A stretch of 64,000 nucleotides of DNA. It comes from Cyanidioschyzon merolae (taxonomy: Eukaryota). The notes beneath the pieces were generated by a model. It had not been told where the DNA came from, searched no databases, and saw nothing but the letters and a program-made list of their open reading frames with translations. The translations under genes and the position numbers were made by a program. Numbering within the stretch: position 1 is the stretch's first letter; the number at the start of each line of letters is the position of its first letter. Positions 1-64,000 of the stretch are shown here, one piece after another. Location of the stretch: NCBI GenBank assembly GCA_000091205.1, contig AP006489.2; one strand, written 5' to 3'.

Positions 1-2638
1 CCACCTCGTTGAACAAGATGACGAACGCACTGTTCTTGACTTTGTGCAATCGTTACTGTTGGTGGCCAGAGCGTGGTCTCATGTACACGCCCAAGAAATC
101 GCCCAATCATCCATCAAGACGCTCGTGTATTCTCTGAATCGTAGAATCACATCGATCAGTCGAACGAGTTATGGTACGCGATGGGGAACGTACAACGCCA
201 ACGGGGTGTGCTTCATAAATTGCTCGATTTTCGGAACGTATTCCTTGTTGAATTGTTTCAGAGGAACGGGATGTACGACGATTTCAGAATGGTACTTCAG
301 CTCCGACACTTTTTCTATATCTCCTGGTCATTTTGTGGAAGAATCACTGTTATCTTCGTACGGCGCTTGCTTTGACTCGTTCTCTTCCTGGCCGGGTAAC
401 ATGGGTGCATGCGCTTTACTACATATCCGTATTATTCCGTGGTATTTTTGCACAACGGGTGATCCCTCGCACTGAATCTCGCCTATTGCATAGGTATATC
501 TACAATGGTTTAAATACGCTCTCGTCATCGTAACCGTCGCGAGTACGTCCACAGATCGGAACGCGGCGTGCCGCTTTCCTCATGCACGAGAAAAGATGTA
601 GCGGAGTAGTTCAGAATAGGTAAAGATACAGAAAAATTCGTGTAGGGGCTGAAGTATGGAGATTAATACAATTCTCGGTTGATCCGCGAGCGTGAGAATT
701 GCGTTTGACAACAGGGAGAACGGCTTTCTCTCGATTTATCTGGGGAGAAACAGCTAAGACGAAGAGCAGCTTAACGCCAGTCTCAGCCGCGCACTCCTTG
801 ATCGCTTTTTAGTGATGAAAAGGGACGTTCTCTAAGAGCAAGAGACAGGAATATGCGATGGGGTAGCCTCGATGCGTGCTTCAACGAAGGATGAGATGCC
901 GCATGATCCACTTCTTTGGGGAGTTGTAGGCGGGCACACGACAGTATCGACATTATGACTGAAGTTGTCGTCATTCTCGCTTGCTTCTTTTTAACGAGCA
1001 GAATTTTGACCCTTTTTGAGTACCCATGTAGAGTTCAATCAAATATCCCGAAAAAGATCTCATCGAGTGAGAAGAATGCGCGCCGATCCCGCAAGAAGTG
1101 TTGGCGTTGCAGCACGAAGACGTTCGTGTGTTCTTCCACCCGCAACGGTCTCTCACAGCAGCGAACTATCTTTTTTCGTCCGTTCATGTCTCTTCATCAT
1201 TATGCATATCGACGGTATGGAATCTTTAATTATGTATCTTAATTGACAGTATTTTCTAGAGAACGCTTTTCGTGGAATGCTTTGACGAAGTCACCGTCCT
1301 GAAGATAGGAACTAAGAAGTTCTGCCTCGGGTGCACGACGTTCAGATTAAGGATGCTGAGAAGGATTGCTCACCTACCTGCCTAATCAAGAATGACCGAC
1401 ATGGAAAAGCAGCGCCGATTTTCGGAAGCTAGCTGTGACAGCGTGCGTCTTTCGGCGAAACTTTTCCAGTCTATAGGATACGTCACTTTTACTGAATGTT
1501 TGCAAGAAATAGCAAACAAAAACAAATAGGATATGCAGGTATAGGTGCTCCAGAATACACTGCTCGGAATATAACAGTGGCATCCCGAACGGATCCATGC
1601 ATCGGCGGCTGCATTTCCGGAATAGCACTTGCGAGACACGACGCGGCCGTGTTGATCAATGGTGAACGCTTTCCGTGTGCTTTCGGCCTCTGTGAATGGC
1701 GCACACGCTCTAGTGCGTCCAAGAAATGATGGGTTTTATGCAGGTCAACGCACTCAATGTCCCGCATAGGTGAGAGTCTTTACGGATAAGCGGTTTCCGT
1801 TATCGACCCGGTCAGGCGTGAACAACCCGATACGATTACGCTCCGCACAGTATTTTTACATGCTGCCCGCATGTTTTCTAGATGGCCTGCCCATGCCAGT
1901 AAGCATGCAAAAAAGACTCGTATTCGGATGCGAATGTTTCGAGAAAGATCCACCACAAAAAAGCTTGAAGCGTTTCAGTGGCGCAGTTTGCTACTCATGC
2001 ACACGTGGAAGCTCGTCGAGACGAGTCTACCTAGGCCGCGCATTCTATGCAGAAACTCACCCTCTGATCAAGTTGCTTTCCGCACCATCATCAGATGGCC
2101 CTGTGCATGCAATGAAGGATGACGAAATACACAAAATCGGATGCAGACGGTATGCGCCGGTCGTCGAAAGCCAAACAAGCTCCAAACCGATCAAGTGAAG
2201 GAGTCAAGCTTGATCGCTCCCGCCATGCGCCCCGCCCTGACCTCGCAGTGGACACAAAGCACTCCGAGGAAACAGCATTGTTTCGTGACCGACGTGCAAA
2301 CCAGCCCGCGTTGCTGGCGATCGCGTGCATGTGTAGCATACTGAGTCTTGGGATACGCTTCCGTCCTATGCAGATCCGAATGGAACCGGGAGCAGTATAA
2401 GGACCGTGCCATTCTCGCCATATGCTCCGCCAAGGCCGGTATCCGAACGTCTTTGCCAACCATTCGCGAAACAAGAACCCAGTATTGACTGGAGTCGCAG
2501 ACCAGTCGGGTCCCCTAGGCGAAAACTTTGTATAATATGGACAGGAAAACTGCCGCGCCGCCTTTCGCACCAGCGCTGGTGCCTTGACACTCATGAACGA
2601 CGCCTGATAGCTGTGCAATCCGACAGCTTGTTTGTGAT

Positions 2639-2896
2639 CTACACTTTGGCATCTGCACGCGATGATGAGGTTTGCGATTTTACCTGCTCAAGCTGCGCCC
2701 GCAAGCGCTCCAGTTCCGTCTCCACTCGCAGAGCGCGCTGGTCCACGTTGTGAATCTCCTCCTCCATACCACTAAAAGTCTCGCGGACGAGCGCGTTTGC
2801 CTTCAAAATATCATAGTGCAGGCGCAGAAACCCAAGTCCACCAGTAACCGTTGCACCCAAACAGAAAGCTGCGAGCCTGGAACGAAAGCTTGCCAT
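2639..2896 (-). CDS. small hypothetical protein (one TM helix then a coiled coil), about 85 aa
   Basis: Sub-ORF of the 2639..3151(-) track ORF, starting at MASFRSRLAAFCLGATVTGGLGFL (hydrophobic helix) followed by a heptad-like EEIHNVDQRALRVETELERLRAQLEQ. No family recognised. Lies in an otherwise ORF-poor region. Confidence 0.2.
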   Translation of the reverse strand: MASFRSRLAAFCLGATVTGGLGFLRLHYDILKANALVRETFSGMEEEIHNVDQRALRVETELERLRAQLEQVKSQTSSSRADAKV

Positions 2897-5439
2897 GGTA
2901 GTGTCAGTAGACAACTGCGTTGCCAGTGCTGCCGCGTTGCTGGCGACACGCCCGCCATTGCGTTGCGCGCTATGCCCACATGGCGTTAAGATCGGTGTGC
3001 TCTCGTCTTTCCACTCAAGTCTGTGACACTCCTGCTGCGCTTTAGAGCAGGGGATCGAAATCATGAAGCAATGTACAGTATAGAGCGTAGACGAATTGCG
3101 TGTAGGGTATATTTTTTTAATGAACAGTTCAAGAAAGACCGCATTCCTCATTCGGTTGAGTCATAACCCAGTACTCAGATGAATGACGAGCACAGAAAGA
3201 GGATATGCGCTCCGCGCCAAAAATCGATACGCTCAAAGACTGGGTGCGGTCAATGGCAGAAAACGAGTCGTCGATCACCTTGCAGAATGCAAACGTGTCG
3301 ATAGTAGCCGCGACGGTAGTCTCTGTTTCTCAAGTGCGTGTTCGTGTGCTCTGAAAGACTGGGATACAGTCTCAAAAAAGGAGTCCTAGTTCACGCACGA
3401 ACAGCTTTGACCGAAATCGCAACTACAACAAAGTTCCTCGAGAGTTGCCATCGATATGAAGCACAGCAACGTCGATTTCTTTTTCCAGACGATGAGAGTT
3501 TCTTCAGATGAAACGGTTGGAATGTATTTGGGTATTCGCGGAGAAGGAGCCATTTTAATATACGATGGAGCTCGAAGAGAAGGCTAGTACAACGGCACCA
3601 ACCACTTTGTCGGATCATAGCAGACTTTTCCCTTGACGTCTAATAATACCCTTCTATGGGACAACGTGGTATTTCACCATTCCTCTTCCGTTTGAGCATT
3701 TGCAGATTATATCGGGCAAGAGCTGCTTTTCATTCTTCCGTAAACTCCGCGGTTCAACCCCAACGAATGAAAGTTTCATATCGTGAAACGAAAGGATCGC
3801 TCCGCTGGGCGCATTGCTGGAGCGCTCAGCAAACTATGCCACACACAGAGACATATTTTTGTCTTTCTTCCACAAGTCTTTCACCATCCAAGCAGGTCCT
3901 CACCTTAAGACATAAACAAGTGCATTCATTCTCGAGAAATAAAAAAACCAAGGCATGAGCTCGTGTGCAGTCTTCAGAAGATCGAGACGAAGAGCAGGCA
4001 ACGGAGTTCTTCGATGATAGACAAGCACGGAGAGGCGACAGAGCACCAAATGGCATAGAGGGCGCGACTTCAAGGAATACTCGCTTTGGTGAGTCTAAGC
4101 AGTGGCAATAACCCCTTGAGTTCGAGAACCGAGAATTTAATGCAGCTATTTATATCAGGAAATGTGCGGTGCCTAGGACGAGACCCGCGGAGCTGATACG
4201 AGACAAGTTTGTGGAGCAGTCTCTCGAGGTCGAATCGTAAAAGGAGAAACTGAAGCCGATCGCAGGATCGGTCGAAAAAGGCTGGGAGTCGTCTGTACTT
4301 AGGTATTAACTTACCCTACGTAGTTGCGCGACCTGTTTGTTTCACTGGCATGTATGCTCTAGCGATAGCCCGTACGTTCCGCAGCAATATTACTGGGAGT
4401 GAAAAAACAGCAGGCAGTCATCGAACGTTCGGGAGCGTATGAATGGCAGGGTACGGTTAAGCTCAAGGTTCGGCGCTTGCACAACTCCATAACGGCGAGG
4501 GTCGTGCCAGTGATCCGACAGGGTACACCAGCTGGCAGTATGTGATTTTGTCATGCGCCCCGATCCTGCCAGGCGAAATGCAAGGGTCAGCCGTCAAGGT
4601 ACATTTAGACGCAGCATGCGCGATGCCTCTACCAAGATCACCGGATCCGTCGAACGAAGCAGACACCATAAGTTAGACAACGACGGCAGCATGGCAATAT
4701 ACTGAACTGTCATCAGTGCCCGCCGATGACGCCGGATAAAAGCAGAATTCAAATCTGTTCCTCATTCCAGCGTCCGTGCGGCATGCATAACAAGAATCGG
4801 GAATAAACGTATATTATTCGTACTCGGGTACACGACTACACCTACTTTGTGTACGATAAATACAACTATCGAAACTCCTAATGACTAGGTTGATGCATGC
4901 CTTACCCACAAAAGCGCAAGATGCTACGATGGCTACGCGTGTGCTGGAGTCATCGCTGAGTTTTGTGCCAGGCCCCAGCATCCCCTTGTATGCTAGGGTA
5001 GTACGGCGATGGGCAGTAGTTTCGGCACCAGCGACAGAGCCGAGCGCAGGAGATCACTCTACGTGAGTTTCCGATCTAGGACACCTGATTTCCGATGCAG
5101 TGCGTCGGTGAGAACACGCATGTGCTAATGCGACGTCGGACACGTGTCCTTCATCGATCCGTGTAGCGTCTCGCGCGGTGCACGCATCGCGGTCAGTGAG
5201 TGCACCTGGCAGAGCTGGCAGTAGTCAACTGGCACGACGCGCACGCCGCCGCCGTTGAAGGGAAACGCGATCTTGATCAGTTGCGTGTCGTTCAGCTGTA
5301 AAAGTCAGATTTTCGTGAGCTTCATATCCAAGTATAGTTTTGATTTCAATTGTGTTTCAAACCTCAAACAAGTGTATTCAAGCGTTTTTTCGCAGTATAT
5401 AACAGAAGCGTTCAAAGAACGTTCTTTTTCAAAAAAAGT

Positions 5440-7750
5440 CTAAAAAAGGAAAGTTATGAAAAAGCAAGTCGACGATCCTGGAGGCCCAGGGTCGCCGGCT
5501 GCCAGAGAAAAAAAACAAAAAACAGTGCCGAGTCCGGAAAAAAAGGAAGATAAGAAGGACCGAAGAGGGGAGGCCCTACGTCGAAGGCGGCAAGAAAGAC
5601 ACCTGTACGACGAAATGGTAGTGAAAGCCGGTCTTCTTGGACATATCAAGGATTCGTACAGGGAAAAGTTGCGAGGCGCCATCAAAAAACGTGCCTAGTC
5701 GTACTCCAAGCGTATTGCCAGGGCGTCGTCAGGACTGATGCATTTGGCGAGGGAGATGTATCGCGATGTGACGCACATGGAAACAGTCGAGATTCCAGAG
5801 GGAGTTTTCGGCAACCTTTATTCGACACCTGATGGTTGGCGCAGGGAACACGCGGAGGGAAAATGTGCTAGTGCATGCCCTCCACGAAAAACACCCCTTT
5901 TACAGCTTCGAGGGTACTCGCTACAAGGGTGACCGGGATATGTACACCTACGGGGCGAAGAAGTACCTCACGAACCTGAAGAACCATCTGACAATGGACC
6001 TCGAACGTTTCATGATACGCGCCGTGGTTGCACTCTACCCGCGCATCTCTCGCAATGGAAAATGGACGATTATCAATGGCATCATGAAAGATCGCAAGCG
6101 TGAAGATGAGGTCGAATTTGTCGACAAGAAGGCGTCAAAAGTGAGCACGAATGAAGCTTCTGCGATCCGTACGGTTATACAAGAGCATCGTGCGGTACTG
6201 GGGCTACCGAATCCAACAGACAAGGTATCAGAGTTGAGCAAAGATCAGGAAAGATACGATCGCCTCATTCTGTGCTATTTCGTGTTTCTGGACCGAGAGC
6301 TCGAAGGCAAGGCAGCGGTGATGCTGCGTGAAGAGACAAATGAAGAGTGGGAGAGACGGAAGGATTTCCTAATGGGGAAGCGCTTCAACGTAGTCCCATT
6401 GTCCAATATCAAGTCACATTTTGGGACTATCGACTCCGGAATCCTTCATGGCATCATGAAGGAGATCTGTTCGGAGTTCAACGTTAGCAGGGAGGACTTC
6501 GCCGGCGAGAACCGGGAGACGTACTGGAAGAATATCTTCAATTTTAAACGTCTGAGAGTGAGCAAGCAAAACTTGTTCACTTTGATGATTGAAACCGATG
6601 GAGTAGCCTTGTGTATACACTATCGGCGGTTGAAGAGAGCCCGGCCAGTCCCTCCCTCGGCTGCGCCCGTCACGAAGGATGAAGACAAGGAGAAGGCGGG
6701 TCCTGCGACGCAGGAGGTAGAGGATAACGACCTTGTCGTTGGCGCAGCGAAGCATGAGGAAAACAAAGAGGAGGATCCTGCGACGCAAGAGGTAGAGAAT
6801 AACGACTTTGTCGTTGGCGCGGACCCCGGAAACACAAATATCATAACCATCGCAGTACCCCAGCGTGCGGAATACGGTACGCACAGTAAATTACGTCAGA
6901 ACGACATGCGTCGTTTGAGGTTCTCGAGAGCGAGATACTACCGAGAATCCGGTATAATGAATGCAAGGAAGAAAATCGAGATAGAGAATGCTGGATTGAA
7001 GAAGCACCTGGAAGCTATGAGCAAGGTGACGAGCCGCGCAGCGGACTTTGAAGCTTTTCTGAAATGCATGGATGTTCATGTTGCTCCTTGGGAGGCGCTG
7101 TGGGAAGAGTATACAAAGCCCCGGTGGGCTCGTTTGCGTATGAATCCGTATTGTGGTAAGCAGCGGGCGTTCGCGAATTTTTTCAATGAGTTGAGTGCCT
7201 TGAAGGAGCATGAAAGTCAGAGGCTCGTAGTAGCATACGGAGCGGGGCGCTGGAAGACCCACAAAGGGACTCCGCCAGCTCCAACGACAAGAACGTACAA
7301 GGAGAATGCACGGCGTTTTGTTACGATACGGATAGATGAGTTCCGAACGTCCGATACACACCGTGAGCTGGAGTGTACACTTCAAAGGGTCGAGATGGAA
7401 AAGCGCCAGGGGAGTCCTGAAGACATAGCAAAGTACGGACCGCTGCCGGAGGTGCAAATGGAGAGGAGAACAAAAGTGCGAGGGCTACTCGCATTCGTAA
7501 GTACAACCAACGACGGCAAGAAACGTATGCGGTTTGTGAACCAAGACTTTAACGCCGCCGTCAATATACGGAGATGCGCGGCGATTGAGAAAAGACCTCC
7601 ACAGCAGACAAGAGAGAACTTTGTTGGACAACCTCTCAAAGTCCAACTATATGAGAAAAAGTTGAAACCAGTGGTGGGTGGCCTGCCCAGCAAGGCTGGG
7701 ATGCGTCTGCCCGTCAGCTGGAGACTGCTTGTCCGGGGCGCGTTCGCCGC
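5440..7750 (+). mobile_element. Fanzor/TnpB-like (OMEGA-type RuvC nuclease) transposon-derived element, copy 1. Boundaries approximate.
   Basis: Nucleotide and protein homology to a second copy at 62180..63986 starts near 5440. The encoded protein has a K/R-rich N-terminus, '[17 protein letters not shown]' (GxDxG, RuvC-I-like, Asp near 6822), 'FFNEL' (candidate RuvC-II Glu near 7188), 'RRFVTIRIDEFRTSDTH..EC' (TnpB-like '..P.YTS..C..C' zinc-finger lead-in, Cys partly replaced) and 'RMRFVNQDFNAAVNIRRCAA' (canonical TnpB/Fanzor RuvC-III, Asp near 7545). The right end is not defined. Confidence 0.6.
5456..7680 (+). pseudogene. Fanzor/TnpB-like nuclease coding region, interrupted (copy 1)
   Basis: Track ORFs 5456..5698 and 5738..5932 are in the same frame, separated by a single TAG at 5696-5698. 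A +1/-1 frameshift near 5825 then joins to the 5832..9404 ORF. Copy 2 reads continuously across that second point, so these are lesions or sequencing errors. The RuvC-like motifs downstream are intact, and Met5832 could still give an N-terminally truncated product. Confidence 0.55.
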
Positions 7751-7829
7751 CACTACTGTGCACCACTGGCGGCAGCGTTTTTCTTTAGACAGGCTTTTGT
7801 TTTCGCTGCCGTCGTCCTCCAGAAGCAAA

Positions 7830-9404
7830 ATGAACGCTGAACCAGGTGTTCCCAACTCGGACCACAACCGCACACGACAAATGCCTGGTGGGAACACAAC
7901 CGAGCAGGACGCACTCGCCGATCGCTTGCTTCGCTTTCTCGATGCGTCACCGTCTCCGTACCACGCAGTCGAGACCGCAAAACTGCTTCTAGAAACAGCT
8001 GGCTATACTGAGCTTCGGGAGGACTGTTCCTGGTTGGGGCGAGTTCATCCCGGAGGACGCTATTATACGACACGCAACGAGTCAACAATCGTTGCCTTTC
8101 GAGTGGGGCGAGCGTTTCACGTCGACGCGGTGAACGGCGGTGAGCTCCGACTCGTTGGCGCGCACACCGACTCGCCGTGCTTTCGAGTCAAACCACGAAG
8201 TCGCGTGAGCGACGCAAATTATGAAAAAGTTGCAGTCGAGTGCTACGGGGGCGGCCTCTGGTACACCTGGTTCGATCGCGACCTCAAGTGTGCTGGGCGG
8301 GTCATCTGGCGCTGTGCGTCCCCAACGGACCCGGCACAGGGCACCAGCCGATCGACCAGTTGGCAGTGCACACTCGTTCATGTACGGGAACCCATTTTGA
8401 GAATTCCATCATTGGCAATCCACTTAGATCGAGAAGTGAATCAGGGCTTCGCCCCGAACCGACAAACGCATTTGGTGCCGGTTGCCGCCACCGCATTGAA
8501 CAGAACAAAGTTGCCACAGTGTCAAGAGCGCCATGCCACTGCACTTACGGGAGCAGTTATTCACACTCTTCAACAGGACATCATGCCCGTTAAAGAAGAT
8601 CCGATGAGCATCACGCGTGATGCAGGCGGTATCGTTATTCATGACTTTGACCTCTGTTTGGCAGACGCACAGCCAGCGAGCATTGGTGGCGTTCAGCGGG
8701 AGTTCATCTTCGCTTCGCGTCTAGACAACCTGTTTTCCTGTTTCGCGGCACTCGAAGCGCTCCTCTCCCTGGATTCCGAGGCTGGGGTGGAAAGCGGTGC
8801 CGAGTCGGCGGTCTGCATGGTTGCGCTTTTCGACCATGAGGAGTGCGGTAGCGGTAGTGCGCAAGGCGCTGCGTCTCCGCTTGTCAGCGACCTGATTCGA
8901 CGTGTTCTAGCGTGTTTATGGACGGGGAAAACGGATGCAGGCGCTTTCGAGGACGCTGTTCAATACACGATCCGCCGCTCATTCTTGATCAGTCTCGATA
9001 TGGCGCATGCTGTCCATCCAAACTACGCGGAAAAGCATGAGAGTGGCCATCAGCCGCTCTTAGGCCATGGCCCTGTTCTGAAAGTCAACGCAAACCAGCG
9101 GTATGCAACTGACGGGTGGAGCGCTCATCTCCTCCGCGCTGTTGCCGAATGCTGTGATTCACCTATACCGCTGCAGGAGTACGTTGTGCGGAACGATATG
9201 CCTTGCGGCAGCACCATTGGACCCATTGTAGCTGCTGGTACCGGCGTACGAACTGTTGATGTAGGTGCACCAAGTCTTTCAATGCACTCGATTCGGGAAA
9301 TGGCGCATGTACGAGATCTATGGTACACCGTCAAGCTTTTGCAAGCGTTCATGCGATGTTTCGGTGAGGTCCGGGCGTCGCATAATACAGCGTGCGTGAC
9401 GTAG
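7830..9404 (+). CDS. aspartyl aminopeptidase (peptidase family M18)
   Basis: 'LLRFLDASPSPYHAVETAKLLLETAGYTEL', 'LRLVGAHTDSPCFRVKP', 'GGGLWYTWFDRDL', 'LFDHEECGSGSAQGAAS', 'SLDMAHAVHPNY' and 'MPCGSTIGPI' are the hallmark M18 (DNPEP/Ape4) blocks. The start is chosen at MNAEPG (7830); MPGGNT (about 7881) is an alternative. The track ORF 5832..9404 fuses this gene in-frame to the upstream Fanzor-like element. Confidence 0.8.
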   Translation: MNAEPGVPNSDHNRTRQMPGGNTTEQDALADRLLRFLDASPSPYHAVETAKLLLETAGYTELREDCSWLGRVHPGGRYYTTRNESTIVAFRVGRAFHVDAVNGGELRLVGAHTDSPCFRVKPRSRVSDANYEKVAVECYGGGLWYTWFDRDLKCAGRVIWRCASPTDPAQGTSRSTSWQCTLVHVREPILRIPSLAIHLDREVNQGFAPNRQTHLVPVAATALNRTKLPQCQERHATALTGAVIHTLQQDIMPVKEDPMSITRDAGGIVIHDFDLCLADAQPASIGGVQREFIFASRLDNLFSCFAALEALLSLDSEAGVESGAESAVCMVALFDHEECGSGSAQGAASPLVSDLIRRVLACLWTGKTDAGAFEDAVQYTIRRSFLISLDMAHAVHPNYAEKHESGHQPLLGHGPVLKVNANQRYATDGWSAHLLRAVAECCDSPIPLQEYVVRNDMPCGSTIGPIVAAGTGVRTVDVGAPSLSMHSIREMAHVRDLWYTVKLLQAFMRCFGEVRASHNTACVT

Positions 9405-10331
9405 GTGCACAGATGGGGAATTACCGTTCGAAACGCGCACAAATGATGAGCTGACCGTGAATGATACGTAAAGAGAGTCCGTTGCACGATCTGCTGTCGA
9501 TTTCTGTACGCTACGAGCTACAGGCAGACTTTTATAGCGCACCCGTTTCGCGGAGACATCCAGCATTGCATATGCAGGGAAAACCTGTTCCACGAAACCG
9601 TCGCAAAGCTTGTTCGCTTTCGCTCTTGATCAAAAAAGCCCAGGTCACGAGCGCGGTCGTGCAAGACGCCAGCAACAACCCACCATGGTCAAAAGATGGA
9701 TCCGCAGCTTGATCGAGCAACATCCGATCGAGGTTCGCCGCTGTCAAGACACCTTTGACGCCACGAATCGACCGCTGTGGTGCGTCTGTCTCCAAAGTGG
9801 CTCCAGAAGTCAGGCTCGCCGGCAAAAAAGCATCCTCGATACCAGTAATCGACCGCAACGGGAGGTGCTGCATACGACTCTGTCCGAGAGAAACCAAATC
9901 GAATCCGTCGTTTCATCAGCAGCTTCAGTTGGTCGCGGGACAACGCAAAGCCCTTCTTACGTCCAGAAAAGCTCGTGCGGAATCAGCAGGGACACAGAAG
10001 CGACAGCCGTGGCGACAGCAGGGAGCGCAGCTTGCCGTGCAGCAGCCCCTGAAAGCCAGCGCTCGTCTCCGTCTGCGCCGTACGAGCTGACTGTTACGTG
10101 CAGCGAAGCCACAAAATACCAGCGATGGGTCAGTCGAGTTTTGCACGTAAAAAGATGCAAAAAGAGGAGCACATAAAGACTTCTCTAGCGCGGATAGACC
10201 GTGCGAAGGTAAGCTGTACGACGCTCTACCGAGAGCGCTCAAAAGTACTCCTGCCACAAACTGCTGTCCACCAGCAAATCTCTAGCGAATCGCAGCGACC
10301 TTGTACCACGCTTTCAAAGACGTTGCTCATC

Positions 10332-10571
10332 CTAAAAACGATCAGGGCCACCGCAACCACGAATCGCTGTTCCTACCGCAAGGAAGAAGCCAAACACAGC
10401 TGCTCCACCAAGGGTCGCCCGCGCCGCCAAACCAACGCGTTGCGCAACAGAAACACTTCGGTACCGCGAGGCCTCGTAGCCACCGAAGAGAGCGCCAAAG
10501 GTAGCTCCAACAGCACCACCTAGCATAGCGCCGTACTCGATCTTACGCAGGCATGCGTCGTTCAAGGCCAT
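10332..10571 (-). CDS. ROMO1/Mgr2-family small mitochondrial inner-membrane protein (79 aa)
   Basis: Sub-ORF of 10332..10919(-): MALNDACLRKIEYGAMLGGAVGATFGALFGG....RVGLAARATLGGAAVFGFFLAVGTAIRGCGG. The conserved Cys, the two glycine-zipper helices and the 'IRC' C-terminus match Romo1/Mgr2. ATG at 10571 (reverse complement of CAT 10569-10571). Confidence 0.55.
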   Translation of the reverse strand: MALNDACLRKIEYGAMLGGAVGATFGALFGGYEASRYRSVSVAQRVGLAARATLGGAAVFGFFLAVGTAIRGCGGPDRF

Positions 10572-12558
10572 GACGCTAACCACGCGACTCGAAGTACGCA
10601 AAGCAGCACGGCAGGCGATGCGCAGCGAAGCAGGCAGTCGCAGCGCTGCCGCGAGATTCCAACTGCGCTGCACGGCGAGGCAGATGCCTGTTTGTTCAGA
10701 CGTGATCAAAACCAGTGTCATGAAAAATAGCCTCTGTTGCACATGGAAAGACAAGGCATAGATGGGGTTGTGGAATATCAGAGGGTATGGGCAAAAGATG
10801 AGCATCGCACGGGGCTCGTGCACAAGGCTAACGCGCACCAACGGGTTTCGTCTGTTGCAAAGATTCTGCCCCCAAGACAGATACGTACCGGGCAGCATGG
10901 CTTTTGGATGCACGGGCATGACGAGGCCTCTTGGGAAAACATACGCTGTACCCTATGATTATGAGCAGTAGCTGCCCGATCGAATGCGTCTGGTCCGAGG
11001 CATCAATCGAACGCCTGAGCTAAAACGTTGATGGCAGCGGGCTCGACACCCATGCTCGAATACTATAGAATGGCTCCAGTTGCCGAGCTTGTGCGTGATC
11101 ACCAAGGTTTGGCTCTTTCTCTCTAGTATAATCAGCACCATCCAATGCAGGATTTTTATGCGAAAGCTCCCTCTTCCTGTTTCTTTCCTCGGATTTGAGG
11201 ATACCAGTCTCTCCTACTACGCGAGCTTCTTTTTCGTCAGTCATAAAATCTTGATGGCGGTACTCGAGTCCCGATTTCACGGTTTCTACCTACTACTGAC
11301 GATGCGTTTGATTCATCGACGGTATTTCCGACCAATGCTTCATTTGCCATGTCCATCTTCTCGGCATGCGGCCTCGATGTGCTCGTCGCAGCGGTGATAC
11401 GTTCCTGTGCTCAGCAGTTTTCAAATGTACAACGCAGTTGCTTTCCAGAGCGCAAACTGCGGGGCCCGGACGCTTCATGTATCGCTCAGTACATGCCCTT
11501 GAGAGATTCAGAGGGCTTGCCTCGATGCCCTGCTTTGCTCCGCCCAGAGCCGTATCTACGATCAGGGGCTTCTCCCGGGCGATGCTGTCGGCGAGTACCC
11601 TGTTCGATATACGTGCAAGAGCTCGCCGCGCCGTGTTATGCAGCGTTTATAGAACGTGATGTTCTCGAGTACGGAGAGAGTACCATAAAGAGAAGCTACG
11701 CCAGAGATCAAGTCGAGCAAGTTCGATCTGTCCACGGTTCCGTCACACAGAGCGACAACGCACGCTCCAATGGAAACGACCGCAGCGATCACTTAAATCC
11801 GAGGCCAGCACCCATTTTACGTGCAAAAAGACGAGGCAGGAGCACCCCGGAGCATATTCCGTGAGCGCTTCTATCCTGATGTAGGATATTGTTTCAACGA
11901 TGACCAAAAATTATGGCGACTTTGTTTTTCGAGTTACCCAGGTAATTCTATACAAAATAATTTAGTTAGATTTCGGCATGAGTCTGTGAAAAAGTCGTCA
12001 AGGCACGACGTCAAGCTCGTTTCCGCATCAGTACAAAAGCGCGAAATGATACGCCCACGATTAATCTTGAAAATTAAAGATAAGAAACCACAACACTTCG
12101 TGTTTTGAACATGCTCCACACCAGAGAATGAGAACAATGGAGACTTTGAAGTATGTAGAGCACAACGATTTCCGTTTTTTTAAAAAGCATTTTTGGAAAG
12201 CATTCAAAATCATCTTGATTCCGGGTATGGAACAAATTCCAGCAGCAACGTTTCGAGCGAGCAACTCTGAAACGACAACCGAAAATTCTAGCACTGGGCA
12301 TGGATTTGCAAGACGCTATTGCTGTGCTAACAAAGCTGATGCTTCATATGGAACATGGATCAAATAATCCAAAGACAGAAGCAGTCTCATCAGTCGAACG
12401 TACCAGTTCACAATGAAACGATTGCAGCGCATCATCGGTAAGCGAACGCACAGCAGCTTGGCGGGAAAATCCTGCAGAGCTGCGTGTTGTCGATCGATGC
12501 GTGCAGCAAGTCACGCATGATGCGCTTCTCGGGTAGTCCCGCACGGTAGACAGAGGCG

Positions 12559-12978
12559 GTGCACAGCACCCACGAGAATCGTTTGATAACCGCGTTGTTC
12601 ATGGAAACCCCCGAATTAGGTTGTAATTCTGATCTAACGGAAACGCGGGAGGTTCTAGAATACGTCCTGCACCTCGCTGAGGAAGTAGAACGAAACCGCG
12701 GGGGTGCCGTGCGCTTCGAGGATACCGCTTTACGAACGGTGGCGGAACTCGTTCGAGCGTATGTGACCCAGACACTAGTGCCCGACCTGGTTGCGTTTGC
12801 CAGGCACGCTAAAAGACAGCGGCTCCTTGCAGCCGACGTTTTGCTCTGTGCTCGACGAAATACTGACCTACGAGTCGCACTAGAGCAAAAACTGCAGCGA
12901 CCCGACTTTGAAAGCGAAGCAGATACCACCGCCGACATGCCGCTGAACGAGCCGCAGCCGGATGATGCTTTATTCTAG
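12559..12978 (+). CDS. CENP-S / MHF1-like histone-fold protein
   Basis: 'TALRTVAELVRAYVTQTLVPDLVAFARHAKRQRLLAADVLLCARRN' parallels the CENP-S/MHF1 core '...ISELTFRQCENFAKDLEMFASHAKRTTINTEDVKLLARR'. Acidic C-terminal tail. The start may be the internal METPEL. Confidence 0.5.
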   Translation: MHSTHENRLITALFMETPELGCNSDLTETREVLEYVLHLAEEVERNRGGAVRFEDTALRTVAELVRAYVTQTLVPDLVAFARHAKRQRLLAADVLLCARRNTDLRVALEQKLQRPDFESEADTTADMPLNEPQPDDALF

Positions 12979-13718
12979 TGACGCGCGGGGCTTGTTGCAG
13001 AACCATATATCCCTAAGTTGTCTACGGCAATGAATATCTCACAGACGGGTGGGTTTCACGGCCGAAGCGCGCCGCTCGGAAGCGACACTGGACACCACCC
13101 AGCATCAGCTGCTGCTGCTGCCGCCTGCGGGCGCCAGACCGCACTGGCCATAGGCTGTTGCGCACCTATCGAAGGCGAACCAGCAACGATCCGTAGCTCG
13201 CTGCCCGGCACTGCCATGCGAATAGTCAACGCGTCTCTGCGGGCGAGTCGTCGGCTCATACCCGCATAGATTTCACGCCATACTTGGGATGGCGATCCGC
13301 GACGTCCTGCATTAGATTCCATCCGGCGGTGTCGCTTGGGAGCCTCGAATCCGTTGCGGCTGCTAATGTCACCCGTGCGACAGTCATCGACCAGCATCCG
13401 AGGAACGGGCGGCTGCTCGGCGTAAGCAGTCTGCCTGTCACATTCAGCCTGGAGTAGCTGGCGGCAATGAGCCGCGGGCACGTGCCCTCCGCATAGCCAA
13501 CATATCCGCACGACTCGCCACGATTCAAGCATATCAGATGACACGGGCTCGCTGGTGACGATGCCCATGTCAGGTGCGCAGTCAGTCTTCACGAGGGGAG
13601 ATCTCCACTTTTCGACCCTGCTCAGGTTGTTGCGAAACCACGATCCAGGCACTTGCTGAACTAGTCACCTAGGGCGCGCTGCGCATGGATTCGTCCGTCG
13701 CTCCGTCCTAGAACTAGG

Positions 13719-16613
13719 TCATTCAGCAGGAAGGCGTTTTGCGCTTTTTCCTGTGCGCTCTGTCGAATCATTCTCATGGTATGGGAACGGGCTTCCCAGA
13801 AAAATAATGCGCAAGAGCGCCGCGAATGGGATGTGCCATCGGCGCTGCATGAAACAAATAAGGTAGTAGCATCCCCCGGAAAACACGAAGCTGAAAAGAA
13901 AAGCGCACCTCCAAGCCGCATCTACCCATGATAGTTGCCTACGAAGCAACATGCTCGCGAGGCGCTGTAAGAAACGAGTTATCGAATAAGCAATCGCTGC
14001 CGAAAACCACCTGAGGAAAAAAGCATGAACCTGAGCAAGGTGATCGAGCATCGTGCTGAGAAGCTGCGCCCCTAGAAACTGAGTAAGACCTATCGCCGCG
14101 ATCCCTAGCGTGAGCTTATACGCGAAGTAGGCGACCTCATTTTCGCCCTTTCCCCGGATATCATACCAGTACGTTGAATTCCATTCGCGGTAGAGATCCA
14201 GAAAGCGCAAACTGGTGCGCCGCAGCAGGAAATAGTCCGCGAGAATGATCCCCGTCAGCGTTCCCGCTAAAGCGCCCATCACTGGCAGCACAATCCGTCG
14301 CAGACCCGTGGCACCCAAAAAGAGCGTGACACCGAGCGAGCTCGCGGCCAGCGACGTGGCCCCAATGGCAAGCACTGCGGTGATTGCCCGCGTGAGCAAC
14401 CCGTGACCAAAGAACTTCTCGAGCGACCGGCGTGCTGGCATTAGATGCACGGCATTGTTCGAGAGAAGCACGGCTCCAGCAAAGCACAGCGCTGCAGCGG
14501 GCCGCGTCCAGGCAAAAGCGTCCGCAATGAGCGTGGACGGGGCGAACAGCCGCTCCAGAGAGTCAAGTGTTGAAGCGCCCCAGAACAACTGACTCAGATA
14601 GCTCATCGCAAAGATCGTTGGAACAACGCCCAGCGCCACGCCCATCAGTTGGTGTGTCTGGTCCTTGGCTCCCTTTGCAACATCGCCATACGTCACAATG
14701 GGCAAGGCTAGTGCGCTCCCCACGAGACAAGTAAGCGGAAGCATCATCGAGGGATCGAAGACGCCATAGGCAGCTGCTCGTTCCAATACACCACTCCAGA
14801 CAGAACGATTCCATCCGGTCGCCGGTAACGATGCGACCAAGCCCGGCACTAGGCCCGACGCGGCTATGAAAGACCCAGATAGCCACAGCACAGGTGCAAC
14901 CGTGCGGCTCAAGATAACTGCCCTGCCAACGTTTCTAGCATAACGCGGCACACTGAGAGTCGTTTGCGCTGAACGCGCATCCTGTTGTGGGGTCAATCGA
15001 AAAAGCCCCCACAAGGGCGGCTCTTCCGAATACGGCGTCAGTGTCATCAACGTCTGTTGCCTGGCGAGTGGCCCGCTCTGGCTCAGCAGCACAAGCTGCA
15101 ACACATAGAAGACCAGTTTCCCCGTTGACCGAGCAATCGCTGGTTCTACGCGCACCGTCGAAAGCCAGGGAGGACAATGCCGTGCGAGCGCCGTCAACAA
15201 CGGGCTCATCCCAGCAAACGCTTCTGCAAGACATGCGGCTCCAAACGCTGAAGTGATGCTGTAGATCAGCACCGCTATCATAATTCGCGTGCAGCAGAAT
15301 ATCAACCTGCCGCCCCGATGACCAAAGGCGGCTCTGCTAACGACGCCCGTACTGGTGCCGTATCGTGTCGTAGGATGCACTAAGAGCGCCGTCAAAAGCA
15401 CAAGAGCTAGCGACGCAAACGTTAGCGTCAACACAGACGCAGACATGCCGTGCCAAGCTAGCACTTGTACAAGCTGAGGCAGCGCTCCGCCGTACCTGGA
15501 CCCCGCAACCCCATCGGATGCGATTTTCTCTGCCAGTTGGCTCGCGATGGGAGCCCCTGCCCAGCTCATTGCATTGAGCGCACATAACAGCCAGAGCGCA
15601 CCATTATTGATTGTCTGGGTGAACCACCAGAATGCGAGCGAGAAACCATGCTGTGCTCGCGACCTCGCTGGAAAGTACTCGCCAAGCGTGCACTTCCAGT
15701 CCAGTTCGCTGGGTTGTACGAGCGGCTCGTACGGCTTCGAGCCGCCGCCGCGGAAGAGCCATCCGAGGCCCCAGGCAACGTCGGCGATGAGTAGCAACAG
15801 GATACCCAGTTGGACGGGGCGCTCAAGTCGTAGTGCTGCAGGAAAGTGCGGTGAAACAAGCCAGATAAAAAGAAGTACATACGCTGCGAGCCACGAAGCC
15901 GAAACATAGCGACCCAGCAATCGAACACGAGCGCGAAAGAGCTGAGAGCGCAGCATCCACAGAGCGTGACCCCAGGTCGACTCGCTTTCACTTGCATCCA
16001 GGGTTTGTGCTGGAGGATCAGCGTGCACTCTTGCTCGATTCGCGTTGGGCTCTACGTCACAATCTCGCCAAGTTGAGAAACCGCCGCGCCGCACCTGAAG
16101 CCGCCTCACTCGGTGCACAGCCTTGACGCAGGGCTTAGGTCCTAGCTTGGCGTCTACTGGTGCCCAGCTGCTTCTTCGATAGGTGCCGTACCAAGCATCA
16201 ACGACCTGGAAACACTGGACGCAGCTGCCGACGAAGCCCAGTGCCCTATCCGCGCTCCAGGGTTTGCCGATCGGCACCCAGTGCGACCGGCAACGAGTAC
16301 GTTCCCCGCCGCGACACCAAAGTAGCGGTTGTAGTGTTCCGGATACCCTCACTTCTGAATATGGATCGCAGCTCCCGCGAAAGCACCTCGGTTGCATTGT
16401 CCCGTGACACGACAGCACGTCGACGGATACCCGCAAGGCACCAGCGGCAGCAACAAAAGCAGTACAGAATACTTGACCGCTGCAGCGACGCGTCGTCAGC
16501 CACAGACGTCTGAGATTGCAATGCATCCCCGAAGCGCTCGCTCTGCTCTTTTCGTGGTATTGCATTGATGAGCTTTTCTTGAATGCGTATTGTTCACGAT
16601 TGGAGTGAAGCAA
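13719..16613 (-). CDS. large polytopic membrane protein (964 aa) with at least 12 predicted TM helices; possibly an NCS1-type (nucleobase:cation symporter-1) permease core with a long N-terminal extension
   Basis: One long uninterrupted ORF with many hydrophobic helices. The C-terminal part has 'GIILADYFLLRRTSLRFLDLYREWNSTYWYDIRG', resembling the NCS1 motif '..ADYFLVRRRRL.L.DLY......Y.Y..G.NW.A'. The family assignment is tentative. Confidence 0.45.
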   Translation of the reverse strand: MLHSNREQYAFKKSSSMQYHEKSRASASGMHCNLRRLWLTTRRCSGQVFCTAFVAAAGALRVSVDVLSCHGTMQPRCFRGSCDPYSEVRVSGTLQPLLWCRGGERTRCRSHWVPIGKPWSADRALGFVGSCVQCFQVVDAWYGTYRRSSWAPVDAKLGPKPCVKAVHRVRRLQVRRGGFSTWRDCDVEPNANRARVHADPPAQTLDASESESTWGHALWMLRSQLFRARVRLLGRYVSASWLAAYVLLFIWLVSPHFPAALRLERPVQLGILLLLIADVAWGLGWLFRGGGSKPYEPLVQPSELDWKCTLGEYFPARSRAQHGFSLAFWWFTQTINNGALWLLCALNAMSWAGAPIASQLAEKIASDGVAGSRYGGALPQLVQVLAWHGMSASVLTLTFASLALVLLTALLVHPTTRYGTSTGVVSRAAFGHRGGRLIFCCTRIMIAVLIYSITSAFGAACLAEAFAGMSPLLTALARHCPPWLSTVRVEPAIARSTGKLVFYVLQLVLLSQSGPLARQQTLMTLTPYSEEPPLWGLFRLTPQQDARSAQTTLSVPRYARNVGRAVILSRTVAPVLWLSGSFIAASGLVPGLVASLPATGWNRSVWSGVLERAAAYGVFDPSMMLPLTCLVGSALALPIVTYGDVAKGAKDQTHQLMGVALGVVPTIFAMSYLSQLFWGASTLDSLERLFAPSTLIADAFAWTRPAAALCFAGAVLLSNNAVHLMPARRSLEKFFGHGLLTRAITAVLAIGATSLAASSLGVTLFLGATGLRRIVLPVMGALAGTLTGIILADYFLLRRTSLRFLDLYREWNSTYWYDIRGKGENEVAYFAYKLTLGIAAIGLTQFLGAQLLSTMLDHLAQVHAFFLRWFSAAIAYSITRFLQRLASMLLRRQLSWVDAAWRCAFLFSFVFSGGCYYLICFMQRRWHIPFAALLRIIFLGSPFPYHENDSTERTGKSAKRLPAE

Positions 16614-17499
16614 TGAGGGTCTACGGATGCATACCTAGTTTTCGTATTCTTGATTGTCTTTTATCGAATGGCTTCTTCGACTTGACATCGCAGGATTTCG
16701 TGAGAGATCGCCAGAATCGACATCACTTGCGAGGCCCTGAACGTAGCGTTCGTCAAATAATTGAGAACATGATCCAGTGTATTGGTAGAGGCGTCCGCTC
16801 TACTGCTTTCTTTGTGTGCAACATGCTCAAATCATGCATGCTTCAAGTTTTCCATGTTTTTGTTACGTAGCAGCTGTAAGGTACAGCAATTCTCGCAGCT
16901 GCATTTGCGAGGAATATGATTGACATCTTAACTTGGCGACTGTTTCTAACGCGCATACCGAAAGATCTCAAATTTTGGTAACTCCAATCATCGGGTCGGT
17001 TCGAAAGGAAAATCCTCCACTGGCTGAGACAATTGACGAAACGAGTTTCGGCATCTGTTTGGTGCGTCTCACACTGTATACTTCCACCGTCTGCCGTCTT
17101 TTCTCGCAGCATACGAAAGGGTGCTGGGCTCGAGCTTGAAATCGACACAGCGATCGATCCTAGCGGAGCGGGTGTCAACGCTACCAACAAGGGCGCGTCA
17201 TCGAATCGACTTTGTTCGATTTTCCCCAAGCCTGGAATTTCCTTTCGGTACTCGACTCGTACTGGGCAGCAATTCGTTCCAGCAATGCTCTATCAAGTGG
17301 TTTAGCGTGCACGTGCGCGTCCAGCGGACAGTCTACTCGTCCAGGGTATCACGCAGCACTAGCCCGCGATCGTAAGGCCCCGACCGGGTGCCGCAAACCA
17401 TGGCATCAGGGCAAACCTTCCGGATCCATCGACGACATGTACGGAGCGATGAAGCACACCTCGAAGTCGCAAAGGATCGCCCTCAGAGAATCAGGTGTG

Positions 17500-17700
17500 G
17501 TGGTGGACATCCTAGAGAACACCTGGCCGCGGTCAAGTGTCACCACTGCGAATGGCGTACCAATGCTGTATGCGAACTGGATCAGCGTCTCAAACGAAGT
17601 GTAGATCACAGCTTCTACCAGTGCATGGTATTCGTCGGCAACAGCCGGATACATCGTAATGGGCCTTTAAAACTGTCATGAGCATGCTTCGAGTGCTGCC
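17500..17700. repeat. dispersed repeat, copy A (partner at 54130..54330)
   Basis: 'ggtcaagtgtcaccactgcgaatggcgta...gtgtagatcacagcttctaccagtgcatggtattcgtcggcaacagccggatacatcg' versus 'ggtcaggcgtcaccgctgcggagggcgta...gtgtagatcgcttctcccttctgtgcatgaaattcgtcggcaacagccggatacttca'. About 70-75% identity over about 200 bp, same orientation. Both copies lie in gene-poor gaps. Confidence 0.6.
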
Positions 17701-18208
17701 AGCAGAACTGGTGCGACAAGGGCACCGGCGTATTGAAAGCCGGTGACAAGAGAGAGGCAATGAACGTAGCTTCGGAAAATGCCCCGCATATGCTATCGCT
17801 TCTGATAGCCCGAGGGTGCCAAAACTCTACCTTATGCGCCAGTTTTGGATACCCGTTCCATTGTATTCCGATATGGACGTAGCGTCACCACTAGCACGGT
17901 AGTGAATGCTTTCATCGAGGTATCCATGGACAACATTGGAAAGAAACGCTACCTGAATCCAGATCAAGCGACATGATGCGTCTTGGACCGTGGGTTCGGA
18001 GCCGCAAAAACGCGGACGCAACACCAACTTGGATATGCTGCGCTCCAGCAGGGAACACGACGTTCCGCATGATACACGTCTCTTCCGAGGCGAGATGCCG
18101 CATCCTAGATACCGATGCGACGAACCTGGGCGTTGTCGCTCAGTAGCCTACGCATGATGCCGGACATCCTCAATGAAATGCCAGTCACAACTATGTGCGC
18201 AAAAAAAC

Positions 18209-19612
18209 TCAAGCGACCGGATGGTGTTCGCAATCATTTGCGCCATTCGATGACTCCGCATCTCGCCGGATATAGAACAGAATATAACCGCAATCGCTAG
18301 AGCATGAACCGGTAACGCTCTGGCCACTCTCTGAGATGCCAAACACTTCCTGGAGGGAGTAGTCCTCCACAACCTCTACCTGGTCGTCGTCGTAGAGCAT
18401 CCAGATGCCGCCGCTGCTCTTAGCCAGCGTAACATAATGTCCATGGCTGGGGCCTGCACCCACGTGCACCACCACAGAGAATAGCTCGTAGAGGCCATCC
18501 ACGTCCTCGGCGTCATCACTGACGTTGCAAACGCGAAGCTCCATCGGAAACGAAATGCGATAATTCAGTTTCTTGTACAAGAGCTTCATGTTCGCCTCGA
18601 GAAATTTGAAACGCTTCAGATGCAGCGCCAGAACTTGAGGCACTCTGCGAATGAGCATGCGTTTCTCGGCCTCCTGCAGCGTTCGACAGACGTTGCAATA
18701 GAACTTGTCGCCAGAACGCAACATCTCATGGGCAGAAAAGTTTCTTAAGCAGGCAGATATAGAACTATGCTGCTCAATATCAAGACTCAAGTCCAAAAAA
18801 TGCTCTTCACGCCGCGTTATCGTCTCACAGCCCAGACATCGCGTTTCGTTGACGAGCTCGCCTTGGAAAATGCGCTCGACGAACGTTGTAAACTGCTCCT
18901 CTGAGCTCACGCCGCCTTGGCTAGGCTCAGACGCCAACAGGTGCATTCGGTGCTCCTCCTTCAAAAGTTCAGAGCACTGATTCAAAAGAAAATTCAAGAA
19001 TTCATGAGAGTCGTGGTGCATGTAGCCTGCGAAGAGGTCACTCGTTTGTCGCACTCGGGCGATGAAGTTCCGCGGTTCAACCAGACCGGTGTACGTGGCG
19101 GTCTGTGGAGCCAGTACTGTGCCGTCAAGCACGCCTGTGTTCGGAGAATGTCGAGCAAGTGCCGCCACAGACACGCTTACAACGGGACCGTTCGAGTTCT
19201 TTCCCTTGAGGCCGTGGAGCTCTGCAAAGAGATCCGCCAGTGCTGTTAGCACGTTCTCCCGATACCCGGCTTGGTTATTGCGGTAGGGATAGTTGTCGGG
19301 GATCAGGTCGCCCAGCGCCACACCAGACTTGGTTCGACGTCCGCGTTCGCGTCGACGCTGCAGCTCGGCGAAGAAAGTCAAAACTTCCCGACGAAACGGT
19401 TCGCAGAAGTAAAGCGCTTGGATGATCGAGTTCGCGTAGCAAGTGTTACCGTAGTTTACCAGGCCGCAGTACCGTTCTCTTCGAGAGCTGGGGAGTGATC
19501 GAGCGTGGTTCTCGAGACGAGAACGCATTGTAACAGCCCCGTTGGCCATGGCTCGGTCGCTACGACTCGCTACGAGCCAAGCCAGATGCACAAGCTGACT
19601 CTCTGCACACAC
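18209..19612 (-). CDS. ubiquitin carboxyl-terminal hydrolase (USP/UBP family, USP12/46-like)
   Basis: Cys box 'GLVNYGNTCYANSIIQALYFCEPFR', 'YMHHDSHEFLNFLLN', 'FQGELVNETRCLGCE', His box 'GLYELFSVVVHVGAGPSHGHYVTLAKSSGGIWMLYDDDQV'. Confidence 0.85.
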   Translation of the reverse strand: MCAESQLVHLAWLVASRSDRAMANGAVTMRSRLENHARSLPSSRRERYCGLVNYGNTCYANSIIQALYFCEPFRREVLTFFAELQRRRERGRRTKSGVALGDLIPDNYPYRNNQAGYRENVLTALADLFAELHGLKGKNSNGPVVSVSVAALARHSPNTGVLDGTVLAPQTATYTGLVEPRNFIARVRQTSDLFAGYMHHDSHEFLNFLLNQCSELLKEEHRMHLLASEPSQGGVSSEEQFTTFVERIFQGELVNETRCLGCETITRREEHFLDLSLDIEQHSSISACLRNFSAHEMLRSGDKFYCNVCRTLQEAEKRMLIRRVPQVLALHLKRFKFLEANMKLLYKKLNYRISFPMELRVCNVSDDAEDVDGLYELFSVVVHVGAGPSHGHYVTLAKSSGGIWMLYDDDQVEVVEDYSLQEVFGISESGQSVTGSCSSDCGYILFYIRRDAESSNGANDCEHHPVA

Positions 19613-19800
19613 GGAAACCTGCGAGCCTTAGAGAAAAACGCCTAGAAGCTAACCGCTTCTCGCGCGAAGCCAAGTCCAACTTGCCGTGAACAAACCTACC
19701 TTTCCCGATCTCCAAGGGTAGACGCGTCTCAGGAAGTTGCTTTCAGACCGTTCAGCGTTGGCAGAAGCATACCTGGTGTCCAAGAGCAGGCTGTAGCAGG

Positions 19801-20385
19801 ACGTACCAGATCGATCGATGAATCGCTGCGCGGGAGGCGTCTGACCTGCAAGATCAATCGAAAAGCAACTTGTTCTGGATATTTATGTATAAATAGGATT
19901 TTACTGGATGATCCTGACGTACCAGATCGATCGATGAATCGCTGCGCGGGAGGCGTCTGACCTGCAAGATCAATAGGCAAGCAACTTGTTCTGGATATTT
20001 ATGTATAAATAGGATTTTACTGGATGATCCTGACGTTACGATCGATCGATGAATCGCTGTGCGGGAGGCGTCTGACCTGCAAGATCAATAGGAAAGCAAC
20101 TTGTTCTGGATATTTATGTATAAATAGGATTTTACTGGATGATCCTGACGTTACGATCGATCGATGAATCGCTGTGCGGGAGGCGTCTGACCTGCAAGAT
20201 CAATCGAAAAGCAACTTGTTCTGGATATTTATGTATAAATAGGATTTTACTGGATGATCCTGACGTTACGATCGATCGATGAATCGCTGTGCGGGAGGCG
20301 TCTGACCTGCAAGATCAATAGGCAAGCAACTTGTTCTGGATATTTATGTATAAATAGGATTTTACTGGATGATCCTGACGTTACG
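19801..20385. repeat. minisatellite: about 5 tandem units of 114-118 bp
   Basis: Unit 'acgt(t)ac(ca)gatcgatcgatgaatcgctg(c/t)gcgggaggcgtctgacctgcaagatcaat(c/a)g(a/g)aaagcaacttgttctggatatttatgtataaataggattttactggatgatcctg'. Units begin at 19801, 19919, 20033, 20148 and 20263. It lies between the 5' ends of the divergent USP and TrpRS genes. Confidence 0.9.
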
Positions 20386-21118
20386 GAAGCATCCGAGAAC
20401 GCACGTCATTTTGCGGCTGTATATCCGGACGTGTTTCTTCAAACATCCTGCGAGGGTGCGAGCGTTGCTAGTCGTCATCGTGAAACCCACGTCAGTCCCG
20501 ATGCAGATGCTCCATCCGTTCAAGGTTTCCTCTTCAAAGTTATCCAGAGGAAAAGAGACTTTATCCAGCGAGTCCAGATCTGGATATCCACTCGATACCG
20601 CTGGACGCGCCGCCGTTCTTGTCGCGTGCAGGCAGAACGGCTCTGCGATACCCATTCATAAACTTGCTTCAAGAGCTGGATGCCGAAGCGTGCGCGTGAA
20701 CAAGGTCGCACCGTATGCAACGCTGGGGAAACTGCGACTTGAGTTCGCACCAATTGTTCCAATTGTCCTTCGCATGCGCAATTCGTTGTGCCGGACTCCT
20801 TTTTACACAAGTGCATGACGACGGGCGTTACCGTGCCTCAGCTTGTTTCCCTATCCAGCCAGTCTAGTTCAGCCGCGCTCTCCACTTGGTTCAACCTGGA
20901 AACTGCATTGCAATGGCAACGTAAAGCTTCGAAGCACTAACCAACACCCTGCATACTCAAGGCATGTATCGGCGAACGCACCGAACCTGCTTCTTAGCAA
21001 GCAACCTAGCCGCTCAAAGTCGACGGCAAGCGGTGCGCTGGCTGCACACGGGCCAGTCGGCGCTAGACTGGTGTCCGCGGACGCGCTCGTTTATCGCAAA
21101 CGAGAGTCGCGCTGACGC

Positions 21119-22339
21119 TTGCTGGCTTCGACCTGGTTCTCGATGACAGAGAAACCAACAGGAACACCCTCTAGTGATGGATCTGTGGTGACACCCTGGC
21201 AAGTCACCGGTGCAGTCGACTACGACAGGCTCATCGCCACGTTCGGCACAACACCACTGACCAGCACACTCGTGGAGCGCGTGGAGCGACTCACTGGCAA
21301 GAAAGCCCACCACTTCCTCCGCAGAGGGATCTTCTTCTCCCATCGAGACCTGGATCAGCTTTTAGACGCATACGAAAACGGTCAGCGTTTCTACCTCTAC
21401 ACCGGTCGCGGTCCCTCGTCGGAGGCGCTCCACCTTGGACATTTGATCCCCTTCATCTTCACTAAGTATCTACAGGACGCGTTTCGAGTCCCGCTGGTCA
21501 TCCAGCTCACTGACGACGAAAAGTTCCTTTTTTCCAAACATGACGTAAGCTCACACCCGCTTGAAAGCTATATCCAACTCGGCCGTGAGAACTCCAAGGA
21601 TATCATAGCATGTGGTTTCGATCGCGAACGAACGTTTCTTTTCGCTGATTCCGACTATATCGGCTGGCTATACCCGAATGTAGTTCGTATTCAACGAGCA
21701 GTAAGCTTCAGCCAGGTGCGTGGCATTTTCGGTTTTCAACACTCGGATAACATTGGCAAAATCGCGTTTCCAGCAGTGCAGGCTGCCCCAGCGTTTAGCT
21801 CGTCGTTTCCGCACCTATTTCCCACGAAGCAGCAGATCCCATGCCTGATTCCATGCGCGGTAGACCAGGATCCTTACTTCCGGATGACGCGTGATGTGGC
21901 TCCACGACTTGGTTATCGGAAACCTGCGTTGATTCACAGCAAGTTCTTCCCGCCGCTCCAAGGGGCCGAAGGCAAAATGAGCGCCAGCGATCCGAATTCG
22001 GCGATCTTTCTCAGCGACTCTGCCGCCCAGATAAGAAAGAAAGTGAATAAATACGCATTCAGTGGCGGGCGCGACACCGTCGAGGAGCATCGGCTCTACG
22101 GAGGGGATTGTGCGCGTGACATTGCATTCCAGTATCTGTGTTTCTTCCTGGAGGATGATGACCGACTTGAAGATATTCGCGAGGCCTACTCTACCGGACG
22201 CATGCTTAGTGGAGAGATCAAAGCGGAGCTCGTGCGTTGTCTACAACCCATGCTTGCAGACTTGCAGGCAAGGCGGCAAGCGGTATCCAATGCGGATGTG
22301 GAAGAGTTTATGCGTATTCGACCGTTGATCGTTGAATAG
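21119..22339 (+). CDS. tryptophanyl-tRNA synthetase, cytoplasmic (eukaryotic) type
   Basis: '[44 protein letters not shown]' (HIGH motif as HLGH), '[15 protein letters not shown]', '[15 protein letters not shown]' (KMSKS-class motif). The true start may be MTEKPT (21143). Confidence 0.9.
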
Positions 22340-23413
22340 TGCGAGGCAGTGCATCGGTTGTTGCTCACAAGCGTTTCCAATGGATTGCGTTCGTGGCCTA
22401 ATTCAGACAGCCAAGAATATCTCCTGTCTATGGTATTGCATGGGCGCTTGCTCACAGGGGTCTCCAGAGCATCAAAGATTCGTTTCTCATGCGCACAACG
22501 CGCTATCCGAGTTGCCTATGCGGAAATGCACCCCAAACTTCGCTGGAGATCAGCACTAGACATCATCTACCCGTCCAGAAAACGAGCGATGCTTCCCTCC
22601 AGCAGGGAGACCACGGAAGCGCGCCAGCATCATGCCATGGAACGCGTCAAGCACAAGGATTCGACATGCCAGCATGAGTGCTGCCTGTAGAGAGATACTC
22701 TAGAGCGCGCACCCGAAACTTGTGCAGCTGCTTAGCAGTGGACATGTAGGGCACGTGTGCTTGTGTTATTGTTGACGGCGCTTGCTTCTGGTGTCTGCGC
22801 TCGTCCCAGCGGTTGCCGTGAACGCGTTTACCTTCTATATAGTGCGGACGCACAGCATACCGTTTCTGAGCAGGACTCCACTCGCCCATGAACACCGCAC
22901 CGTCGACCAGGAGCGTCGTACGGATGCTTCCGTTGCCAGGGTGACGCGATCGCTACGAGGCTTCGATGCATCGCAGCCGTGCCGAGTCGTTTCCAGCACA
23001 CTTTACCGTTACTTGGAGATAAGGCGAATCGAAACGAGGCCCTGTTGCAGCGTTTCCCAGCGCTGACCTGCTCGAGCGCCGCCCAGCACAGTGCCTCTCT
23101 GGGACGACCGTCATCTACGCTACCGCTCGGGTACCTAGCACGGAAGCGTGCGCAACCCTTCGGCTTGCCCCCAATATACTAGAAATAGAAACCGCTATAC
23201 AACGCCTGCCCTGAAACAGCGGTCAAAAACACCGTACAACATTGTAGGCAGGGCCTCGAACCGGATCTCCCAGTGAGCGACTTGCCTGGAGCGTCTCGAG
23301 CACTGCGTCCTGAACCCAACACGCTTCGGTTGCGCATGAAAGCAGAAATCCCCGCAGCGAGTCTGCTTGTTGACCGATTCTCATATATGCGCTCCAAGTA
23401 CCGTCAGTATCCA

Positions 23414-26400
23414 TCAGTGGCGGCACTGCGACTGAGCGAAGAAGCGTCGCAACCATTGTTCATTGGGAACCACGACGCAGCAGCGAAGGTAGAGCTTTTG
23501 GGTTTCCACGAGCTCGGCAAAGGCCAACAGGGGCGGCGTCACATTCCTCAGGCAACTCGATGGATGTATCGAGGCAAGCGAGGCATCGGGTGCTGGGTTC
23601 TTCGACATCCGGCGCCCGACTCCGCGCCAAGGTCGCGCGAACGGAGAAAGCACCAGGTAGAAGGGCTGGCCACGAAACCACGTCAAACGTGCTATGTTCG
23701 TATAAAATCCACTCAAGAAGGCTAGAGTGATACGCTGCTCTAGAGGCAGTGTAATCGGGCTGGACGCACCTGCTTCAAAACCGCACTCGGACAGCCGAGG
23801 TGTTTGCTGCAGTTGCGATTTTCGTAGCGCCTCCAGGTGCAGCATGCGTTCCAGTTGGTGTCGAATGCTACGCGCTCGCCGAAGCGCCCGACACTGGACG
23901 AAATGCTGCTCGCACCATTCGGTGCTACAGGATGCAGCTGTCCACGCACTATACACCTGCAGCAAACGATGAATATCGCCAGCGGCTGCAAAGAGCTGCT
24001 CCTGTGCGCGGGAGGCAGCGAGTCGCTCCACGGGATCGCGAGGTCGAAGCCACACATCACCCCCGGTGCTGCTCTCGCCGGCTCCCACGGAAAGCATCGA
24101 TACGATCGTTAATGCCTCGTCTAGGCACCGGAGGTCGACCGCTGCGAGTAGAAAGCGACCAAGACGCGGATCCAGAGGCAGCTGTGCGAGACGTGCGCCC
24201 ACTGGAGTCAGCTGACCCGTTGCATCCTCTAGTGCAGCCAGCATCCAAAGATGCTGCATCGCAAGCACGAGCCGCGCTGCAGGAGGCGGATCCAAGAACT
24301 CCACCACTGGACGCCCGTTTCGGCGTTCGAGCAGCTCAGTAGCGCGCTCGATCACACCCAGCTGCAGCAAGTTCAGGATCAACTGCGACAAGTCCGTTCG
24401 GGAAATCTCCGGAATCGGTTGCGGCAAGAGCTCCTGCTCCCAAGAACCTCGTGAATAGAGGCGGAAACAGTGCCCAGGAGCAGTGCGGCCCGCTCGACCT
24501 GCGCGCTGTCTAGCCGATGCCTGTGAGATTGGACTCAGAATCAGCCGTTCTACACCCGCTAGTCCGTTCGGGAGGAAAACTTTCTGTTTCGCTAGACCCG
24601 AATCGATCACATAACGAACACCATCGATTGTTAGCGAGGTCTCCGCAACATTCGTCGCAAAGATGCATTTGCGGGTGCCGGGCGCTGAACGCGCAAGCGC
24701 TTGCTGTTGCTGTGCGAGCGACATGTTCGCGTACAACGGGAGCACCACGAGACGACGCTTCGGAGAGGTGCTCACATCGAGCGCACGCTCAGCGGCTTCC
24801 GCACGTTCCCGAGTGATCCCAACAGCTGCCTCGACATCGTCCTGTCCGGGAAGAAAGGCCAGAATATCCCCATCGGCTTCCCGGAAGTGAATATCTAGGG
24901 CTAGCGTCACAGCAGCAGCGAGATAATCGGTGGCAAAGCGTCCACCGCCGCTGGTCCGCTGTTTCGGCATTCGCCAGCGAGGGAGTGGTACCCAATGTAT
25001 CTCTACGGGATACGCTTTGCCGGGAATCTCCAAAACTGGAGCATTGGCGAAAAAAGAGGTGAAATGGCCGGCATCAAGTGTGGCACTTGCAATCAACAGA
25101 CGCTGCTGGACCGTCTCGTGGGCGGCCTTCGCGTTGGAGTCATACAGACGGCGCTTCAGGACTGTGAGCAGCAGGTCGGTATGGAGGGAGCGCTCGTGCG
25201 CCTCGTCAACGATGAGAACGTTGTATGCAGACAGCGTTGGATCCATAGCCGCTTCCCGCAGCAGCACCCCATCCGTCATGTATTTGATTTCCGTTTCTGG
25301 GCCAGTGCGGTCATCGAAGCGGATGGTGTACCCGACTAGACCGCCCAGGGATGTTTGCATCTCTGCGGCAACGCGACTTGCAAGCCGAGTTGCCGCAAGG
25401 CGACGCGGCTGTGTGCATCCTATCCACCTGCCAACAACACGTCCACCGGGTTCTTCGAGCTGGGTGCTCGCTTCACCGCCATCAAAGCGATGACGATGAC
25501 GACGACGAGTCCAACCTGCCTTCCAGAGAAACTGCGGGATTTGTGTGGACTTGCCTGATCCAGTTTCACCTACAACAAGCACAACAGGGAAGCGCTCAAC
25601 GAGGTCAAGAAGCACTGCTTCGCACTGGGCGATAGGCAGTGCGGTACTGCCTGCCCCGGGAACCCAAGCAGTGCCTCCATGAGTCTCGTGCACGATGCCA
25701 CGTGAAACTGCATTTCTAGTCATGGTGCTTTCTGGATCCTGATCAAGAAGACCGTAAACCTCAGCACGCGTCATTTCAGATACTCTGTTTTCGCATGTAG
25801 CCGCTGATGCTGCTGCAGGCTCTGAGCTTCGGTTGCGTTCCGCTTCTGCGCACATGGAGGCGTTTGGAGGACACGGCACGATGCTATTACCTGCGCATGG
25901 TAGACGGCATGCGTTCGGCACCGAGGGTATTTGGATTTGCCCCAAAGCGCGTGGCTCGTAGACATCGCCTGCGTTGTCTGTGCTCTTGTCCATGCGATGA
26001 CTCGAGATGTGCAGTCTGTCGCCAGGTTCACTGTCGGCAATAGAAGGCACTGAAGTGCAGCGAATAGGCACGATATTCGGGGGAAAGGCTATCCGATCAT
26101 GACTCGAATCCCTTGACCGGGACGCGATTCTTTTTGTTGCGTCTACGTTCTCTAATCCAATACCTGTTGCCACTTTTCCGAGTATTCTTTGCGCCGCCGC
26201 ATCTGCTACTGCTGGTGCTGGATTAGTAGCCGGTGATTGCCGTTTCTTCCCACTTTGCAACGTTGTTTTGTCATCTGGAGAGGCCGTCTCGTCACCACCG
26301 ACGGATTTCTGTCCACTACAAGCCGCGGAACGTGTTGATGCAGTGTTCTCGTCAGGTGCAGCAGTACTCGTAAGCGCACAAGTCCTTGTTGTTGAACGAA

Positions 26401-27361
26401 TTCCTGCACCGAAGCCAGCACTACCGTGCTCCACATACCGTTCGATGCCCTCAGTAAGCGACAAAGAGTCCGAGGAAACCAAGTCTTTGCCGTGCTGAAG
26501 CCACCACAGCAGCAAGCCGCTGCCGTTTCTTGATGCACGGCAAAGTTCACCAGGTGTGCGCCACAGCTTTGGAACAGCCGCTTCCCAGAGACGAGGTCGA
26601 GACGACGAATCGCCAGAAAACTTGGTCACAAGGTGCTCTAAAGAGCGGCTCGTGGATTCACGTAACCCCAGCGTGTCCAAAAAAGGAGCCCAGCGGAAAG
26701 CAGCAGACACAGACCAGCGCCCAGTGGTATCCTGTGCGGCTTCATAGAGCTCGACACATGAACGCTCTGCTTCATCAGGGATCTCTCTATGGCAACCGCT
26801 GATCGACGATACTGTTTGCGGGTATCCAGCAGCCGCAGCTGCAGCTGCCAGTGTAGATGCCGCGCTGGCATCCAGTTGGTTCAGCGCGCCAAGCGTAAAT
26901 CCAGTCCAGTCGACGCCACTGCAACTGCATGGACCTGCTTTCACGCTTTTCGGTTGACTCGGAACTATTTGCCATCGAGATTTGCGTTGACGCTTTCCAG
27001 TTTGTCCGGTGTCCGCGCCCAATGCGTCAGCTTTCGCCTCGGTGCACTGGACACGCACTTCTCCCGCCTCTCGTTGTGCAGCAACCCAGAGTCGCCAGCC
27101 GAGTGCTTCATCGAGCGTACCCGCAAGTTTGTCTCCAAACGTTCCCGAAATACGCTCCAGAAACACATTCACGCTGCCGCTTTCCAGTGCCGCCTCACGA
27201 AGTACATCGATGAGGTGCGGGTTACCGAGTCCCAGCAGGCAACGTGCCGTGCAGTTAAAGTCAACGCACGGCGACTCCGCTACCCCTACCATACCAAGTG
27301 CCGGAGTACAACCAGCCTCCGTCTCTGAAACGACGACGCCAAAAGCCCACACCAGCTTCAA
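23414..27361 (-). CDS. DEAH-box ATP-dependent RNA helicase (DHX family) with a long low-complexity N-terminal region
   Basis: 'VLVVGETGSGKSTQIPQFL' (motif I), 'LIVDEAHERSLHTDLLL' (DEAH), 'ASATLD', 'FLPGQDDVE', 'IFATNVAETSLTIDGVRYVIDSG', 'QRAGRAGRTAPGHCFRLYS' (motif VI). HA2/OB-like C-terminal region. About 500 aa of Ser/Ala/Pro-rich N-terminus; the start codon is uncertain. Confidence 0.85.
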   Translation of the reverse strand: MKLVWAFGVVVSETEAGCTPALGMVGVAESPCVDFNCTARCLLGLGNPHLIDVLREAALESGSVNVFLERISGTFGDKLAGTLDEALGWRLWVAAQREAGEVRVQCTEAKADALGADTGQTGKRQRKSRWQIVPSQPKSVKAGPCSCSGVDWTGFTLGALNQLDASAASTLAAAAAAAGYPQTVSSISGCHREIPDEAERSCVELYEAAQDTTGRWSVSAAFRWAPFLDTLGLRESTSRSLEHLVTKFSGDSSSRPRLWEAAVPKLWRTPGELCRASRNGSGLLLWWLQHGKDLVSSDSLSLTEGIERYVEHGSAGFGAGIRSTTRTCALTSTAAPDENTASTRSAACSGQKSVGGDETASPDDKTTLQSGKKRQSPATNPAPAVADAAAQRILGKVATGIGLENVDATKRIASRSRDSSHDRIAFPPNIVPIRCTSVPSIADSEPGDRLHISSHRMDKSTDNAGDVYEPRALGQIQIPSVPNACRLPCAGNSIVPCPPNASMCAEAERNRSSEPAAASAATCENRVSEMTRAEVYGLLDQDPESTMTRNAVSRGIVHETHGGTAWVPGAGSTALPIAQCEAVLLDLVERFPVVLVVGETGSGKSTQIPQFLWKAGWTRRRHRHRFDGGEASTQLEEPGGRVVGRWIGCTQPRRLAATRLASRVAAEMQTSLGGLVGYTIRFDDRTGPETEIKYMTDGVLLREAAMDPTLSAYNVLIVDEAHERSLHTDLLLTVLKRRLYDSNAKAAHETVQQRLLIASATLDAGHFTSFFANAPVLEIPGKAYPVEIHWVPLPRWRMPKQRTSGGGRFATDYLAAAVTLALDIHFREADGDILAFLPGQDDVEAAVGITRERAEAAERALDVSTSPKRRLVVLPLYANMSLAQQQQALARSAPGTRKCIFATNVAETSLTIDGVRYVIDSGLAKQKVFLPNGLAGVERLILSPISQASARQRAGRAGRTAPGHCFRLYSRGSWEQELLPQPIPEISRTDLSQLILNLLQLGVIERATELLERRNGRPVVEFLDPPPAARLVLAMQHLWMLAALEDATGQLTPVGARLAQLPLDPRLGRFLLAAVDLRCLDEALTIVSMLSVGAGESSTGGDVWLRPRDPVERLAASRAQEQLFAAAGDIHRLLQVYSAWTAASCSTEWCEQHFVQCRALRRARSIRHQLERMLHLEALRKSQLQQTPRLSECGFEAGASSPITLPLEQRITLAFLSGFYTNIARLTWFRGQPFYLVLSPFARPWRGVGRRMSKNPAPDASLASIHPSSCLRNVTPPLLAFAELVETQKLYLRCCVVVPNEQWLRRFFAQSQCRH

Positions 27362-27711
27362 TTTGCTGGATCAGCGAACAACGAAACCTCTGTCATCCAA
27401 GTGCTTGGACGTCGAGGAAGCGAAACGGGTTGCTCGCACACCCTGGCTCGAAGGAACCTAGAGTATACACTTGAACGGACGCTTCGCGGCGAAGCTGATG
27501 CATTCACAGCGAGGCTTGTTGTGTACTGACGGCTGGGCAGCGACTGGTTCACGATTGTTCTTTCAGCGGCAAGAAGACCCAGCTTGTGGCTTGTCGGTTA
27601 CAAAAGAGAGCACATGTGTCCATAGACGCCTTGCATACGTGAGAATCACTTTTCTTTATAGGGCTTCGAGGCGAGCAGGGTAGCGATCGCGGGTACACAG
27701 CAACGGGCGCC

Positions 27712-30249
27712 ATGGCTAGCACGGGGGAGTCGGCGGCAGCCCTGGAGACACCGCTTGCTGCTGAGGCCTTCCGTGAAATGCTCAAGGACTTGGATACGAA
27801 TGCTGCTCCTATGATTAATGCTTTGGCTTGGATAGCACTCGAGAACGAAGACGGAGCTCGGGAGATTGCAGCGCTGCTGCTAGAGCGCCTAGAGCGAGGC
27901 GCGTCCGCGCTACAGTCGGACAAACGAGCAAACTCGCGAACATCATCCCTAGACAAGGTATCGGGGGCAAAGGATAGCGCGGTAGCAGTCTCAGAAGACG
28001 CCCTACTCGCAACGCTCTACCTGATCGACTCGATCATCAAAAGAGTCGGTCCTTTCCTAGACGCTGCGCAGCGGTATCGGAGCTATCTCCAGGAGCAAGG
28101 TCTGGCGGCGCTGTTGCGACAGCTAAGGAAAACCCATACCGCACTTGCCCCGAGAATTGACAAGCTTGTAAACCTGTGGCAAGATGCTCGATACTTTGGA
28201 CGAGCGTTCACAGAGCAGGTATTCGAACGCGAACGAGATGCCCCGTCGGTGCCGGCATCCTCAGCACCGTCCACAGAGCCTGGTGCTCCGGAGCGAGCAT
28301 CGTTGCAGTCGACCGGCACAACCACGGCCAGTGCTTGGTCTAGCGTACAGCTGGCGCCGTCGTCGAGTTCCATGGTGGACGCAGGCCGTTTGCCAGATGC
28401 CAGTGGACCGAACGCTGACATCCAAGTCGCCTCGGAGCGTTTGATTCAATTCGTCCAGCAAGGAATCCTACCACCAGCAGAGGATGTAACTCTCTTTGAT
28501 CGTCTCGTACAGGCGCAGCTGAGCGTGCTGGGTCCCCGCGACTGGTCTTTGCGGCAGTATCTGGAGCAGTTGCGGATGCAGATGCAGGTTGCCATCCGCT
28601 CTCTCGCTGAGGCTAAAAGAGCTTCCTGGATGGGTGCAGGCCGGGCGCCCGGCATGACCCCCGATATGCCTGGTGCGCTCATCGGCGGCGTACAGCAAAC
28701 GGTACCGCCTTCTGCGGCGGTGCCTTCGACGTTGCCGTACGGGGCTGTTCCGCCGGCTTCGTTGCAGCGACCTCTTCCAGGCTCGAACTGGAACCCCATG
28801 GAGCACTCCGCTGCACCAGGCTATTCCCTGAACTGGTCAGTGCCGGGCACAGCGGCAGCGGTCTCTTTCTGGGGCGGCGGAACACATACCGCCTCAACGC
28901 ACAGCCACACGAGTGCGGTAGGCGCACCGCCGAGTACTGACGAGGCTGAAAGTGTCTCTTCGGGAAGCGAGCGTCCACGACGGAAACGGCGTGAGCGCTG
29001 TGTTAGCTTTTGTGACATCAAACGAATTTCACCATCGCACGCTGTTGAACAGCTCTACAACAGGCTCCCATTAAAAGCGGATGGTACGGGTATTCGGTTT
29101 CGGACGCGGACACAGCTCCGGGATCATTTGGACTGGGTGTTCGCGGAGAATCAGCGGACACGCCTCCGTCAACGCGGTGGTATGTCGCGAAACTGGTTCA
29201 TGAATGCGACTGAGTGGATGCAACATGCAGGTGGATATCCTGGTACCGGTTTCGAGTCGCCGCCAGCTGATGCAGTAAGTGGCGGTCTGGCTCCCTCTCG
29301 CGACGCGTTCGTGGAAGCGGGGCTCGTGTTTGCAGCACCAGCCTCCTCGGATACGGAAACGAACTTGCGAGGCACCGGTCATGATAACGTGGCAAGCATG
29401 GCGACGGAGGTGAGCAGTGACCGAGCGCGACGCCTTGCCGACGGCTCTGCTGCGCCTGCTTCAACATCGGAGGCGATTCCGGCCATTATTGAGGACGCGG
29501 TTTGTCCGGTATGTCATGAAGAACTTGAGACTTTCTATGATGCCGAGAGAGATCAGTGGCTTTGGCGTGATGCGGTCATGGATACGGAAACCGGCTTTGC
29601 GTTCCATCGTCAGTGCTATGGCGAAGGGGTTAATTTGCTATTAGATGAACGTGCGGAGCATACCGCAGCAGCAACAGAAGAAGAAGAAGAAGAAGAAGAA
29701 AGCCCAACAGCGTCCGAGTCGGCGTACCCAGCGAAGCGTCAGCGTTCCAAGTCCGGGGACGAGCCCGGGAAATCCGAGTTGTTCGCTGCGGCCACCGTTC
29801 CGCAAGCTGCTGTGGAGTATGAAAAACTGCATCAGTCGCATCATCAGCTCGCTGAGGAAAGCAGGTCGGTTTCACAAGGCGACACAGCCGCTCGTGATCG
29901 TAATGCATTGCTTCAGAATGCTGCAAACACGTCAACTGATGCCCGCAAGCTGAATGAGCAGCTGCTACCGCACACGCTTGAGTCGTCAAGAACAGAGCGG
30001 CAACCTCACGTTGTTGGGGATGGATCTCAGGCGACAGAGCGATTCACAGAGCCTTCGTGCTCAGCGGAAGCAAGTTCCTCGCAAGCGTTGCGGCACTCGG
30101 ATGCAGAGGAGCTAGAGGCGCTTACCGTTCGAGAGCTGCGAGCACGCCTCGATCGTGCGGGTGTTCCTCATCGACATCTGAAACGAAAGGCAGACTTAGT
30201 AGCAGCGCTCGCGGCGGATGCAACGAGCGTCGCCCAGGAGCATCCGTAA
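27712..30249 (+). CDS. Pcf11-like CID-domain protein (pre-mRNA 3'-end processing) with an unusual C-terminal SAP domain and a poly-Glu tract
   Basis: N-terminal CID-like helices 'PMINALAWIALENEDGAREIAA...ATLYLIDSIIKRVGPFLDAAQRY'. Pcf11-type zinc-finger block '..RTQLRDHLDWVFAENQRTR' (compare Pcf11 'HLDWHFR.N'). 'CPVCHEEL...FHRQCY'. C-terminal 'LEALTVRELRARLDRAGVPHRHLKRKADLVAALAA' is a canonical SAP motif. (GAA)8 at 29677..29700 encodes EEEEEEEE. Confidence 0.6.
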   Translation: MASTGESAAALETPLAAEAFREMLKDLDTNAAPMINALAWIALENEDGAREIAALLLERLERGASALQSDKRANSRTSSLDKVSGAKDSAVAVSEDALLATLYLIDSIIKRVGPFLDAAQRYRSYLQEQGLAALLRQLRKTHTALAPRIDKLVNLWQDARYFGRAFTEQVFERERDAPSVPASSAPSTEPGAPERASLQSTGTTTASAWSSVQLAPSSSSMVDAGRLPDASGPNADIQVASERLIQFVQQGILPPAEDVTLFDRLVQAQLSVLGPRDWSLRQYLEQLRMQMQVAIRSLAEAKRASWMGAGRAPGMTPDMPGALIGGVQQTVPPSAAVPSTLPYGAVPPASLQRPLPGSNWNPMEHSAAPGYSLNWSVPGTAAAVSFWGGGTHTASTHSHTSAVGAPPSTDEAESVSSGSERPRRKRRERCVSFCDIKRISPSHAVEQLYNRLPLKADGTGIRFRTRTQLRDHLDWVFAENQRTRLRQRGGMSRNWFMNATEWMQHAGGYPGTGFESPPADAVSGGLAPSRDAFVEAGLVFAAPASSDTETNLRGTGHDNVASMATEVSSDRARRLADGSAAPASTSEAIPAIIEDAVCPVCHEELETFYDAERDQWLWRDAVMDTETGFAFHRQCYGEGVNLLLDERAEHTAAATEEEEEEEESPTASESAYPAKRQRSKSGDEPGKSELFAAATVPQAAVEYEKLHQSHHQLAEESRSVSQGDTAARDRNALLQNAANTSTDARKLNEQLLPHTLESSRTERQPHVVGDGSQATERFTEPSCSAEASSSQALRHSDAEELEALTVRELRARLDRAGVPHRHLKRKADLVAALAADATSVAQEHP
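29677..29700. repeat. (GAA)8 microsatellite inside a CDS (poly-Glu)
   Basis: gaagaagaagaagaagaagaagaa, read directly. Confidence 0.9.
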
Positions 30250-30415
30250 AAGGTTGAAAAAACCAAAGTCGCGGGACTCCGAGGCAGCGTCTCTTATGAT
30301 GGCACGAGAGTTTCGGTGTTTATCGGACGCGCTTCCGGGACGGATGCTGATAGTGGCTGCCAGTCTGACGCTCCACTGAACAGGAGCGCGATTCACTGCA
30401 AGATTTCCGGGCCTC

Positions 30416-30434
30416 GTGTGTGTGTGTGTGTGTG
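30416..30434. repeat. (GT)9 microsatellite
   Basis: gtgtgtgtgtgtgtgtgtg in the gap downstream of the Pcf11-like gene. Confidence 0.9.
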
Positions 30435-32235
30435 CGTTGCGCTCTGTGAAGGCCTGTGGATCGAGGAGCTTGCACGCGCACCGTACGGAAGGAGCGTTCT
30501 CCTTCGACCTTGGCGGAACGGGTACGGCGCTCTAGATCACAGAATTGAAAGTAGAGCGTTTGCCTGCATGTGCTGCAACGTTGCCGAAACGCTCTAGTGC
30601 TGCACGATGAGCTTCCAAAGTGACGTCATTTTTCACGACGCAGAATGCCAGGTTACGCATCTTGGTTCCGGGAATGCGGCGGCTTCTCTCAAGTCAGATG
30701 AAACTTCCCACAGGGTACTGCTCGCTTTGTTCCTGACCTGCAATTTTTTACTGAACATGTTTGAGAGATACAACTTTGGAATTCCATGGACAGGAGTACA
30801 GACTTGCGGATACATATGTGATTTTAGGGCTCTGATTTGTCGCTTCGTATGGGATCGTTCGAAGCGTTGCTGCGGGGTTTCGTTCCGCCGCTGTCATCGA
30901 GTTGATTCGCGACGCCCCCGAACACGGGTTCGTAAGCTACCGGGTAGCATCATTCAGCTCATACGTACAGGCCCTCACTCTTCTTCTTCTCATTTCGTTT
31001 AGAATCACCAAGAGACGAATTCTACAAGTTTTCGATCTATCAGTTTTCCCCTTTGCAGTGAGCCGGTGTCCGAGCAAACGTGGCGCTAATGCATCCGATG
31101 GATACCATGAGCAGACATGAGGGAGAAGAAGCGAAGCTGGCCGGCGATGTGGAGTTCATGAAGCGAATTCTATGTCTTTCGTACGGAGCGTCGGCGGCAT
31201 TCACGAACCATTGGAGGAACGAACAGGAAACGTGTTGCGGGACGCAATGCTGTCCGTAATGAAACAAGTACCAAGAAGAAATCCTGGGCTGGCGAGGAAC
31301 TCGAGCGATTCCGATCCGTCCACGCTCGAATCGTAACAAGCGATGATGCATACTCCAGCGGAATCGATCGCTGCGATGACTAAAGTCCGAGTCCAGAATC
31401 CTTGTTCATGTGATCACAAATGGCAGTTTGCCGCTGATAGCATATCCAGCGCGGGGTATCGTGTTGCGGTGACATCTCGGTTAGTAGCTGGCCCCAAAGA
31501 AATCATGATTTTGCCTTTGACCGGAATCGATGATTTGACGTGGAAACTTCACTGAATGCTTGGCAAGAGCTAGTGAATGAGTCGCCAAGCAACGACGTTG
31601 CGTTTGTCCGTCATCGATCCAAGAGCGCGCATCGCAGCTCCAAAGGTTGCATTGGAATAAAATTATGGAATAATTGAAGCATGCATGATTTGATCATGAG
31701 ACAAGTTAGGAGCTGGGAAGCGTGGAAGCCTTTGCATACAATTTGGATCATGAGATTGATGGTCTACGAACCGTGGTGCGATGTCATCGCAAGCCATCTA
31801 CATCGCGTTGCCGTGTCGAATACCGCCTGAAAAGCGGTGAAGGAGCCATCCCGAACAGACAACCGAGAACTCTAAAACGGCATGTAAATCCACAAGTTCC
31901 TACGGATGCATATCGAGTATCGAGGTTTTCTATCTCAAATAGAACAGTAAGCAGTCGAAAAGAATAACAAATCGAGCAGTTCCGTGGACCAGGTGAATCT
32001 CCGACACGAGCGTACATAGCGCACATGCGCGGAAACCATATACGGTCTCTTTCTACCCATTTATTGATATTCCTTCACTGAAGCAATCGTAGAGACAGAG
32101 CAAGCGCGCCACGGCATGGTCTACTGCTCCAGTGCGCGCCCTGTAAACGAATACTTTTCTCTAAAGCAGTTTCGCACTGACGAGGCAGGTAGCGTCCATC
32201 GAGCGACAGCGCTGTAAACGCCTGCGAACTCGAAC

Positions 32236-35200
32236 ATGCCGCCACGTAAGCGCAGGACAACTGAGCTTGAACGTTTGGGCGTGCACCTCGAGGAAAGCGT
32301 GTCGGACGCTGTACCCGTGCGACGTCAGGTGCGATCACGGACGACGGAACGTGTTCGCGGAGGCCGGCACGATGATGAAACAACGGAGCAGGTGCATTTG
32401 ACGGGGTCAGACACATCGGATACACAGAAGCAGCCAAAGCCTATGCCAGTTCAGCAGAAGCAGCCCAGAGCTGCCGTATTGCAGACGCCGAAAGAAACGC
32501 TTTCCGAGCAGCTTGATCGTGCGCTATCTCCGTTGCTCCCGTTTCTCTCTTGGCCTCTGCATGATTCGAAAGATTCTGAACTTGAAGATGCGCACTGGCA
32601 AGCCCAGCTGGAAGCCGCTGCGACCCAAACTGAGCATTTCGTGGAAGAGCTGGGAAAAGATGCGTCCCATGAATCAGGAATTGACGCAGCACTCGCCCAG
32701 GCGCTCTGGTGTCTCTATCTCGCGAGCGCTAGCTCTTTTGAAGCAGAACCCAAGCGCAGCGTCGTGACTTGGCCAGATGTCGCACGAACGCGGTGGACCC
32801 AGCTCCTGCGGCGCCTTCTGCATCGGAACTTGCTTAGCAAGGCGGTTCTCGTGCGTTGGCTCCCGCCTGAGAGCTGGCAACAAACCGGTTTGGTGAGCGA
32901 GCTCGACGAGCCGGCACAGTGGACGCGGTCAGTGCGGCGACTTCATACCCGAATACATTACACTCAACCAGTGTACCAGGTTTTCCGGGAACAGCCGCTA
33001 GGTTTTGCAAGTCTGCTCAGTGCTTTCACAATCTGGATGGAAAACGCAGATGCCTTTTCTACTGACACCAAACTAGACGCATCGAGCAACATGAAACCCG
33101 ATCACGCCCTAGATGCGATCGTTAACGAGCATCTATCGACTTTTCACATAGAAACAAACCGAGCATACGACTTGGGCATCCAAATGCTGATCGCTATCCA
33201 TGAATGGAAACTGCGGCAGCATCGAAAGGCTGCACTGCTCAACTCGGGGCCTGCGGCTGGCCCTGGAGCTGAACTGCCGCAGCCACGAACGCCAGAGGAG
33301 CAGCAGCAGCAGCAGCAACGGCACTCGCTGCCCGATTCCGGTGTCTGTATCCGTTGCCGGACGCTAGTCGAGATCGAACAGGCCTTGATCAACTGGCTAC
33401 GAGGTGTCCCGTCTCGTAACGCTGCGCAGCTCTTGGGGTTCCGGCTCCAGCAGCTGCAGTCCGCTGCGGCCTGTGTGACGTACCAAAAAGCGGTGCCCGA
33501 AGAGCGCCTACCGGAGGCAGTGTTTCTGGTGGCCGCACGTCTCATTCACGAGAGAATCGTCTCACTGGAACAGCTGTGGCCTCATGTGGTGAACGCGGAT
33601 TATGAGGACGCCGCCACCGTCGGAACTGACGCAACGCTAGCAACGAGTGGGCAGACATCGACAACCGCGTCGCCACCGCCAAAACGAAACACTGCTGCAG
33701 ATGCGCGTTCAGCGAGAGCAGCGCCCATAGACCCAGCGAGCGCTGTCCAAAGCAAGCCCTGGGATGAGCTGGGAGCCTTCATCACTGCCCAAACGAAAGC
33801 ACTTGCGCGCGTGCGCCTGGTTGAACGCGACTGCAGCAGAGAGCAGGCGTCAGCATCGGAGCGGGGTTCGCAGGCATCAGCGGCTACGGCCTCGCGCGAG
33901 ACAGACAACGCTACCAAAGCGGTCGACGCCGTCTACGATGCCCTGAGCATGCGAGGCATTCTTGCACCAATAGCTGGCGAACTTGCTCTCTTGGCTGCAC
34001 TGATCGACTATGATGAGTTGCATCTGGTCGAAACCTGGATCCAGCGTGTGTGGCTGGCAGACCTGACCGAGAACGCTACCCTTTGGCACTGCCGGCGGGA
34101 GCTTGTCTACGCAGCTGCTCCGCTTCGATATGCCCTGTTTGCCTACATCATGCGTCATATTAGTCAAGTTACGGGAAACGGATCCCGCGTCGTGATGGCG
34201 ACCGGCGCTGACGCTGCCGCGGCTGAGCCCAGCGACGAGAACAACCATGCCAACGACACCAGAGCACTGCTTCTTCGTGTTTGGCGCCTGCTCGGTGGTC
34301 ATCTCGTTCAGCGTCCGGAGCTTTTCAAGGCGATGTGGTCTATTGTGAGCAGTACGAGAGCAGTGAAGCGTGCTGATCCTGCTGTTGATGCGCATGAAGC
34401 ACAGGTAGATTCCACAGTATCCGCCTTCTGGGCGGGTGACGGAATTCTTCCTTGCTCGCCTCTACTTGCTGTGCTGTTCTCCCAGGGGAGCGCGGCGGTT
34501 CCAGGTTGGCTCTTCGGAGATGCTAACGCTGCACTTTCCTCGCTGCCCTATGCCTACCGTTATGCTTTGTACCTGAATGCCTGTGCGACCTGCGTGCGTC
34601 TTTCGAGCTCAGCTGAGCCACGTGCTTCCGTACTGATCCCGTTCTGGCATGCCCTGTACCGAAGCATGAGTCGACGTCTGCTACGTCGACTCGCCGGCGA
34701 TACGATTGGTTACATTGCCAAGTCGCTCGAGCCGATGCTCTACAGTGAACCGTGGGCTGTAGCGCGCATCATCCTGGACCAAGTTCAAAGCTACGATAAC
34801 CTCGTGGAGCCTGTTGTGGAGATGCTTATGTGGCTGTTGCGAGCTCGGACGGACCTCAGTTCCGCCTCAGACGGGGAGCGAGTGCATGCGCTCGCTTTCG
34901 CGCTCGATGTCTTCTTCGCGCTGTTCGTCGAGGAATTAGCGGGATCTGCACAGAACGGAACCCAAAGACCTCGCATTCGCTCTCAAGAAAGCGGTGGCAG
35001 TCTGGCGAGCTGGTTCCTCAACACCATTGAACTCGTTGTACAGCTCAGTCGGCGCATGGTAGAGCACCTTGCTGCACTTTTGCCGTCAAATGAGAACGAG
35101 ATCCATGGCTACGAAAGCGTCGATCCGGCGTTCACTCTGCAGCAAGTGCTGCAGGACTGCTGGCGTGCGCTCTTACAGCTGGCTGAAAGGCGCATCATCC

Positions 35201-37254
35201 GGGGTGATTACGCATTCTACGCGCTCATTCAGCGAGCCCTGGAATGCATGGGCGGCATTCAACCATGGGATGATGAGATGCTCAACAACAGTGGTCTAGA
35301 ATCGCTGGCAAGGCCAGCGATTGAGCAGCCAACAAACGCCGAGACATGGCGTTTCCTGCAGACGGTGTTTGAGCCAGAGACGGCAGACGCAAGCTCCCCT
35401 ACGCTTGCGCTGCTCGTGGCACTCGACGCTGCCAAACATGAGTTGCTCCAGGAACTCGCGGCTGGCAAGTGGCCGCTGCGGACGGCTACCGTGCTTCTAG
35501 ATGCCCTGCATGCGACTTTTCTCCAACTGGCCAGTTTCGGAGAGAGGCAGCGCGCGGCCTCGACAACGGTGACACAGTTGTCTAGTACAGAATCTGCATC
35601 GACCTGTTCCGCTGAACGTTCATCATCTGCACCGAGTCTGGGTCTCGAGAAAATCGGCGACTCACTTTGCATGGAAAGTTTCCTGTGCTTGTGTCGCATG
35701 TGGGGATACAGTCGTCCGTCGGCACCACTGGCCGAAACATCTCGAGTCGACGTGCTTGAGCGGCGGCTTGGCGTTATGATAGCTGAAGCCGACACTCACC
35801 ATCAAGATCGCTTGCGCAAAGCCGGGGTCGCGAGCTTTGCCGAGCTCGTCTCGCTTGAATGGCTTCACGCTTTCTGGCGCAATGAACAGCCGCCCGACGG
35901 CCCGAAGTCCTGCGCCTTGGGCACGCGACCGTTTGACGACATCGTCAACGCGGAGAACGACCCCGAGCAGCGGAATATGCGCATACAGATTGTTGCCGAG
36001 TTTCTCCTCGAGCGCTGCTTCCTGCCGTGGGTCCTGATGAAGCCAGCTGCCTACAACAGTGCCATTGCGTGGATAGAGTTGCTTGCGCAGGATCCAAATC
36101 CGACGCCCTTCAATGTGCTGCTCCTGCTTACACTTCTTTTCAAGACAGCTTTTCTGCAGATCGTGGGTATGACCCGCCTAGAGTGCATTCGCCTCGCTCG
36201 CTTCGTGCGTCAGGCGCTGCGTCTCACGGATCGATGGCTTCGATACGGACCCGATGCGTGGCAAAGATATCGCTGTTCCAGGGTGACTTTTCAGGGGCGT
36301 GGCGGTACTCCGTGTCAATGGGCGCAGTACGTCCTCTGGCACGGAATCATGCGCGAAAAGATGCTCAACACAGTCTGTGAAGCGCTGGAGAAGCTGCCCG
36401 AGTCGCTGGTTCACGATCCCTCAATGCAGGACGCTAACGCGGGGTCGCCGCTCCTGTCCACGACGACGGCAAGCGCACCAGGCCCCCAGGATGCGCCATC
36501 CCGAACCGATTCGTTGGAAGAGCACCGCCACATGACGCTGGGCAATATGTTGCGGGCGTTGAACGTTATGGTAGAAGAGTTCCCGTCGCGTAACCAGACT
36601 GCTTCTGAACGTATGGAAAAGGCACTAACCAAACTAATCGAGCACGAGCAGAACGCGACCGAGGATCAACAGCACACCGATATCCTGACGCTCGCAACAA
36701 GCTACCTGGGCCACCTCCGCAGTCGTCAGCGTTGCGCCGCGGCTCGCCAGCGGGCAACAGCGCCACCCGCAGCGAGCAGTGTACCGGCCACGTCCCGTAT
36801 GGGATCCAAGGAGCGCGCCACAAACGGCGCGCTCATCGAGAAAGCGTCGTCCAAGCACCTAGATGTGTCCACAGAGGCTGCGGCCGCTACGCATCAGCCG
36901 GACAGTCGTCACAAGACAGCGCCCGATCACCAAACCGGGGCGGCAGCGCAGCGGCGCTCTGACGAGACGCCCCAGCGCAACCCTGATGGGCGTCGTCCAC
37001 AGCGCGGAGCCCGCACATCGAGGCCTTCGAGGGTGCGGCATTGGCGCGGCAGCGGCGCCCAAGCGCGGAGTCGAGTCACCGCACTAGCGCTCGCGGGAAC
37101 CAGCTGGACCCAAAGGACGTATCACAGGCTCGTGCTGCTGCGTCGACGGCATCACAGCGTCCACACATGCGCCAAGCGCGGTCGCAACCTAGTGGAGCTC
37201 CTTACGACACCGCTGAAGACAGCAGTAGTTGGAAAGGCTCTCGGAGGACCCTAG
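32236..37254 (+). CDS. THO complex subunit 2 (Tho2/THOC2)-like, 1672 aa
   Basis: Size matches. The block 'RRLAGDTIGYIAKSLEPMLYSEPWAVARIILDQVQSYDNLVEPVVEMLMWLL' parallels the THOC2 conserved core '...[39 protein letters not shown]'. The basic, low-complexity C-terminal tail is typical of THOC2. (CAG)n at about 33300 encodes poly-Q. Confidence 0.65.
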   Translation: MPPRKRRTTELERLGVHLEESVSDAVPVRRQVRSRTTERVRGGRHDDETTEQVHLTGSDTSDTQKQPKPMPVQQKQPRAAVLQTPKETLSEQLDRALSPLLPFLSWPLHDSKDSELEDAHWQAQLEAAATQTEHFVEELGKDASHESGIDAALAQALWCLYLASASSFEAEPKRSVVTWPDVARTRWTQLLRRLLHRNLLSKAVLVRWLPPESWQQTGLVSELDEPAQWTRSVRRLHTRIHYTQPVYQVFREQPLGFASLLSAFTIWMENADAFSTDTKLDASSNMKPDHALDAIVNEHLSTFHIETNRAYDLGIQMLIAIHEWKLRQHRKAALLNSGPAAGPGAELPQPRTPEEQQQQQQRHSLPDSGVCIRCRTLVEIEQALINWLRGVPSRNAAQLLGFRLQQLQSAAACVTYQKAVPEERLPEAVFLVAARLIHERIVSLEQLWPHVVNADYEDAATVGTDATLATSGQTSTTASPPPKRNTAADARSARAAPIDPASAVQSKPWDELGAFITAQTKALARVRLVERDCSREQASASERGSQASAATASRETDNATKAVDAVYDALSMRGILAPIAGELALLAALIDYDELHLVETWIQRVWLADLTENATLWHCRRELVYAAAPLRYALFAYIMRHISQVTGNGSRVVMATGADAAAAEPSDENNHANDTRALLLRVWRLLGGHLVQRPELFKAMWSIVSSTRAVKRADPAVDAHEAQVDSTVSAFWAGDGILPCSPLLAVLFSQGSAAVPGWLFGDANAALSSLPYAYRYALYLNACATCVRLSSSAEPRASVLIPFWHALYRSMSRRLLRRLAGDTIGYIAKSLEPMLYSEPWAVARIILDQVQSYDNLVEPVVEMLMWLLRARTDLSSASDGERVHALAFALDVFFALFVEELAGSAQNGTQRPRIRSQESGGSLASWFLNTIELVVQLSRRMVEHLAALLPSNENEIHGYESVDPAFTLQQVLQDCWRALLQLAERRIIRGDYAFYALIQRALECMGGIQPWDDEMLNNSGLESLARPAIEQPTNAETWRFLQTVFEPETADASSPTLALLVALDAAKHELLQELAAGKWPLRTATVLLDALHATFLQLASFGERQRAASTTVTQLSSTESASTCSAERSSSAPSLGLEKIGDSLCMESFLCLCRMWGYSRPSAPLAETSRVDVLERRLGVMIAEADTHHQDRLRKAGVASFAELVSLEWLHAFWRNEQPPDGPKSCALGTRPFDDIVNAENDPEQRNMRIQIVAEFLLERCFLPWVLMKPAAYNSAIAWIELLAQDPNPTPFNVLLLLTLLFKTAFLQIVGMTRLECIRLARFVRQALRLTDRWLRYGPDAWQRYRCSRVTFQGRGGTPCQWAQYVLWHGIMREKMLNTVCEALEKLPESLVHDPSMQDANAGSPLLSTTTASAPGPQDAPSRTDSLEEHRHMTLGNMLRALNVMVEEFPSRNQTASERMEKALTKLIEHEQNATEDQQHTDILTLATSYLGHLRSRQRCAAARQRATAPPAASSVPATSRMGSKERATNGALIEKASSKHLDVSTEAAAATHQPDSRHKTAPDHQTGAAAQRRSDETPQRNPDGRRPQRGARTSRPSRVRHWRGSGAQARSRVTALALAGTSWTQRTYHRLVLLRRRHHSVHTCAKRGRNLVELLTTPLKTAVVGKALGGP

Positions 37255-37461
37255 CGACGCAGCACACCGGCAACGAAGCCGAGCGTCACCAGCAAGCTCC
37301 TTCGAGCGAAACCTCAACGAGTCATCGAATGCAGGCATTCTTCCAACGCGCCCAAGCCCGTTAGGCTGCTCGAGACGTGCTGAAACCGAGGATTTATTGC
37401 CGACGTGAGAGAGAAAGTTCACCAGGACACGTGTCGATGCACGCATGCACGCATGCATGCC

Positions 37462-39345
37462 ACCAGGAAGCATCTGGAAGCGCATTGTTCAGCTGCATGT
37501 CAGTGATGCACATGCATAAACGGACGTATGCATACGTACGAACAGGAAGCATCTGGAAGCGCATTGTTCAGCTGCGTGTCAGTGATGCACGTGCATAAAC
37601 GGGCGTATGCATACGTACGAACAGGAAGCATCTGGAAGCGCATTGTTCAGCTGCGTGTCAGTGATGCACGTGCATAAACGGGCGTATGCATACGTACGAA
37701 CAGGAAGCATCTGGAAGCGCATTGTTCAGCTGCATGTCAGTGATGCACATGCATAAACGGACGTATGCATACGTACGAACAGGAAGCATCTGGAAGCGCA
37801 TTGTTCAGCTGCGTGTCAGTGATGCACATGCATAAACGGACGTATGCATACGTACGAACAGGAAGCATCTGGAAGCGCATTGTTCAGCTGCGTGTCAGTG
37901 ATGCACATGCATAAACGGACGTATGCATACGTACGAACAGGAAGCATCTGGAAGCGCATTGTTCAGCTGCGTGTCAGTGATGCACGTGCATAAACGGGCG
38001 TATGCATACGTACGAACAGGAAGCATCTGGAAGCGCATTGTTCAGCTGCGTGTCAGTGATGCACGTGCATAAACGGGCGTATGCATACGTACGAACAGGA
38101 AGCATCTGGAAGCGCATTGTTCAGCTGCGTGTCAGTGATGCACGTGCATAAACGGGCGTATGCATACGTACGAACAGGAAGCATCTGGAAGCGCATTGTT
38201 CAGCTGCGTGTCAGTGATGCACGTGCATAAACGGGCGTATGCATACGTACGAACAGGAAGCATCTGGAAGCGCATTGTTCAGCTGCATGTCAGTGATGCA
38301 CATGCATAAACGGACGTATGCATACGTACGAACAGGAAGCATCTGGAAGCGCATTGTTCAGCTGCGTGTCAGTGATGCACATGCATAAACGGACGTATGC
38401 ATACGTACGAACAGGAAGCATCTGGAAGCGCATTGTTCAGCTGCGTGTCAGTGATGCACATGCATAAACGGACGTATGCATACGTACGAACAGGAAGCAT
38501 CTGGAAGCGCATTGTTCAGCTGCGTGTCAGTGATGCACATGCATAAACGGGCGTATGCATACGTACGAACAGGAAGCATCTGGAAGCGCATTGTTCAGCT
38601 GCGTGTCAGTGATGCACATGCATAAACGGGCGTATGCATACGTACGAACAGGAAGCATCTGGAAGCGCATTGTTCAGCTGCGTGTCAGTGATGCACGTGC
38701 ATAAACGGGCGTATGCATACGTACGAACAGGAAGCATCTGGAAGCGCATTGTTCAGCTGCGTGTCAGTGATGCACGTGCATAAACGGGCGTATGCATACG
38801 TACGAACAGGAAGCATCTGGAAGCGCATTGTTCAGCTGCGTGTCAGTGATGCACGTGCATAAACGGGCGTATGCATACGTACGAACAGGAAGCATCTGGA
38901 AGCGCATTGTTCAGCTGCATGTCAGTGATGCACATGCATAAACGGACGTATGCATACGTACGAACAGGAAGCATCTGGAAGCGCATTGTTCAGCTGCGTG
39001 TCAGTGATGCACATGCATAAACGGACGTATGCATACGTACGAACAGGAAGCATCTGGAAGCGCATTGTTCAGCTGCGTGTCAGTGATGCACATGCATAAA
39101 CGGGCGTATGCATACGTACGAACAGGAAGCATCTGGAAGCGCATTGTTCAGCTGCATGTCAGTGATGCACATGCATAAACGGACGTATGCATACGTACGA
39201 ACAGGAAGCATCTGGAAGCGCATTGTTCAGCTGCGTGTCAGTGATGCACATGCATAAACGGACGTATGCATACGTACGACCAGGAAGCATCTGGAAGCGC
39301 ATTGTTCAGCTGCGTGTCAGTGATGCACATGCATAAACGGACGTC
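37462..39345. repeat. 79-bp tandem satellite, about 24 units
   Basis: Unit 'gaacaggaagcatctggaagcgcattgttcagctgc(a/g)tgtcagtgatgcac(a/g)tgcataaacgg(a/g)cgtatgcatacgtac'. The period of 79 was measured between 37541 and 37620. Three SNP positions define unit types that recur in blocks, giving a higher-order structure. It occupies the gap between the convergent THOC2 and COPB1 3' ends. Confidence 0.95.
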
Positions 39346-39567
39346 AAGTTCCCAAAGCAAGCTCTCATCAATAAACAGACGCACAAGAGGGCTTGGCGCA
39401 AGTGCCTCAATGTTGCCGATACCAGCGTTGGCAGTTGGGGCAGGTGCCGGCATCCCGCACTTTGGATGCGCCCAGCGTTTCACGTCCAACGCGAGCTGTG
39501 CGATCGCGAGCACGAGAAGGCTTCAAGTGTCCATTACTAGGCGAGATGCCGTATTAAGATGCATACT

Positions 39568-42500
39568 TTAGACCATGGCGTCAACAAGCGACGCGGTTTG
39601 GCCAAGTCGCTCACCAAGCGACAAGGCAAGCCCCTGGGTCTTGCTCCGGATCCGAACCGTGCCCTGGATCGTGCCATCTGCAAGGCGCTCTGCGCTGAGA
39701 TTCGCCAGCACATGCTCGCCAAAGACACTCGTTGCGTACAGGTTTGCGGCCAAAAAACCGCTCTTGTTGTTCGCATGGCGCGGGCTCTGACAACGCATGT
39801 GCAACGTCTCGGAAACGAGCGCAAGTACTGCGTCGAGGCTACCCAGCCGGGAACGGATCGTCACCTTATTCTCCCATTCAAACTCTTCCCACATACTGCA
39901 AAATAGAGCCTCGTTGATTTCGCTTGGTTGCAGGTACTCGATGACATCGAGATGGATTTCGTGCAGCGCTATCACACAACCGGAACCGTCTTCAACGCCG
40001 CTGTTTGCCGCTGAACGTCCATAGTCGAATACGAGATTGCCGAATATCACTCCCGTATCCGTCGACGACACTTTTAGTGCCACACGTATTTGTTTGGACT
40101 CGTGTGGCCCCAGGACCAGCGGACTCGGTCGCTCGCACAGTCGCAAATCGCCCAGCGTAAATAACTCGACGCATACGTTCTGCAACAGGTGCTCCGTTTG
40201 GTTCAGCAACCACAGGTCTAGGAGGATGTCGAACTGGTGCATGGTGATCTGTGCTTCCACGTAGACGGGATCGCTGAGCCCCGACAGCGCATGCAGGTGG
40301 CGCAGATGCAGGTCGCGCAGCGCGGCGCGACGTCTCTGGTCACCGCACGCCGCGAGTTCGATGTCGTCCACGTTCGGGTCTGTAGCGGGAACGACAGCGG
40401 CCGGTGTACCAGAACGGCCAAGCGCACCGATACTCGTAGCAAATTGCGCTCGTTGGCCTCGGTTCATCGCCATACTGCTAGCACGTCGCGCTTGGAGCAG
40501 TCGGAAATCAACGAGCGCCTCCACGGGGAGCTGCTCATCGAGGGCGCGCGCTTTGGCTTTAGCATCCTCGGAGGCGCGGTGGCGTTTCAGCATTTCACAA
40601 AATGCCAGATGAGAGCTCTCCAACCAAACGTGGTACGTGAGTGCATCGAGGCTGCCTTGCATGGCCTGAAGTAGCACCTGGAGGCATGATTGGATCCGCT
40701 GTGCTGTGTCCTCGTCGAGACGGGTGACGGTCTCCGCGTGCAGCCGATCCCGCCCGAGACGCAGCAGCGACGCGCCCAACAACAGCGCATAAGCCATCGC
40801 GCGGCGGCAGACCGCCGGGGTGCAATGCAGATCGGCGGCTTCCGACCTCACCTGACTGAGGCGCAGGGCGAGTTTCGTCAGCGCTGTCATAACAGAAACC
40901 CAAAGGAAGTGATCACCCTGCAACAACATGCGACGTAGTGCAGGCGTCGAGAGCGCATCCGCATCACGGAGCGTTACATAGCTACTGTCGCCGAGACTTA
41001 GCTCGCTGCCTTGAAACGCGTCCGCAGTCTCGGTTGCGTACGTTCCATCGGGGAGCACGCGCGGCCGCGACGACGTATTCGTCACCTTTTTGGAGCTGAT
41101 TGCTGTGCTGCTCATCGACGCCGACGCGCTCGTGGGCGTGGCTGACCATGCCCTATCCGCCAATTCTATGGGAGGCACCGCCATTTGCGAGTCCTCATGC
41201 TCAAGTTCAGTGGGAGCCAGCGCCTTGTCGCTGCCCGAACCTGTCAACGGCAGATGACCGATCTGCTGCGAAATAGCCGCAAACGCCTCCATGGCTTCGC
41301 TCGGCTTCGCACAAAACTCACAAAGTGTCCAAAGTACTCCACGAAAAACGCGGACAGCGCGAATCAGAGGTAGTGCAACCAGCAAATGCCGCAGCACGGG
41401 TTCGCGCATTTCCACATAGCGCTCACCGAGCTCTCGCAGAAACGAGACTACATCGAGTCCAGCGAGGCCAACTGCGTCTCCCATAAAATCCGTAAGTGTG
41501 CCCAGGATCTTCGCGGCAATTTCCGGATAATGAATTACGGACTGATGGATGGCTCGAATGAGCATCCGCCGATAGTTCAGCGCTGCATCGGAGGCAGAAT
41601 CCTCCGCGGAGATATTGTCCGCCAGTCGATGCAGCTCCTTGCGCAAAGCAGAGGCCACTTCCTCTACATTTCGAGGCCCGATCATGTCCATGACAAGATC
41701 AAGCACACGCTGCCGCACATGCAGGTCCGGGGCTGAGAGCGCTCGCAACAGTTCTGTGAGCTGTTCCTGAATGATCGGGGCGAAGTGTTGCCTCAGGTCT
41801 GTTATACGATCAAGCAAGATGAGCTTGACGTTATTGTCGCTCTGCGTCACAAGCAAGTTACAGTACGTCGATACGGCAGCACGAACAGCTGTAGGCGCTG
41901 CACTCAATCGGACCAGCACCTGCGCTGCCTCGAAAGCTACAGATGCATTCGATGACTGTAGCAATGCGAAAATGAGCTTCACGAACGTGCCTCTCTCCGC
42001 CAGTTCATCTGTTCGAAAGCGGCGCACAAGTTCTAGAGCGGCAAGCTGCATAGGTTCACTCCATGAAGGCAGCTGCTCAGCATGCTGGAGAAGGTATTTT
42101 GCAGCCTGACGTTGATCCGCCTGAATCAATACCAGGAACGCGTTCCTTCGGCAATTCTGATCGTTTTCGTTTTCCAGATATTGTACGATGTGCTCAGCTG
42201 CGTCAGGTATGAGCTGCGGGAAACGTCGCTGTATCGCACCGATTGCCAGCAGTGCGTTACGGCGAACGTAAGCGTGACGGTGTTCGAGGTTTTGCCGAAT
42301 AGCCGGCACGAGTGGCTCCAGTAACTCCGCCTCATTCAGCTTACAACAAAGACGTAGCGCGCAACCCCGCGAGTACTCATTCGGATGAATAAGCTCGTTT
42401 CGCAGTAAATTGCAGACCAAGATCATCTCTGGCAGCATCTTGCCGTCACGACCAGTCTTATCAACGATCTCGAGATAAATGAAACACAACTTTCGAAGCT

Positions 42501-43215
42501 GATTATCCTCGTTCGGTAAGACATATCGAATGACCGCCATGAGAAGCGAGCCTTGCTGCGTCGCAGGGATTTCACCGTTCAGCTGCATGAGAATGAGTAC
42601 GCGTAGCGTTATGACCTTATCTGCGACGTCGGTGGACTCCAGCCCCTGACGCAGATCGTTCACCGTCCAAGCGGCACCTTGGGCAGCGAGCTTCCGGATT
42701 CGCGACAGCCCGAGCCCCAATACAGACTCCACCAGACCATCCTCCCCAGTGGCTCCGTCCTCGGAACCGTCACCAGACTCATAGCCGTTGCTTGCTGCAG
42801 CAGTTGCCGCTGCCGCCGCCTCGGCAGCTGCCGAGAGCACGTTTCCGACGAAGCGTTCCACCTTGGCTAACGCGCTGCCTTGGATGCCTCCTATTCTGCT
42901 GAGGGACTCGCGGGATAAGGCAGCAGCTGTGGATCGAGCAGGAAGTTTGGTAAGCGCTACTGGTACCCCAGGCAGGGCACCCGCTTCAGCAACGTTCGCA
43001 TCAGACGCGGTCGGACCTTCCAGCGTGCTCTCCATAGCGCTGCCACCGAGACGCCGCTCGCCCAAGCTTGAGCGCAACAGAATCGGTACACCCTTCTCAT
43101 AACTGATCAAGAGTGTGCATTGCTTCTCCAAAGCGGTCGTCATCGCAAGGACTTGCCCCAGCCAGTGGACGTCGCAGAGCGTCGCTGAACGGTGCGTACA
43201 GCTGCTGTCCAGCAC
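39568..43215 (-). CDS. COPB1: coatomer subunit beta (COPB1)
   Basis: 'ITLRVLILMQLNGEIPATQQGSLLMAVIRYVLPNEDNQLRKLCFIYLEIVDKTGRDGKMLPEMILVCNLLRNELIHPNEYSRGCALRLCCKLNEAELLEPLVPAIRQNLEHRHAYVRRNALLAI...LIPDAAEHI' aligns block by block with COPB1. The likely true start is MTTALEKQCTLL (about 43143; compare human MTAAENVCYTLI). A roughly 130-aa Ala/Ser/Gly-rich insertion follows the N-terminus. Confidence 0.85.
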   Translation of the reverse strand: MLDSSCTHRSATLCDVHWLGQVLAMTTALEKQCTLLISYEKGVPILLRSSLGERRLGGSAMESTLEGPTASDANVAEAGALPGVPVALTKLPARSTAAALSRESLSRIGGIQGSALAKVERFVGNVLSAAAEAAAAATAAASNGYESGDGSEDGATGEDGLVESVLGLGLSRIRKLAAQGAAWTVNDLRQGLESTDVADKVITLRVLILMQLNGEIPATQQGSLLMAVIRYVLPNEDNQLRKLCFIYLEIVDKTGRDGKMLPEMILVCNLLRNELIHPNEYSRGCALRLCCKLNEAELLEPLVPAIRQNLEHRHAYVRRNALLAIGAIQRRFPQLIPDAAEHIVQYLENENDQNCRRNAFLVLIQADQRQAAKYLLQHAEQLPSWSEPMQLAALELVRRFRTDELAERGTFVKLIFALLQSSNASVAFEAAQVLVRLSAAPTAVRAAVSTYCNLLVTQSDNNVKLILLDRITDLRQHFAPIIQEQLTELLRALSAPDLHVRQRVLDLVMDMIGPRNVEEVASALRKELHRLADNISAEDSASDAALNYRRMLIRAIHQSVIHYPEIAAKILGTLTDFMGDAVGLAGLDVVSFLRELGERYVEMREPVLRHLLVALPLIRAVRVFRGVLWTLCEFCAKPSEAMEAFAAISQQIGHLPLTGSGSDKALAPTELEHEDSQMAVPPIELADRAWSATPTSASASMSSTAISSKKVTNTSSRPRVLPDGTYATETADAFQGSELSLGDSSYVTLRDADALSTPALRRMLLQGDHFLWVSVMTALTKLALRLSQVRSEAADLHCTPAVCRRAMAYALLLGASLLRLGRDRLHAETVTRLDEDTAQRIQSCLQVLLQAMQGSLDALTYHVWLESSHLAFCEMLKRHRASEDAKAKARALDEQLPVEALVDFRLLQARRASSMAMNRGQRAQFATSIGALGRSGTPAAVVPATDPNVDDIELAACGDQRRRAALRDLHLRHLHALSGLSDPVYVEAQITMHQFDILLDLWLLNQTEHLLQNVCVELFTLGDLRLCERPSPLVLGPHESKQIRVALKVSSTDTGVIFGNLVFDYGRSAANSGVEDGSGCVIALHEIHLDVIEYLQPSEINEALFCSMWEEFEWENKVTIRSRLGSLDAVLALVSETLHMRCQSPRHANNKSGFLAANLYATSVFGEHVLANLSAERLADGTIQGTVRIRSKTQGLALSLGERLGQTASLVDAMV

Positions 43216-43319
43216 CGGCGCTCTCGCGCAAATGTACGAGAAACCGCCTGGCGATATGCGCGCGCAACGCGCTCAGTCACGACATCGATTGTGACACCTC
43301 ATCGCTTACAGTGCATGTA

Positions 43320-43354
<35 letters not shown>
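43320..43354. repeat. (CGG/GCG)11 microsatellite
   Basis: cggcggcggcggcggcggcggcggcggcggcggc, intergenic between COPB1 and the alpha-galactosidase gene. Confidence 0.9.
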
Positions 43355-44097
43355 AGGGATGGAATATTTTTGGTTTGACAAAGCGATTCCGTGTAGCCTG
43401 GATCCTAGATGGCGGAATAGATATCGGTATTCGGCAAAGCGTCTACCGTGCAGCGCTCTAGCTCCCAGTTCCATGACCCATACCTCCTCTCGGATATGCT
43501 GGTCGTTCCGTACGTTCTATCGTTTCTTGGCACTGCCGTTTGGGTTGTGTTCCGCGTGAGTACAACAACTGCCAGTGGATACACAGGTGTCGCTCTCCGC
43601 GCATCATCGCCGGGATTGTCCCAAGTCACAGACTAGTCACAGACTAGACGGCAGCTCTCAGAGAGGCACCTTGATGCCCAGTGCACGTGCTGGACATGCG
43701 CAATGACAGTGTACTCATGAAGCGCTAATCATCTCTCCAAAAGAAGCTTTTCGGAGTTCTGCATACTTAGCGGATTCTAGAAAAGACGATTCCCCAGAGA
43801 TGGAGCAATCGTTTCTCTCAATATTGTACTCGAGCGCGACGAGAAAAACCTGCTTGCAGAGTCGTACGTTCGAGCATCCGAAGCGGCAGCGCACTTTTTC
43901 CATGTCATCTCCAGAACGGCCTCGACTCTGTGTTGCGAACGGAAAGCTGGGGGTGCCTCGATCCCGATCGTTTTAGAAGACGCTGCTTGCCCTGCTTTCC
44001 TGGGCAGAGTACGTGCCTTTGGTCGTGATCCAACGAATCGTCTTTACGGTCTCAGATTGGCCGCTCGCTCTCGTTCATCCACCAGAACCTGTTTCAG

Positions 44098-47000
44098 CTA
44101 GTTTGAGGAACGCCCTAAAGAAGGTGTCGTGCTTCCCGTTGGACTGGCAATCGTACGGAACGCCTCACGAGCACCCGAATACTTCCAATCAACCGCTTCA
44201 ATATTAAGCAGTACAGAGTCCGCATCAAATACAAATTTGATAGGAAGACCGGCCAGCATCAGGGTACGTCCAGTCATCCGCAGCAAATTGCCGGCGTACT
44301 GGTAGACGCCGCTGCGTGCAGCCTCTATCGCACCGGTCAGGGTATTCCGTTGCATCACACCAGGACACCACTCTTCTACTTCGTAGACTCGCTCGGCATC
44401 AAGTCCTCGCAGGCGTAAGCGAGGCTCCAGCCGCCCAACTTCGCGTATCTGGTTGAACGCGAACACTAACGCACGGTTGCGATCCGCGGAAACGTACATC
44501 CAGGCACAATTCTGGGTGCGAAACGGACACCACAGCCGATACATATCTCCAAACAGTACAACCGGAGCAACCTGCCGATACAATTCAATGTAGTGTCGAA
44601 TCTCTCGGAGCTCATCCTCAGACAGGACACGCGGGTCTAATTCATACCCAAAAGTACCGCACATGGCAACCAGAGATCGCGTCTTCATCGGAGCGCTCCG
44701 CAGCGTCTGGTGATTCGGCACGGTGGACACGTGCGCGGCAATTGCCTTGGCGGGTGCCCAGAGCGAGGTGCCCGCCTGGATCCGCATCCGACTCGACGCA
44801 TCCGTATTGTCGCTGGTCCATATCTGGGAGCTGTAGTACAGAAGGCCAGCATCGAAGCGGCCGCCGCCACCGGCACAAGTCTCGAAAAACACGTCAGGAA
44901 ACTGCTCCTGAATACGGCCCAGTACTTCGTAGAGCCCGAGAATATAGCGATGCGCAATCTCGCCTTGTCGTTCAGGCGGATGCACTGCGCTGTAGACTTC
45001 CGTCAGGAACCGATTATTATCCCATTTGATATAGCTGATTGCACACGAGCTTAGAATCGTGCTCATGGTGTCGACGAGCCAATCGCGAACTTCGCTGCGT
45101 GTCAGGTCGAGCACCAGCTGGTTGCGGCCCATGGTCTTGCCGCGACTTGGAATATGCAGCGCCCAGTCCGGGTGCGCCTTGAAAAGGTCCGATTCGACGG
45201 AGACCATCTCTGGCTCGACCCAGAGACCGACCTTGAGACCCGTGGCGGTCAGCTCGCGAACCAAACCATGCAGACCGAAAGGCAACTTGGTCGGGTTCGG
45301 GTACCAATCGCCCAGGCCGTCCGAGGTGTCGTTGCGTCGGCCAAACCAGCCGTCGTCAATGACGATCATCTCAATTCCAGCACGTTTCGCTACCTCTGCG
45401 ATCTTCAGTACGGACTCGTGCGAGAGCTGGAAATACAGCGCCTCCCAGGTATTGAGAAGCACCGGCGGGATGTATGTGCGGAACTGCGGCGGCTGCAGGC
45501 GATCCCGTATCAGCCGATGGTATCGACGACTCATCTCTCCGATGCCTTGCGCACTGTACGTAAGGATCACCTCTGGCGTGATGAATTCCTCATCAGGCTC
45601 GAGGTTCCAGTAGAAGCCCTGGGGATGAATGCCAATATTCAGGCGCGTACGCCCGGTCTCGCTCACCTCACACTCCACGAGAAAATTTCCCGAGTAGACG
45701 AGTAGCGCAGCGAACGCTTCACCGGTATCTTCGTTCGGCTCACCAGCAGAGATAATTGCGAACGGGTTGTGCTGGTGTGAAGAGCCACCGCGTGTGGAGC
45801 CGAACGAGGTCTGCCCGCTGCGCAGATGCCGTATCACCTGTTGGCGTTCTCGTGCCCAACTTCCGGATAACTGTGTCAAGTAGTAGTCGTCAGTTTCAAA
45901 GTCCAGCGTCGCTGACATCGCTCGGGTAATGATCACATTAGCGTCACCCTCGTTGCGAATGCGGCAATGACGAGTGATCACATCGTAATCATGCACAACA
46001 CAGTAGATGAGCTCCACCACCAAACCGGTGACGTTGTCGACCATTTCCACAATTAACGTCGTCGCTTCGTGGACGTCCTCGGTGAACACAGCTGGCATGT
46101 AATTGGGCATCGGAATTTTGCCGCGACGGATGCGGTGGCGACGATACGTGAAGGGCGACAACGTGGATCCATCCTCATAGATGACACCAATCGAGGGAAT
46201 GCGGTAGTCGCCAGTTCCGCTATCGGAGATTTCTAGCAGCTTCACGTTCTTGCTAATTGTCTCTTGATCCAACTTACCCCAGTTCACGACGGATGCTGTT
46301 GATTTCTGCCCCGAGTCCAGATCCAGCTCAGAAGCGGTCTGCATGAGCGATGGAGCTTGTTTGCCTCCGGCTGTGCTCTGCTGGACGCTCTGAGGTCCTT
46401 GTGGGCCCTCCGCTGCGCTACCGCTCACCATTCGAGCGGGCGCCTCCTTGGGAGCGCCCATGCTGTCGCGTTTCCCGCGATTCCAGTCGAGACGCGGACT
46501 GGTTATCACTGATGCCAACGAGTGCTCTGATCGCGACAAGTCCAGCGCAGGCGTCGAGGCGAACCGATGTAGCGAACCAGGTGCCGTGCTGCTCGCACGA
46601 TCCGAGGCATCAACAAGCTCTCCGCCTGCCTCACCACTGGGTAAAATTGCTTGTGGCTGCGTTTCTGTCACCTTCTCCGATGCGGATTGACTGAGCGATT
46701 TCCCGCCGCGCTGCAGAGCGCGCTCCAAAACATCATCAGAGAGGTCCTTGTCCAGATCGACAGCCGAGCCTTTCATGCGTTCCATGTGCCATAATCGCCA
46801 GGAGGCGTTTTCGAGACGACGCGGTCTGCCGGTGTTCTCAAAGTCACCAGAGACCGCAGAATCATTCTTCGCGCGTGTGAATAAACGCCATTTCTGCTGC
46901 AGTTCTTGTTCAGAGGAAAACTGCAATTCATCGAGACCCATGGTTTGCATGATGTTCGGCTCCACGGCTGACGGAACAATGCCATGGGGATCAAATGGTC

Positions 47001-47406
47001 CTGGAACGTTGCCCAGGCTCAGGTATGTCAAGTTGTCATCCGTTTGGAGCCATGATCCATAGTAGAGATGTTCCAAATTCCGATTATCGTCGATTCGGAA
47101 AGCATACAACGTCTCGCGGGAGTAGAGCCGAAATATGCGTGTCGACGGATCGAAATACACACCAGGCCGGGCTAGCAACGATTGTTGGCTTGGTCGGAGT
47201 GCTGCTTCTGCTCCTGCGAGGCTGGACTTGCCATCCATACGTCCAATGGTGAACATTCCGGTGTTAGCGTTGGAACTCGACTCCAAAGCCAGATGCGAGA
47301 GCGCGGCGCCAACGAGGGCGGGATTGTTCCCCTGATCACCCGCTTGTTGATACACGCTCGATCCAGCAGCTTCGAGCATGCCAGCACGTTCTTTGACCTC
47401 GACCAT
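44098..47406 (-). CDS. GH36 alpha-galactosidase (melibiase) with a roughly 400-aa low-complexity N-terminal extension carrying a 'RLENASWRLW' module
   Basis: GH36 N-domain 'YRIPSIGVIYEDGS...TQLSGSWARERQ'. Catalytic (beta/alpha)8 'GIEMIVIDDGWFGRRND..GLGDWYPNPTKLPFGLHGLVRELTATGLKVGLWVEPEMVSVESDLFKAHPDWAL', 'YIKWDNNR', 'ETCAGGGGRFD'. N-terminal region '..QQKWRLFTRAKND....RRLENASWRLWHMERM'. Confidence 0.8.
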   Translation of the reverse strand: MVEVKERAGMLEAAGSSVYQQAGDQGNNPALVGAALSHLALESSSNANTGMFTIGRMDGKSSLAGAEAALRPSQQSLLARPGVYFDPSTRIFRLYSRETLYAFRIDDNRNLEHLYYGSWLQTDDNLTYLSLGNVPGPFDPHGIVPSAVEPNIMQTMGLDELQFSSEQELQQKWRLFTRAKNDSAVSGDFENTGRPRRLENASWRLWHMERMKGSAVDLDKDLSDDVLERALQRGGKSLSQSASEKVTETQPQAILPSGEAGGELVDASDRASSTAPGSLHRFASTPALDLSRSEHSLASVITSPRLDWNRGKRDSMGAPKEAPARMVSGSAAEGPQGPQSVQQSTAGGKQAPSLMQTASELDLDSGQKSTASVVNWGKLDQETISKNVKLLEISDSGTGDYRIPSIGVIYEDGSTLSPFTYRRHRIRRGKIPMPNYMPAVFTEDVHEATTLIVEMVDNVTGLVVELIYCVVHDYDVITRHCRIRNEGDANVIITRAMSATLDFETDDYYLTQLSGSWARERQQVIRHLRSGQTSFGSTRGGSSHQHNPFAIISAGEPNEDTGEAFAALLVYSGNFLVECEVSETGRTRLNIGIHPQGFYWNLEPDEEFITPEVILTYSAQGIGEMSRRYHRLIRDRLQPPQFRTYIPPVLLNTWEALYFQLSHESVLKIAEVAKRAGIEMIVIDDGWFGRRNDTSDGLGDWYPNPTKLPFGLHGLVRELTATGLKVGLWVEPEMVSVESDLFKAHPDWALHIPSRGKTMGRNQLVLDLTRSEVRDWLVDTMSTILSSCAISYIKWDNNRFLTEVYSAVHPPERQGEIAHRYILGLYEVLGRIQEQFPDVFFETCAGGGGRFDAGLLYYSSQIWTSDNTDASSRMRIQAGTSLWAPAKAIAAHVSTVPNHQTLRSAPMKTRSLVAMCGTFGYELDPRVLSEDELREIRHYIELYRQVAPVVLFGDMYRLWCPFRTQNCAWMYVSADRNRALVFAFNQIREVGRLEPRLRLRGLDAERVYEVEEWCPGVMQRNTLTGAIEAARSGVYQYAGNLLRMTGRTLMLAGLPIKFVFDADSVLLNIEAVDWKYSGAREAFRTIASPTGSTTPSLGRSSN

Positions 47407-48224
47407 GTCAGTTCACCTCTCGTCTAGTTCTTGCACAGTTGGCCAAAGGTGCGACGTGAGGTCTCGATCCTAGAACACAGGGTCAGACTAATATGAAGGC
47501 GCAGAAGAGCGCTAGTGGCGTATTGGATTCGTGTTTGCGTGAAGACTGCAGCGCGCCAGCAAGCGGTCAACGCGTGCGACTAGTTCCTGGTATCCAGCGT
47601 GACACAGAAGCGATCCTTAATCGAAAAGGTGCTCCTATTTCGCCGAACGTATGTCGTTCTTTAGGCTACCCAACGAGTACAACTTGACAGTGACGCTACG
47701 GCCGGGCTCTTTAGCGCACCTCAGGTTCTTCTTTTCGCGCACAAGCACTTGCCCTAGAAGCACTGTCTTCGACGATCAGAGGCGTGTCTATCCAGAATGC
47801 CTGAGTTACGCACCAGCACGAGCACGAGAAATACTTGCCAATACGGGTCCCTGTAGCCGGGTAAATCAAAGCTACCCGAAACGGTACGCTGAGCCAACCC
47901 AGTACCCACCGGAAGCCTTCACCACGAGACTGCCACTGTGCACGCTTCCAGTGGACAGGCGACGTCCCAAGCGAACCTGTGCGTAAGCCCCGTTCGTTAC
48001 AACGTACTGCAAGGTGCTGTCGCCGGACGCCACAACCAAAGCTCTTGCCGAGGGCTTACCTGCCTCGAAGCACCGCCCTGGTGGCCGCGGCTACCCAGTC
48101 AGCAGCGCGATGCTCCGCGGCGGGCGGCGTTTTCTGAGCAGCGCGATCGCCGCAGCGGCCCTCATCCCGAGGCGTCTGTGCGTCTACGGTGGCGACGTCG
48201 CTGACTGGCCCGCGTCTGATCCGT

Positions 48225-48300
48225 ATGCGATTTTTTTCATTGACAAAACGTTTACTTAGGCCAGCGTTCTCCGATTATGCGCTTTTTTGTTTCTTTCTTT
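48225..48300. repeat. member 1 of an 85-bp direct repeat pair (second member at 49330..49405)
   Basis: 'gatttttttcattgacaaaacgtttacttaggccagcg(t/c)tctc..attat(g/a)cgcttttttgtttcttt', more than 90% identical between the two positions and followed by T-rich tracts. Both lie in the 3-kb gap between the divergent GH36 and GT4 genes. Confidence 0.7.
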
Positions 48301-49329
48301 TTTTTTGTGTAATAATCTGTATGAGATCGCCGCAGCGCATGTGGCTAGGTGTGATCTGCTGTGCGCCTTCGATGGCGTCTGTCCATGCGCATTGGTGTGC
48401 CTCAATCAAGGAGAACGCTGCCCTGCTTGCCCCATTCCTATTCATCGATCATTTTTCCAACTATTAAGGGGTATATCTTTTATATTCGAAGCGTGACTGT
48501 AAGAGCTTATGGATACATATGTAGTTCTGGGATTCGTGGTCGTTTTTCCGAGTGGATCCTTCGACACTTTGAGGCAGCAGTTCGATACATCATTAGAGTC
48601 AGGATTATTCGTGACGATCCTATAACATGGGCTCGTAAAATCACCGATATCATGATCGAATTCATATGTACGAGCTTCCAAGCTTCTTTATTGCCTACAT
48701 ATAGAATGCTCAGAGCACGCACTCCCCAGGTTATTGATCGTCCCCTGTGGAGGCAACTCGTGGGCGCACCAAAACGCACCGCTGGATTGACGGGATAAAA
48801 CAACGCGACATCGTCCTTAGGCGATGTGAAAACAAGCCTATGCCGACGTTTCACTAAAGTTGTCATGTATAAGGATCGATTTTGTTCGAAAGACTAGTTC
48901 TTCTGTCGTTTTTGCTTTCGATGAGACGGCATTCGATATCTGCTCGATACATCTCAGTGGATATGCTTCCAGAGGCTCCCGTCTCTTCTGTTTGAATTGG
49001 ATACGTTCTGGACTCGTACATTAGTCCCCCGCACGGTCGCTTCGAGTGGAGCCTGCGTCACCGTATTTCGCGAAGGACGCGTAGACAAATCGAAATGTCT
49101 CGATTTGTCCCCCAAACTCGCTTTTCGATTCGGTAAGTTTTGCCTCACGGAACACATCGCGTGTCACGGATCCTTTATCGAACAATAGATCATGCCCTTG
49201 CGCGTGCGCTAAGTGGATTAGTCGCCGAGTGCTTCGCCCAGAGAAAGCGCATGACCTGAAGGCACAGACTCTGCACGAAAGCAGAGTAAGGCGATCAGGT
49301 TCGCCTTCTGTACTCGTCGAAAGTATGCA

Positions 49330-49405
49330 CTGATCGATTTTTTTCATTGACAAAACGTTTACTTAGGCCAGCGCTCTCGAATTATACGCTTTTTTGTTTC
49401 TTTTT
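49330..49405. repeat. member 2 of the 85-bp direct repeat pair
   Basis: See 48225..48300. Confidence 0.7.
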
Positions 49406-50465
49406 CTTTTCTTTTCCTACTTTTTTGTGTTTTTTCAGTGCGCGGTGAAGTATCCATCAAACACCCTACCTCCATGTTACATTACCTATACTTCGTCTCG
49501 GATATTCTGGTCGTTTCATACGTCCTATCGTGTGTGCCTAGAACCTGCCTTTCTGTATCCGCCTTTGCACCTGAACCGCTCGAGCAGATAGTTCGTAGAG
49601 CTAGAACAGCATTTCTATACCATAGAGGGCGTCGGCTCGAGGGGTGCTTCACCCGACATAGAATCGGGTCTCGTCGTCGGTTTGTGCTCGGACAGTCCGC
49701 GAATGTAGGCTTGGCTTCGCTGCACGACACGCTGGAGAAACTTGCTGTTAGTATGAATCCTGGGAGCCGCCTCTCTCCTTCGTGATCATGCATGGAATGC
49801 GTCGTTGGTTGGCAACGCGGGTTTGTGCTTGACACCCACCAGTGGGTAGGCGCAGAAAGCGCACTGGGCCCGTGTGCGCATCCGATTCGCTGGACCTTAT
49901 GCCTAGAAGGTAGATGCACCGATCGATGAGACGAGCGTTCACGCGCCGTACGTCATTGCTCGACGGAGACGTGTAGCTGGAGTTGTGTGAACACCCCAGC
50001 ACGCCCAGGCGCCTCCGCTTCGAAAGGCTTACCGATCCTGTATACAAAAAATGAAAACAGCAAGTAAAGCATCCATTGGAACATGCATCTTCGCATAAAA
50101 TGTGTAGGAATCAGACACCATTGACGAAAGTCGTACTCGATCGCTCCCATCAACATTCCTCGACTGCTATTAATGGAGCTGGAGGGAACGAAGAGACGAC
50201 CGATTTCTAAGCCCGATATAAGACAGACGGATTCTAATCTGTTCATAAAAAAGCCAGCATATGCTCGTGTTTATCATAGTGGCACGAATTCAAAACATGA
50301 GCGCATTCGTGCGTTCCCCCTGAATAGAGACGCTCCATCGATATCTGACTAATGCGCATCGCGCGCGTTCCGCATTGCCAGGGCGCAGCTGAATGCACCA
50401 CGCTGAAAATCTGTGGTGGATACGAGAGGATACCGGGTAGGCGCGTCTGAATTCGGCATTTGTAG

Positions 50466-52391
50466 TTGTTGTGTGTTGCTGACTCTCGTCCAACGACTTC
50501 GTGCACCATGGAGGCAACGTTCACCCCACTTCTTTCCAAAGTATCAGGAAACCCTACCTCGCCCTCGAGTTCATCGACAGATGATCTCCCTGCGGGAGTT
50601 CTTCCCTATGAAGACTTCGACTTTGCGCCGTACCTTCAAGAGGTGAAGACGGAGGAGGATCTGCGGAAGACGTGGCGCGTATTCACCAAAATGAAGGATG
50701 TGCTTGAGACAGGGCGAAGGCTCGAGAACTTTTCTTGGCGCTTGTGGTTTGCGAAGCGTAGCCAGGGCGAGACGCTGGACGAAGAGGAGCTTGTTAAGGA
50801 TCTCACCCAACTCGAGAAGTATGACCTTGACTTGCAGCGCGATCTCCAGCGCATGCGCCAATCGACGGAAGGTGTGCTGACAAATATTTTCACCGATCAG
50901 GAGAAGAAACGTTTCGAGGAACAAGAGCGTCGGGAGCAGCTTCGTCTGCTTCTAGAGCACCTGGAACGTCTGAAAGCCATCAAGGAGGAACACAGTTTGC
51001 CGGACGATGCGCTGGATAAAATTTTGAACCTTGTTGACGACGCTTTTGGGGAAATGGCTGATGCGGCGGCTGCTGCCCAGCAGCAGCAACAACAGCAGAT
51101 CTCCCTGGACAGCAAAGCGCCCCGCGTCGTTCGCCTTCCGCGCTCTTACGCCGACGTGCTCGAGACCCTGGAGCGCATTCGAGCGGAGCTGGCGCTCATT
51201 CCGTCGTGCGTGGCGTTTGGTCACTCGTTGGAGCGCAATGGAGCCAATAACTTCCTGCTCTACCTCTTGCGAGAGCTTGTGGATAGTTTCATATTTACAC
51301 TAGTTGTACCAAAGGACGGCCCAATGCGTGAGGACTTCGAAGCGCTCGGGTGCCGTGTTGAGCTGTTGGAGACGACGGCTGAGTCGTTTGCGGATCATGT
51401 CAACAAGCTGGTGTCGAGTCACTCATTTCTGATTGCCAATACAATCATGCGCGCAGAAGCTGTCATTGCGGCGGCGAAGCATGGCACACCTTCTATCTGG
51501 GTGATTCACGAGGCCTGGCCTCAGGATCAGTTTGATTACTACGCGAAGCAAGTATTTCAAATGGCTCACGTCGATGGTGACCTCATCCGCCAGGGATTTG
51601 CAACCGCTAGTCGTATCGTTTTCCCTGCCCACGTTCAGAAACAGTGTTACGCTGGATTATTCGAGCCGCATCGGTCTCAGGTGATCTACAACGGCATACC
51701 ATTGTCTGCCATCAATAGCTACCGCTCGACGCAGAATCGCGACCGGGTTCGAGCAGAGCTCGGCTACCAGCCGACTGATCGTCTGGTTGTCCACCTGGGA
51801 ACAATTTGCAAGCGGAAGGGCCAAATCTACACAGCACGTGCTTTCAGCCTACTGAGAAACGATCCGGAAATCCAGCAGTCAGGATACATGTGCAAGCTGC
51901 TCATGGTTGGAGCTCGTTTTATTCGTGACCATGAAATCGCCTATCAGCAGGAGATTAAGGCGGAACTCGAGGCTGCTGGCGCAATTCGCGATTGCACCAT
52001 CCTCGAAATTCAGAAGAATGTTTTGCCCTATTATTTGGCCGCTGATATTCTGGTCGTGCCATCCTTGAACGAGGTCCTGCCGCTCGTGGTGTGCGAAGCC
52101 ATGGCGTTTGAGCGACCAGTGGTGGCGAGTGCCATCGACGGCATCCCCGAGGCAATCTCAGATGGTGTCGAAGGTTTTCTGGTGCCACCGGCAGACGAGC
52201 AGAGCCTGTACGAACGGGTGAAACAACTCATTCTTGATGAGAATCTGCGGACGGTGATGGGCAAGAATGGGCGCAAGCGGGTTTTGGGCCAGTTCAGCTT
52301 CAGCGCGATGGCGAACAACTATCGCCAGGTTATTCAAGACGCTCTGAAGGACAAGCCCTCAGCGGCCGCTGCGGCCTTGGAGGCAGCGTAA
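50466..52391 (+). CDS. GT4-family (glycosyl transferase group 1) glycosyltransferase with an N-terminal extension carrying 'RLENFSWRLW' and a coiled-coil segment
   Basis: C-terminal 'LVVHLGTICKRKGQ...YLAADILVVPSLNEVLPLVVCEAMAFERPVVASAIDGIPEAISDGVEGFLVPP' is the EX7E GT-B/GT4 signature. N-terminal 'EEDLRKTWRVFTKMKDVLETGRRLENFSWRLWFAKRS', then charged coiled coil 'EQERREQLRLLLEHLERLKAIKEE', then poly-Q. The start is possibly MEATFTPLL (about 50508). Confidence 0.75.
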   Translation: MLCVADSRPTTSCTMEATFTPLLSKVSGNPTSPSSSSTDDLPAGVLPYEDFDFAPYLQEVKTEEDLRKTWRVFTKMKDVLETGRRLENFSWRLWFAKRSQGETLDEEELVKDLTQLEKYDLDLQRDLQRMRQSTEGVLTNIFTDQEKKRFEEQERREQLRLLLEHLERLKAIKEEHSLPDDALDKILNLVDDAFGEMADAAAAAQQQQQQQISLDSKAPRVVRLPRSYADVLETLERIRAELALIPSCVAFGHSLERNGANNFLLYLLRELVDSFIFTLVVPKDGPMREDFEALGCRVELLETTAESFADHVNKLVSSHSFLIANTIMRAEAVIAAAKHGTPSIWVIHEAWPQDQFDYYAKQVFQMAHVDGDLIRQGFATASRIVFPAHVQKQCYAGLFEPHRSQVIYNGIPLSAINSYRSTQNRDRVRAELGYQPTDRLVVHLGTICKRKGQIYTARAFSLLRNDPEIQQSGYMCKLLMVGARFIRDHEIAYQQEIKAELEAAGAIRDCTILEIQKNVLPYYLAADILVVPSLNEVLPLVVCEAMAFERPVVASAIDGIPEAISDGVEGFLVPPADEQSLYERVKQLILDENLRTVMGKNGRKRVLGQFSFSAMANNYRQVIQDALKDKPSAAAAALEAA

Positions 52392-54129
52392 CAGAAAGGC
52401 GCCCCAGCCTCAATATAGTATAGGAAGTCAAGCTACGAGCGCTTCCGAACAGAGACATCCGTACGAGTTCCAGCCAGTGGATTAAAGCGGTGACGCGTTT
52501 GGTGGAGCATGCTAGCATGCCAGTGATCGCTCTGCCATATGCGGCTATGATTCCCGCTGTTCCCGAGAGATTGTGCGTACAGGCGCTGTACCCGCCGAAA
52601 CGCGTCACCGAAACGTGCATCGCACGGACGTGGATTCGGTGACCTCAGGTTCGATGTACAATTCACAATTCTGTTCCATATTCGGAACACTGCTGTGCAA
52701 ATGATTGAACATTGACGCGTTTGCCTCAGAGGTGATGTACATGCACCTGCAGCTGTCATCGTCGGGACCTGTGGGGAGTCTGATGCAATGCAGTGGACAG
52801 GAATCGCGTGAACAAGCTGCCGAGCGAGGTCGCCAGCGAGTTGTCGTCGTGAGAAGCTCCAACACACAAGCTGAGGCGATCACGGATGTTCGTCGCCCAT
52901 TGATGCGGAGGGCGGAATCAAGTATTCTAACGGGAGACCGCAAGACGCATCAACCGCTTTCGGGGAATGTGCATTTGAGAAGAAGCTTCTGTGTCCAAGC
53001 GTTTTGAATGATCGAACGCTCCTCTCGCCTCGGTAATCAGGTGGGATCCGTGGATGGAAGGAGATTCAACAGGGTGTGAATGCGCTGCCCATGACCCTGG
53101 AAGAGACCCTTGCTCCTCTACTACCGTGCCGAATTCAAAAAGAACACTGAACAGGTCGTTTTGTGACTGCCTGTAAATTTTACGAGTTTCAGTGTAGAAT
53201 AAGAACTTCGATATTCCAAGTACAACAAGAAGGGCTGGTGGATTCAAATTTAGATTTAGATTTCTCGGTCGTCGTCTAGGAGTGGAGTTTCGAACGCTTT
53301 GCATCTCGAATTCGTTGTGTCACCCGAATCAAGATGATCAGCGACGCCCTAACGCAAGAGTTCGTAGAATAACCGATATGAGTATTCAATTCATATGCAC
53401 AGTTCTGTGCGATTCTCCTTGCGTTAAGTGCAGCATGCTCAAAACATGCATTCGTCAAGTTTCCGATGGATCTGTTTGATGGCTGCTCATTTTTCCAGCG
53501 ATTAACGGCGCTAAATTAACGAGCAGAAGAGCTCGACGACGACCCCTGGTGATATTATCACAAGTTCATGCCGAAATTTCACTGGCCTTGTCACAGCAAA
53601 TATTCTATCCCGTTCCAAAGTCAATTCATGCTCTTCATGTGTCCACTTACAATCGTGATGTGATTTCTGCAAGATACTTAGGTGAGAATGTGAATCCAGA
53701 GGCTTCCGTCTCGCCTGATTTTGTTGAGAATTCTCTTGATCTCGGACTTTGGTCATCGCAGCTATCCCTTTTAGTCGAGAGTGCGTCGCCATTTTGCAGG
53801 AAGCAAGCGTAAACCGATGCAACTCTCACGACATTTTTTGTTTCTCCTTGATTTTCGTTGCATTACTTGTTTTATCATTGATAGCATCGATTTTCCACAT
53901 ATGCTCTATCGAATGGCCCAAAGTTAGTTTGCGTGTCCAGCGGAGATTCTACTCGCCAAGGGGATCGCCCAAAAGAGTTCCATGATAGCACCATACGGCA
54001 CCGAGCGCGGATATGGACCACGGCATTGCAGGGAACCTTTTCTTTCACATGCAGAGCAGGTACCGAGCGAAGACGCACGCTTTTGCATGCCGCAGGGCAG
54101 CTCTCGGAGAAGGAGGACCCCCGGTGGAC

Positions 54130-54330
54130 GTACTGGCGAACCTGATCACGGTCAGGCGTCACCGCTGCGGAGGGCGTATCGTGGCTGCATACAAAGCATA
54201 TGAAAATGCCATGCAAGGTGTAGATCGCTTCTCCCTTCTGTGCATGAAATTCGTCGGCAACAGCCGGATACTTCAAAGTAGAAGTTTCACGGTGTCATCA
54301 AAATCCTTCGAACGTTGTCAACGCAGTAGG
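54130..54330. repeat. dispersed repeat, copy B
   Basis: See 17500..17700. Both minus-strand ORFs start MYPAVADEYHA / MKYPAVADEFHA. Confidence 0.6.
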
Positions 54331-54918
54331 AAAGAGAGGAGAGACCGACGCATTTAAAGCTCTAGATTAGATGAAAGAAAAGGAGCCGAATCGAGAAAGA
54401 GATTGTATAGGCTGATAATGATAATAATTGGAAGAAATCAAATCGTTAAAGTGTACGCCCGAGTTAGACGGCCTGTTCCATTGTACGTTGCCACGTTTAG
54501 ATATTCGAGATACAAACATGAATCCATCGCACTCGTCCTCGTCAGGTCTAGGCGTATCCTCAATTAGCACCAGTTCTGGATATGTTTCAAGAAATCTTCA
54601 CGAGTCATAGCAACTGTGGTAAATGAAAACAGCAGGCTCGTGTGCAAAGCCGCTGGTCCGCGTGTTAGGGACAGCGTCGCAACGACCCAGACGCGACGCC
54701 ACAGCAGTTTCGTCATGAATTTCGACAACCAGTCATCGTCCCACGCTTTTACCCTAAGTATTCGACGCGAGAAAAGCAAGTTGCACGGCAAATACGGGAT
54801 TCCAAGGAACGACTGAAGCCTCTGGGCGTAAGTCTCTGCGGGCTATACGTCAGACTGTACGCGAAAACCCATACCTTTTCTGTCTCGTTCACGGAGTGTT
54901 GTCTGGTTAGCGAGTTGC

Positions 54919-56088
54919 GTGCGTACAGCGCGTCGAATGACCTGGCTACTAAGAAGACCAGGACTCTGCTGGGGAGTCCACGGTCACGGTCTGGAACTGC
55001 TACGCTCACGGTTGCTCGAAAGCACGAAAACGAGACCGCTTCTGGTCAGCGCTGCTGCTTGGCTGCAATCGAAAAGCAGACTGTGCACGACACCGGGTGC
55101 TGCTTCGGAGCCTACAGCGCAAACCACTGTTATCCCCAGGAACGAGTGGACTCCAGAAGAAGACAAACTATTGCAGACTCTTGTTGAGCGCCATGGACCC
55201 CGCTGGGCGCTCATTGCCAAAGAGCTGAACTGCTTGCTGAAAAAGGGGCTCGAGCGCTCGCCATCGAGTTGTGCCATGCGTTACAAACGAACTCTGAACC
55301 CCAGTATCCTGCGAAACCCTTGGACTCCCGAGGAAGATGCAACTATACTGAAGCTCTACCGGGAAATAGGCCCGCGATGGGCCGAGATAGCTCGACGCAT
55401 GGCTACGCTTGTGCAAGAAACCACAGATTCCACGGCCTCATCGAAGATTTACCAGCGAACGGACAAGCAGATACTCGACCGCTTTCGCGAAAAGCTTAAT
55501 CCCCAACGCAAGTCCACCAGATGGACCTATGCGGAAGATCAGCAGCTGAAAGCGCTGGTCAAAGAGCAGGGCCCAGGTCGCTGGACAGCGATCGCTGCAA
55601 AGTTACCTGGACGTACCGCGAAAGATTGTCAGCTGCACTGGCGACGATGTCTCGATCCGCGGATATCTCGAAGCTCTTGGACAATAGAGGAAGATGAGAA
55701 ACTGAAAATGCTCGTATCTCGCCACGGCAGGCGATGGGCACTTATATCGAAGCTCATGGGTAACCGCAGTGATATCCAGTGCATGCATCGATGGAGCAGC
55801 AAACTCGATCCGTCCATACGTCGCGGGCCTTGGACGCCGTTGGAGGACCAGGCACTCATTGAGGCGTATGCAGCTTGGCAGAAAAATACAATACGTGAGG
55901 CCTCCATTCGACAATTGCGGATCCGCGGACACAGAAACGTCTGGATCTGGGCAGCACGAGCGGTTCCGGAACTTCATGGGAGAAGTTCGAGTCAGTGTCG
56001 TCAGCGTTTCATGCAGCTAGCAGCATCGAGAAAATTGCCTCAAGAGCTTTTGAAGGATAACCGACACGAGAATCGAGCGACCTCATGA
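54919..56088 (+). CDS. Myb-domain DNA-binding protein with five tandem Myb/SANT repeats (SNAPC4/snRNA-activating-complex-like architecture)
   Basis: Five repeats of 'W(T/S)xEEDxxLxxLVxxHGxxWxxIAxxL..R....C..R(W/Y)': WTPEEDKLLQTLVERHGPRWALIAKEL, WTPEEDATILKLYREIGPRWAEIARRM, WTYAEDQQLKALVKEQGPGRWTAIAAKLPGRTAKDCQLHWRRCLDP, WTIEEDEKLKMLVSRHGRRWALISKLMGNRSDIQCMHRWSSKLDP, WTPLEDQALIEAYAAW. Confidence 0.75.
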   Translation: MRTARRMTWLLRRPGLCWGVHGHGLELLRSRLLESTKTRPLLVSAAAWLQSKSRLCTTPGAASEPTAQTTVIPRNEWTPEEDKLLQTLVERHGPRWALIAKELNCLLKKGLERSPSSCAMRYKRTLNPSILRNPWTPEEDATILKLYREIGPRWAEIARRMATLVQETTDSTASSKIYQRTDKQILDRFREKLNPQRKSTRWTYAEDQQLKALVKEQGPGRWTAIAAKLPGRTAKDCQLHWRRCLDPRISRSSWTIEEDEKLKMLVSRHGRRWALISKLMGNRSDIQCMHRWSSKLDPSIRRGPWTPLEDQALIEAYAAWQKNTIREASIRQLRIRGHRNVWIWAARAVPELHGRSSSQCRQRFMQLAASRKLPQELLKDNRHENRATS

Positions 56089-56783
56089 ACACAGTGGAAG
56101 CGTGCTTCGTGGCGTCTCGCTGTTTTTCCCCGTGACCCTTGCAGCTGAGGCAGCGCGATTCGCTTAGGCCCGTAGAAGTTCAGGTACTGACGAGTGCACA
56201 GCGGAAGAGCTCGCTTGAGGCGCCCTGGCCGAGCGCTGGCAACATTGCAGAGACAGACGCAGATATCTCGTACAACCCAAAGCATATCCGACACTGAGCG
56301 TATGTGTGTTTCACATCTTGGGGCTTGGACTATGGATGCCCCTCCTCATTATAGCTTTCTGGAAATCGTGCAATGGAGAACCCGGTACGAGCAGAAGAGT
56401 CTTAGAACGCGCATCGAACTTGTTGCAAGAATGCAATGACAGTTTTGCCGGAGAGGTGTATGTTCCTGGTTGCTATGATATCAAATACGAGGCCATTTCT
56501 CTGCAAACTTTTTTCAAAGTTTGGTATCCTTGGGTCGCTTTCATGGTTCGATCACACGACTAGCCGCATCCGCTGTCAAGAACTCTGTACCAGGGGGTCC
56601 GTAGGGGCTGATTACGCGCAATAGTTGGGCGGGAACGCCTATGCTGTGCAATCCAGGAGACATGCTGCCCTAGTCGAAATGTACATAACTGGGGTATCCT
56701 CTAGGGAAGCTGTCGTATACGCGCATATCCTTGGTTGCTGTATGATGTCCGATGGCATATCCGTAAAAGTTTTGCGGATCGTA

Positions 56784-57641
56784 TCATATAGCGTGGAGAG
56801 CACGCCAAGTCCACTGGCTAAAATTGACCTCTCCGAGAAACGTTGCAGCGAGCATTACTGCACTCATGGACGGAATGGGCACGAGCAGCAACTGCGTTCG
56901 ACGCAGAAACGGTAGAATATCATAACCAAGCCAGCTTATATACCAAAAGTATGCGTTACTGAAAAGGTAGAGCGCGCAGCTTGCAAAGCGGCTACGGACC
57001 AGGAAACGTAGGAGCACACCCTGCATCACGTACAAAGGCAGGAATACTCCTCCAAATAACGCGTTGCAGTAGACGTCCAGTGCATACATCCATTCCACAC
57101 GCGGCGACTCGGGTTCCATCCAGGATTCTGAAGAATAGCCTGCAGTGGGATCGGCAAGGAAGCGGTTCGCAATCACGACGTAGAGACTACTGAACACCAG
57201 GGCGACGATACCAAACCAGAGAATAGTTTGCGAGGCAGCCAGGCGGAACCCAGCCTTAACTGACCAACCAGAGTAGACGAGCCCATACAAGAAACAAGTC
57301 ATGAAAAAAGACGAGAGGAAAAGCACAAGAAACGCTGGATCGTCGCGGCTCCACTGCTTCTTCGTTCGCCGGTGATAGCGCGTCGCGCGGTATAGTTTCG
57401 AGGGTGCCAATGACGCCAGGCAGGTCATCTGGTATACCGCATAGTCCCAGTCCATTTGCGACCAGTTGAGGGCTCTGGAGAGATATCTCCTTCCAGTTTG
57501 GCTCCATGGTCTACTCATAGAGGCACCCTGTTTCCGAGACGATGCGAGAAACAGGTGTGGATCACTGCGCATGAAAGCGAGCTGGTTGGCGCCTAAATGG
57601 ACTCGCACTCCATACCGTTGCGACGCAGCGCAGCGCGTCAT
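56784..57641 (-). CDS. UNC-50 family protein (Golgi membrane, GMH1-like)
   Basis: 'YLSRALNWSQMDWDYAVYQMTCLASLAPSKLYRATRYHRRTKKQWSRDDPAFLVLFL' matches the UNC-50 signature '..MDFEYALWQM.......YRNF.Y.KQTKDQWARDDPAFLVL', followed by 4-5 TM helices. The true start is probably the internal MSRPWSQ. Confidence 0.8.
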   Translation of the reverse strand: MTRCAASQRYGVRVHLGANQLAFMRSDPHLFLASSRKQGASMSRPWSQTGRRYLSRALNWSQMDWDYAVYQMTCLASLAPSKLYRATRYHRRTKKQWSRDDPAFLVLFLSSFFMTCFLYGLVYSGWSVKAGFRLAASQTILWFGIVALVFSSLYVVIANRFLADPTAGYSSESWMEPESPRVEWMYALDVYCNALFGGVFLPLYVMQGVLLRFLVRSRFASCALYLFSNAYFWYISWLGYDILPFLRRTQLLLVPIPSMSAVMLAATFLGEVNFSQWTWRALHAI

Positions 57642-58197
57642 ACCTTAAGCCCGTGCTTCTAAAAAGTATACGCTTGTGTGAAACGTATAGAGAGATGCGG
57701 TAGAGTTAATCACTGAAGAGCGCTTTGCACTTCATTTTTTGTTCTTGTAAGAGTTTTAGAAGGGCTGCGAACGGCTACGCGTTCTCAGTCGCAATTCGAA
57801 GCACTAGTGCGAGTTTAGCGAACGCTGTCCCGTCTATGCTCTTGTCATGCGCCTGCGGAGAAAAGTGGTCTACGTATCAACCGTAGAATTGGGGCTGAGC
57901 TCTGGAACCGGAGAATTATCTTGTACGAACGTTTGCGAGGTCCTTCTCTGGTGCTTGCCTGAGCGACAGCGCAGCTACTTCCCGAGCTAGCGTGTTCTCC
58001 AGGATACTGCGCTTTCAGCAGCCTTGCGTGTAACGTGAGGTTGCGAGGTTCGGGTCTGGTGCTTACCCGAGTGACAGCCCAGTTAGCTCTCGTTACAGCG
58101 CATTCTTCAGGGCTTTTTTGTATCCCGTGCGGGACAGTGGAACGCGAAAGGTCACTCACGCTCCGCAGCCTTACGCCTCCTGCTACAGAACAGAGGT

Positions 58198-60021
58198 TTG
58201 ATGCGACATTCCGCCCTGTGTGTCCAGAAGCTGCGCGTATCGCAACGCTCGCGAGCTTGTCTGTTCGCCAACGGTCACGGGAGGATGGTCCCTGCAACCC
58301 GAGTACCAACGAAAGTCGTAACAACAAACTCGTGGCCTGATTCCAACTGGAAGCAAGTGCAGTCTTTGTTTCGAGGATTATGGTCCGAGACGGTGCGACC
58401 GCAGCAGTGCGCTGATGATCTCTATCTTTCCGAGCGGCGACGACGACTCGAAGTCTTTGCACGGCGGTCTCGCAGCTGCCTCAAGGCGTGTTGTAACAGC
58501 ATGCGGCGCTTTGTTCGTGCCGCTGTGTCTTCGCCGCGCCAAATGATTGCGAGCTCGCGCTGGAAACATAAGCTGCATGAATTTGACGTCATTCTAAGGT
58601 ACTTGGGAAAGTTGCTTTCCCATGTAGACGCCCGTACTCGTCAGTTTTGGATCAAGTTATTTGTAGTGCAGATGGAAGAAGAAATTCTGGAGACGACTGC
58701 GAACATAGAAAGCATTGTATCACTTGCACCATGTCGAGCGGTGTGCTACGAATGGCTTCTACGCGTCGGTGCATGGCGCGAATTTCGCACTTCGCTGCTG
58801 CGCCATCAAGAAGGGCCAATCGACGCTATATGCTCATACAAGAAGGCGGTTTCGCTGGTTCCAGGCGACGGAAGAGCCTATTTCGCTATTGGATGCGCGT
58901 TGCGTTTGGTGAGGCACGCTTTGCCGAGTGCTCCAGGCGCTCACGCAGCTGCATCGTCTTCACTGACTACCGGAAAGCTGCCTGGCACCGAGGAACTGGT
59001 CTGGCTCGCTCGAGGATACTGGTATATACGCGCATGCCTCGCGAGCACTCGCCAGCATTCAGACGCTCGAAAGCGCTTAGTTGGCCTTGTTCGCAGATCT
59101 TCGACCCTGGCATCTATTTTGCTCCCACAGAGTAGATGCTCCGAGAATCGTAGCGGTATGGGCGAGCTCAATTCGTACAGAGATTCTGCTGACGCTTCCA
59201 CATGTCTAGGCAGTGCTACAGGAGCGGCTGCGCGTGGCGCATTGCTCGCGCGCCCGGCAGCGCACCTCCTAGATGCACACTGCAGTCTCTTGACGAACGC
59301 TTTTGATCAGATTTGCGCCTGGTTCGAGGAAACAGCAAACGAACTGACAGCTGATAACCACGATTGTCCGGCGGTGCACCTTATCACGGCGGTGGTGTTT
59401 AGCCACGCTGATGCCGGAGCTGTGGGACCAATATGGCGACTGCTCCGCACGTGTTGTTTGAGCCAGTTACAGGCCGGTGCAGGGATTCTTGCTGATTACG
59501 TCACAGCGCATCGAGATATTGTTGAGCAGGCCCCGCCGGGCGCTGTCGTTTTTCTGCAGGCTTGTAGGGATCGTTACCTTGCGCACGGTTCCGCGAACGA
59601 TGCCGTAGCACAAAATGGAGCGCTCACGCTCCTCAGCCCGGCAGTGGTTGCTGCGGTGGATGACTTTTGCGACACGCTCGAGCTCTGCAACGACCGGTTT
59701 TTGCCTGCACCTATCTCCCCAGATATTTCCACGAGTTCGAAAACAAGGTATTTGCGAGCTGCACTGCCCGAAGAGCGCGTATTCGGGGGCTTCACTCCAA
59801 TATCGCAGGTATACGCGAATATAGTTGACTTTTCACATGATCGCTCTTTTGCTGAGGATGCGACACGAGTGCTGGGTCACCTGCACCTGTCGACATCTGC
59901 CATGCATGCAGGCTATGCGTGCGCGATGCGCTTGAGGAAACTTGAACATTTGGTCACAAAGCTCCGACGTCAAGCACCCCGGCAGCCGCTGGCATCGACG
60001 GGTGCACTGCACACTGGGTGA
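58198..60021 (+). CDS. hypothetical protein (607 aa), possibly with TPR-like helical repeats
   Basis: Long uninterrupted ORF in an intergenic-sized slot with coding-like composition. Only weak TPR-like stretches, for example 'ICSYKKAVSLVPGDGRAYFAIGCALRLV'. No family recognised and the start is uncertain. Confidence 0.35.
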   Translation: MMRHSALCVQKLRVSQRSRACLFANGHGRMVPATRVPTKVVTTNSWPDSNWKQVQSLFRGLWSETVRPQQCADDLYLSERRRRLEVFARRSRSCLKACCNSMRRFVRAAVSSPRQMIASSRWKHKLHEFDVILRYLGKLLSHVDARTRQFWIKLFVVQMEEEILETTANIESIVSLAPCRAVCYEWLLRVGAWREFRTSLLRHQEGPIDAICSYKKAVSLVPGDGRAYFAIGCALRLVRHALPSAPGAHAAASSSLTTGKLPGTEELVWLARGYWYIRACLASTRQHSDARKRLVGLVRRSSTLASILLPQSRCSENRSGMGELNSYRDSADASTCLGSATGAAARGALLARPAAHLLDAHCSLLTNAFDQICAWFEETANELTADNHDCPAVHLITAVVFSHADAGAVGPIWRLLRTCCLSQLQAGAGILADYVTAHRDIVEQAPPGAVVFLQACRDRYLAHGSANDAVAQNGALTLLSPAVVAAVDDFCDTLELCNDRFLPAPISPDISTSSKTRYLRAALPEERVFGGFTPISQVYANIVDFSHDRSFAEDATRVLGHLHLSTSAMHAGYACAMRLRKLEHLVTKLRRQAPRQPLASTGALHTG

Positions 60022-60231
60022 TTTGCGTCGTATGCAGGTTGCTTCGTCAATCGCCTCACGGGCGGATGGAGCGTCTCGTTTGCGTAAGGAATCATGGCGG
60101 CGTCTCCGATATCGAGTTCTGCTAGACAAAGGCGTTTGGATCTGGTGGGTGACTGGAATTCGGTGACGAAAGCGGTATGACATGAATTTGGGGCGCCAGT
60201 CGAGCACATGTGGGACTTTTCGATGACCGCT

Positions 60232-60244
60232 CCCCCCCCCCCCC
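60232..60244. repeat. poly(C)13 homopolymer
   Basis: ccccccccccccc, read directly. Confidence 0.9.
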
Positions 60245-62179
60245 AGAGCAGTATGATCTAGTTTTGCGCTCGTGGGTATACCCTGGACATCGTGTAAGCG
60301 TTGCTCATCAGAAGAAGCGCGGGATATGCTGTTGGATTGTGCGGGATACCTGATTGTCGACATCGAGCGCGCTCTAGAAAGGTACGCTATGACCGGTCGT
60401 GTAACGCTCCTTCTCGCAATTGGCCAGGGGAGCTCCGGCGTATATCGCGTCGCTCATCCCAAATATATGTGACTGTTCACGATGATAGCCCATCATGGGG
60501 AACTTTTTATCCACCGCTCGGCCGTTCACTTGGAATCGAGCGTAAGATGCTGCTGTGCGTGATCTATTTGTGAGAAAGTTCCCGTGCATGTCCTAGTAAC
60601 TCTACAGCTGCTGGTGGTGCTTCAGGAACATGTTGGGTTAGGATTTGGCCGAACGAACGTTCGGAGAGGACGAAAATCGATAGCTTTATGGAAGAACTTT
60701 AAAGGATGAGAAGCGCATTTGAAACGATCGCGCGTTTCCGCCTTCTTGGTACAGCGATATGCTCACCTTGAGAAGAGATATCCACGGGTAGCTACGGCCA
60801 CATGCAAACAAGGGCGGCAACTCGACCAGTTTGCGCACGAGATCCTGGGCGCATGCCTTCACCGCATAAACTCATGCTTCACTTTCTAACACGCTCCTCT
60901 GACTTTTTTCCATGGTCTAAATCCACGATCCTAACCAGATTTCCTCTGGAGGCGCTCACGCCACAACGGAAAACGAAAGAGACCTCAGTGATTCCATTCT
61001 ATGGCTGTTCCATGAAATGACGCACTTGCCCACGATCGGAGACTCTGTCGAGGGAAACGCGAATTATACAAGGAGGGCACTCAAGGCCACGGTTTTCCAC
61101 GGCTGGCGTACACAATCCGGGACCCAAAAAGTGGAATGGCTGAGGTGGCTATGGGCAGTAGCCGCAAGCTCCCGAGCACCTGTAGATTCTTTTAGTCCTT
61201 CGACTCAACTTTGTTTCACCATTGATATATTGTATAGCAGGAGATCGAAATCTTTACGCAATATACCGTTTAGACAGCAGACGGATCGCATTTAGGATAT
61301 ATATGTTCCTTTACGAACAATGCAAGGAGGACTGCATTCCTTTTTCAGCTCAGTCATACCACAGTACTCCGATGGCCCAGGGACTCCGAAAGAAAGAATT
61401 ATGTGCGCTGCGCTCTAAAAAACTGCTACTGTCCGAGCGTGCTCGTAGACAATGGTAAAAAAATTGCCCGATAATCACCCCACGAAAAGCAAAAGTGGCG
61501 GTAGATGCACTAATAAGCGTCTTTGTTTCTCAACTGCCAGTTCATGTGATCCTGAAACACTGGGATACAGTCGCAATAAAAAGTCGAAGATCGCGCTCGG
61601 CAATTTTGCATAGACATCGCAACCACAGCTTTCCTGGTATTCAGCGATCGGTTTGAAGTAGAGGGACGTCGGTTTGGTTTTCAGTCGATTGAACTTGCTT
61701 CGAACGAAACAATCAGAGCGCCCTTGGGTATTCGAGGAGACAGGCACCCATTGTATGTACGATCGAACTCGAAGAGAAGAACAACATCATCCGTTCGAGC
61801 TGCAGTGGATTCATTCGGCAGCCTCAGTTTCGCTCATAGAGACGGCTCATAAAACAACGCCCAGTACTCGCTCGAATCATTGAAGACTTTTCCCTGACGT
61901 TTGGCGATGTGCTTCTATTGGACATCATGGCGCCCCATCATTCCCCTTGCGTTCGAGCTTTTTGCAGATTGTATTGAGGTAGGGCTGCTTTTCATTCTTC
62001 CATACGCTCCATGGTTTATCCCCATCGAAGGAGCGTTTTCTGTGGCAAAAAGTAATGATTGCTTCGCTGGGTGATTCCTTGAACCTTTGATCACGATGAC
62101 ACCGGAACACATCTCGTTTTTCTTCCACAAAAGCTTCACCCTTGGAAACGTCTTCATATAAGGGCTTGAAGGGAAGTTT

Positions 62180-63986
62180 TCATTTTCAAAAAGTAAAAAA
62201 TCCAAGGGAGAGCTGTGTACATGGAACTGGAGGATCCTGGAGGACCGGTGTCGCCGGTTGCACGAAAAACCCGCAAAGCAGAGCCAAGCAAACAGGAACA
62301 GGCGAAGACAAAGAAGGAAAGGCCGGAGGCCCAACGCCAGATGCTGCAAGAAAGCCGACTGTACGACGAGATGGTGGTGAAAGCCTGTCTTCCTAAGCAT
62401 ATCAAGGATCCCTAGAGGGAAAAGTTGCGAGAGGGTATCAGCAAAACGTGTCGACTCGTACTCCAAGAGTACCGTCAAGGCGTCGTCAGGACTGATGCAT
62501 TTGGCGAGGGAGATGTACGAAGACGTGGCGCACATGGAAAAGGTCGAGGTTCCGGAAGAGGTTTTCGACAAGACGTTTATTCGTCACCTGATGCTTGGTA
62601 CAGAGGAAACGCGGAGGGAAACTGAGCTACTGCATGCCCTCCACGAAAACTTCGTGGAATTCCGCTTCGAGGGTACCCGATGCAGGGGTGACCGGGATAT
62701 TTACACATATGGGGCGATGAAGTACATCACGAACCTGAAGAACCATTTGACAGTGAACCTCGAACGTTACATGATACGCGCCTTGTTTGCACTCTACCCG
62801 GGCATCTGTCCCAAAGGAATATCAGCGATTATCAATGGCATCACGCACGATCGCAAGCTTGAAGATGACATCGAATTTGTCGACAAGAAGGCGTCAAACC
62901 AGAGCACGAATAAGGTGTCCGTCATCCGTGCGGATTTACAAGAGCACCGTGCAGTCATGGAGCTGCCGAATCCAACAGACAAGATATCAGAGTTGAGAAA
63001 AGATAAGGGAAGATACTATCGCCTCGTCCTGCTGTATTTCGTGGTTTTGGACCGAGAACTCGAACGCAAGGCACAGGTGAAGCTGAGTGGGGGAAAATGA
63101 AGAGTGGGAGAGACGGAAGGCTTTCCATATGGGGAAGCGCTTCTACGTCGTTCTAATGTGCACCATCAAGTCACATTTTGTGACTATCGACTCCGCAGTC
63201 ATTCATGGCATCATGAAGGAGATCAGTCCGGAGTTCGATGTTAGCAGGGAGGAATTCTCCGGTGAAAACCGGGAGACGTTCTGGAAGAACATCTTCGATT
63301 TCAAACGTCTGAGGGTGAGCAAACAAAAGGTACTCACTGGGATGATCGAAACCGATGGAGTAGTCATGTGTGTACACTATCGGCGGTTGAAGAAAGATCG
63401 TCCAATCCCCGCCTCGGCGAACCATGAAGATGAGAAGGAGGCGGATCCTGCGAAGCAGGAAGCGGAGGATAACGACTTTGTTGTTGACGTGACGAAGCAT
63501 GAAGATGAGATGGAAGCGGGTCGTGCGACGCAGGAGGTGGAGGATAACGACTCTGTCGTTGGCGCAACGAAGCATGAAGAAAACAAAGAGGAGGATCCTA
63601 CGACACAGAAAGTGCAGGATAACGACTTTGTCGTTGGCACGGCGAAGGATGAAGATGAGAAGGAGGCGGGTCCTGCGACGCAGAGAGTGCATGCGAACGA
63701 CTTTGTCGTTGGCGCGGACCCCGGAAACACGAATATCATCACCATCCCTGCTCCCAAGCGTGCGGAATATGGTACTGATGGCAACTTATGTCAGAAAGAC
63801 ATGCGACTTTCGAGGTTCTCGAGAGCGAGATACTCTCGAGAATCCAGTATAATGAAAGCAAGGAAGAAAATCGAGACGTGGAATGCTAGACTGAAGGAGT
63901 ACCTGGAAGTTTTGAGCGAGGTGACGAGCCGAGGAGCGGACTTTAAAGCTTTTCGGAAATTTATGAAAGTTCGCGTTGCTCATTGA
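62180..63986 (+). mobile_element. Fanzor/TnpB-like element, copy 2 (runs to the window edge, 3' part missing)
   Basis: Homologous to 5440..7750 at both nucleotide and protein level. Compare 62215..62415 with 5456..5698 ('LYDEMVVKA..HIKD'), 62495..63100 with 5738../5832.. ('MHLAREMY..', 'ELLHALHENF', 'YTYGAMKY(I/L)TNLKNHLT') and 63087..63986 ('[18 protein letters not shown]', 'SRFSRARY'). Confidence 0.6.
62215..63986 (+). pseudogene. Fanzor/TnpB-like nuclease coding region, interrupted (copy 2)
   Basis: Frame change and stop between 62415 and 62495 (copy 1 is in-frame across the equivalent point apart from one TAG). Stop and frameshift at about 63100, where copy 1 is continuous. The ORF ends with a stop at 63984-63986, where copy 1 continues. 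Confidence 0.5.
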
Positions 63987-64000
63987 GATGCACTGTGTGA

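Follow-up and report, generated by a model that had tools for sequence, protein, structure and literature searches.

The closest described system comes from the same genome as the locus studied here. In 2013, Bao and Jurka (Mobile DNA 4:12; PMC3627910) reported that Cyanidioschyzon merolae carries CMe-1A, a family of ~150 copies, each ~80% identical to the consensus, with a 734-aa protein that they placed in Fanzor1. The TIR column for CMe-1A in their table reads 'N', the 5′ 635 bp are common to TE-N2_CMe, and the C-terminal 'RD' motif is strictly conserved (PMC3627910). An intact CMe-1A element would have as its sole gene a Fanzor1, that is, a eukaryotic TnpB-type RuvC endonuclease. The Fanzor1 members tested so far are RNA-guided, and an intact CMe-1A protein with RNA transcribed across the right end would cleave DNA that matches the sequence next to the element. 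In Fanzors, the canonical RuvC-II Glu is replaced by Gly or Pro, with an alternative conserved Glu downstream, and the TnpB2 group likewise has a rearranged RuvC with a relocated Glu (PMC10530073).

The DNA that we analyzed, referred to as the window, is a stretch of 64,000 nucleotides from C. merolae (assembly GCA_000091205.1, contig AP006489.2), in which positions 5456-7736 on the + strand encode a TnpB/Fanzor-type RuvC protein. Four proteins encoded in the window are identical to entries of C. merolae 10D, which places the stretch in this strain and not in a relative. Very probably, this region is a decayed copy of CMe-1A, the ~150-copy non-TIR Fanzor1 family, which inserted in the C. merolae lineage upstream of an M18 aminopeptidase gene in the same orientation and is now a pseudogene. 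By blastn, the CMe-1A body at 5233-7794 (+ strand) aligns to positions 689-3168 of the 3169-bp consensus (supplementary file 2 of PMC3627910) at 84-88% nucleotide identity over ~2.5 kb: consensus 689-2194 corresponds to window 5233-6745 (83.7%), and consensus 2121-3168 to window 6747-7794 (87.6%). The translation is 74% identical in amino acids to the published CMe-1 protein, CMe-1p (tblastn). Like CMe-1A as described, the copy lies in the same genome, has a single-exon Fanzor1 ORF and no TIRs, and it differs from the consensus about as much as other family copies do (~80% identity in the paper). The element family is therefore already known, having been described in this genome in 2013, and the novelty that the initial annotation implied does not hold.

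This copy departs from the consensus at its 5′ end. The alignment begins only at window 5233, equivalent to consensus 689, and the TE-N2_CMe-like 5′ 688 bp are absent, replaced by an alternative non-coding module at 4388-5232 (+ strand) with a left boundary estimated at 4388-4536. The module is common to a subset of copies, being 74-78% identical in nucleotides to the upstream regions of other, non-orthologous copies, and the similarity begins at window 4179/4388 (L080), 4536 (L015, L057), 4617 (L028) or 4971 (L077/L083). This points to a subfamily difference rather than to exclusion from the CMe-1A family. At the other end, family-conserved sequence runs to ~7816, ~20 bp past the published 3′ end (the consensus ends at window 7794/7795). 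An element at 5440-7750, as initially proposed, is thus real but drawn too narrowly: consensus homology spans 5233-7794, conservation extends to ~7816, and the 5′ module reaches back to ~4388-4536. The proposed check for TIRs at the element ends found none joining two ends within 4300-7900. Contig L006, 98.4% identical to the window but with a different 3′ flank, was considered as a marker of the right end and rejected; its divergence rises from ~7788, and it may be a metagenome assembly chimera between repeats.

Within the body, the coding region falls into two pieces. An N-terminal Fanzor1 pseudogene segment (5456-5698, + strand), taken from the ORF list, matches the CMe-1 protein N-terminus (tblastn query residues 6-121); its translation shows the K/R-rich, NLS-like stretch REKKQKTVPSPEKKEDKKDRRGEALRRRRQER at 5456-5600, in agreement with the initial description of a basic N-terminus. 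The main Fanzor1-homologous frame (5832-7733, + strand) covers approximately residues 117-734 of CMe-1p, with a REC-like helical N-terminal half followed by the RuvC part. Directly N-terminal to RuvC-I lie two tandem 75-bp (25-aa) repeat units (6672-6821, + strand), to which consensus 2121-2194 aligns twice. In direct comparison the units are identical at 61 of 75 positions, and TRF did not report these two diverged units. Their copy number is one in the consensus, two in the window and one to five in other copies.

The catalytic site can be placed by alignment with characterized Fanzor1 proteins, as had been suggested. Across 19 aligned family sequences, D331, E503 and D572 are invariant. D331 (6822-6824, + strand) is the RuvC-I Asp in GADPG and aligns to DPGR of PpFz1, while D572 (7545-7547) belongs to RuvC-III, where Q571 and D572 (7542-7547, + strand) open QDFNAAVNI and align to NRD of PpFz1; both motifs had been located correctly at the outset, and all the peptides quoted then are present on the + strand in the order given. 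The RuvC-II Glu had been sought, incorrectly, in AFANFFNEL. At the canonical position Glu has given way to Gly (G470 in VVAYGAG; 7239-7241, + strand), with A468, Y469 (18 of 19 sequences) and G470 conserved. The catalytic Glu has been relocated to E503, within IDEFRTS (7338-7340, + strand), 33 residues past the canonical position and aligned to LIDEFRTS of PpFz1. Intact relatives would use D331, E503 and D572 (window numbering) as a rearranged Fanzor RuvC triad. Of 18 relatives, 16 keep the Arg of 'RD', for which the window has Gln. Since the family consensus keeps the Arg and the window copy does not, R571Q fits a pseudogene. In the zinc-finger region, the window reads TSDTHRELEC ... LLAFVST and lacks the four Cys of a C4 finger (OrfB_Zn_ribbon/TNB); the CMe-1 consensus has THHELGC ... 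EKC ... LLALVST and more distant members HH ... C ... LLWCxST. The view that the catalytic-looking motifs are intact is accordingly overstated: the three acidic residues are kept, but R571Q, W385E, L439P, G403A and a degenerate zinc finger are set against it.

How far, then, has this copy decayed? Starting from ATG 5456, the ORF is interrupted by an in-frame TAG at 5696-5698. A 2-bp deletion follows between 5814 and 5815 (site 5810-5819, + strand; consensus GACAAGACCTTT, window GGCAACCTTT, i.e. ggcaaccttt), where the tblastn match passes from frame 2 into frame 3. Together with the TAG, this deletion cuts the K/R-rich stretch off from the nuclease part. Both lesions, the TAG and one frameshift, had been noted initially. 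The same two changes appear in six metagenome contigs of independent assembly (L001, L004, L005, L006, L022, L042), each matching the window at 98-99% identity, and on this account we regard the changes as real alleles and not sequencing errors. A third lesion, which had gone unremarked, is the loss of the stop codon at 7734-7736 (+ strand), where TAG in the consensus has become CGG (consensus GTCTAGGGCGCG, window gtccggggcgcg). Four substitutions affect conserved family columns, namely W385E at an invariant Trp, G403A, L439P and R571Q. On the other side, 72 out of 76 positions that are highly conserved in the family are kept, as are all three catalytic residues; a 661-codon frame from ATG 5832 is still open, so that a truncated or fused product may be translated; and dN/dS versus the consensus is below 1. 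Its value of 0.49 lies at the high end of a family mean of 0.39, which counts towards decay. Overall, decay is moderate. Among the sampled full-length copies, 0 of 44 are intact. Judged from its sequence, this copy is probably dead and would make no functional nuclease. It would be at most inert DNA, with its 3′ end now in the stretch that must hold the promoter and 5′ leader of the aminopeptidase gene.

The initial annotation considered it conceivable that translation from Met5832 yields a shortened yet active Fanzor nuclease. The open frame, the intact D331, E503 and D572 and the 72 of 76 retained positions speak for such a product, which we nevertheless consider very improbable. It would lack the K/R-rich, NLS-like N-terminus together with ~125 family-conserved residues (alignment columns 50-170), would carry R571Q in the strictly conserved RD, W385E at the invariant Trp and L439P, and would have no stop codon of its own before the aminopeptidase. 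In addition, the right-end terminal hairpin of the window copy is broken. In orthologous alleles of other strains (L004, L005, L006), an extra frameshift truncates the reading frame at ...AFANFSMS, ahead of RuvC-II and RuvC-III, from which we conclude that the 5832 frame is not under selection.

Loss of the stop codon has a second consequence: because of it, the frame opened by ATG 5832 runs on, stop-free, for 1190 codons (5832-9404) into the M18 aminopeptidase. Read literally, this frame would encode a Fanzor-aminopeptidase fusion protein, continuous and in frame with M18, and some metagenome gene calls in the M18 cluster are indeed longer than 524 aa (577, 580 and 669 aa). We regard a genuine fusion as extremely improbable. 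Those longer models are automated gene predictions from metagenomes, and the link is due solely to one mutated stop codon (TAG to CGG) and a 3′ UTR that is open by chance. The reference annotation and most M18 cluster members begin at ATG 7830 and are 524 aa long, and the M18 proteins of Cyanidiococcus and Cyanidium have a homologous start without an N-terminal extension. Moreover, the upstream frame is broken by the frameshift in L004, L005 and L006, the longest frame in L022 ends there too, and intact 524-aa M18 sequences occur in the same metagenome collections as those frameshifted contigs.

The preferred reading, a decayed CMe-1A copy beside an unfused host gene, leaves the M18 gene in an unusual setting. 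The gene for the M18 aspartyl aminopeptidase (7830-9404, + strand; Pfam PF02127, E 4e-137) lies outside the element, and its 524-aa product is an exact match to BAM79567.1/XP_005535853.1 of C. merolae 10D. As had been described, the element sits directly upstream in the same orientation. The ATG is ~13-35 bp past the element's right end, or ~13 bp if the end is taken at ~7816, and the M18 genes of Cyanidiococcus and Cyanidium begin at the position homologous to 7830. The syntenic M18 loci of Cyanidiococcus yangmingshanensis and a metagenome relative have no Fanzor homology, and the intergenic region measures 4.9 kb in the window versus 0.7-1.0 kb in those two. From these comparisons the insertion appears to be specific to the C. 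merolae lineage. About 4.8 kb of transposon sequence has taken the place of the original intergenic DNA. Because the element reaches to ~13 bp before the ATG and the relatives lack it, the M18 promoter must lie in transposon-derived DNA. It is possible, if rather unlikely, that M18 is driven by an outward-reading promoter of the element, which in active copies would make guide RNA across the right end. If this were true, a Fanzor/TnpB-type element would have donated a promoter to a host gene, and there would be a handle on where the omegaRNA of the CMe-1A family starts.

At the protein level, the assignment as a eukaryotic TnpB homolog of the Fanzor1 clade made at the outset stands, and the profile and structure searches then recommended both match Fanzor1. 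A profile of 19 family members matched, among PDB sequences, PpFz1 from Parasitella (9cf0, E 7.9e-18; profile positions 136-446 and 510-594, spanning both the REC-like and the RuvC parts) and GtFz1 (9cer, E 0.015), and no other chains at E up to 10. In Foldseek searches of the PDB with an AlphaFold2 model, ranks 1-7 were all SpuFz, PpFz or GtFz (E 2.5e-10 to 8e-6), followed by Cas12 variants; the model is of moderate quality, with a mean pLDDT of 64.6 (the RuvC part mostly 70-90), and TM-scores are only 0.31-0.46. The modeled fold comprises a REC-like helical half and a RuvC domain with an inserted TNB, as in Fanzor and TnpB. The window protein has 81 homologs, and given these, the Fanzor1 profile match (E 7.9e-18) and the 2.5-kb consensus alignment, the resemblance is far beyond chance. 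That the RuvC-like motifs are coincidental and the ORF comes from an unrelated family of transposases or nucleases has next to no probability: Pfam-A and NCBIfam scans of the ORF gave no match even at E up to 1, and the precomputed annotation of relatives is only the uninformative PF26935 (DUF8286), but the PpFz1 match covers REC-like and RuvC parts, the top structural matches are exclusively Fanzor1 and then Cas12, one distant member (P0081), and only that one, has a weak match to the Cas12f1-like TNB (PF07282; E 4.8e-4, 20.7 bits, under the 26.3-bit cut-off), and Bao and Jurka placed CMe-1 in Fanzor1 (PMC3627910).

Compared with SpuFz1 (8GKH), PpFz1 (9CF0) and GtFz1 (9CER), the window element shares the overall fold, the basic N-terminus, the GxDPG of RuvC-I, the DE(F/Y)RTS with the relocated Glu and the RD..NAA..N of RuvC-III, whereas sequence identity is only 13-15%. 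PpFz1 has a CxxC...CxxC zinc finger, while the CMe-1 clade has HH...C...WC, further degraded in CMe-1 and the window; the 3′ UTR of the CMe-1 family is only ~60-110 nt, and its omegaRNA and nuclease activity are putative. With bacterial and archaeal TnpB (IS200/IS605, IS607, e.g. ISDra2), the element has in common a transposon-encoded RuvC D/E/D nuclease, a right end as the expected source of guide RNA and, for the TnpB2 group, the relocated Glu, but it lacks a TnpA partner, its N-terminal half is much larger, it has a eukaryotic nuclear host, and the family profile matched no TnpB among PDB sequences at E up to 10. Fanzor2 (e.g. ApmFz2, MmeFz2; IS607-like) belongs to the same superfamily and has the same rearranged catalytic site; in contrast, the window element is without an associated serine recombinase, its family was assigned to Fanzor1 (PMC3627910), and the family profile matched no solved Fanzor2 chain in the PDB at E up to 10.

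The right end was also where a guide RNA had been predicted, at 7500-7900; our analyses of this part did not show one, and an omegaRNA there is putative. The 3′ untranslated right end (7737-7816, + strand), defined from 3′-end alignments, contains a hairpin of GCCGCCA (7746-7752) and TGGCGGC (7767-7773) and a degenerate terminal hairpin at ~7776-7796. Of 33 distinct copies, ~24 retain the latter, which has two alternative stems; it does not form in the window copy. Searching 4300-8000 against Rfam (E up to 1) returned no match, and the single-sequence fold of 7590-7815 is not significant (MFE z -1.56). RNAalifold on 33 distinct 3′ ends gave a weak signal of -14 kcal/mol with compensatory changes in 1 of 23 pairs and a covariation term of -0.17; folding the 3′ UTR of each copy gave a mean z of -1.2, with only 8 of 33 copies below -2. 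A peak of 3′-end conservation, sought as an omegaRNA signature, is absent: the profile is flat at 0.78-0.85 and drops to 0.69 past the stop codon. A candidate long-range helix picked out by hand, CAGTAGTGG/CCACTACTG, was rejected, with an A-C mismatch in 11 copies and only one compensatory change.

As a discovery this copy carries little weight: C. merolae Fanzor1 elements have been on record since 2013, the biochemistry and structures of Fanzors were published in 2023-2024, and the copy is, on the evidence of its lesions, non-functional. What it does expose is an annotation gap, as the family is unlabeled by Pfam-A and NCBIfam (precomputed DUF8286) and hence easily missed, and the 1190-codon frame could be mis-called as an N-terminally extended aminopeptidase. 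For the CMe-1 clade, the triad is corrected to D331, E503 and D572, and the canonical RuvC-II position is taken by Gly. Several features are absent from the original family description: the interchangeable 5′ modules, the variable 25-aa repeat before RuvC-I, the degenerate zinc finger, the terminal hairpin and its alternative stems, and a T-run on the 5′ side of the canonical left end. C. merolae grows at about 42 °C, and the CMe-1 consensus protein is a candidate heat-tolerant Fanzor1. The element is multi-copy in the C. merolae genome: the window itself holds a second CMe-1A copy at 62179-64000 and fragments at 3954-4298, 43376-43523 and 49465-49668, and metagenomes holding C. merolae contain more than 80 related loci.

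By alignment, the element upstream of the M18 aminopeptidase gene (plus strand, body at 5233-7794) is one copy of an already known, catalogued transposon: CMe-1A, the sole Fanzor1 family given for C. merolae by Bao and Jurka, who named the Fanzor proteins (Mobile DNA 2013; PMC3627910). Against the consensus in the supplementary file of that paper, consensus 689-2194 corresponds to window 5233-6745 at 83.7% and consensus 2121-3168 to window 6747-7794 at 87.6%; the published CMe-1 protein and the window translation share 74% identity. According to that description, the family consensus spans 3169 bp, the roughly 150 copies each share about 80% identity with it, the single-exon protein has 734 aa, terminal inverted repeats are absent, target-site duplications are undetermined, and the 5′ 635 bp are common to a second repeat, TE-N2_CMe (PMC3627910). 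The initial annotation had proposed a TnpB/Fanzor-like nuclease; its observation is confirmed and every peptide it quoted is found in the window, and its interpretation was right in kind, although wrong in several details.

That the ORF product is a Fanzor1 is supported by sequence and by predicted fold alike. A profile built from 19 aligned family members matched only two distinct PDB sequences, both Fanzor1: that of Parasitella parasitica at E 7.9e-18, in two stretches that take in the helical as well as the RuvC half, and that of Guillardia theta at E 0.015. With an AlphaFold2 model (mean pLDDT 64.6; RuvC part mostly 70-90) as query, the top seven Foldseek hits were three solved Fanzor1 proteins (E 2.5e-10 to 8e-6), followed by Cas12 variants. 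Routine annotation fails to recognise this Fanzor1 clade: the ORF had no match in Pfam-A or NCBIfam, and the sole precomputed label on its 81 relatives in a large protein collection, almost all metagenomic, is PF26935 (DUF8286). Three more distant members from other samples (P0061, P0063 and P0070; 32-38% identity, 650-700 aa) appear intact.

Among the 19 aligned members, D331 (GADPG), E503 (IDEFRTS) and D572 (DFNAA), counted from Met5832, are invariant, in agreement with the motifs first assigned as RuvC-I and RuvC-III. The RuvC-II candidate AFANFFNEL was misplaced: the TnpB strand bearing the canonical Glu corresponds to VVAYGAG in this copy, with Gly470 in its place, and the Glu that is conserved lies 33 residues after it, E503, in a motif (IDEFRTS) that aligns with LIDEFRTS of PpFz1. 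The same rearranged RuvC site was described in Fanzors, and shown to be essential, by Jiang et al. (PMC10530073). Between RuvC-II and RuvC-III (window 7341-7520, residues about 504-563) lies a degenerate zinc finger that is not of the C4 type: whereas PpFz1 has CxxC...C....C, the clade of CMe-1A has HH...C...WC, read as HH...C...LLWCxST in its distant members, and in the C. merolae CMe-1 subfamily the WC is missing too.

The window copy is, to judge from its coding sequence, dead. Its N-terminal ORF runs on the plus strand from ATG 5456 to an in-frame TAG at 5696-5698, and a 2-bp deletion follows between 5814 and 5815, after which the homologous protein resumes in a different frame. Both lesions recur in six contigs from metagenomes, which match the window at 98-99% identity across as much as 6.4 kb, flanks included; this excludes sequencing error. 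Three of these six alleles (L004, L005 and L006) carry a further frameshift, which ends the frame at ...AFANFSMS, before RuvC-II (cf. the related protein P0005). Overlooked in the initial annotation was the loss of the element's own stop codon, where the family consensus GTC TAG GGC reads gtc cgg ggc in the window (7734-7736). The catalytic motifs, once thought intact, do retain D331, E503 and D572, but the copy deviates at four of the family's 76 highly conserved columns (W385E, G403A, L439P and R571Q). Position 385 is Trp in 18 of 18 relatives, and R571Q removes the Arg from the 'RD' motif, which Bao and Jurka called strictly conserved (PMC3627910). A dN/dS of 0.49 against the consensus, at the upper end of a family with a mean of 0.39, fits relaxed selection on a lineage that would once have been constrained and later drifted. 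None of 44 full-length copies sampled from metagenomes was intact. An active truncated product starting at Met5832, as had been suggested, is very improbable, since it would be without the basic N terminus and about 125 conserved residues. One allele, L006 (Ga0078972_1015179), is 98.4% identical to window 4722-7808 and has the same TAG and 2-bp deletion, but its 3′ flank differs; either a dead copy was duplicated recently, through trans mobilisation or segmental duplication, or the contig is an inter-repeat assembly chimera.

Downstream of the TAG and the 2-bp deletion, an open frame of 1190 codons extends on the plus strand from ATG 5832 to 9404, its final 524 codons, from ATG 7830, encoding the M18 aspartyl aminopeptidase (Pfam PF02127, E 4e-137). 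Taken at face value, such a frame would specify a Fanzor-aminopeptidase fusion protein, but it is not evidence for one: it enters the aminopeptidase solely because a single mutation turned the element's TAG stop into cgg, and M18 starts at the equivalent of 7830 in the reference annotation and in the relatives' proteins. The upstream frame is moreover broken in at least three allelic contigs, and the metagenome collections concerned also contain intact M18 sequences of 524 aa. The window aminopeptidase is an exact match, with the same start, to BAM79567.1 of C. merolae 10D (524 aa); other window proteins are identical to the 10D entries CYME_CMG045C, CYME_CMG046C and the alpha-galactosidase BAM79576.1, and the other large reading frames belong to ordinary genes of the nucleus (coatomer beta, THO2, Pcf11-like, DEAH helicase and UCH).

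The insertion directly upstream of M18, as originally placed, was confirmed, the right end of the element adjoining the M18 start. No Fanzor homology was found upstream of the syntenic M18 gene in Cyanidiococcus yangmingshanensis (L085) or in a metagenome relative (L084). Upstream of M18, L085 (4976-5293) and L084 have a short gene whose syntenic counterpart in the window is a small conserved coding segment at 2627-2944 (minus strand), the far boundary of the original intergenic region; from this gene to the M18 ATG the distance is 0.7-1.0 kb in L085 and L084 versus 4.9 kb in the window, where the interval is almost entirely repeat-derived, consisting of an apparently internally deleted copy at about 3005-4298 and the element described here. 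The M18 start, homologous to that of the relatives, lies about 13 bp past the last family-conserved base (7737-7830 region). With the right end this close and the syntenic sites free of Fanzor sequence, the geometry suggests that the aminopeptidase promoter and 5′ leader must lie in transposon-derived DNA.

The window copy lacks the 5′ TE-N2-like module; in its place, window 4388/4536-5232 shares 74-78% identity with the upstream regions of several other copies. The 5′ modules of this family are thus interchangeable, and the left end of this copy may lie within 4388-4536. The canonical left end (CGATGACAAAACG) has 4-8 consecutive T directly 5′ of it in most of the distinct long-form copies, with unrelated flanks beyond them (loci L044, L045, L048, L051, L066, L069, L072 and others); this could reflect a TAM-like or a target-site preference, or a true left end a few bases outside the published one. 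Directly N-terminal to the RuvC-I strand, two tandem units of a 75-bp repeat (6672-6746 and 6747-6821, plus strand; 61/75 identical) encode an acidic and Lys-rich 25-aa unit, each terminating in a duplicate of the RuvC-I strand start (NDxVVxA); other copies have 1 to 5 units (L003, L014, L053, L067 and others).

At the right end, family-common sequence reaches about 7816, some 20 bp past the point where the published consensus stops, and no terminal inverted repeats were detected in the window copy. A plus-strand hairpin, GCCGCCA/TGGCGGC (7746-7752/7767-7773), lies 3′ of the former stop codon. About 24 of 33 distinct copies retain a terminal hairpin (window 7776-7796, plus strand), its stem being either CGTTTTTC/GAAAGGCG or CGTTCGA/TCGAACG, but this copy does not form it; after it, a G/T-rich stretch is conserved about 10-20 bp past the published end. 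The hairpin might be a feature of an RNA; alternatively, it might be a DNA hairpin like those at IS200/IS605 or Helitron ends. The 3′ omegaRNA expected from the initial reading was not confirmed: the element had no Rfam match, folding of 7590-7815 gave z -1.56, RNAalifold on the 33 copies gave a weak consensus with one compensatory pair, and across 23 copies nucleotide conservation stayed level, without a peak at the 3′ end. The one hint of selection on structure is the terminal hairpin and its two alternative stems. Any guide-RNA scaffold would have to overlap the ORF, because just about 60-110 nt separate stop codon and right end. A conserved long-range complement, CAGTAGTGG/CCACTACTG, was rejected, as frequent A-C mismatches contradict a helix.

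The window holds further family sequence. Upstream, 3005-4298 looks like an internally deleted Fanzor element in tandem with the copy studied: 3005-3969 matches the region upstream of a second copy (61195-62221) and of the related locus L033, and 3954-4298 corresponds to consensus 2736-3086 at about 70%. The second CMe-1A copy, at 62179-64000 (84-89% to consensus), runs past the window end and contains three or more of the 75-bp repeat units (63488-63642); the tblastn matches to it are spread over frames 1, 2 and 3, which makes it a pseudogene too. Two fragments, 43376-43523 and 49465-49668, resemble the TE-N2_CMe-like 5′ portion of the CMe-1A consensus at 77-80%; a (GGC)n microsatellite and a short T-run lie ahead of the first.

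Follow-up and report, generated by a model that had tools for sequence, protein, structure and literature searches.

A plus-strand open reading frame (ORF) of 1190 amino acids (aa), the single frame listed at 5832..9404 in a 64,000-nucleotide stretch of Cyanidioschyzon merolae DNA (the window), joins the RuvC region of a Fanzor-like protein to an M18 aspartyl aminopeptidase. Does this frame encode a fusion protein, or did a transposon come to lie against a host gene, and could the junction between them be read out as a guide RNA? We conclude with considerable confidence that the ORF is an accidental read-through of a decayed CMe-1A-type transposon copy into a separate aminopeptidase gene. A decayed, co-oriented Fanzor1 copy occupies the 5' flank of the M18 aminopeptidase gene, with its right end near 7808. 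Loss of its native TAG stop lets the frame cross the 72 nt of its 3' untranslated end, then 7 codons of host DNA, before entering the aminopeptidase.

The downstream half of the ORF is a complete gene:

7830..9404, + strand: M18 aspartyl aminopeptidase, separate host gene, 524 aa

All 524 of 524 residues are identical to the C. merolae 10D protein XP_005535853.1/BAM79567.1. A sequence-only reading of the window had described one 1190-aa ORF ending in a complete peptidase, and both hold: Peptidase_M18 (PF02127) matches at full length (positions 1-431 of 432, aa 702-1173 of the ORF, E=3.8e-136), while no other Pfam domain appears in the ORF at E<=0.1. The ATG lies at 7830 (not 7831), with a further in-frame ATG at 7881. 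The protein is orthologous to annotated DNPEP-type enzymes, sharing 45-69% of its residues with aspartyl aminopeptidases from plants, fungi and red algae. No Fanzor precedes the orthologous genes of Cyanidiococcus (69%) and Cyanidium (54%). Across haplotypes the protein is fully conserved while the adjoining element decays. We infer that the aminopeptidase is expressed independently from the ATG at 7830.

The upstream half belongs to a Fanzor1 element spanning 4513-7808 (~3.3 kb), whose body comprises the following parts:

4513..5238, + strand: 5' module, 0.7 kb, homologous to L013 1310-2030 (72-74%) and to L008-L010 from 4557
5456..5698, + strand: N-terminal Fanzor1 ORF fragment, basic, NLS-like, in a frame different from the main ORF
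5832..7733, + strand: Fanzor1 (DUF8286) main coding body to the native last codon, 69 homologues
6816-6839, + strand: RuvC-I, 'GADPGNTN'
7233-7253, + strand: canonical RuvC-II site, 'AYGAGRW'
7332-7352, + strand: rearranged RuvC-II Glu, 'IDEFRTS'
7539-7568, + strand: RuvC-III, 'NQDFNAAVNI', R to Q in the window copy
7626-7733, + strand: native C-terminal tail 'GQPLKVQLYEKKLKPVVGG...WRLLV', conserved in P0007 and copy D1
7734..7736, + strand: native stop position, CGG in the window copy

This copy is a pseudogene, marked by a stop at 5696, a frameshift at ~5810, an RD-to-QD change and loss of the native stop. The premature stop at 5696-5698 ends the N-terminal fragment. P0001, an open, near-full-length copy of 752 aa found in the population, aligns to the window in two frames (residues 1-99 to 5525-5821, residues 95-752 to 5805-7628 in the next frame), which implies a stop plus a frameshift near 5805-5821. 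In RuvC-III, the orthologous haplotypes L008-L012 retain NRD where the window copy has NQD. The native TAG stop survives in five paralogues (D1, D2, Ds, E and F), falling in D1 at L013 4436, in frame, after '...RWRRFV'; the same position reads CGG in copy B, CAG in C, GAG in H and TGG in G. The 5' module at 4513-5238 is present in the window copy (copy A), its orthologues and D1, is missing from C, D2 and E, and is probably the TE-N2_CMe-like 5' part of CMe-1A.

The right end of the element and its junction with host DNA are laid out as follows:

7737..7808, + strand: 3' untranslated end, 72 nt, to the right end, from an alignment of 10 independent copies
7746-7752 and 7767-7773, + strand: hairpin GCCGCCA / TGGCGGC within the 3' untranslated end
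7776-7794, + strand: motif CGTTTTTC...AGACAGGC
7795-7808, + strand: GT-rich tail
7809..7829, + strand: host 5' flank, 21 nt from element to ATG, occurring once in the window

The 10 independent copies place the right end at a best estimate of ~7808 (range 7794-7815), with an uncertainty of ~10-15 nt, since divergence is quicker over the last 20 nt than in the remainder. Sister copy B matches the window copy at 97-98% identity up to 7786 and at ~62% up to 7808, and is unrelated beyond, and the nhmmer match of the element stops at 7809. An nhmmer search for solo right ends, covering all sequence compared, returned only the known copies and two partial remnants. The sequence-only reading had set the boundary near 7650; the multi-copy alignment moves it to ~7808, inside the interval 7500-7900 that had been flagged, and the aminopeptidase is indeed left with almost no promoter interval. 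A Fanzor1 family whose ends were earlier reported as undetermined thereby gains a concrete right boundary at ~7808.

Left ends are ragged across copies, and local alignment of left ends to reverse-complemented right ends, in search of terminal inverted repeats (TIRs), gave only short, inconsistent matches. Helitron termini read 5'-TC...CTRR-3', a hairpin lies 10-12 nt short of the end, and the element sits between a host A and a host T. A Helitron was considered on account of the 3' hairpin and the absence of TIRs, with left ends not defined; it was rejected, since a CTAG-like end occurs only in D1 and E, and the base that follows is A in E and C in D1 where T is required. A trypanosomatid-style trans-splice acceptor at 7778-7790 (polypyrimidine tract plus AG) was also set aside, the host being a cyanidiophyte red alga.

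The position of the right end changes what the open frame requires. The linker peptide quoted earlier is the translation of ~7659-7829. Its description as domain-free stands insofar as Pfam finds no match, but most of it is element sequence, made up of the conserved C-terminal tail and the 3' untranslated end. Since 7650-7733 is the element's own native coding sequence, only 32 codons (7734-7829) need explaining. The earlier statement that a stop-free run of roughly 60 codons is expected by chance holds only approximately, shuffled 7650-7829 lacking a stop in 12% of trials, and it is not what explains the read-through. Rather, the frame runs on because the native TAG is now CGG (7734-7736) and the rest, including only 7 host codons, is stop-free and in frame. 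Shuffled versions of the 32-codon spacer (7734-7829) were open in 39% of trials; with a further factor of 1/3 for the reading frame, a spacer that is both open and in frame has a probability of ~0.13. Copy B is likewise in frame with its downstream Tim10 gene, a mild coincidence (~1/9).

Two intervals within the element differ among samples of the locus:

7605..7607, + strand: CAG codon, TAG in L009 and L010 (same locus) and in copy E
7703..7743, + strand: interval with a 37-nt deletion in L003, between GCGT direct repeats

The open fused frame is retained in three haplotypes (the window, L008 and L012). It is interrupted at the same locus by the TAG at 7605-7607 in L009 and L010, and in L003 by the 37-nt deletion, which shifts the Fanzor frame into a stop ahead of the aminopeptidase ATG; in all of these samples the aminopeptidase is intact. 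From these sequences we infer that C. merolae lacks a fusion product, and the 1190-aa ORF must not be annotated as one.

The proposal that the element inserted into the aminopeptidase 5' flank is borne out by two empty sites, one in Cyanidiococcus (L004) and one in a relative (L005). In both, only 0.75-1 kb separates the aminopeptidase from a small divergent gene (window 2639-3151), and the interval shows no homology to Fanzor. Nucleotide alignment of the window with the upstream regions of Cyanidiococcus and L005 scored at chance, the sequences being too diverged. The window holds two further pieces of the family:

3005..4300, + strand: older element remnant just upstream, in two joined parts
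62179..64000, + strand: copy E, a second copy truncated where the window stops; right end taken from contig L015 (99% identical)

The left part of the remnant (3005-3969) is ~68% identical to the sequence preceding copy E (61195-62221), and 3903-4300 is a Fanzor 3' fragment without the terminal tail. The main biology of the locus is ordinary, an old transposon copy decaying beside a housekeeping gene.

What is worth following is that family copies sit directly upstream of co-oriented ATGs. At the aminopeptidase, host DNA amounts to just 21 nt before the ATG, so the promoter would now have to lie inside the element or upstream of it. In five of seven evaluable copies the right end lies 6-106 nt ahead of a host ATG in the same orientation, with gaps of 21 nt to the aminopeptidase (A), 6 nt to Tim10 (B), ~88 nt to an Inositol_P gene (H), ~103 nt to a topoisomerase III-like gene whose Toprim domain begins at residue 4 (E), and ~106 nt (G); one remaining copy has a gap of ~426 nt and the other faces a convergent gene. 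The C. merolae genome has ~3.5 kb per gene (PMC8504449). Five of seven copies both co-oriented and within 110 nt would be very unlikely under random intergenic insertion (rough estimate <1e-3), which hints at promoter capture or insertion bias.

One tentative possibility, which we would not bet on, is that the element 3' end carries an outward promoter or transcription start site (TSS), possibly the guide-RNA promoter itself, that was exapted and now drives the aminopeptidase, Tim10 and other adjoining genes. Such capture is compatible with accidental read-through and would fit both the run of nearby co-oriented ATGs and an aminopeptidase that stays conserved across haplotypes beside a decaying element. 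However, the sample is seven evaluable copies, and a preference for inserting into open promoter chromatin, combined with survival bias in a compact genome, would look alike. Transposable elements in C. merolae are also cited in PMC13353863 as carrying H3K27me3, which would argue against promoter activity. The wider claim that the family's right ends carry an outward promoter or TSS that is also the omegaRNA-making unit, with the aminopeptidase, Tim10 and topoisomerase III dependent on it, is in our judgement quite unlikely. If true, the junction 7808/7830 would be at once a guide read-out site and a functional promoter-gene boundary. As a model organism, C. merolae is amenable to genetics and carries very few transposons.

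Could the junction yield a guide RNA? The characterised Fanzor1 and TnpB systems derive their RNA from the transposon 3' end and use the 3' flank as guide (Saito et al. 2023, PMC10432273; PMC10530073). If an omegaRNA were made here, its guide would run from 7809 onward. We find it very doubtful that a working omegaRNA is transcribed across 7600-7830, with its scaffold reaching the right end, its guide at 7809-~7829 and an intact copy providing the Fanzor protein in trans. The origin of the characterised Fanzor1 and TnpB RNAs in transposon 3' ends would favour it, as would the long near-full-length ORF in the population (P0001, 752 aa), the conserved hairpin at 7746-7773 and subgroup-specific terminal hairpins with single-sequence z down to -4.3 (H). 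Yet the predicted fold of the window copy is no more stable than that of shuffled sequence (z=-1.5 for 7560-7810, z=-0.75 for 7737-7808). Across the 10 old copies used for the structure tests, RNAalifold found 2/58 compensatory pairs over 250 nt and left the 3' untranslated end essentially without consensus structure, and the named hairpins showed covariation no greater than shuffles. The 3' end is conserved no more than the ORF, its last 80 nt least of all; these conservation tests are weak either way because the copies are old and decay is nearly neutral. Comparing 4000-8200 with Rfam at E<=5 returned no match. The untranslated end is only 72 nt long, whereas that of a Tc1/mariner-borne relative measures 183 nt, and the family is without a C4 zinc ribbon. 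A structured guide RNA finds no support in the sequence, which alone cannot settle the matter.

A genuine Fanzor-aminopeptidase fusion protein, also doubted in the sequence-only reading, is extremely improbable: the unbroken 1190-codon frame of the window, L008 and L012 and the in-frame Tim10 of sister copy B speak for it, but the frame is disrupted at this locus in other samples by TAG or deletion, the Fanzor part has lost its N-terminal 120 aa (stop plus frameshift) and its own stop, orthologues in three other cyanidiophyte lineages stand alone at 474-548 aa, and curators of the C. merolae genome annotated a protein of 524 aa.

A Fanzor1-bearing transposon family is already known in this genome. 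CMe-1A comprises ~150 copies of ~80% identity and ~3 kb without TIRs, and its 635-bp 5' part is common to TE-N2_CMe (Bao & Jurka 2013, Mob DNA 4:12, PMC3627910). By that published description, the window element appears to be CMe-1A. The two share the host genome, a length of ~3.2 kb, ~80% identical copies (mean pairwise identity 0.78-0.84 over the body), some intact ORFs, here represented by P0001, the absence of TIRs and recognisable target-site duplications, a ~0.7-kb 5' part that is a separate module, and one Fanzor1 ORF with no transposase. Nothing essential separates them; the window copy is a pseudogene that has lost its stop codon.

The encoded nuclease has the hallmarks of Fanzor1. 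The family profile matches Parasitella Fanzor1 (PpFz1) 9cf0 at E=5.5e-17, and the RuvC-I D, invariant in a 14-sequence family alignment, aligns to PpFz1 DPGRRD. Fanzor1 proteins have a rearranged RuvC-II, in which the canonical Glu becomes Gly/Pro and an alternative Glu lies ~45 residues on, near [TS][TS] (PMC10530073); here the canonical Glu is likewise replaced, and the invariant E of 'IDEFRTS' aligns to PpFz1 'LIDEFRTSS'. In RuvC-III the D is invariant and the R nearly so (NRDxNAA), and the window copy keeps the D. The whole DUF8286 family lacks the C4 zinc ribbon (CxxC...CxxC) that Bao & Jurka's motif places between RuvC-II and RuvC-III, whereas PpFz1 carries CPKC...C..C in the alignment. 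Over this stretch the family reads 'TSxxHHExG...RGLLWCxST' and the copies in C. merolae 'TSYTHHELGC...RGLLALVSTT'. An AF2 model of P0001 (pLDDT 72, pTM 0.67) has as its top 7 PDB matches in Foldseek only Fanzor1 structures (SpuFz/PpFz/GtFz), all with probability 1.00 and with E from 3e-17 to 1e-13; Cas12f follows at E=0.16.

Among known systems, the element resembles the solved Fanzor1 proteins (SpuFz1 8gkh/9ceu, PpFz1 9cf0, GtFz1 9cer) in fold (target-normalised TM 0.5-0.69), in its RuvC-I Asp, relocated RuvC-II Glu (DEFRTS), RuvC-III Asp and basic N-terminus, and in carrying the gene in the 3' part of the transposon. It differs from them in having no zinc ribbon and no TIR, in an acidic 25-aa tandem-repeat insertion before RuvC-I, and in a 3' untranslated end of only ~72 nt; any omegaRNA here is putative. 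Tc1/mariner-type (DDE_3) elements from metagenomes (L025-L030) carry a DUF8286 Fanzor1 of the same family (P0056, 38% identical), also at the right side. They encode a DDE transposase, have sharply defined ends with 30-nt TIRs, and their 3' untranslated region measures 183 nt, none of which holds for the window element. Comparison of the two sets of 3' regions gave no significant similarity. A 3' motif ACTGTA...GGCGTCG...GAAAGG, seen by eye in both the window family and this Tc1/mariner-borne relative, was discarded, its alignment scores equalling those of shuffles. IS200/IS605 TnpB-omegaRNA systems differ from the window element, which lives in a eukaryotic host, lacks TnpA and a demonstrated TAM, has ragged left ends and gave no sign of conserved RNA structure. 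Even so, they share with it a homologous RuvC nuclease, a subterminal hairpin and an arrangement in which the guide would be the DNA just outside the right end.

The 1190-aa reading frame at 5832-9404 (+), a single ORF in the ORF listing of the window, joins part of a Fanzor1 element to an aminopeptidase. In Pfam, residues 702-1173 match the complete Peptidase_M18 domain (E=3.8e-136), with no second domain in this ORF at E<=0.1. The aminopeptidase ATG is at 7830, with a further in-frame ATG at 7881, and the 524-aa product of 7830-9404 matches XP_005535853.1/BAM79567.1, 'aspartyl aminopeptidase [Cyanidioschyzon merolae strain 10D]', at 524/524 residues. Orthologues are 69% (Cyanidiococcus yangmingshanensis) and 54% (Cyanidium caldarium) identical, and all are stand-alone proteins. 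On this identity, the window derives from strain 10D or one that is nearly identical to it. The host is a red alga with ~4,775 genes, nearly no introns and a 16.5-Mb genome (PMC8504449); a trans-splice site of the trypanosomatid kind was considered and rejected, the host being C. merolae.

The upstream part of the ORF is Fanzor1. The 69 homologues of the first 666 aa of the ORF each bear the Pfam label DUF8286. In a 14-sequence family alignment the DPG Asp, the DEFRT Glu and the RDxNAA Asp do not vary, and this Glu lies at the relocated site usual in Fanzors (PMC10530073). The family profile matches Parasitella parasitica Fanzor1 (PDB 9cf0, E=5.5e-17). We built an AlphaFold model for the 752-aa paralogue P0001 (pLDDT 72), and its best seven PDB matches are solved Fanzor1 structures, SpuFz, PpFz and GtFz (E 3e-17 to 1e-13). 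Just ahead of RuvC-I, the Fanzor ORF carries a 75-nt (25-aa) acidic tandem repeat at 6668-6822, also found in the window's second element copy (63413-63717). The repeat number differs among paralogues (2 at 6668-6822, ~4 in P0001), and the region is predicted to be disordered (pLDDT below 50, P0001 residues 376-471).

For C. merolae exactly one Fanzor1 family has been described, CMe-1A (Bao & Jurka 2013, PMC3627910). It comprises ~150 copies at ~80% identity to the consensus, is ~3 kb long without TIRs and with TSDs undetermined, and shares its 5' 635 bp with another repeat, TE-N2_CMe (PMC3627910). The element studied here, copy A, fits this description: pairwise identity among copies is 0.78-0.84 along the element body, a search for TIRs in its family found none, a 0.7-kb 5' module (4513-5238) is separable, and left ends are ragged. 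Earlier work on this genome had described the element family as well as the aminopeptidase gene, and the finding is an ordinary one.

Because the second copy in the window (62179-64000) is truncated by the window end, further copies were taken from metagenome contigs, giving 10 independent right ends.

Right ends of independent element copies, the contig of each, what follows, and the gap to the co-oriented start codon that comes next
Copy A, window: aminopeptidase, co-oriented ATG; gap 21 nt
Copy B, L006: Tim10; gap 6 nt
Copy C, L001: DEAD_2 helicase; gap ~426 nt
Copies D1, D2 and Ds, L013: tandem copies and a solo end
Copy E, L015 (the second window copy): topoisomerase III-like gene, Toprim domain from residue 4; gap ~103 nt
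Copy F, L021: convergent gene, faced by the element; gap not applicable
Copy G, L023: 500-aa ORF; gap ~106 nt
Copy H, L024: Inositol_P gene (inositol monophosphatase family); gap ~88 nt

All ten right ends align strongly across a hairpin (7746-7773) and a 'GTT...GAAAGG' motif whose last base is 7794; past it, likeness fades within a GT-rich tail. Copies A and B are 97-98% identical to 7786, ~62% identical over 7787-7808 and unrelated after 7808, and the nhmmer profile match stops at 7809. Our best estimate from these alignments puts the right end at 7808 (range 7794-7815). On the ten ends, the boundary lies within the interval that the sequence-only reading had flagged as a candidate omegaRNA/target junction (7500-7900), ~160 nt downstream of the position given there.

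This boundary divides the linker between the two coding regions into three parts.

Parts of the linker, (+) strand
7650-7733: native C-terminal tail of the Fanzor, also conserved in the homologous protein P0007
7737-7808: 72-nt untranslated end of the element
7809-7829: host flank, seven codons only

The linker peptide reported earlier is the correct translation of the DNA, and the explanation then offered, a chance open run of roughly 60 codons, needs correction: the linker is mostly element, and the native stop of the element has been lost. The ORF of copy D1 terminates in '...RWRRFV*', its TAG recurs at the aligned column in D2, Ds, E and F, and this column (7734-7736) reads CGG in A and B and CAG in C. 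Of shuffles of 7734-7829, 39% remain open, which multiplied by 1/3 for an in-frame junction gives ~0.13.

Other samples of the same locus indicate that the fused frame is not maintained. The aminopeptidase is intact in their contigs while the Fanzor frame is broken in three, by a TAG at 7605-7607 in L009 and L010 and by a 37-nt deletion inside 7703-7743 in L003 that shifts the frame into a stop; L008 and L012 read through like the window. The earlier view that a fusion protein is unlikely was right. Copy A is a pseudogene: its first ~120 residues lie in a different frame behind a stop at 5696, and its RD motif is QD. Sister copy B has an additional frameshift.

The element was also correctly read as an insertion into the 5' flank of the aminopeptidase gene. 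The gene order Tim10, LRR, WD40, small gene, aminopeptidase, Romo1, CENP-S, transporter, UCH is common to Cyanidiococcus (L004) and another relative (L005), and between the small gene (window 2639-3151) and the aminopeptidase ATG both have 0.75-1 kb without Fanzor similarity. In the window this gap is ~4.7 kb and contains an older remnant (3005-4300) and the present element, whose right end is 21 nt from the ATG; the insertion point is not alignable with L004 or L005 at the nucleotide level.

Within window 1-2600 no ORF exceeds 175 aa, and this region does not resemble the WD40/THOC3-like and LRR genes found ahead of the small gene in Cyanidiococcus and L005, so local synteny is broken on the left side. 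The segment between copies A and B has the opposite orientation in some samples, and in L008 and L009 (1-1258 versus window 3000-4556) a reversed LRR gene, not the small gene, abuts the left end of the element. The structural polymorphism concerns these contigs and L006-L007-L011-L018-L020, and copy B, 97-98% identical to A, lies 6 nt ahead of Tim10. This fits inversion or recombination between the oppositely oriented copies A and B with gene conversion, which would account for interiors that match at 97-98% identity next to extremities that match much less well. The older remnant, directly upstream of copy A, fuses a left part, ~68% identical to the sequence before the second copy (61195-62221), to a Fanzor 3' fragment (3903-4300), and in L013 two tandem copies come after a solo right end. 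New copies thus tend to lie immediately downstream of older right ends.

The window holds other repeats. A 79-nt unit is tandemly repeated ~25-28 times (95-97% identity) at 37293-39488, between long ORFs at 32236-37254 (+) and 39568-43215 (-), and a 115-116-nt unit 5-6 times (89-98%) at 19800-20499, just beyond the 5' end of a UCH-type gene (18209-19612, -). A 43-nt inverted pair (16822-16864 and 31656-31698, 86% complementary, 14.8 kb apart) sits in intergenic sequence that is AT-rich; a 79-nt direct repeat (48228-48306 and 49335-49413, 91% identical, 1.1 kb apart) has T-rich runs at its end.

One lead alone is worth following, the recurrent juxtaposition of right ends and start codons. In 5 of 7 copies a co-oriented ATG begins 6-106 nt past the right end, far from random placement at ~3.5 kb per gene. 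Insertion into open promoters combined with survival bias could explain this proximity; or a promoter inside the element, pointing outward, may have come to drive the downstream genes. For the aminopeptidase, a normal transcription start within the 21 nt of 7809-7829 is nearly impossible.

Characterised Fanzors use an RNA transcribed from the transposon 3' end, with the flank as guide (PMC10432273). By analogy, a putative guide at this junction would have 7809 as its first base and reach into the ATG; the sequence of 7809-7829 (21 nt) occurs once in the window. Folding of 7560-7810 gives z=-1.5. RNAalifold reports 2/58 compensatory pairs across 250 nt and, for the untranslated end, four invariant pairs; covariation in the two named hairpins does not exceed that of shuffles. 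Conservation along the element is lowest in its last 80 nt, Rfam gives no match, and the sequence of the ten old copies yielded no positive evidence for an RNA scaffold. In single copies the GT-rich tail can pair with upstream GC-rich arms (z 0 to -4.3), in registers that differ.

The original Fanzor/TnpB motif includes a C4 zinc ribbon, which the whole DUF8286 family lacks. A relative, P0056, is 38% identical to the window Fanzor1 and is carried by an element of the Tc1/mariner type. That element encodes a DDE_3 transposase and has sharp ends, TIRs of 30 nt and a 3' untranslated end of 183 nt, which shows no sequence similarity to that of C. merolae. The 3.6-kb P0056-type element (TIRs TATACTC...) occurs in metagenome and Logan contigs (L025-L030) at several insertion sites with identical protein sequence, which suggests that this DUF8286 Tc1/mariner-like element has probably been active recently in a eukaryote.

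Follow-up and report, generated by a model that had tools for sequence, protein, structure and literature searches.

Hypervariable minisatellites such as human MS32 (D1S8) are non-coding arrays of about 2 kb at a single locus, with a repeat unit of tens of bases in which a few variant positions define unit types; the types are interspersed in a structured order that differs near the array ends between individuals, and the arrays evolve by unequal exchange, slippage or conversion. [quoted passage not shown] It differs from MS32-type VNTRs in that it resides in a 16.5-Mb red-algal genome with very little repeated DNA, in that its unit is 50% GC and not G-rich, and in that it is not known to have a recombination-hotspot or germline context, its length polymorphism being putative. 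Higher-order repeat (HOR) satellites, such as primate alpha satellite, similarly consist of head-to-tail units in a recurring multi-unit pattern generated by amplification of blocks of more than one unit; in contrast to alpha satellite, the C. merolae array is about 1000-fold shorter, is confined to a single locus, contains units that differ by at most 4% (versus 20-40%) in blocks of no fixed length, and lies between active genes instead of heterochromatin.

Two further classes of sequence invite comparison. The regional centromeres of C. merolae (Kanesaki et al. 2015) are, like the spacer that holds the array, gene-free stretches of 2-3 kb with a GC content a few points under the genome mean, whereas they are reported to have no repeat pattern or shared sequence, and the GC content of the array is not locally extreme. 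Other intergenic repeats of the Cyanidiales (115 bp × 5; 45 bp × 2.9 in contig L014; 69 bp × 2.8 in contig L017) are also non-coding, have units of 45-115 bp and occur in compact, nearly intron-less genomes, one of them in the orthologous spacer; their sequences are unrelated to that of the 79-bp unit and their copies are far fewer, and no other array in the 64-kb window (the whole stretch of DNA that was analysed) comes close to the 79-bp one in size. We consider it highly probable that the array is a lineage-specific, single-locus, non-coding minisatellite (VNTR) between the THOC2 and COPB1 3′ ends, most likely a neutral one.

The window has long intron-free ORFs and a GC content of 54%, both in keeping with the C. 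merolae genome. The array and its surroundings comprise the following features:

32236-37254, plus strand: THOC2 (THO complex subunit 2) ORF, with Pfam domains THOC2_N, Tho2 and Thoc2
37430-37463, no strand: partial, degenerate copy of the unit with a tract of alternating purines and pyrimidines (CGTGTCGATGCACGCATGCACGCATGCATGCCAC), adjoining the array on its left side and located by local alignment
37464-39344, no strand: tandem array of the 79-bp unit (consensus CAGGAAGCATCTGGAAGCGCATTGTTCAGCTGCGTGTCAGTGATGCACATGCATAAACGGGCGTATGCATACGTACGAA), defined by TRF, unit decomposition, 33-mer matches and unit typing
39568-43215, minus strand: COPB1 (coatomer beta) ORF, with Pfam domains Adaptin_N, Coatamer_beta_C and Coatomer_b_Cpla

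TRF detected a single strong tandem array at 37464-39344 (period 79, 23.8 copies, score 3573, with 98% matches and no indels); its limits differ by no more than 2 bp from those (37462-39345) drawn in the sequence-only reading that preceded this analysis. A 33-mer of the unit occurs 24 times with an exact spacing of 79 bp, as against no occurrence in 100 shuffles, and it is absent from the window outside the array. With the Pfam assignments of the flanking genes, TRF and the 33-mer spacing bear out the initial description of a clean tandem array occupying the convergent THOC2/COPB1 spacer. The units are arranged head to tail without indels, and their period falls within the roughly 10-100 bp that is characteristic of minisatellites. 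The array is non-coding: 79 is not a multiple of 3, and a coding repeat was rejected, all six frames being closed within at most 49 codons.

After decomposition into units, 76 columns proved invariant and three (34, 49 and 61) biallelic for A/G, the latter in the contexts ctgc[a/g]tg, gcac[a/g]tg and acgg[a/g]cg exactly as first described. Apart from one extra substitution at 39280, in the penultimate unit, no two units differ at more than 3 of their 79 bases, all at the variable sites, and identity between units is 96-100%; the final unit is truncated to 64 bases. The 34 bases immediately to the left (37430-37463) align, with gaps, to unit columns 33-70, i.e. the 3′ half, with a score of 21 that 0.6% of mononucleotide shuffles reach, and from this alignment they are probably a decayed unit copy or a seed sequence.

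The three variable columns define four unit types, AAA (A, five units), GAA (C, seven units), GAG (D, three units) and GGG (B, nine units), that is, four of the eight possible haplotypes, where three types had been counted initially. Along the array the order is ABBACCBBBBACCDDBBBACDACC, which can be written as five blocks, each opening with an A-type unit (A BB, A CC BBBB, A CC DD BBB, A C D and A C C, starting at 37464, 37701, 38254, 38886 and 39123, respectively), with lengths of 3, 7, 8, 3 and 3 units. Within blocks the order is always A, C, D, B, and each reversal lands on A. A cyclic order of this strictness is reached with P ~1e-4 when units are permuted (200,000 permutations) and with P = 0.005 when whole runs are permuted. 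The four haplotypes form a linear chain of one-step mutations. Since the order of types is non-random, and recurrent identical mutation is implausible as its source, multi-unit blocks have presumably been duplicated: block duplication followed by single-unit gains and losses can account for the order, which implies that single-unit slippage alone is insufficient.

This agrees in part with the proposal, made from the sequence alone, of higher-order evolution beyond simple slippage: the non-random order (P ~1e-4) and the block duplication that it implies stand, but no fixed multi-unit period was found, TRF returning the 79-bp period alone, so a strict HOR satellite is not borne out. With no fixed period, units that differ at no more than 3 of 79 positions and a length (1.88 kb, at a single locus) below 2 kb, the array is a minisatellite variant-repeat map and not an HOR satellite. 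As to the variable columns themselves, all three are G/A on the plus strand and two are C[G/A]T, i.e. CpG versus CpA. The chain GGG to GAG to GAA to AAA would equal three C to T changes on the minus strand, the sites being too few for inference of strand-biased mutation. The degenerate copy in the left flank carries G at both alignable variable sites, which hints that GGG is ancestral.

The following course of events would generate the array. The starting point may have been the duplication of a short stretch of local sequence with many small palindromes and alternating purines and pyrimidines, a decayed copy of which would survive at the left array edge. Replication slippage and unequal exchange, sister-chromatid or homologous, would then have amplified the duplicate, always in exact 79-bp register. 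Stepwise G/A substitution at three sites would have produced the types GGG, GAG, GAA and AAA, and a block in A-C-D-B order would have been duplicated several times, subsequent single-unit gains and losses inside blocks leading to the present map. Ongoing exchange would keep the units nearly identical and reshuffle the array ends between strains. A sequence-specific function is not needed, and we infer that the array is most likely neutral DNA; the near-identity of the 24 units would also fit selection.

The genes on both sides define the setting. The COPB1 ORF matches BAM79575.1 of C. merolae 10D (1191 aa, annotated start at 43143) at 1191 of 1191 residues, and 223 bp separate its stop codon from the right array end. 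A GH36 alpha-galactosidase ORF comes next, identical to BAM79576.1 from the same strain. Exact-sequence look-up of the 1191-aa COPB1 and the 1672-aa THOC2 matched no record. At 37054-37055 (37048-37060), within THOC2, the window reads GG and all five environmental contigs that cover the site (L001, L007, L009, L011 and L019) read GGG. With the extra G, THOC2 stays open as far as the equivalent of 37364 (1708 aa, as called in L001 and L019) and does not end at 37254 (1672 aa), so that 100 bp would separate its stop from the array. From the contig comparison, GG may be either an error of the 10D reference or a strain-specific frameshift of the THOC2 tail; a reference error is plausible, since resequencing of 10D has revealed 81 indels against the reference that are common to two lines (PMC7291098).

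Several observations on these proteins stand apart from the array. COPB1 of the Cyanidiales is about 240 residues longer than that of other red algae and plants (1191-1219 versus about 950 aa); in the COPB1 of the window the Adaptin_N match begins at residue 187 and a low-complexity insert spans approximately residues 650-740. A short GATA_AreA-like domain (PF08550) is found N-terminally both in the GH36 alpha-galactosidase (44098-47406, minus strand) and in a group-1 glycosyltransferase (50466-52391, plus strand), and this pairing is kept in both related Cyanidiales loci.

The gene-free spacer measures 2.3 kb (51.5% GC) and would measure about 430 bp without the array, which thus enlarges the convergent spacer about five-fold. 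At 100-223 bp from two stop codons, the array probably lies in, or just past, the 3′ untranslated regions of both genes, and is therefore probably transcribed. A scan for hexamers placed one AATAAA beyond each end:

37393-37398, minus strand (the COPB1 strand): AATAAA hexamer (TTTATT on the plus strand), 66 bp past the left array end
39370-39375, plus strand (the THOC2 strand): AATAAA hexamer, 26 bp past the right array end

This setting allows a functional reading, in which the array would be a buffer or termination zone between two convergent constitutive genes, in or just past their 3′ UTRs, that would stop or slow polymerases or offer its palindromes (CAGCTG, CACGTG, ACGTATGCATACGT) to a dimeric factor, and so limit polymerase collision and antisense read-through. 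The short distances to the COPB1 stop and the likely THOC2 stop favour it, as do the E-box/G-box-like palindromes and the CATAAA hexamer (on the THOC2 strand) that every unit contains. AATAAA occurs 14 times in the 64 kb, counting both strands, and the two flanking copies are oriented as if the transcript of each gene crossed the array. No AATAAA is present within 700 nt downstream of the other genes of the window, however, which led us to reject it as a general poly(A) signal; since it is missing near other 3′ ends, the two flanking hexamers are not readable as poly(A) signals.

The palindromes, too, count against this reading, their excess being marginal. Within the array we counted atgcat 38 times, cgtacg 23 times and gtgatgcac 24 times; the longest palindromes are ACGTATGCATACGT (14 bp, in 11 units) and ATGCACGTGCAT (12 bp, in the nine GGG units), and the unit holds a 17-bp alternating purine-pyrimidine tract. 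Palindrome and purine-pyrimidine content exceed dinucleotide-preserving shuffles modestly (p 0.015-0.04). Hairpin stability shows no excess over such shuffles (z -0.1 to -1.5), either for single units folded as DNA or for trimers folded as RNA on either strand. The nested, hairpin-capable palindromes ascribed to each unit are thus present as atgcat, cgtacg and gtgatgcac, but gtgcac and tgcatgca, also listed at first, are absent from the array, and the folding is at the level of shuffled sequence. A hairpin- or cruciform-prone unit was rejected on these grounds. A binding-site motif common to other intergenic regions was rejected as well, unit 8-mers occurring outside the array at background frequency with no enrichment in the window.

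Comparison with relatives bears on both the functional reading and the origin of the array. In a protein search with COPB1 every cluster member shares at least 99.6% identity, and identity drops to 69% at the match that follows; the protein collection searched contains no lineage in between. The gene order glycosyltransferase, melibiase, COPB1, THOC2 (convergent with COPB1) and PCF11 is conserved in the relatives, and the 79-bp unit is absent from both related Cyanidiales loci (COPB1 69% and 52% identical). A Cyanidiococcus-like genome (GCA_041825655.1 and two metagenomes; COPB1 69% identical) has a spacer of 883 bp with an unrelated 45-bp repeat in 2.9 copies; that a tandem repeat is present in this orthologous spacer, too, would suit a buffer. 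In the farther relative (COPB1 52% identical), the COPB1 and THOC2 ORFs share 4 bp where their stops meet (L017, 10059-10062), an extreme convergent compaction with zero spacer, which means that no buffer is required at this gene pair. Since the relatives are without the unit and one has overlapping ORFs, the array is a lineage-specific expansion and a large spacer is dispensable here. The window has five convergent spacers, and the four others are free of arrays. We know of no factor that would act in the proposed manner, and a functional buffer appears unlikely.

The repeats of the relatives deserve a brief description. The 45-bp repeat lies at 12972-13103 of L014 (also in L013 and L015), and two further elements, a direct repeat of 29 bp and a run of (TG)n, are found in the same spacer. 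The COPB1-THOC2 spacer is thus repeat-prone in two lineages, an observation that with two TRF matches in 21.6 kb is statistically not compelling. Contig L017 starts within a perfect 69-bp × 2.8 tandem repeat (1-196), another assembly break at a minisatellite. Elsewhere in the window, a second non-coding minisatellite, unrelated to the 79-mer, is found at 19809-20385 (115-bp unit, 5.0 copies, 97% matches), in the spacer from which a ubiquitin C-terminal hydrolase (18209-19612, minus strand) and a class I Trp/Tyr-tRNA synthetase (21119-22339, plus strand) diverge. A 75-bp × 4 repeat (63418-63716, 79% matches) lies inside an ORF without a Pfam match (63087-63986) and presumably encodes a 25-residue protein repeat.

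Returning to the minisatellite, its confinement to one locus was also examined beyond the window. An exact scan of JGI metagenome contigs with a 24-mer unit core retrieved six contigs, all from this locus (THOC2 or COPB1 side) and 99.4-99.7% identical to the window, and two metagenomes gave exactly two contig ends each, as one locus predicts. The unit was therefore locally restricted, as had been suggested, with this locus as its sole site in the 64-kb window and the JGI metagenome contigs. Because the core is confined to this locus in these contigs, the array is a single-locus minisatellite, and a dispersed satellite was rejected.

The unit is found at identical junctions in at least nine independent assemblies of near-identical strains (contigs from the 24-mer scan and from exact-protein look-ups). 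The locus is spanned by three contigs, in which the array measures 143, 222 or 380 bp (1.8-4.8 units), and the remainder end inside the array or at its edge. Short-read assemblies thus collapse the array or break at it, as de Bruijn assemblers do with repeats that exceed the read length; this confirms the array and is uninformative on its copy number. The first unit next to the flank is A, B or C in the strain contigs and the last full unit A, B, C or D; these differences, which collapsed and possibly chimeric assembly paths may also affect, suggest array turnover.

The same data would fit a second alternative, in which the array is real and its length and internal map are products of assembly, the true copy number of 10D being grossly different. 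In the short-read assemblies examined, without exception, the array is reduced to 1.8-4.8 units or the contig ends within it; the longest exact internal repeat (485 bp) nears the useful length of a Sanger read; the reference has known errors, namely the 81 indels mentioned above; and a likely 1-bp error lies in THOC2, 400 bp from the array. Conversely, finishing of the C. merolae genome proceeded clone by clone, and the sequence was declared free of gaps (PMC1955436); the supplements of the genome paper give no gap coordinates. Since no exact repeat within the array exceeds 485 bp, every longer span is unique in its variants, which put the unit map within reach of Sanger reads but not of short reads; moreover, variants in an ordered and non-uniform pattern are unlike those of a collapsed or padded repeat. 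The earlier concern that the unit might be a collapsed artefact is met by the presence of the array in at least nine assemblies, but its direction is reversed: it is the short-read assemblies that collapse, and the window that has the long form. The copy number of 24 rests on the finished Sanger reference alone, and we regard a grossly wrong map as quite unlikely.

Improbable, too, is that the array acts as a functional chromatin element, either as the CENH3 centromere of chromosome 7, which would be the only satellite-type one, or as a protein-bound barrier between colliding transcription units whose mRNAs would share about 1.9 kb of complementary repeat in a host without RNAi. The centromeric version, in which the array would be, or lie within, the CENH3-bound region in a genome with short unique centromeres, is very improbable in its own right. 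One centromere region of 2-3 kb per chromosome has been described, with a GC content of 48.4% versus 55% and, in the quoted wording, "no other apparent pattern" (bioRxiv 10.1101/096016, citing Kanesaki 2015), and centromere-specific common sequences were not found in C. merolae (PMC3744952). The size and GC content of the spacer (2.3 kb, 51.5%) and the GC content of the array (50.3%) come near to this description, but it includes neither repeat pattern nor common sequence, and a 24-copy satellite would have drawn remark; the array is repetitive and stays above the reported mean. Its GC content corresponds to the 15th-28th percentile of the window, with several lower-GC stretches elsewhere, so a GC dip is not distinctive as a centromere mark. 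It also counts against this reading that a 64-kb window of a 584-kb chromosome has a prior of about 11% of containing the centromere.

A cluster of small non-coding RNA genes of about snoRNA size, or an siRNA source fed by convergent transcription, is extremely improbable: the 79-nt unit falls in the snoRNA size range, its GUGAUGC motif resembles a C box and convergent transcripts over the array would be complementary, but a D box in register is absent, the fold is neither stable nor distinctive, the unit is not conserved among related species, Rfam yielded nothing in the whole window at gathering thresholds and, up to E 10, just two chance miRNA-model matches in the array (18 bits versus a threshold of 90), and ARAGORN found no tRNA. 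A known RNA family or tRNA as the identity of the array was rejected on the Rfam and ARAGORN results. The sequence-only reading had also mentioned small RNAs, which are an unlikely product here because C. merolae, according to PMC11376382, is without RNA interference machinery (Dicer/Argonaute), and origin or nuclease-site clusters, to neither of which anything points.

The array is an ordinary but unusually large single-locus minisatellite in a repeat-poor genome. As a textbook minisatellite it carries little weight for general biology; it is conspicuous in a genome celebrated as nearly repeat-free. For work on C. merolae it offers a ready-made and probably hypervariable marker, both for the typing of strains and for tracking the sexual crosses described recently. 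For the Cyanidiales at large it is a trap for short-read assembly, at which each metagenome contig examined breaks or collapses. It is also a tractable site for the study of repeat turnover or of convergent transcription through a repeat, in a host that is haploid, performs efficient homologous recombination and has no RNAi.

Follow-up and report, generated by a model that had tools for sequence, protein, structure and literature searches.

The window, i.e., the whole 64-kb stretch of DNA that was analysed, belongs to chromosome 7 of Cyanidioschyzon merolae 10D, and nine of its proteins are exact full-length matches to BAM79567 and BAM79570-79577 (CMG-series locus tags). At one edge of the window (62179-64000, + strand) lies a pseudogene of a Fanzor1 element of the CMe-1 family (hereafter copy 2), which shows 84-89% identity to the CMe-1A consensus in blastn (86.5% in a global alignment) and corresponds to consensus positions 876-2479. 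The window edge cuts the element at consensus position 2479 of 3169, and the 3' remainder lies beyond the window. The start codon of its Fanzor ORF (MELEDPGGPVSP...; 62221-62223, +) aligns to the consensus ATG at 906. Aligned to the consensus, the frame is broken by a nonsense mutation at consensus codon 67 (TAC to TAG; 62413-62415, +), a +1 frameshift due to a 1-nt insertion (~62442, +) and a further frameshift due to a 2-nt deletion (~63093-63094, +); the global alignment revealed another nonsense mutation at consensus codon 520 (TGG to TGA; 63984-63986, +). Inside the ORF and just upstream of RuvC-I, TRF found an in-frame tandem array of 4.0 units of a 75-nt repeat encoding an acidic 25-aa unit (63418-63716, +), and in the AF2 model of a relative (P0001, see below) the equivalent region is predicted to be disordered, with pLDDT < 50 at residues 375-471. 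The RuvC-I motif GADPG with the catalytic D is located at 63711-63725 (+), in a column that is invariant in our family alignment (A2). Copy 2 shows RuvC-I only, because the window edge cuts the element. It begins at consensus 876 and is immediately preceded by the decayed gene of a DDE_3 transposase (DD34E, Tc1/mariner/IS630-type; 61236-62126, +). No orthologous metagenome locus was recovered for copy 2.

A second CMe-1 Fanzor1 pseudogene (copy 1) occupies 5233-7810 (+), comprising consensus positions 689-3168 (5233-7794) plus a conserved tail of ~15 nt. Its identity to the consensus is 84-88% in blastn and 85.8% overall in the global alignment; its Fanzor ORF starts with an ATG at 5456 (MAFFT alignment), and on reading of the sequence the copy retains the motifs RuvC-I, -II and -III (6816-6830, 7335-7349 and 7545-7559, +). 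Its lesions relative to the consensus are a GAG codon changed to TAG at 5696 and the loss of 2 nt at ~5814. Furthermore, the stop codon of copy 1 has been lost, which is why the ORF at 5832-9404 continues in frame into the gene of an aspartyl aminopeptidase (annotated start 7830). The 75-nt repeat is present in two units, versus 4.0 in copy 2 (TRF). L001, an ortholog from an environmental sample (98.5% identity to copy 1), shares both the TAG and the 2-nt deletion and has one further deletion, so the inactivation of copy 1 predates the divergence of these strains. Upstream of copy 1, an alternative 5' non-coding module ('module B'; 4536-5232, +) displays 74-79% identity to the sequences that precede the Fanzor ORF in six loci (L007, L026, L028, L050, L052 and L064). 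Module B stands in place of the TE-N2_CMe-like 5' 650 bp of CMe-1A, and copy 1 itself begins at consensus 689.

The two copies that had originally been predicted in the window are both real, and to these we add a third, more decayed Fanzor fragment (3954-4298, +; consensus 2736-3086, 71% identity), which spans RuvC-II to the C-terminus. This fragment is fused, via a 1.8-kb internal deletion, to a second decayed DDE_3 remnant (3044-3947, +), recognised by homology and by a weak Pfam match (E = 0.018); together they make up an element that we refer to as X1. Elsewhere in the window, TE-N2-like fragments were observed at 43376-43523 and 49465-49668.

Assignment to the CMe-1/CMe-1A family

The Fanzor1 family CMe-1/CMe-1A was described from the C. 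merolae genome by Bao & Jurka 2013 (Mobile DNA 4:12; PMC3627910), and it is the one Fanzor1 family that their paper describes for this species. The CMe-1A consensus comprises 3169 bp and encodes a protein of 734 aa in a single exon (supplementary entry '734 (1)'); CMe-1 has ~150 genomic copies, each ~80% identical to the consensus, for which no TIRs were found, TSDs were not determinable and the class was given as 'unknown' (PMC3627910). The element TE-N2_CMe shares the 5' 635 bp of CMe-1A, and this module defines subfamily A (PMC3627910). We took the CMe-1A consensus DNA and the CMe-1 protein from the supplements of that paper as reference. In blastn, copy 1 and copy 2 match the CMe-1A consensus at 84-89% identity, and the published CMe-1 protein contains the same peptide blocks as the window copies. 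Genome and protein family are the same, and the level of decay fits the published ~80%. Consensus positions 1-650, which hold the 5' TE-N2_CMe module, are missing from copy 1 and copy 2 (blastn against CMe-1A); therefore, the two are members of CMe-1 but not of CMe-1A in the strict sense. Whereas CMe-1A carries the 635-bp TE-N2_CMe module at its 5' end, copy 1 has the other non-coding module and copy 2 a DDE_3 remnant.

Judged by their sequences, both copies belong to the known CMe-1/CMe-1A Fanzor1 family, and the finding as such is already known. The family is not new, Bao & Jurka having described it from the same genome in 2013. The expectation of a multi-copy family in the original prediction agrees with the ~150 genomic copies (PMC3627910) and with the 344 relatives found in metagenome contigs, and the consensus protein that the prediction put at ~730 aa has its counterpart in the published 734 aa.

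Relationship between the two copies

Copy 2 and copy 1 share 82.3% identity over 1259 nt (62325-63565 versus 5569-6820; blastn, E = 0) and 81.3% identity in an adjoining block (63567-63997 versus 6672-7102; blastn), and in the MAFFT alignment the homology reaches back to the start codons at 62221 and 5456. The predicted similarity of ~80% between the two loci is borne out by these values (81-82% identity, 62179-64000 versus 5569-7102), which are far beyond chance, and the peptide blocks that had been quoted were found in both copies. ORF maps and the alignment to the consensus likewise bear out the fragmented frames with different interruptions in each copy, and the proposal that the copies were inactivated separately is upheld by the differing lesions. 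The description as copies of the 'same element' is correct with respect to the family; the structure differs between them, with module B upstream of copy 1 and DDE_3 upstream of copy 2. It had also been asked whether any copy combines an intact ORF with conserved 3' non-coding sequence: a census of 80 metagenome loci revealed one near-complete ORF only (L002), and a non-coding 3' core was conserved across 47 3' ends. In the RuvC half, conservation among the copies amounts to 0.90 at codon position 1, 0.93 at position 2 and 0.79 at position 3; hence, much of the divergence arose under purifying selection in active lineages.

A local segmental duplication inside the 64-kb stretch, followed by divergence in place and without separate transposition, would be in keeping with the position of both copies on the + strand, 55 kb apart, and with a DDE_3 remnant somewhere upstream of each (3044-3947 and 61236-62126). 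However, the two copies have no flanking sequence in common, the DDE remnant in the vicinity of copy 1 is part of X1, which has its own Fanzor 3' fragment, and the module-B 5' region of copy 1 is missing from copy 2. Each copy has 86% identity to the consensus but only 82% to its counterpart, and, with both aligned to the consensus, not a single lesion is common to the two. Moreover, copy 2 is equally far from 74 other, unrelated copies (maximum 84.4%, median 81% identity) as it is from copy 1, which is the pattern that an old, star-like family would be expected to leave in its sequences. Differing 5' modules, flanks, lesions and repeat numbers largely refute a local duplication, which we regard as highly improbable, and independent insertions from an old family are favoured over it. 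It is scarcely credible that the interruptions represent introns or programmed frameshifts and that copy 2 is a Fanzor gene that is expressed and works. Introns do occur in the Fanzor genes of other eukaryotes, and the RuvC-I motif of copy 2 is intact, but the lesions of both copies are point substitutions, among them those creating stop codons, and 1-2-nt indels, with no intron-like insertions bearing splice sites, and they are copy-specific. In addition, the C. merolae genes in the window read as uninterrupted ORFs, and the consensus ORF was recorded as one exon ('734 (1)'; PMC3627910). Given the kind of lesions seen against the consensus, we reject introns or recoding as the source of the interruptions. 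We conclude that the sequences at 62179-64000 and 5233-7810 are almost certainly dead CMe-1 copies, which were inserted independently and then decayed neutrally. Neither window copy is able to make a functional protein.

Membership in Fanzor1

A Pfam-A scan of the window ORFs and their close homologs yielded nothing significant (PF07282 came up with E = 0.004-0.23), and single-sequence phmmer searches against PDB sequences gave no match. A database search recovered 75 homologs, the majority of them from hot-spring metagenomes of the JGI. Among them are intact proteins with 25-38% identity and a length of 600-700 aa, and many of the homologs bear the precomputed Pfam family PF26935 (DUF8286). 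We based a family profile on 15 sequences (alignment A2; homologs of 25-98% identity), in all of which the columns of the RuvC triad, D (DPG), E (DEFRT[ST]) and D (RDxNAAxN), are invariant. When this profile was searched against 177,635 PDB sequences (hmmsearch), there were two matches only, both to Fanzor1 proteins: PpFz1 from Parasitella parasitica (9CF0; 1.3e-16) and GtFz1 from Guillardia theta (9CER; 6e-5). An AF2 model was built for P0001, a near-intact relative with 68% identity, rather than for the broken window copies (mean pLDDT 75, pTM 0.67). In a Foldseek search of the PDB with this model, the top seven hits were Fanzor1 chains (SpuFz, PpFz, GtFz; E = 6e-17 to 8e-14), with a TM score of 0.69 for SpuFz (normalised to SpuFz), and Cas12 proteins ranked after Fanzor1 with E > 0.01; the model matches the Fanzor1 fold (WED/REC/RuvC/NUC). 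The agreement of profile and predicted fold supports the view that the CMe-1 element encodes a Fanzor1 protein, in line with the Fanzor-like character that had been proposed.

A CCCC zinc finger is conserved in SpuFz1 and TnpB (PMC10432273), and the C4 zinc finger is part of the Fanzor motif of Bao & Jurka (PMC3627910). Between RuvC-II and RuvC-III, where this finger was looked for, no conserved CxxC pairs were found among the 15 sequences of A2; some of them are without any Cys in this interval, and the finger is also missing from the published CMe-1 consensus. The missing zinc finger sets the clade as a whole apart and is no reason to place the family outside Fanzor1. DUF8286 (PF26935) corresponds to a Fanzor1 clade, a link that goes beyond the 2013 paper.

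The 3' end of the element

At the 3' end of copy 1 (7695-7794, +), we identified, from sequence only, a candidate omegaRNA or cis-acting 3' end, consisting of a coding segment AGTGGTGGGTGGC, a complementary non-coding core GCCGCCACTACT, and a terminal hairpin. Each position of the non-coding 16-mer CGCCACTACTGTACAC is kept in 40-47 of 47 distinct 3' ends, except for one position (38 of 47), and this core shows a 12-bp complementarity to the coding segment ~65 nt upstream. In the resulting long-range stem (P1), 83% of cells are paired; slides of +/-3 pair about equally (72% and 85%), because the sequence has a 3-nt periodicity. The terminal hairpin is kept in two registers, in two subfamilies, and individual 3' regions yielded folding z-scores of -1.3 to -5.8. 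With RNAalifold, the consensus energies of 44-52 3' ends were close to zero and no robust consensus structure emerged, an Rfam scan of window positions 7000-8000 gave no match, and the conservation of the 3' UTR (0.835) does not exceed that of the ORF. Taken as a whole, these features are suggestive of an omegaRNA at the CMe-1 3' end, and the 3' end would be compatible with an omegaRNA or with an end signal at the DNA level.

The DDE_3 transposase and the ancestry of the family

Upstream of both copies, the two loci share a further region of similarity (3319-3767 versus 61519-62029; 72-75% identity, blastn), which, when translated, resembled the C-terminal end of a DDE transposase. The DDE remnant at 61236-62126 is homologous to positions 3023-3905 of the metagenome loci L062/L063, to positions 8088-8954 of L068, and to 3044-3947 in the window. 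Single decayed DDE copies matched PF13358 with E-values from 0.018 to 2.3e-5, and a consensus of five copies matched it with 70 bits (E = 2.6e-19; cut-off 28.6 bits); the spacing D...D-34-E was read from this consensus. The same DDE-Fanzor junction, ~50 nt before the Fanzor ATG, recurs in copy 2, X1, L062/L063 and L068, i.e., at four independent loci, which differ in their outer flanks. In two intact Fanzor relatives, P0059 (38% identity) and P0073 (26%), a DDE_3 gene directly precedes the Fanzor gene in the same orientation. The P0059 element is ~3.6 kb long, encloses both genes within 28-nt TIRs (TACTCTGTATAC... / ...CATGAGTA), and has TA at either end in each of three different insertion sites; the 3' non-coding region of its Fanzor measures 181 nt. 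With the consensus of the C. merolae DDE remnants, the P0059 transposase shares 38% identity (E = 8e-54), so that transposase and Fanzor are equally diverged from their C. merolae counterparts (38% each). Around the DDE-type copies L062, L063 and X1 of the window, a search for TIRs gave 7-8-nt chance matches only, and at the 5' and 3' flanks of ~20 full-length copies no TSDs were found, only conserved extra-terminal motifs.

The DDE_3 remnant beside copy 2 might be an unrelated mariner-like transposon that was inserted next to, or nested with, the Fanzor element. The missing TIRs around DDE plus Fanzor in the C. merolae-type copies, the other 5' modules present in most copies of the family, and the clustering of transposable elements in this region of the genome would fit such a chance neighbourhood. 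We nevertheless consider it unlikely, because the junction is identical at copy 2, X1, L062/L063 and L068 despite differing outer flanks, and the gene order on one strand is kept in relatives at 26-38% identity. Furthermore, the unit of P0059 (~3.6 kb) holds both genes within a single TIR/TA boundary, and both its transposase and its Fanzor are 38% identical to the corresponding C. merolae sequences. The recurrence of the DDE_3-Fanzor junction, together with the intact relatives bounded by TIRs and TA, suggests that the 'unclassified' CMe-1 family probably descends from a mariner-type Fanzor carrier, which for the C. merolae copies we infer from such sequence comparisons. On the simplest reading, copy 2 retains the ancestral layout, in which Fanzor1 comes after a DDE_3 transposase of the Tc1/mariner type, and CMe-1A and the module-B form are derived, non-autonomous chimeras, if the clade was ancestrally carried by Tc1/mariner elements. 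The association of DDE_3 with Fanzor seen at copy 2 is not mentioned in Bao & Jurka 2013.

Discussion

The arrangement of copy 2 and of its intact relatives, a Tc1/mariner-type transposase followed by Fanzor1 on one strand, resembles that of PUl-1 and PGv-1, two Mariner/Tc1 elements that encode Fanzor1 in addition to a transposase (Bao & Jurka 2013, PMC3627910). PUl-1 from Pythium is 3620 bp long with a 24-bp TIR and TA, compared to ~3.6 kb, short TIRs and TA in the intact CMe-1 relative. In contrast to PUl-1 and PGv-1, the copies in C. merolae have decayed, neither TIRs nor TSDs are recoverable from them, and the PUl-1 Fanzor, as judged from the published DNA, has a CxxC...CxxC zinc finger that the CMe-1 clade does not possess. 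The best structural matches were SpuFz1 of Spizellomyces punctatus (PDB 8GKH, 9CEU-9CEZ), PpFz1 and GtFz1 (E ~1e-16), which share the RuvC D/E/D triad and align over 768-898 columns with the 752-aa query, at 12-16% sequence identity to the CMe-1 clade member. The CMe-1 clade differs from the SpuFz1 group in that it is without the CCCC zinc finger of the SpuFz1 NUC domain and has a variable insertion of acidic 25-aa repeats before RuvC-I; its omegaRNA is putative. Compared with bacterial TnpB of IS200/IS605 (e.g., ISDra2) and with the OMEGA systems, the order of the RuvC motifs is the same (D ... E-x-x-T-S ... R-D-x-N-A-A), and the putative guide RNA would likewise derive from the 3' end of the transposon. 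On the other hand, the CMe-1 host is eukaryotic, the protein is much longer, the transposase is of the DDE rather than the HUH (TnpA) type, and there is no significant direct sequence match (Pfam PF07282, E = 0.004-0.23).

An intact CMe-1 element would encode the 734-aa Fanzor1, presumably a RuvC endonuclease of the TnpB/Cas12 type. By analogy with characterised Fanzor1 proteins, this enzyme may associate with an omegaRNA, i.e., a guide RNA that the 3' end of the element would give rise to, and the complex with its guide may cut matching DNA. In bacteria, guided cutting by TnpB helps the transposon to persist. The DDE_3 transposase would have moved the unit of two genes by cut-and-paste. Taking these points together, we tentatively propose, although we are slightly more doubtful than convinced of the scenario as a whole, that the layout of copy 2 (DD34E transposase plus zinc-finger-less Fanzor1) is ancestral, that CMe-1 arose from a mariner-type transposon with two genes, and that DUF8286 is a deep Fanzor1 clade co-evolving with its own transposase, with intact members bounded by TIRs and TA in environmental eukaryotes.

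The main finding concerns two of the ~150 decayed CMe-1 copies that were catalogued in 2013 and carries little weight by itself. Three points are added to the earlier description: the link to DDE_3, the loss of the zinc finger throughout the clade, and the identification of DUF8286 as Fanzor1. The DDE_3 link provides a Fanzor family that had been left unclassified with a likely superfamily, of the Tc1/mariner type. The intact, compact relatives without zinc finger and with defined ends are candidate RNA-guided nucleases; if the mariner-type ancestry and the DUF8286 clade are true, the intact members would be candidates for an RNA-guided nuclease that functions independently of a zinc finger.

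Domain composition and internal repeats of the Fanzor1 family

The Pfam family DUF8286 (PF26935) is present in many of the homologous proteins P0001-P0075. Because these proteins are Fanzor1 both by profile and by fold, DUF8286 appears to be an unrecognised region of Fanzor1. In the two dead Fanzor1 elements of the window, the RuvC-I motif is directly preceded by an in-frame 75-nt repeat encoding an acidic stretch of 25 aa (window 6672-6820 in copy 1 and 63418-63716 in copy 2), whose number of units varies: one in the published CMe-1A consensus, two in copy 1, and four each in copy 2 and in the near-intact relative P0001. The 25-aa repeat, for which disorder is predicted, duplicates the NDFVVG strand located ahead of the catalytic aspartate. 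Repeats of another kind were found in the intact P0059-type element, where the spacer between the DDE_3 transposase and Fanzor genes (metagenome loci L083/L084, 1683-2009) holds five tandem 18-nt repeats (CGTCTCGACCATTTCG...) that are complementary to a site within the transposase gene of the same element.

Element boundaries, rearranged copies and other repeats

Conservation runs past both termini of the published CMe-1A consensus (metagenome loci L005, L029, L042, L045, L047, L074-L076, L082 and others; window 7795-7810), with a T-rich GATTTTTTTC upstream of position 1 and a GTTTGTTGTYG-like sequence downstream of position 3169. Probably, therefore, the consensus lacks 10-15 nt on either side, unless the element strongly prefers certain target sequences; no target site duplication was seen. 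In DDE-type elements, the sequence at the left edge of the DDE module (the decayed transposase remnant upstream of Fanzor) also resembles that of the 3' tail, in direct and not inverted orientation (window ~61195-61235 and ~4340-4360; L068 ~8010-8050; L071 ~6150-6190); TTTGTTTCAC and GTTT..G.TCCACT..CTG are examples. Insertion in tandem may account for this similarity, or the two ends may have signals in common.

A third element, X1, occupies window 3044-4298, and copy 1 lies directly downstream of it in a head-to-tail arrangement. It is made up of a decayed DDE_3 transposase remnant linked by a 1.8-kb internal deletion, with ATG microhomology at the junction, to the final 350 nt of a Fanzor ORF. 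Head-to-head pairs of family copies were observed in metagenome loci L010, L048, L051 and L059, in which reverse consensus 1 to ~1000-3145 adjoins forward consensus ~660-740 to 3145. Two TE-N2_CMe-like fragments (window 43376-43523 and 49465-49668), neither with a Fanzor ORF attached, match positions 4-150 and 84-282 of the CMe-1A consensus, with 77-80% identity to its 5' part.

The window further contains two tandem arrays, one with a 79-bp unit (37464-39344; 23.8 copies, 98% identity) in the interval that separates CMG046C from the coatomer beta gene and one with a 115-bp unit (19809-20385; 5 copies, 97% identity), as well as an 80-nt direct repeat (48228-48306 vs 49335-49415; 91% identity), which is not related to the Fanzor family.

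Copy 1 and the aspartyl aminopeptidase gene

The stop codon of copy 1 is gone, having changed from TAG to CGG near window 7728, and copy 1 consequently reads in frame into the gene for aspartyl aminopeptidase (BAM79567), forming an ORF of 1190 aa (5832-9404). The aminopeptidase starts at window 7830, and the 3' end of copy 1 lies only ~20-35 nt before this start codon; the promoter or 5' UTR of BAM79567 must therefore lie inside the transposon or span it.
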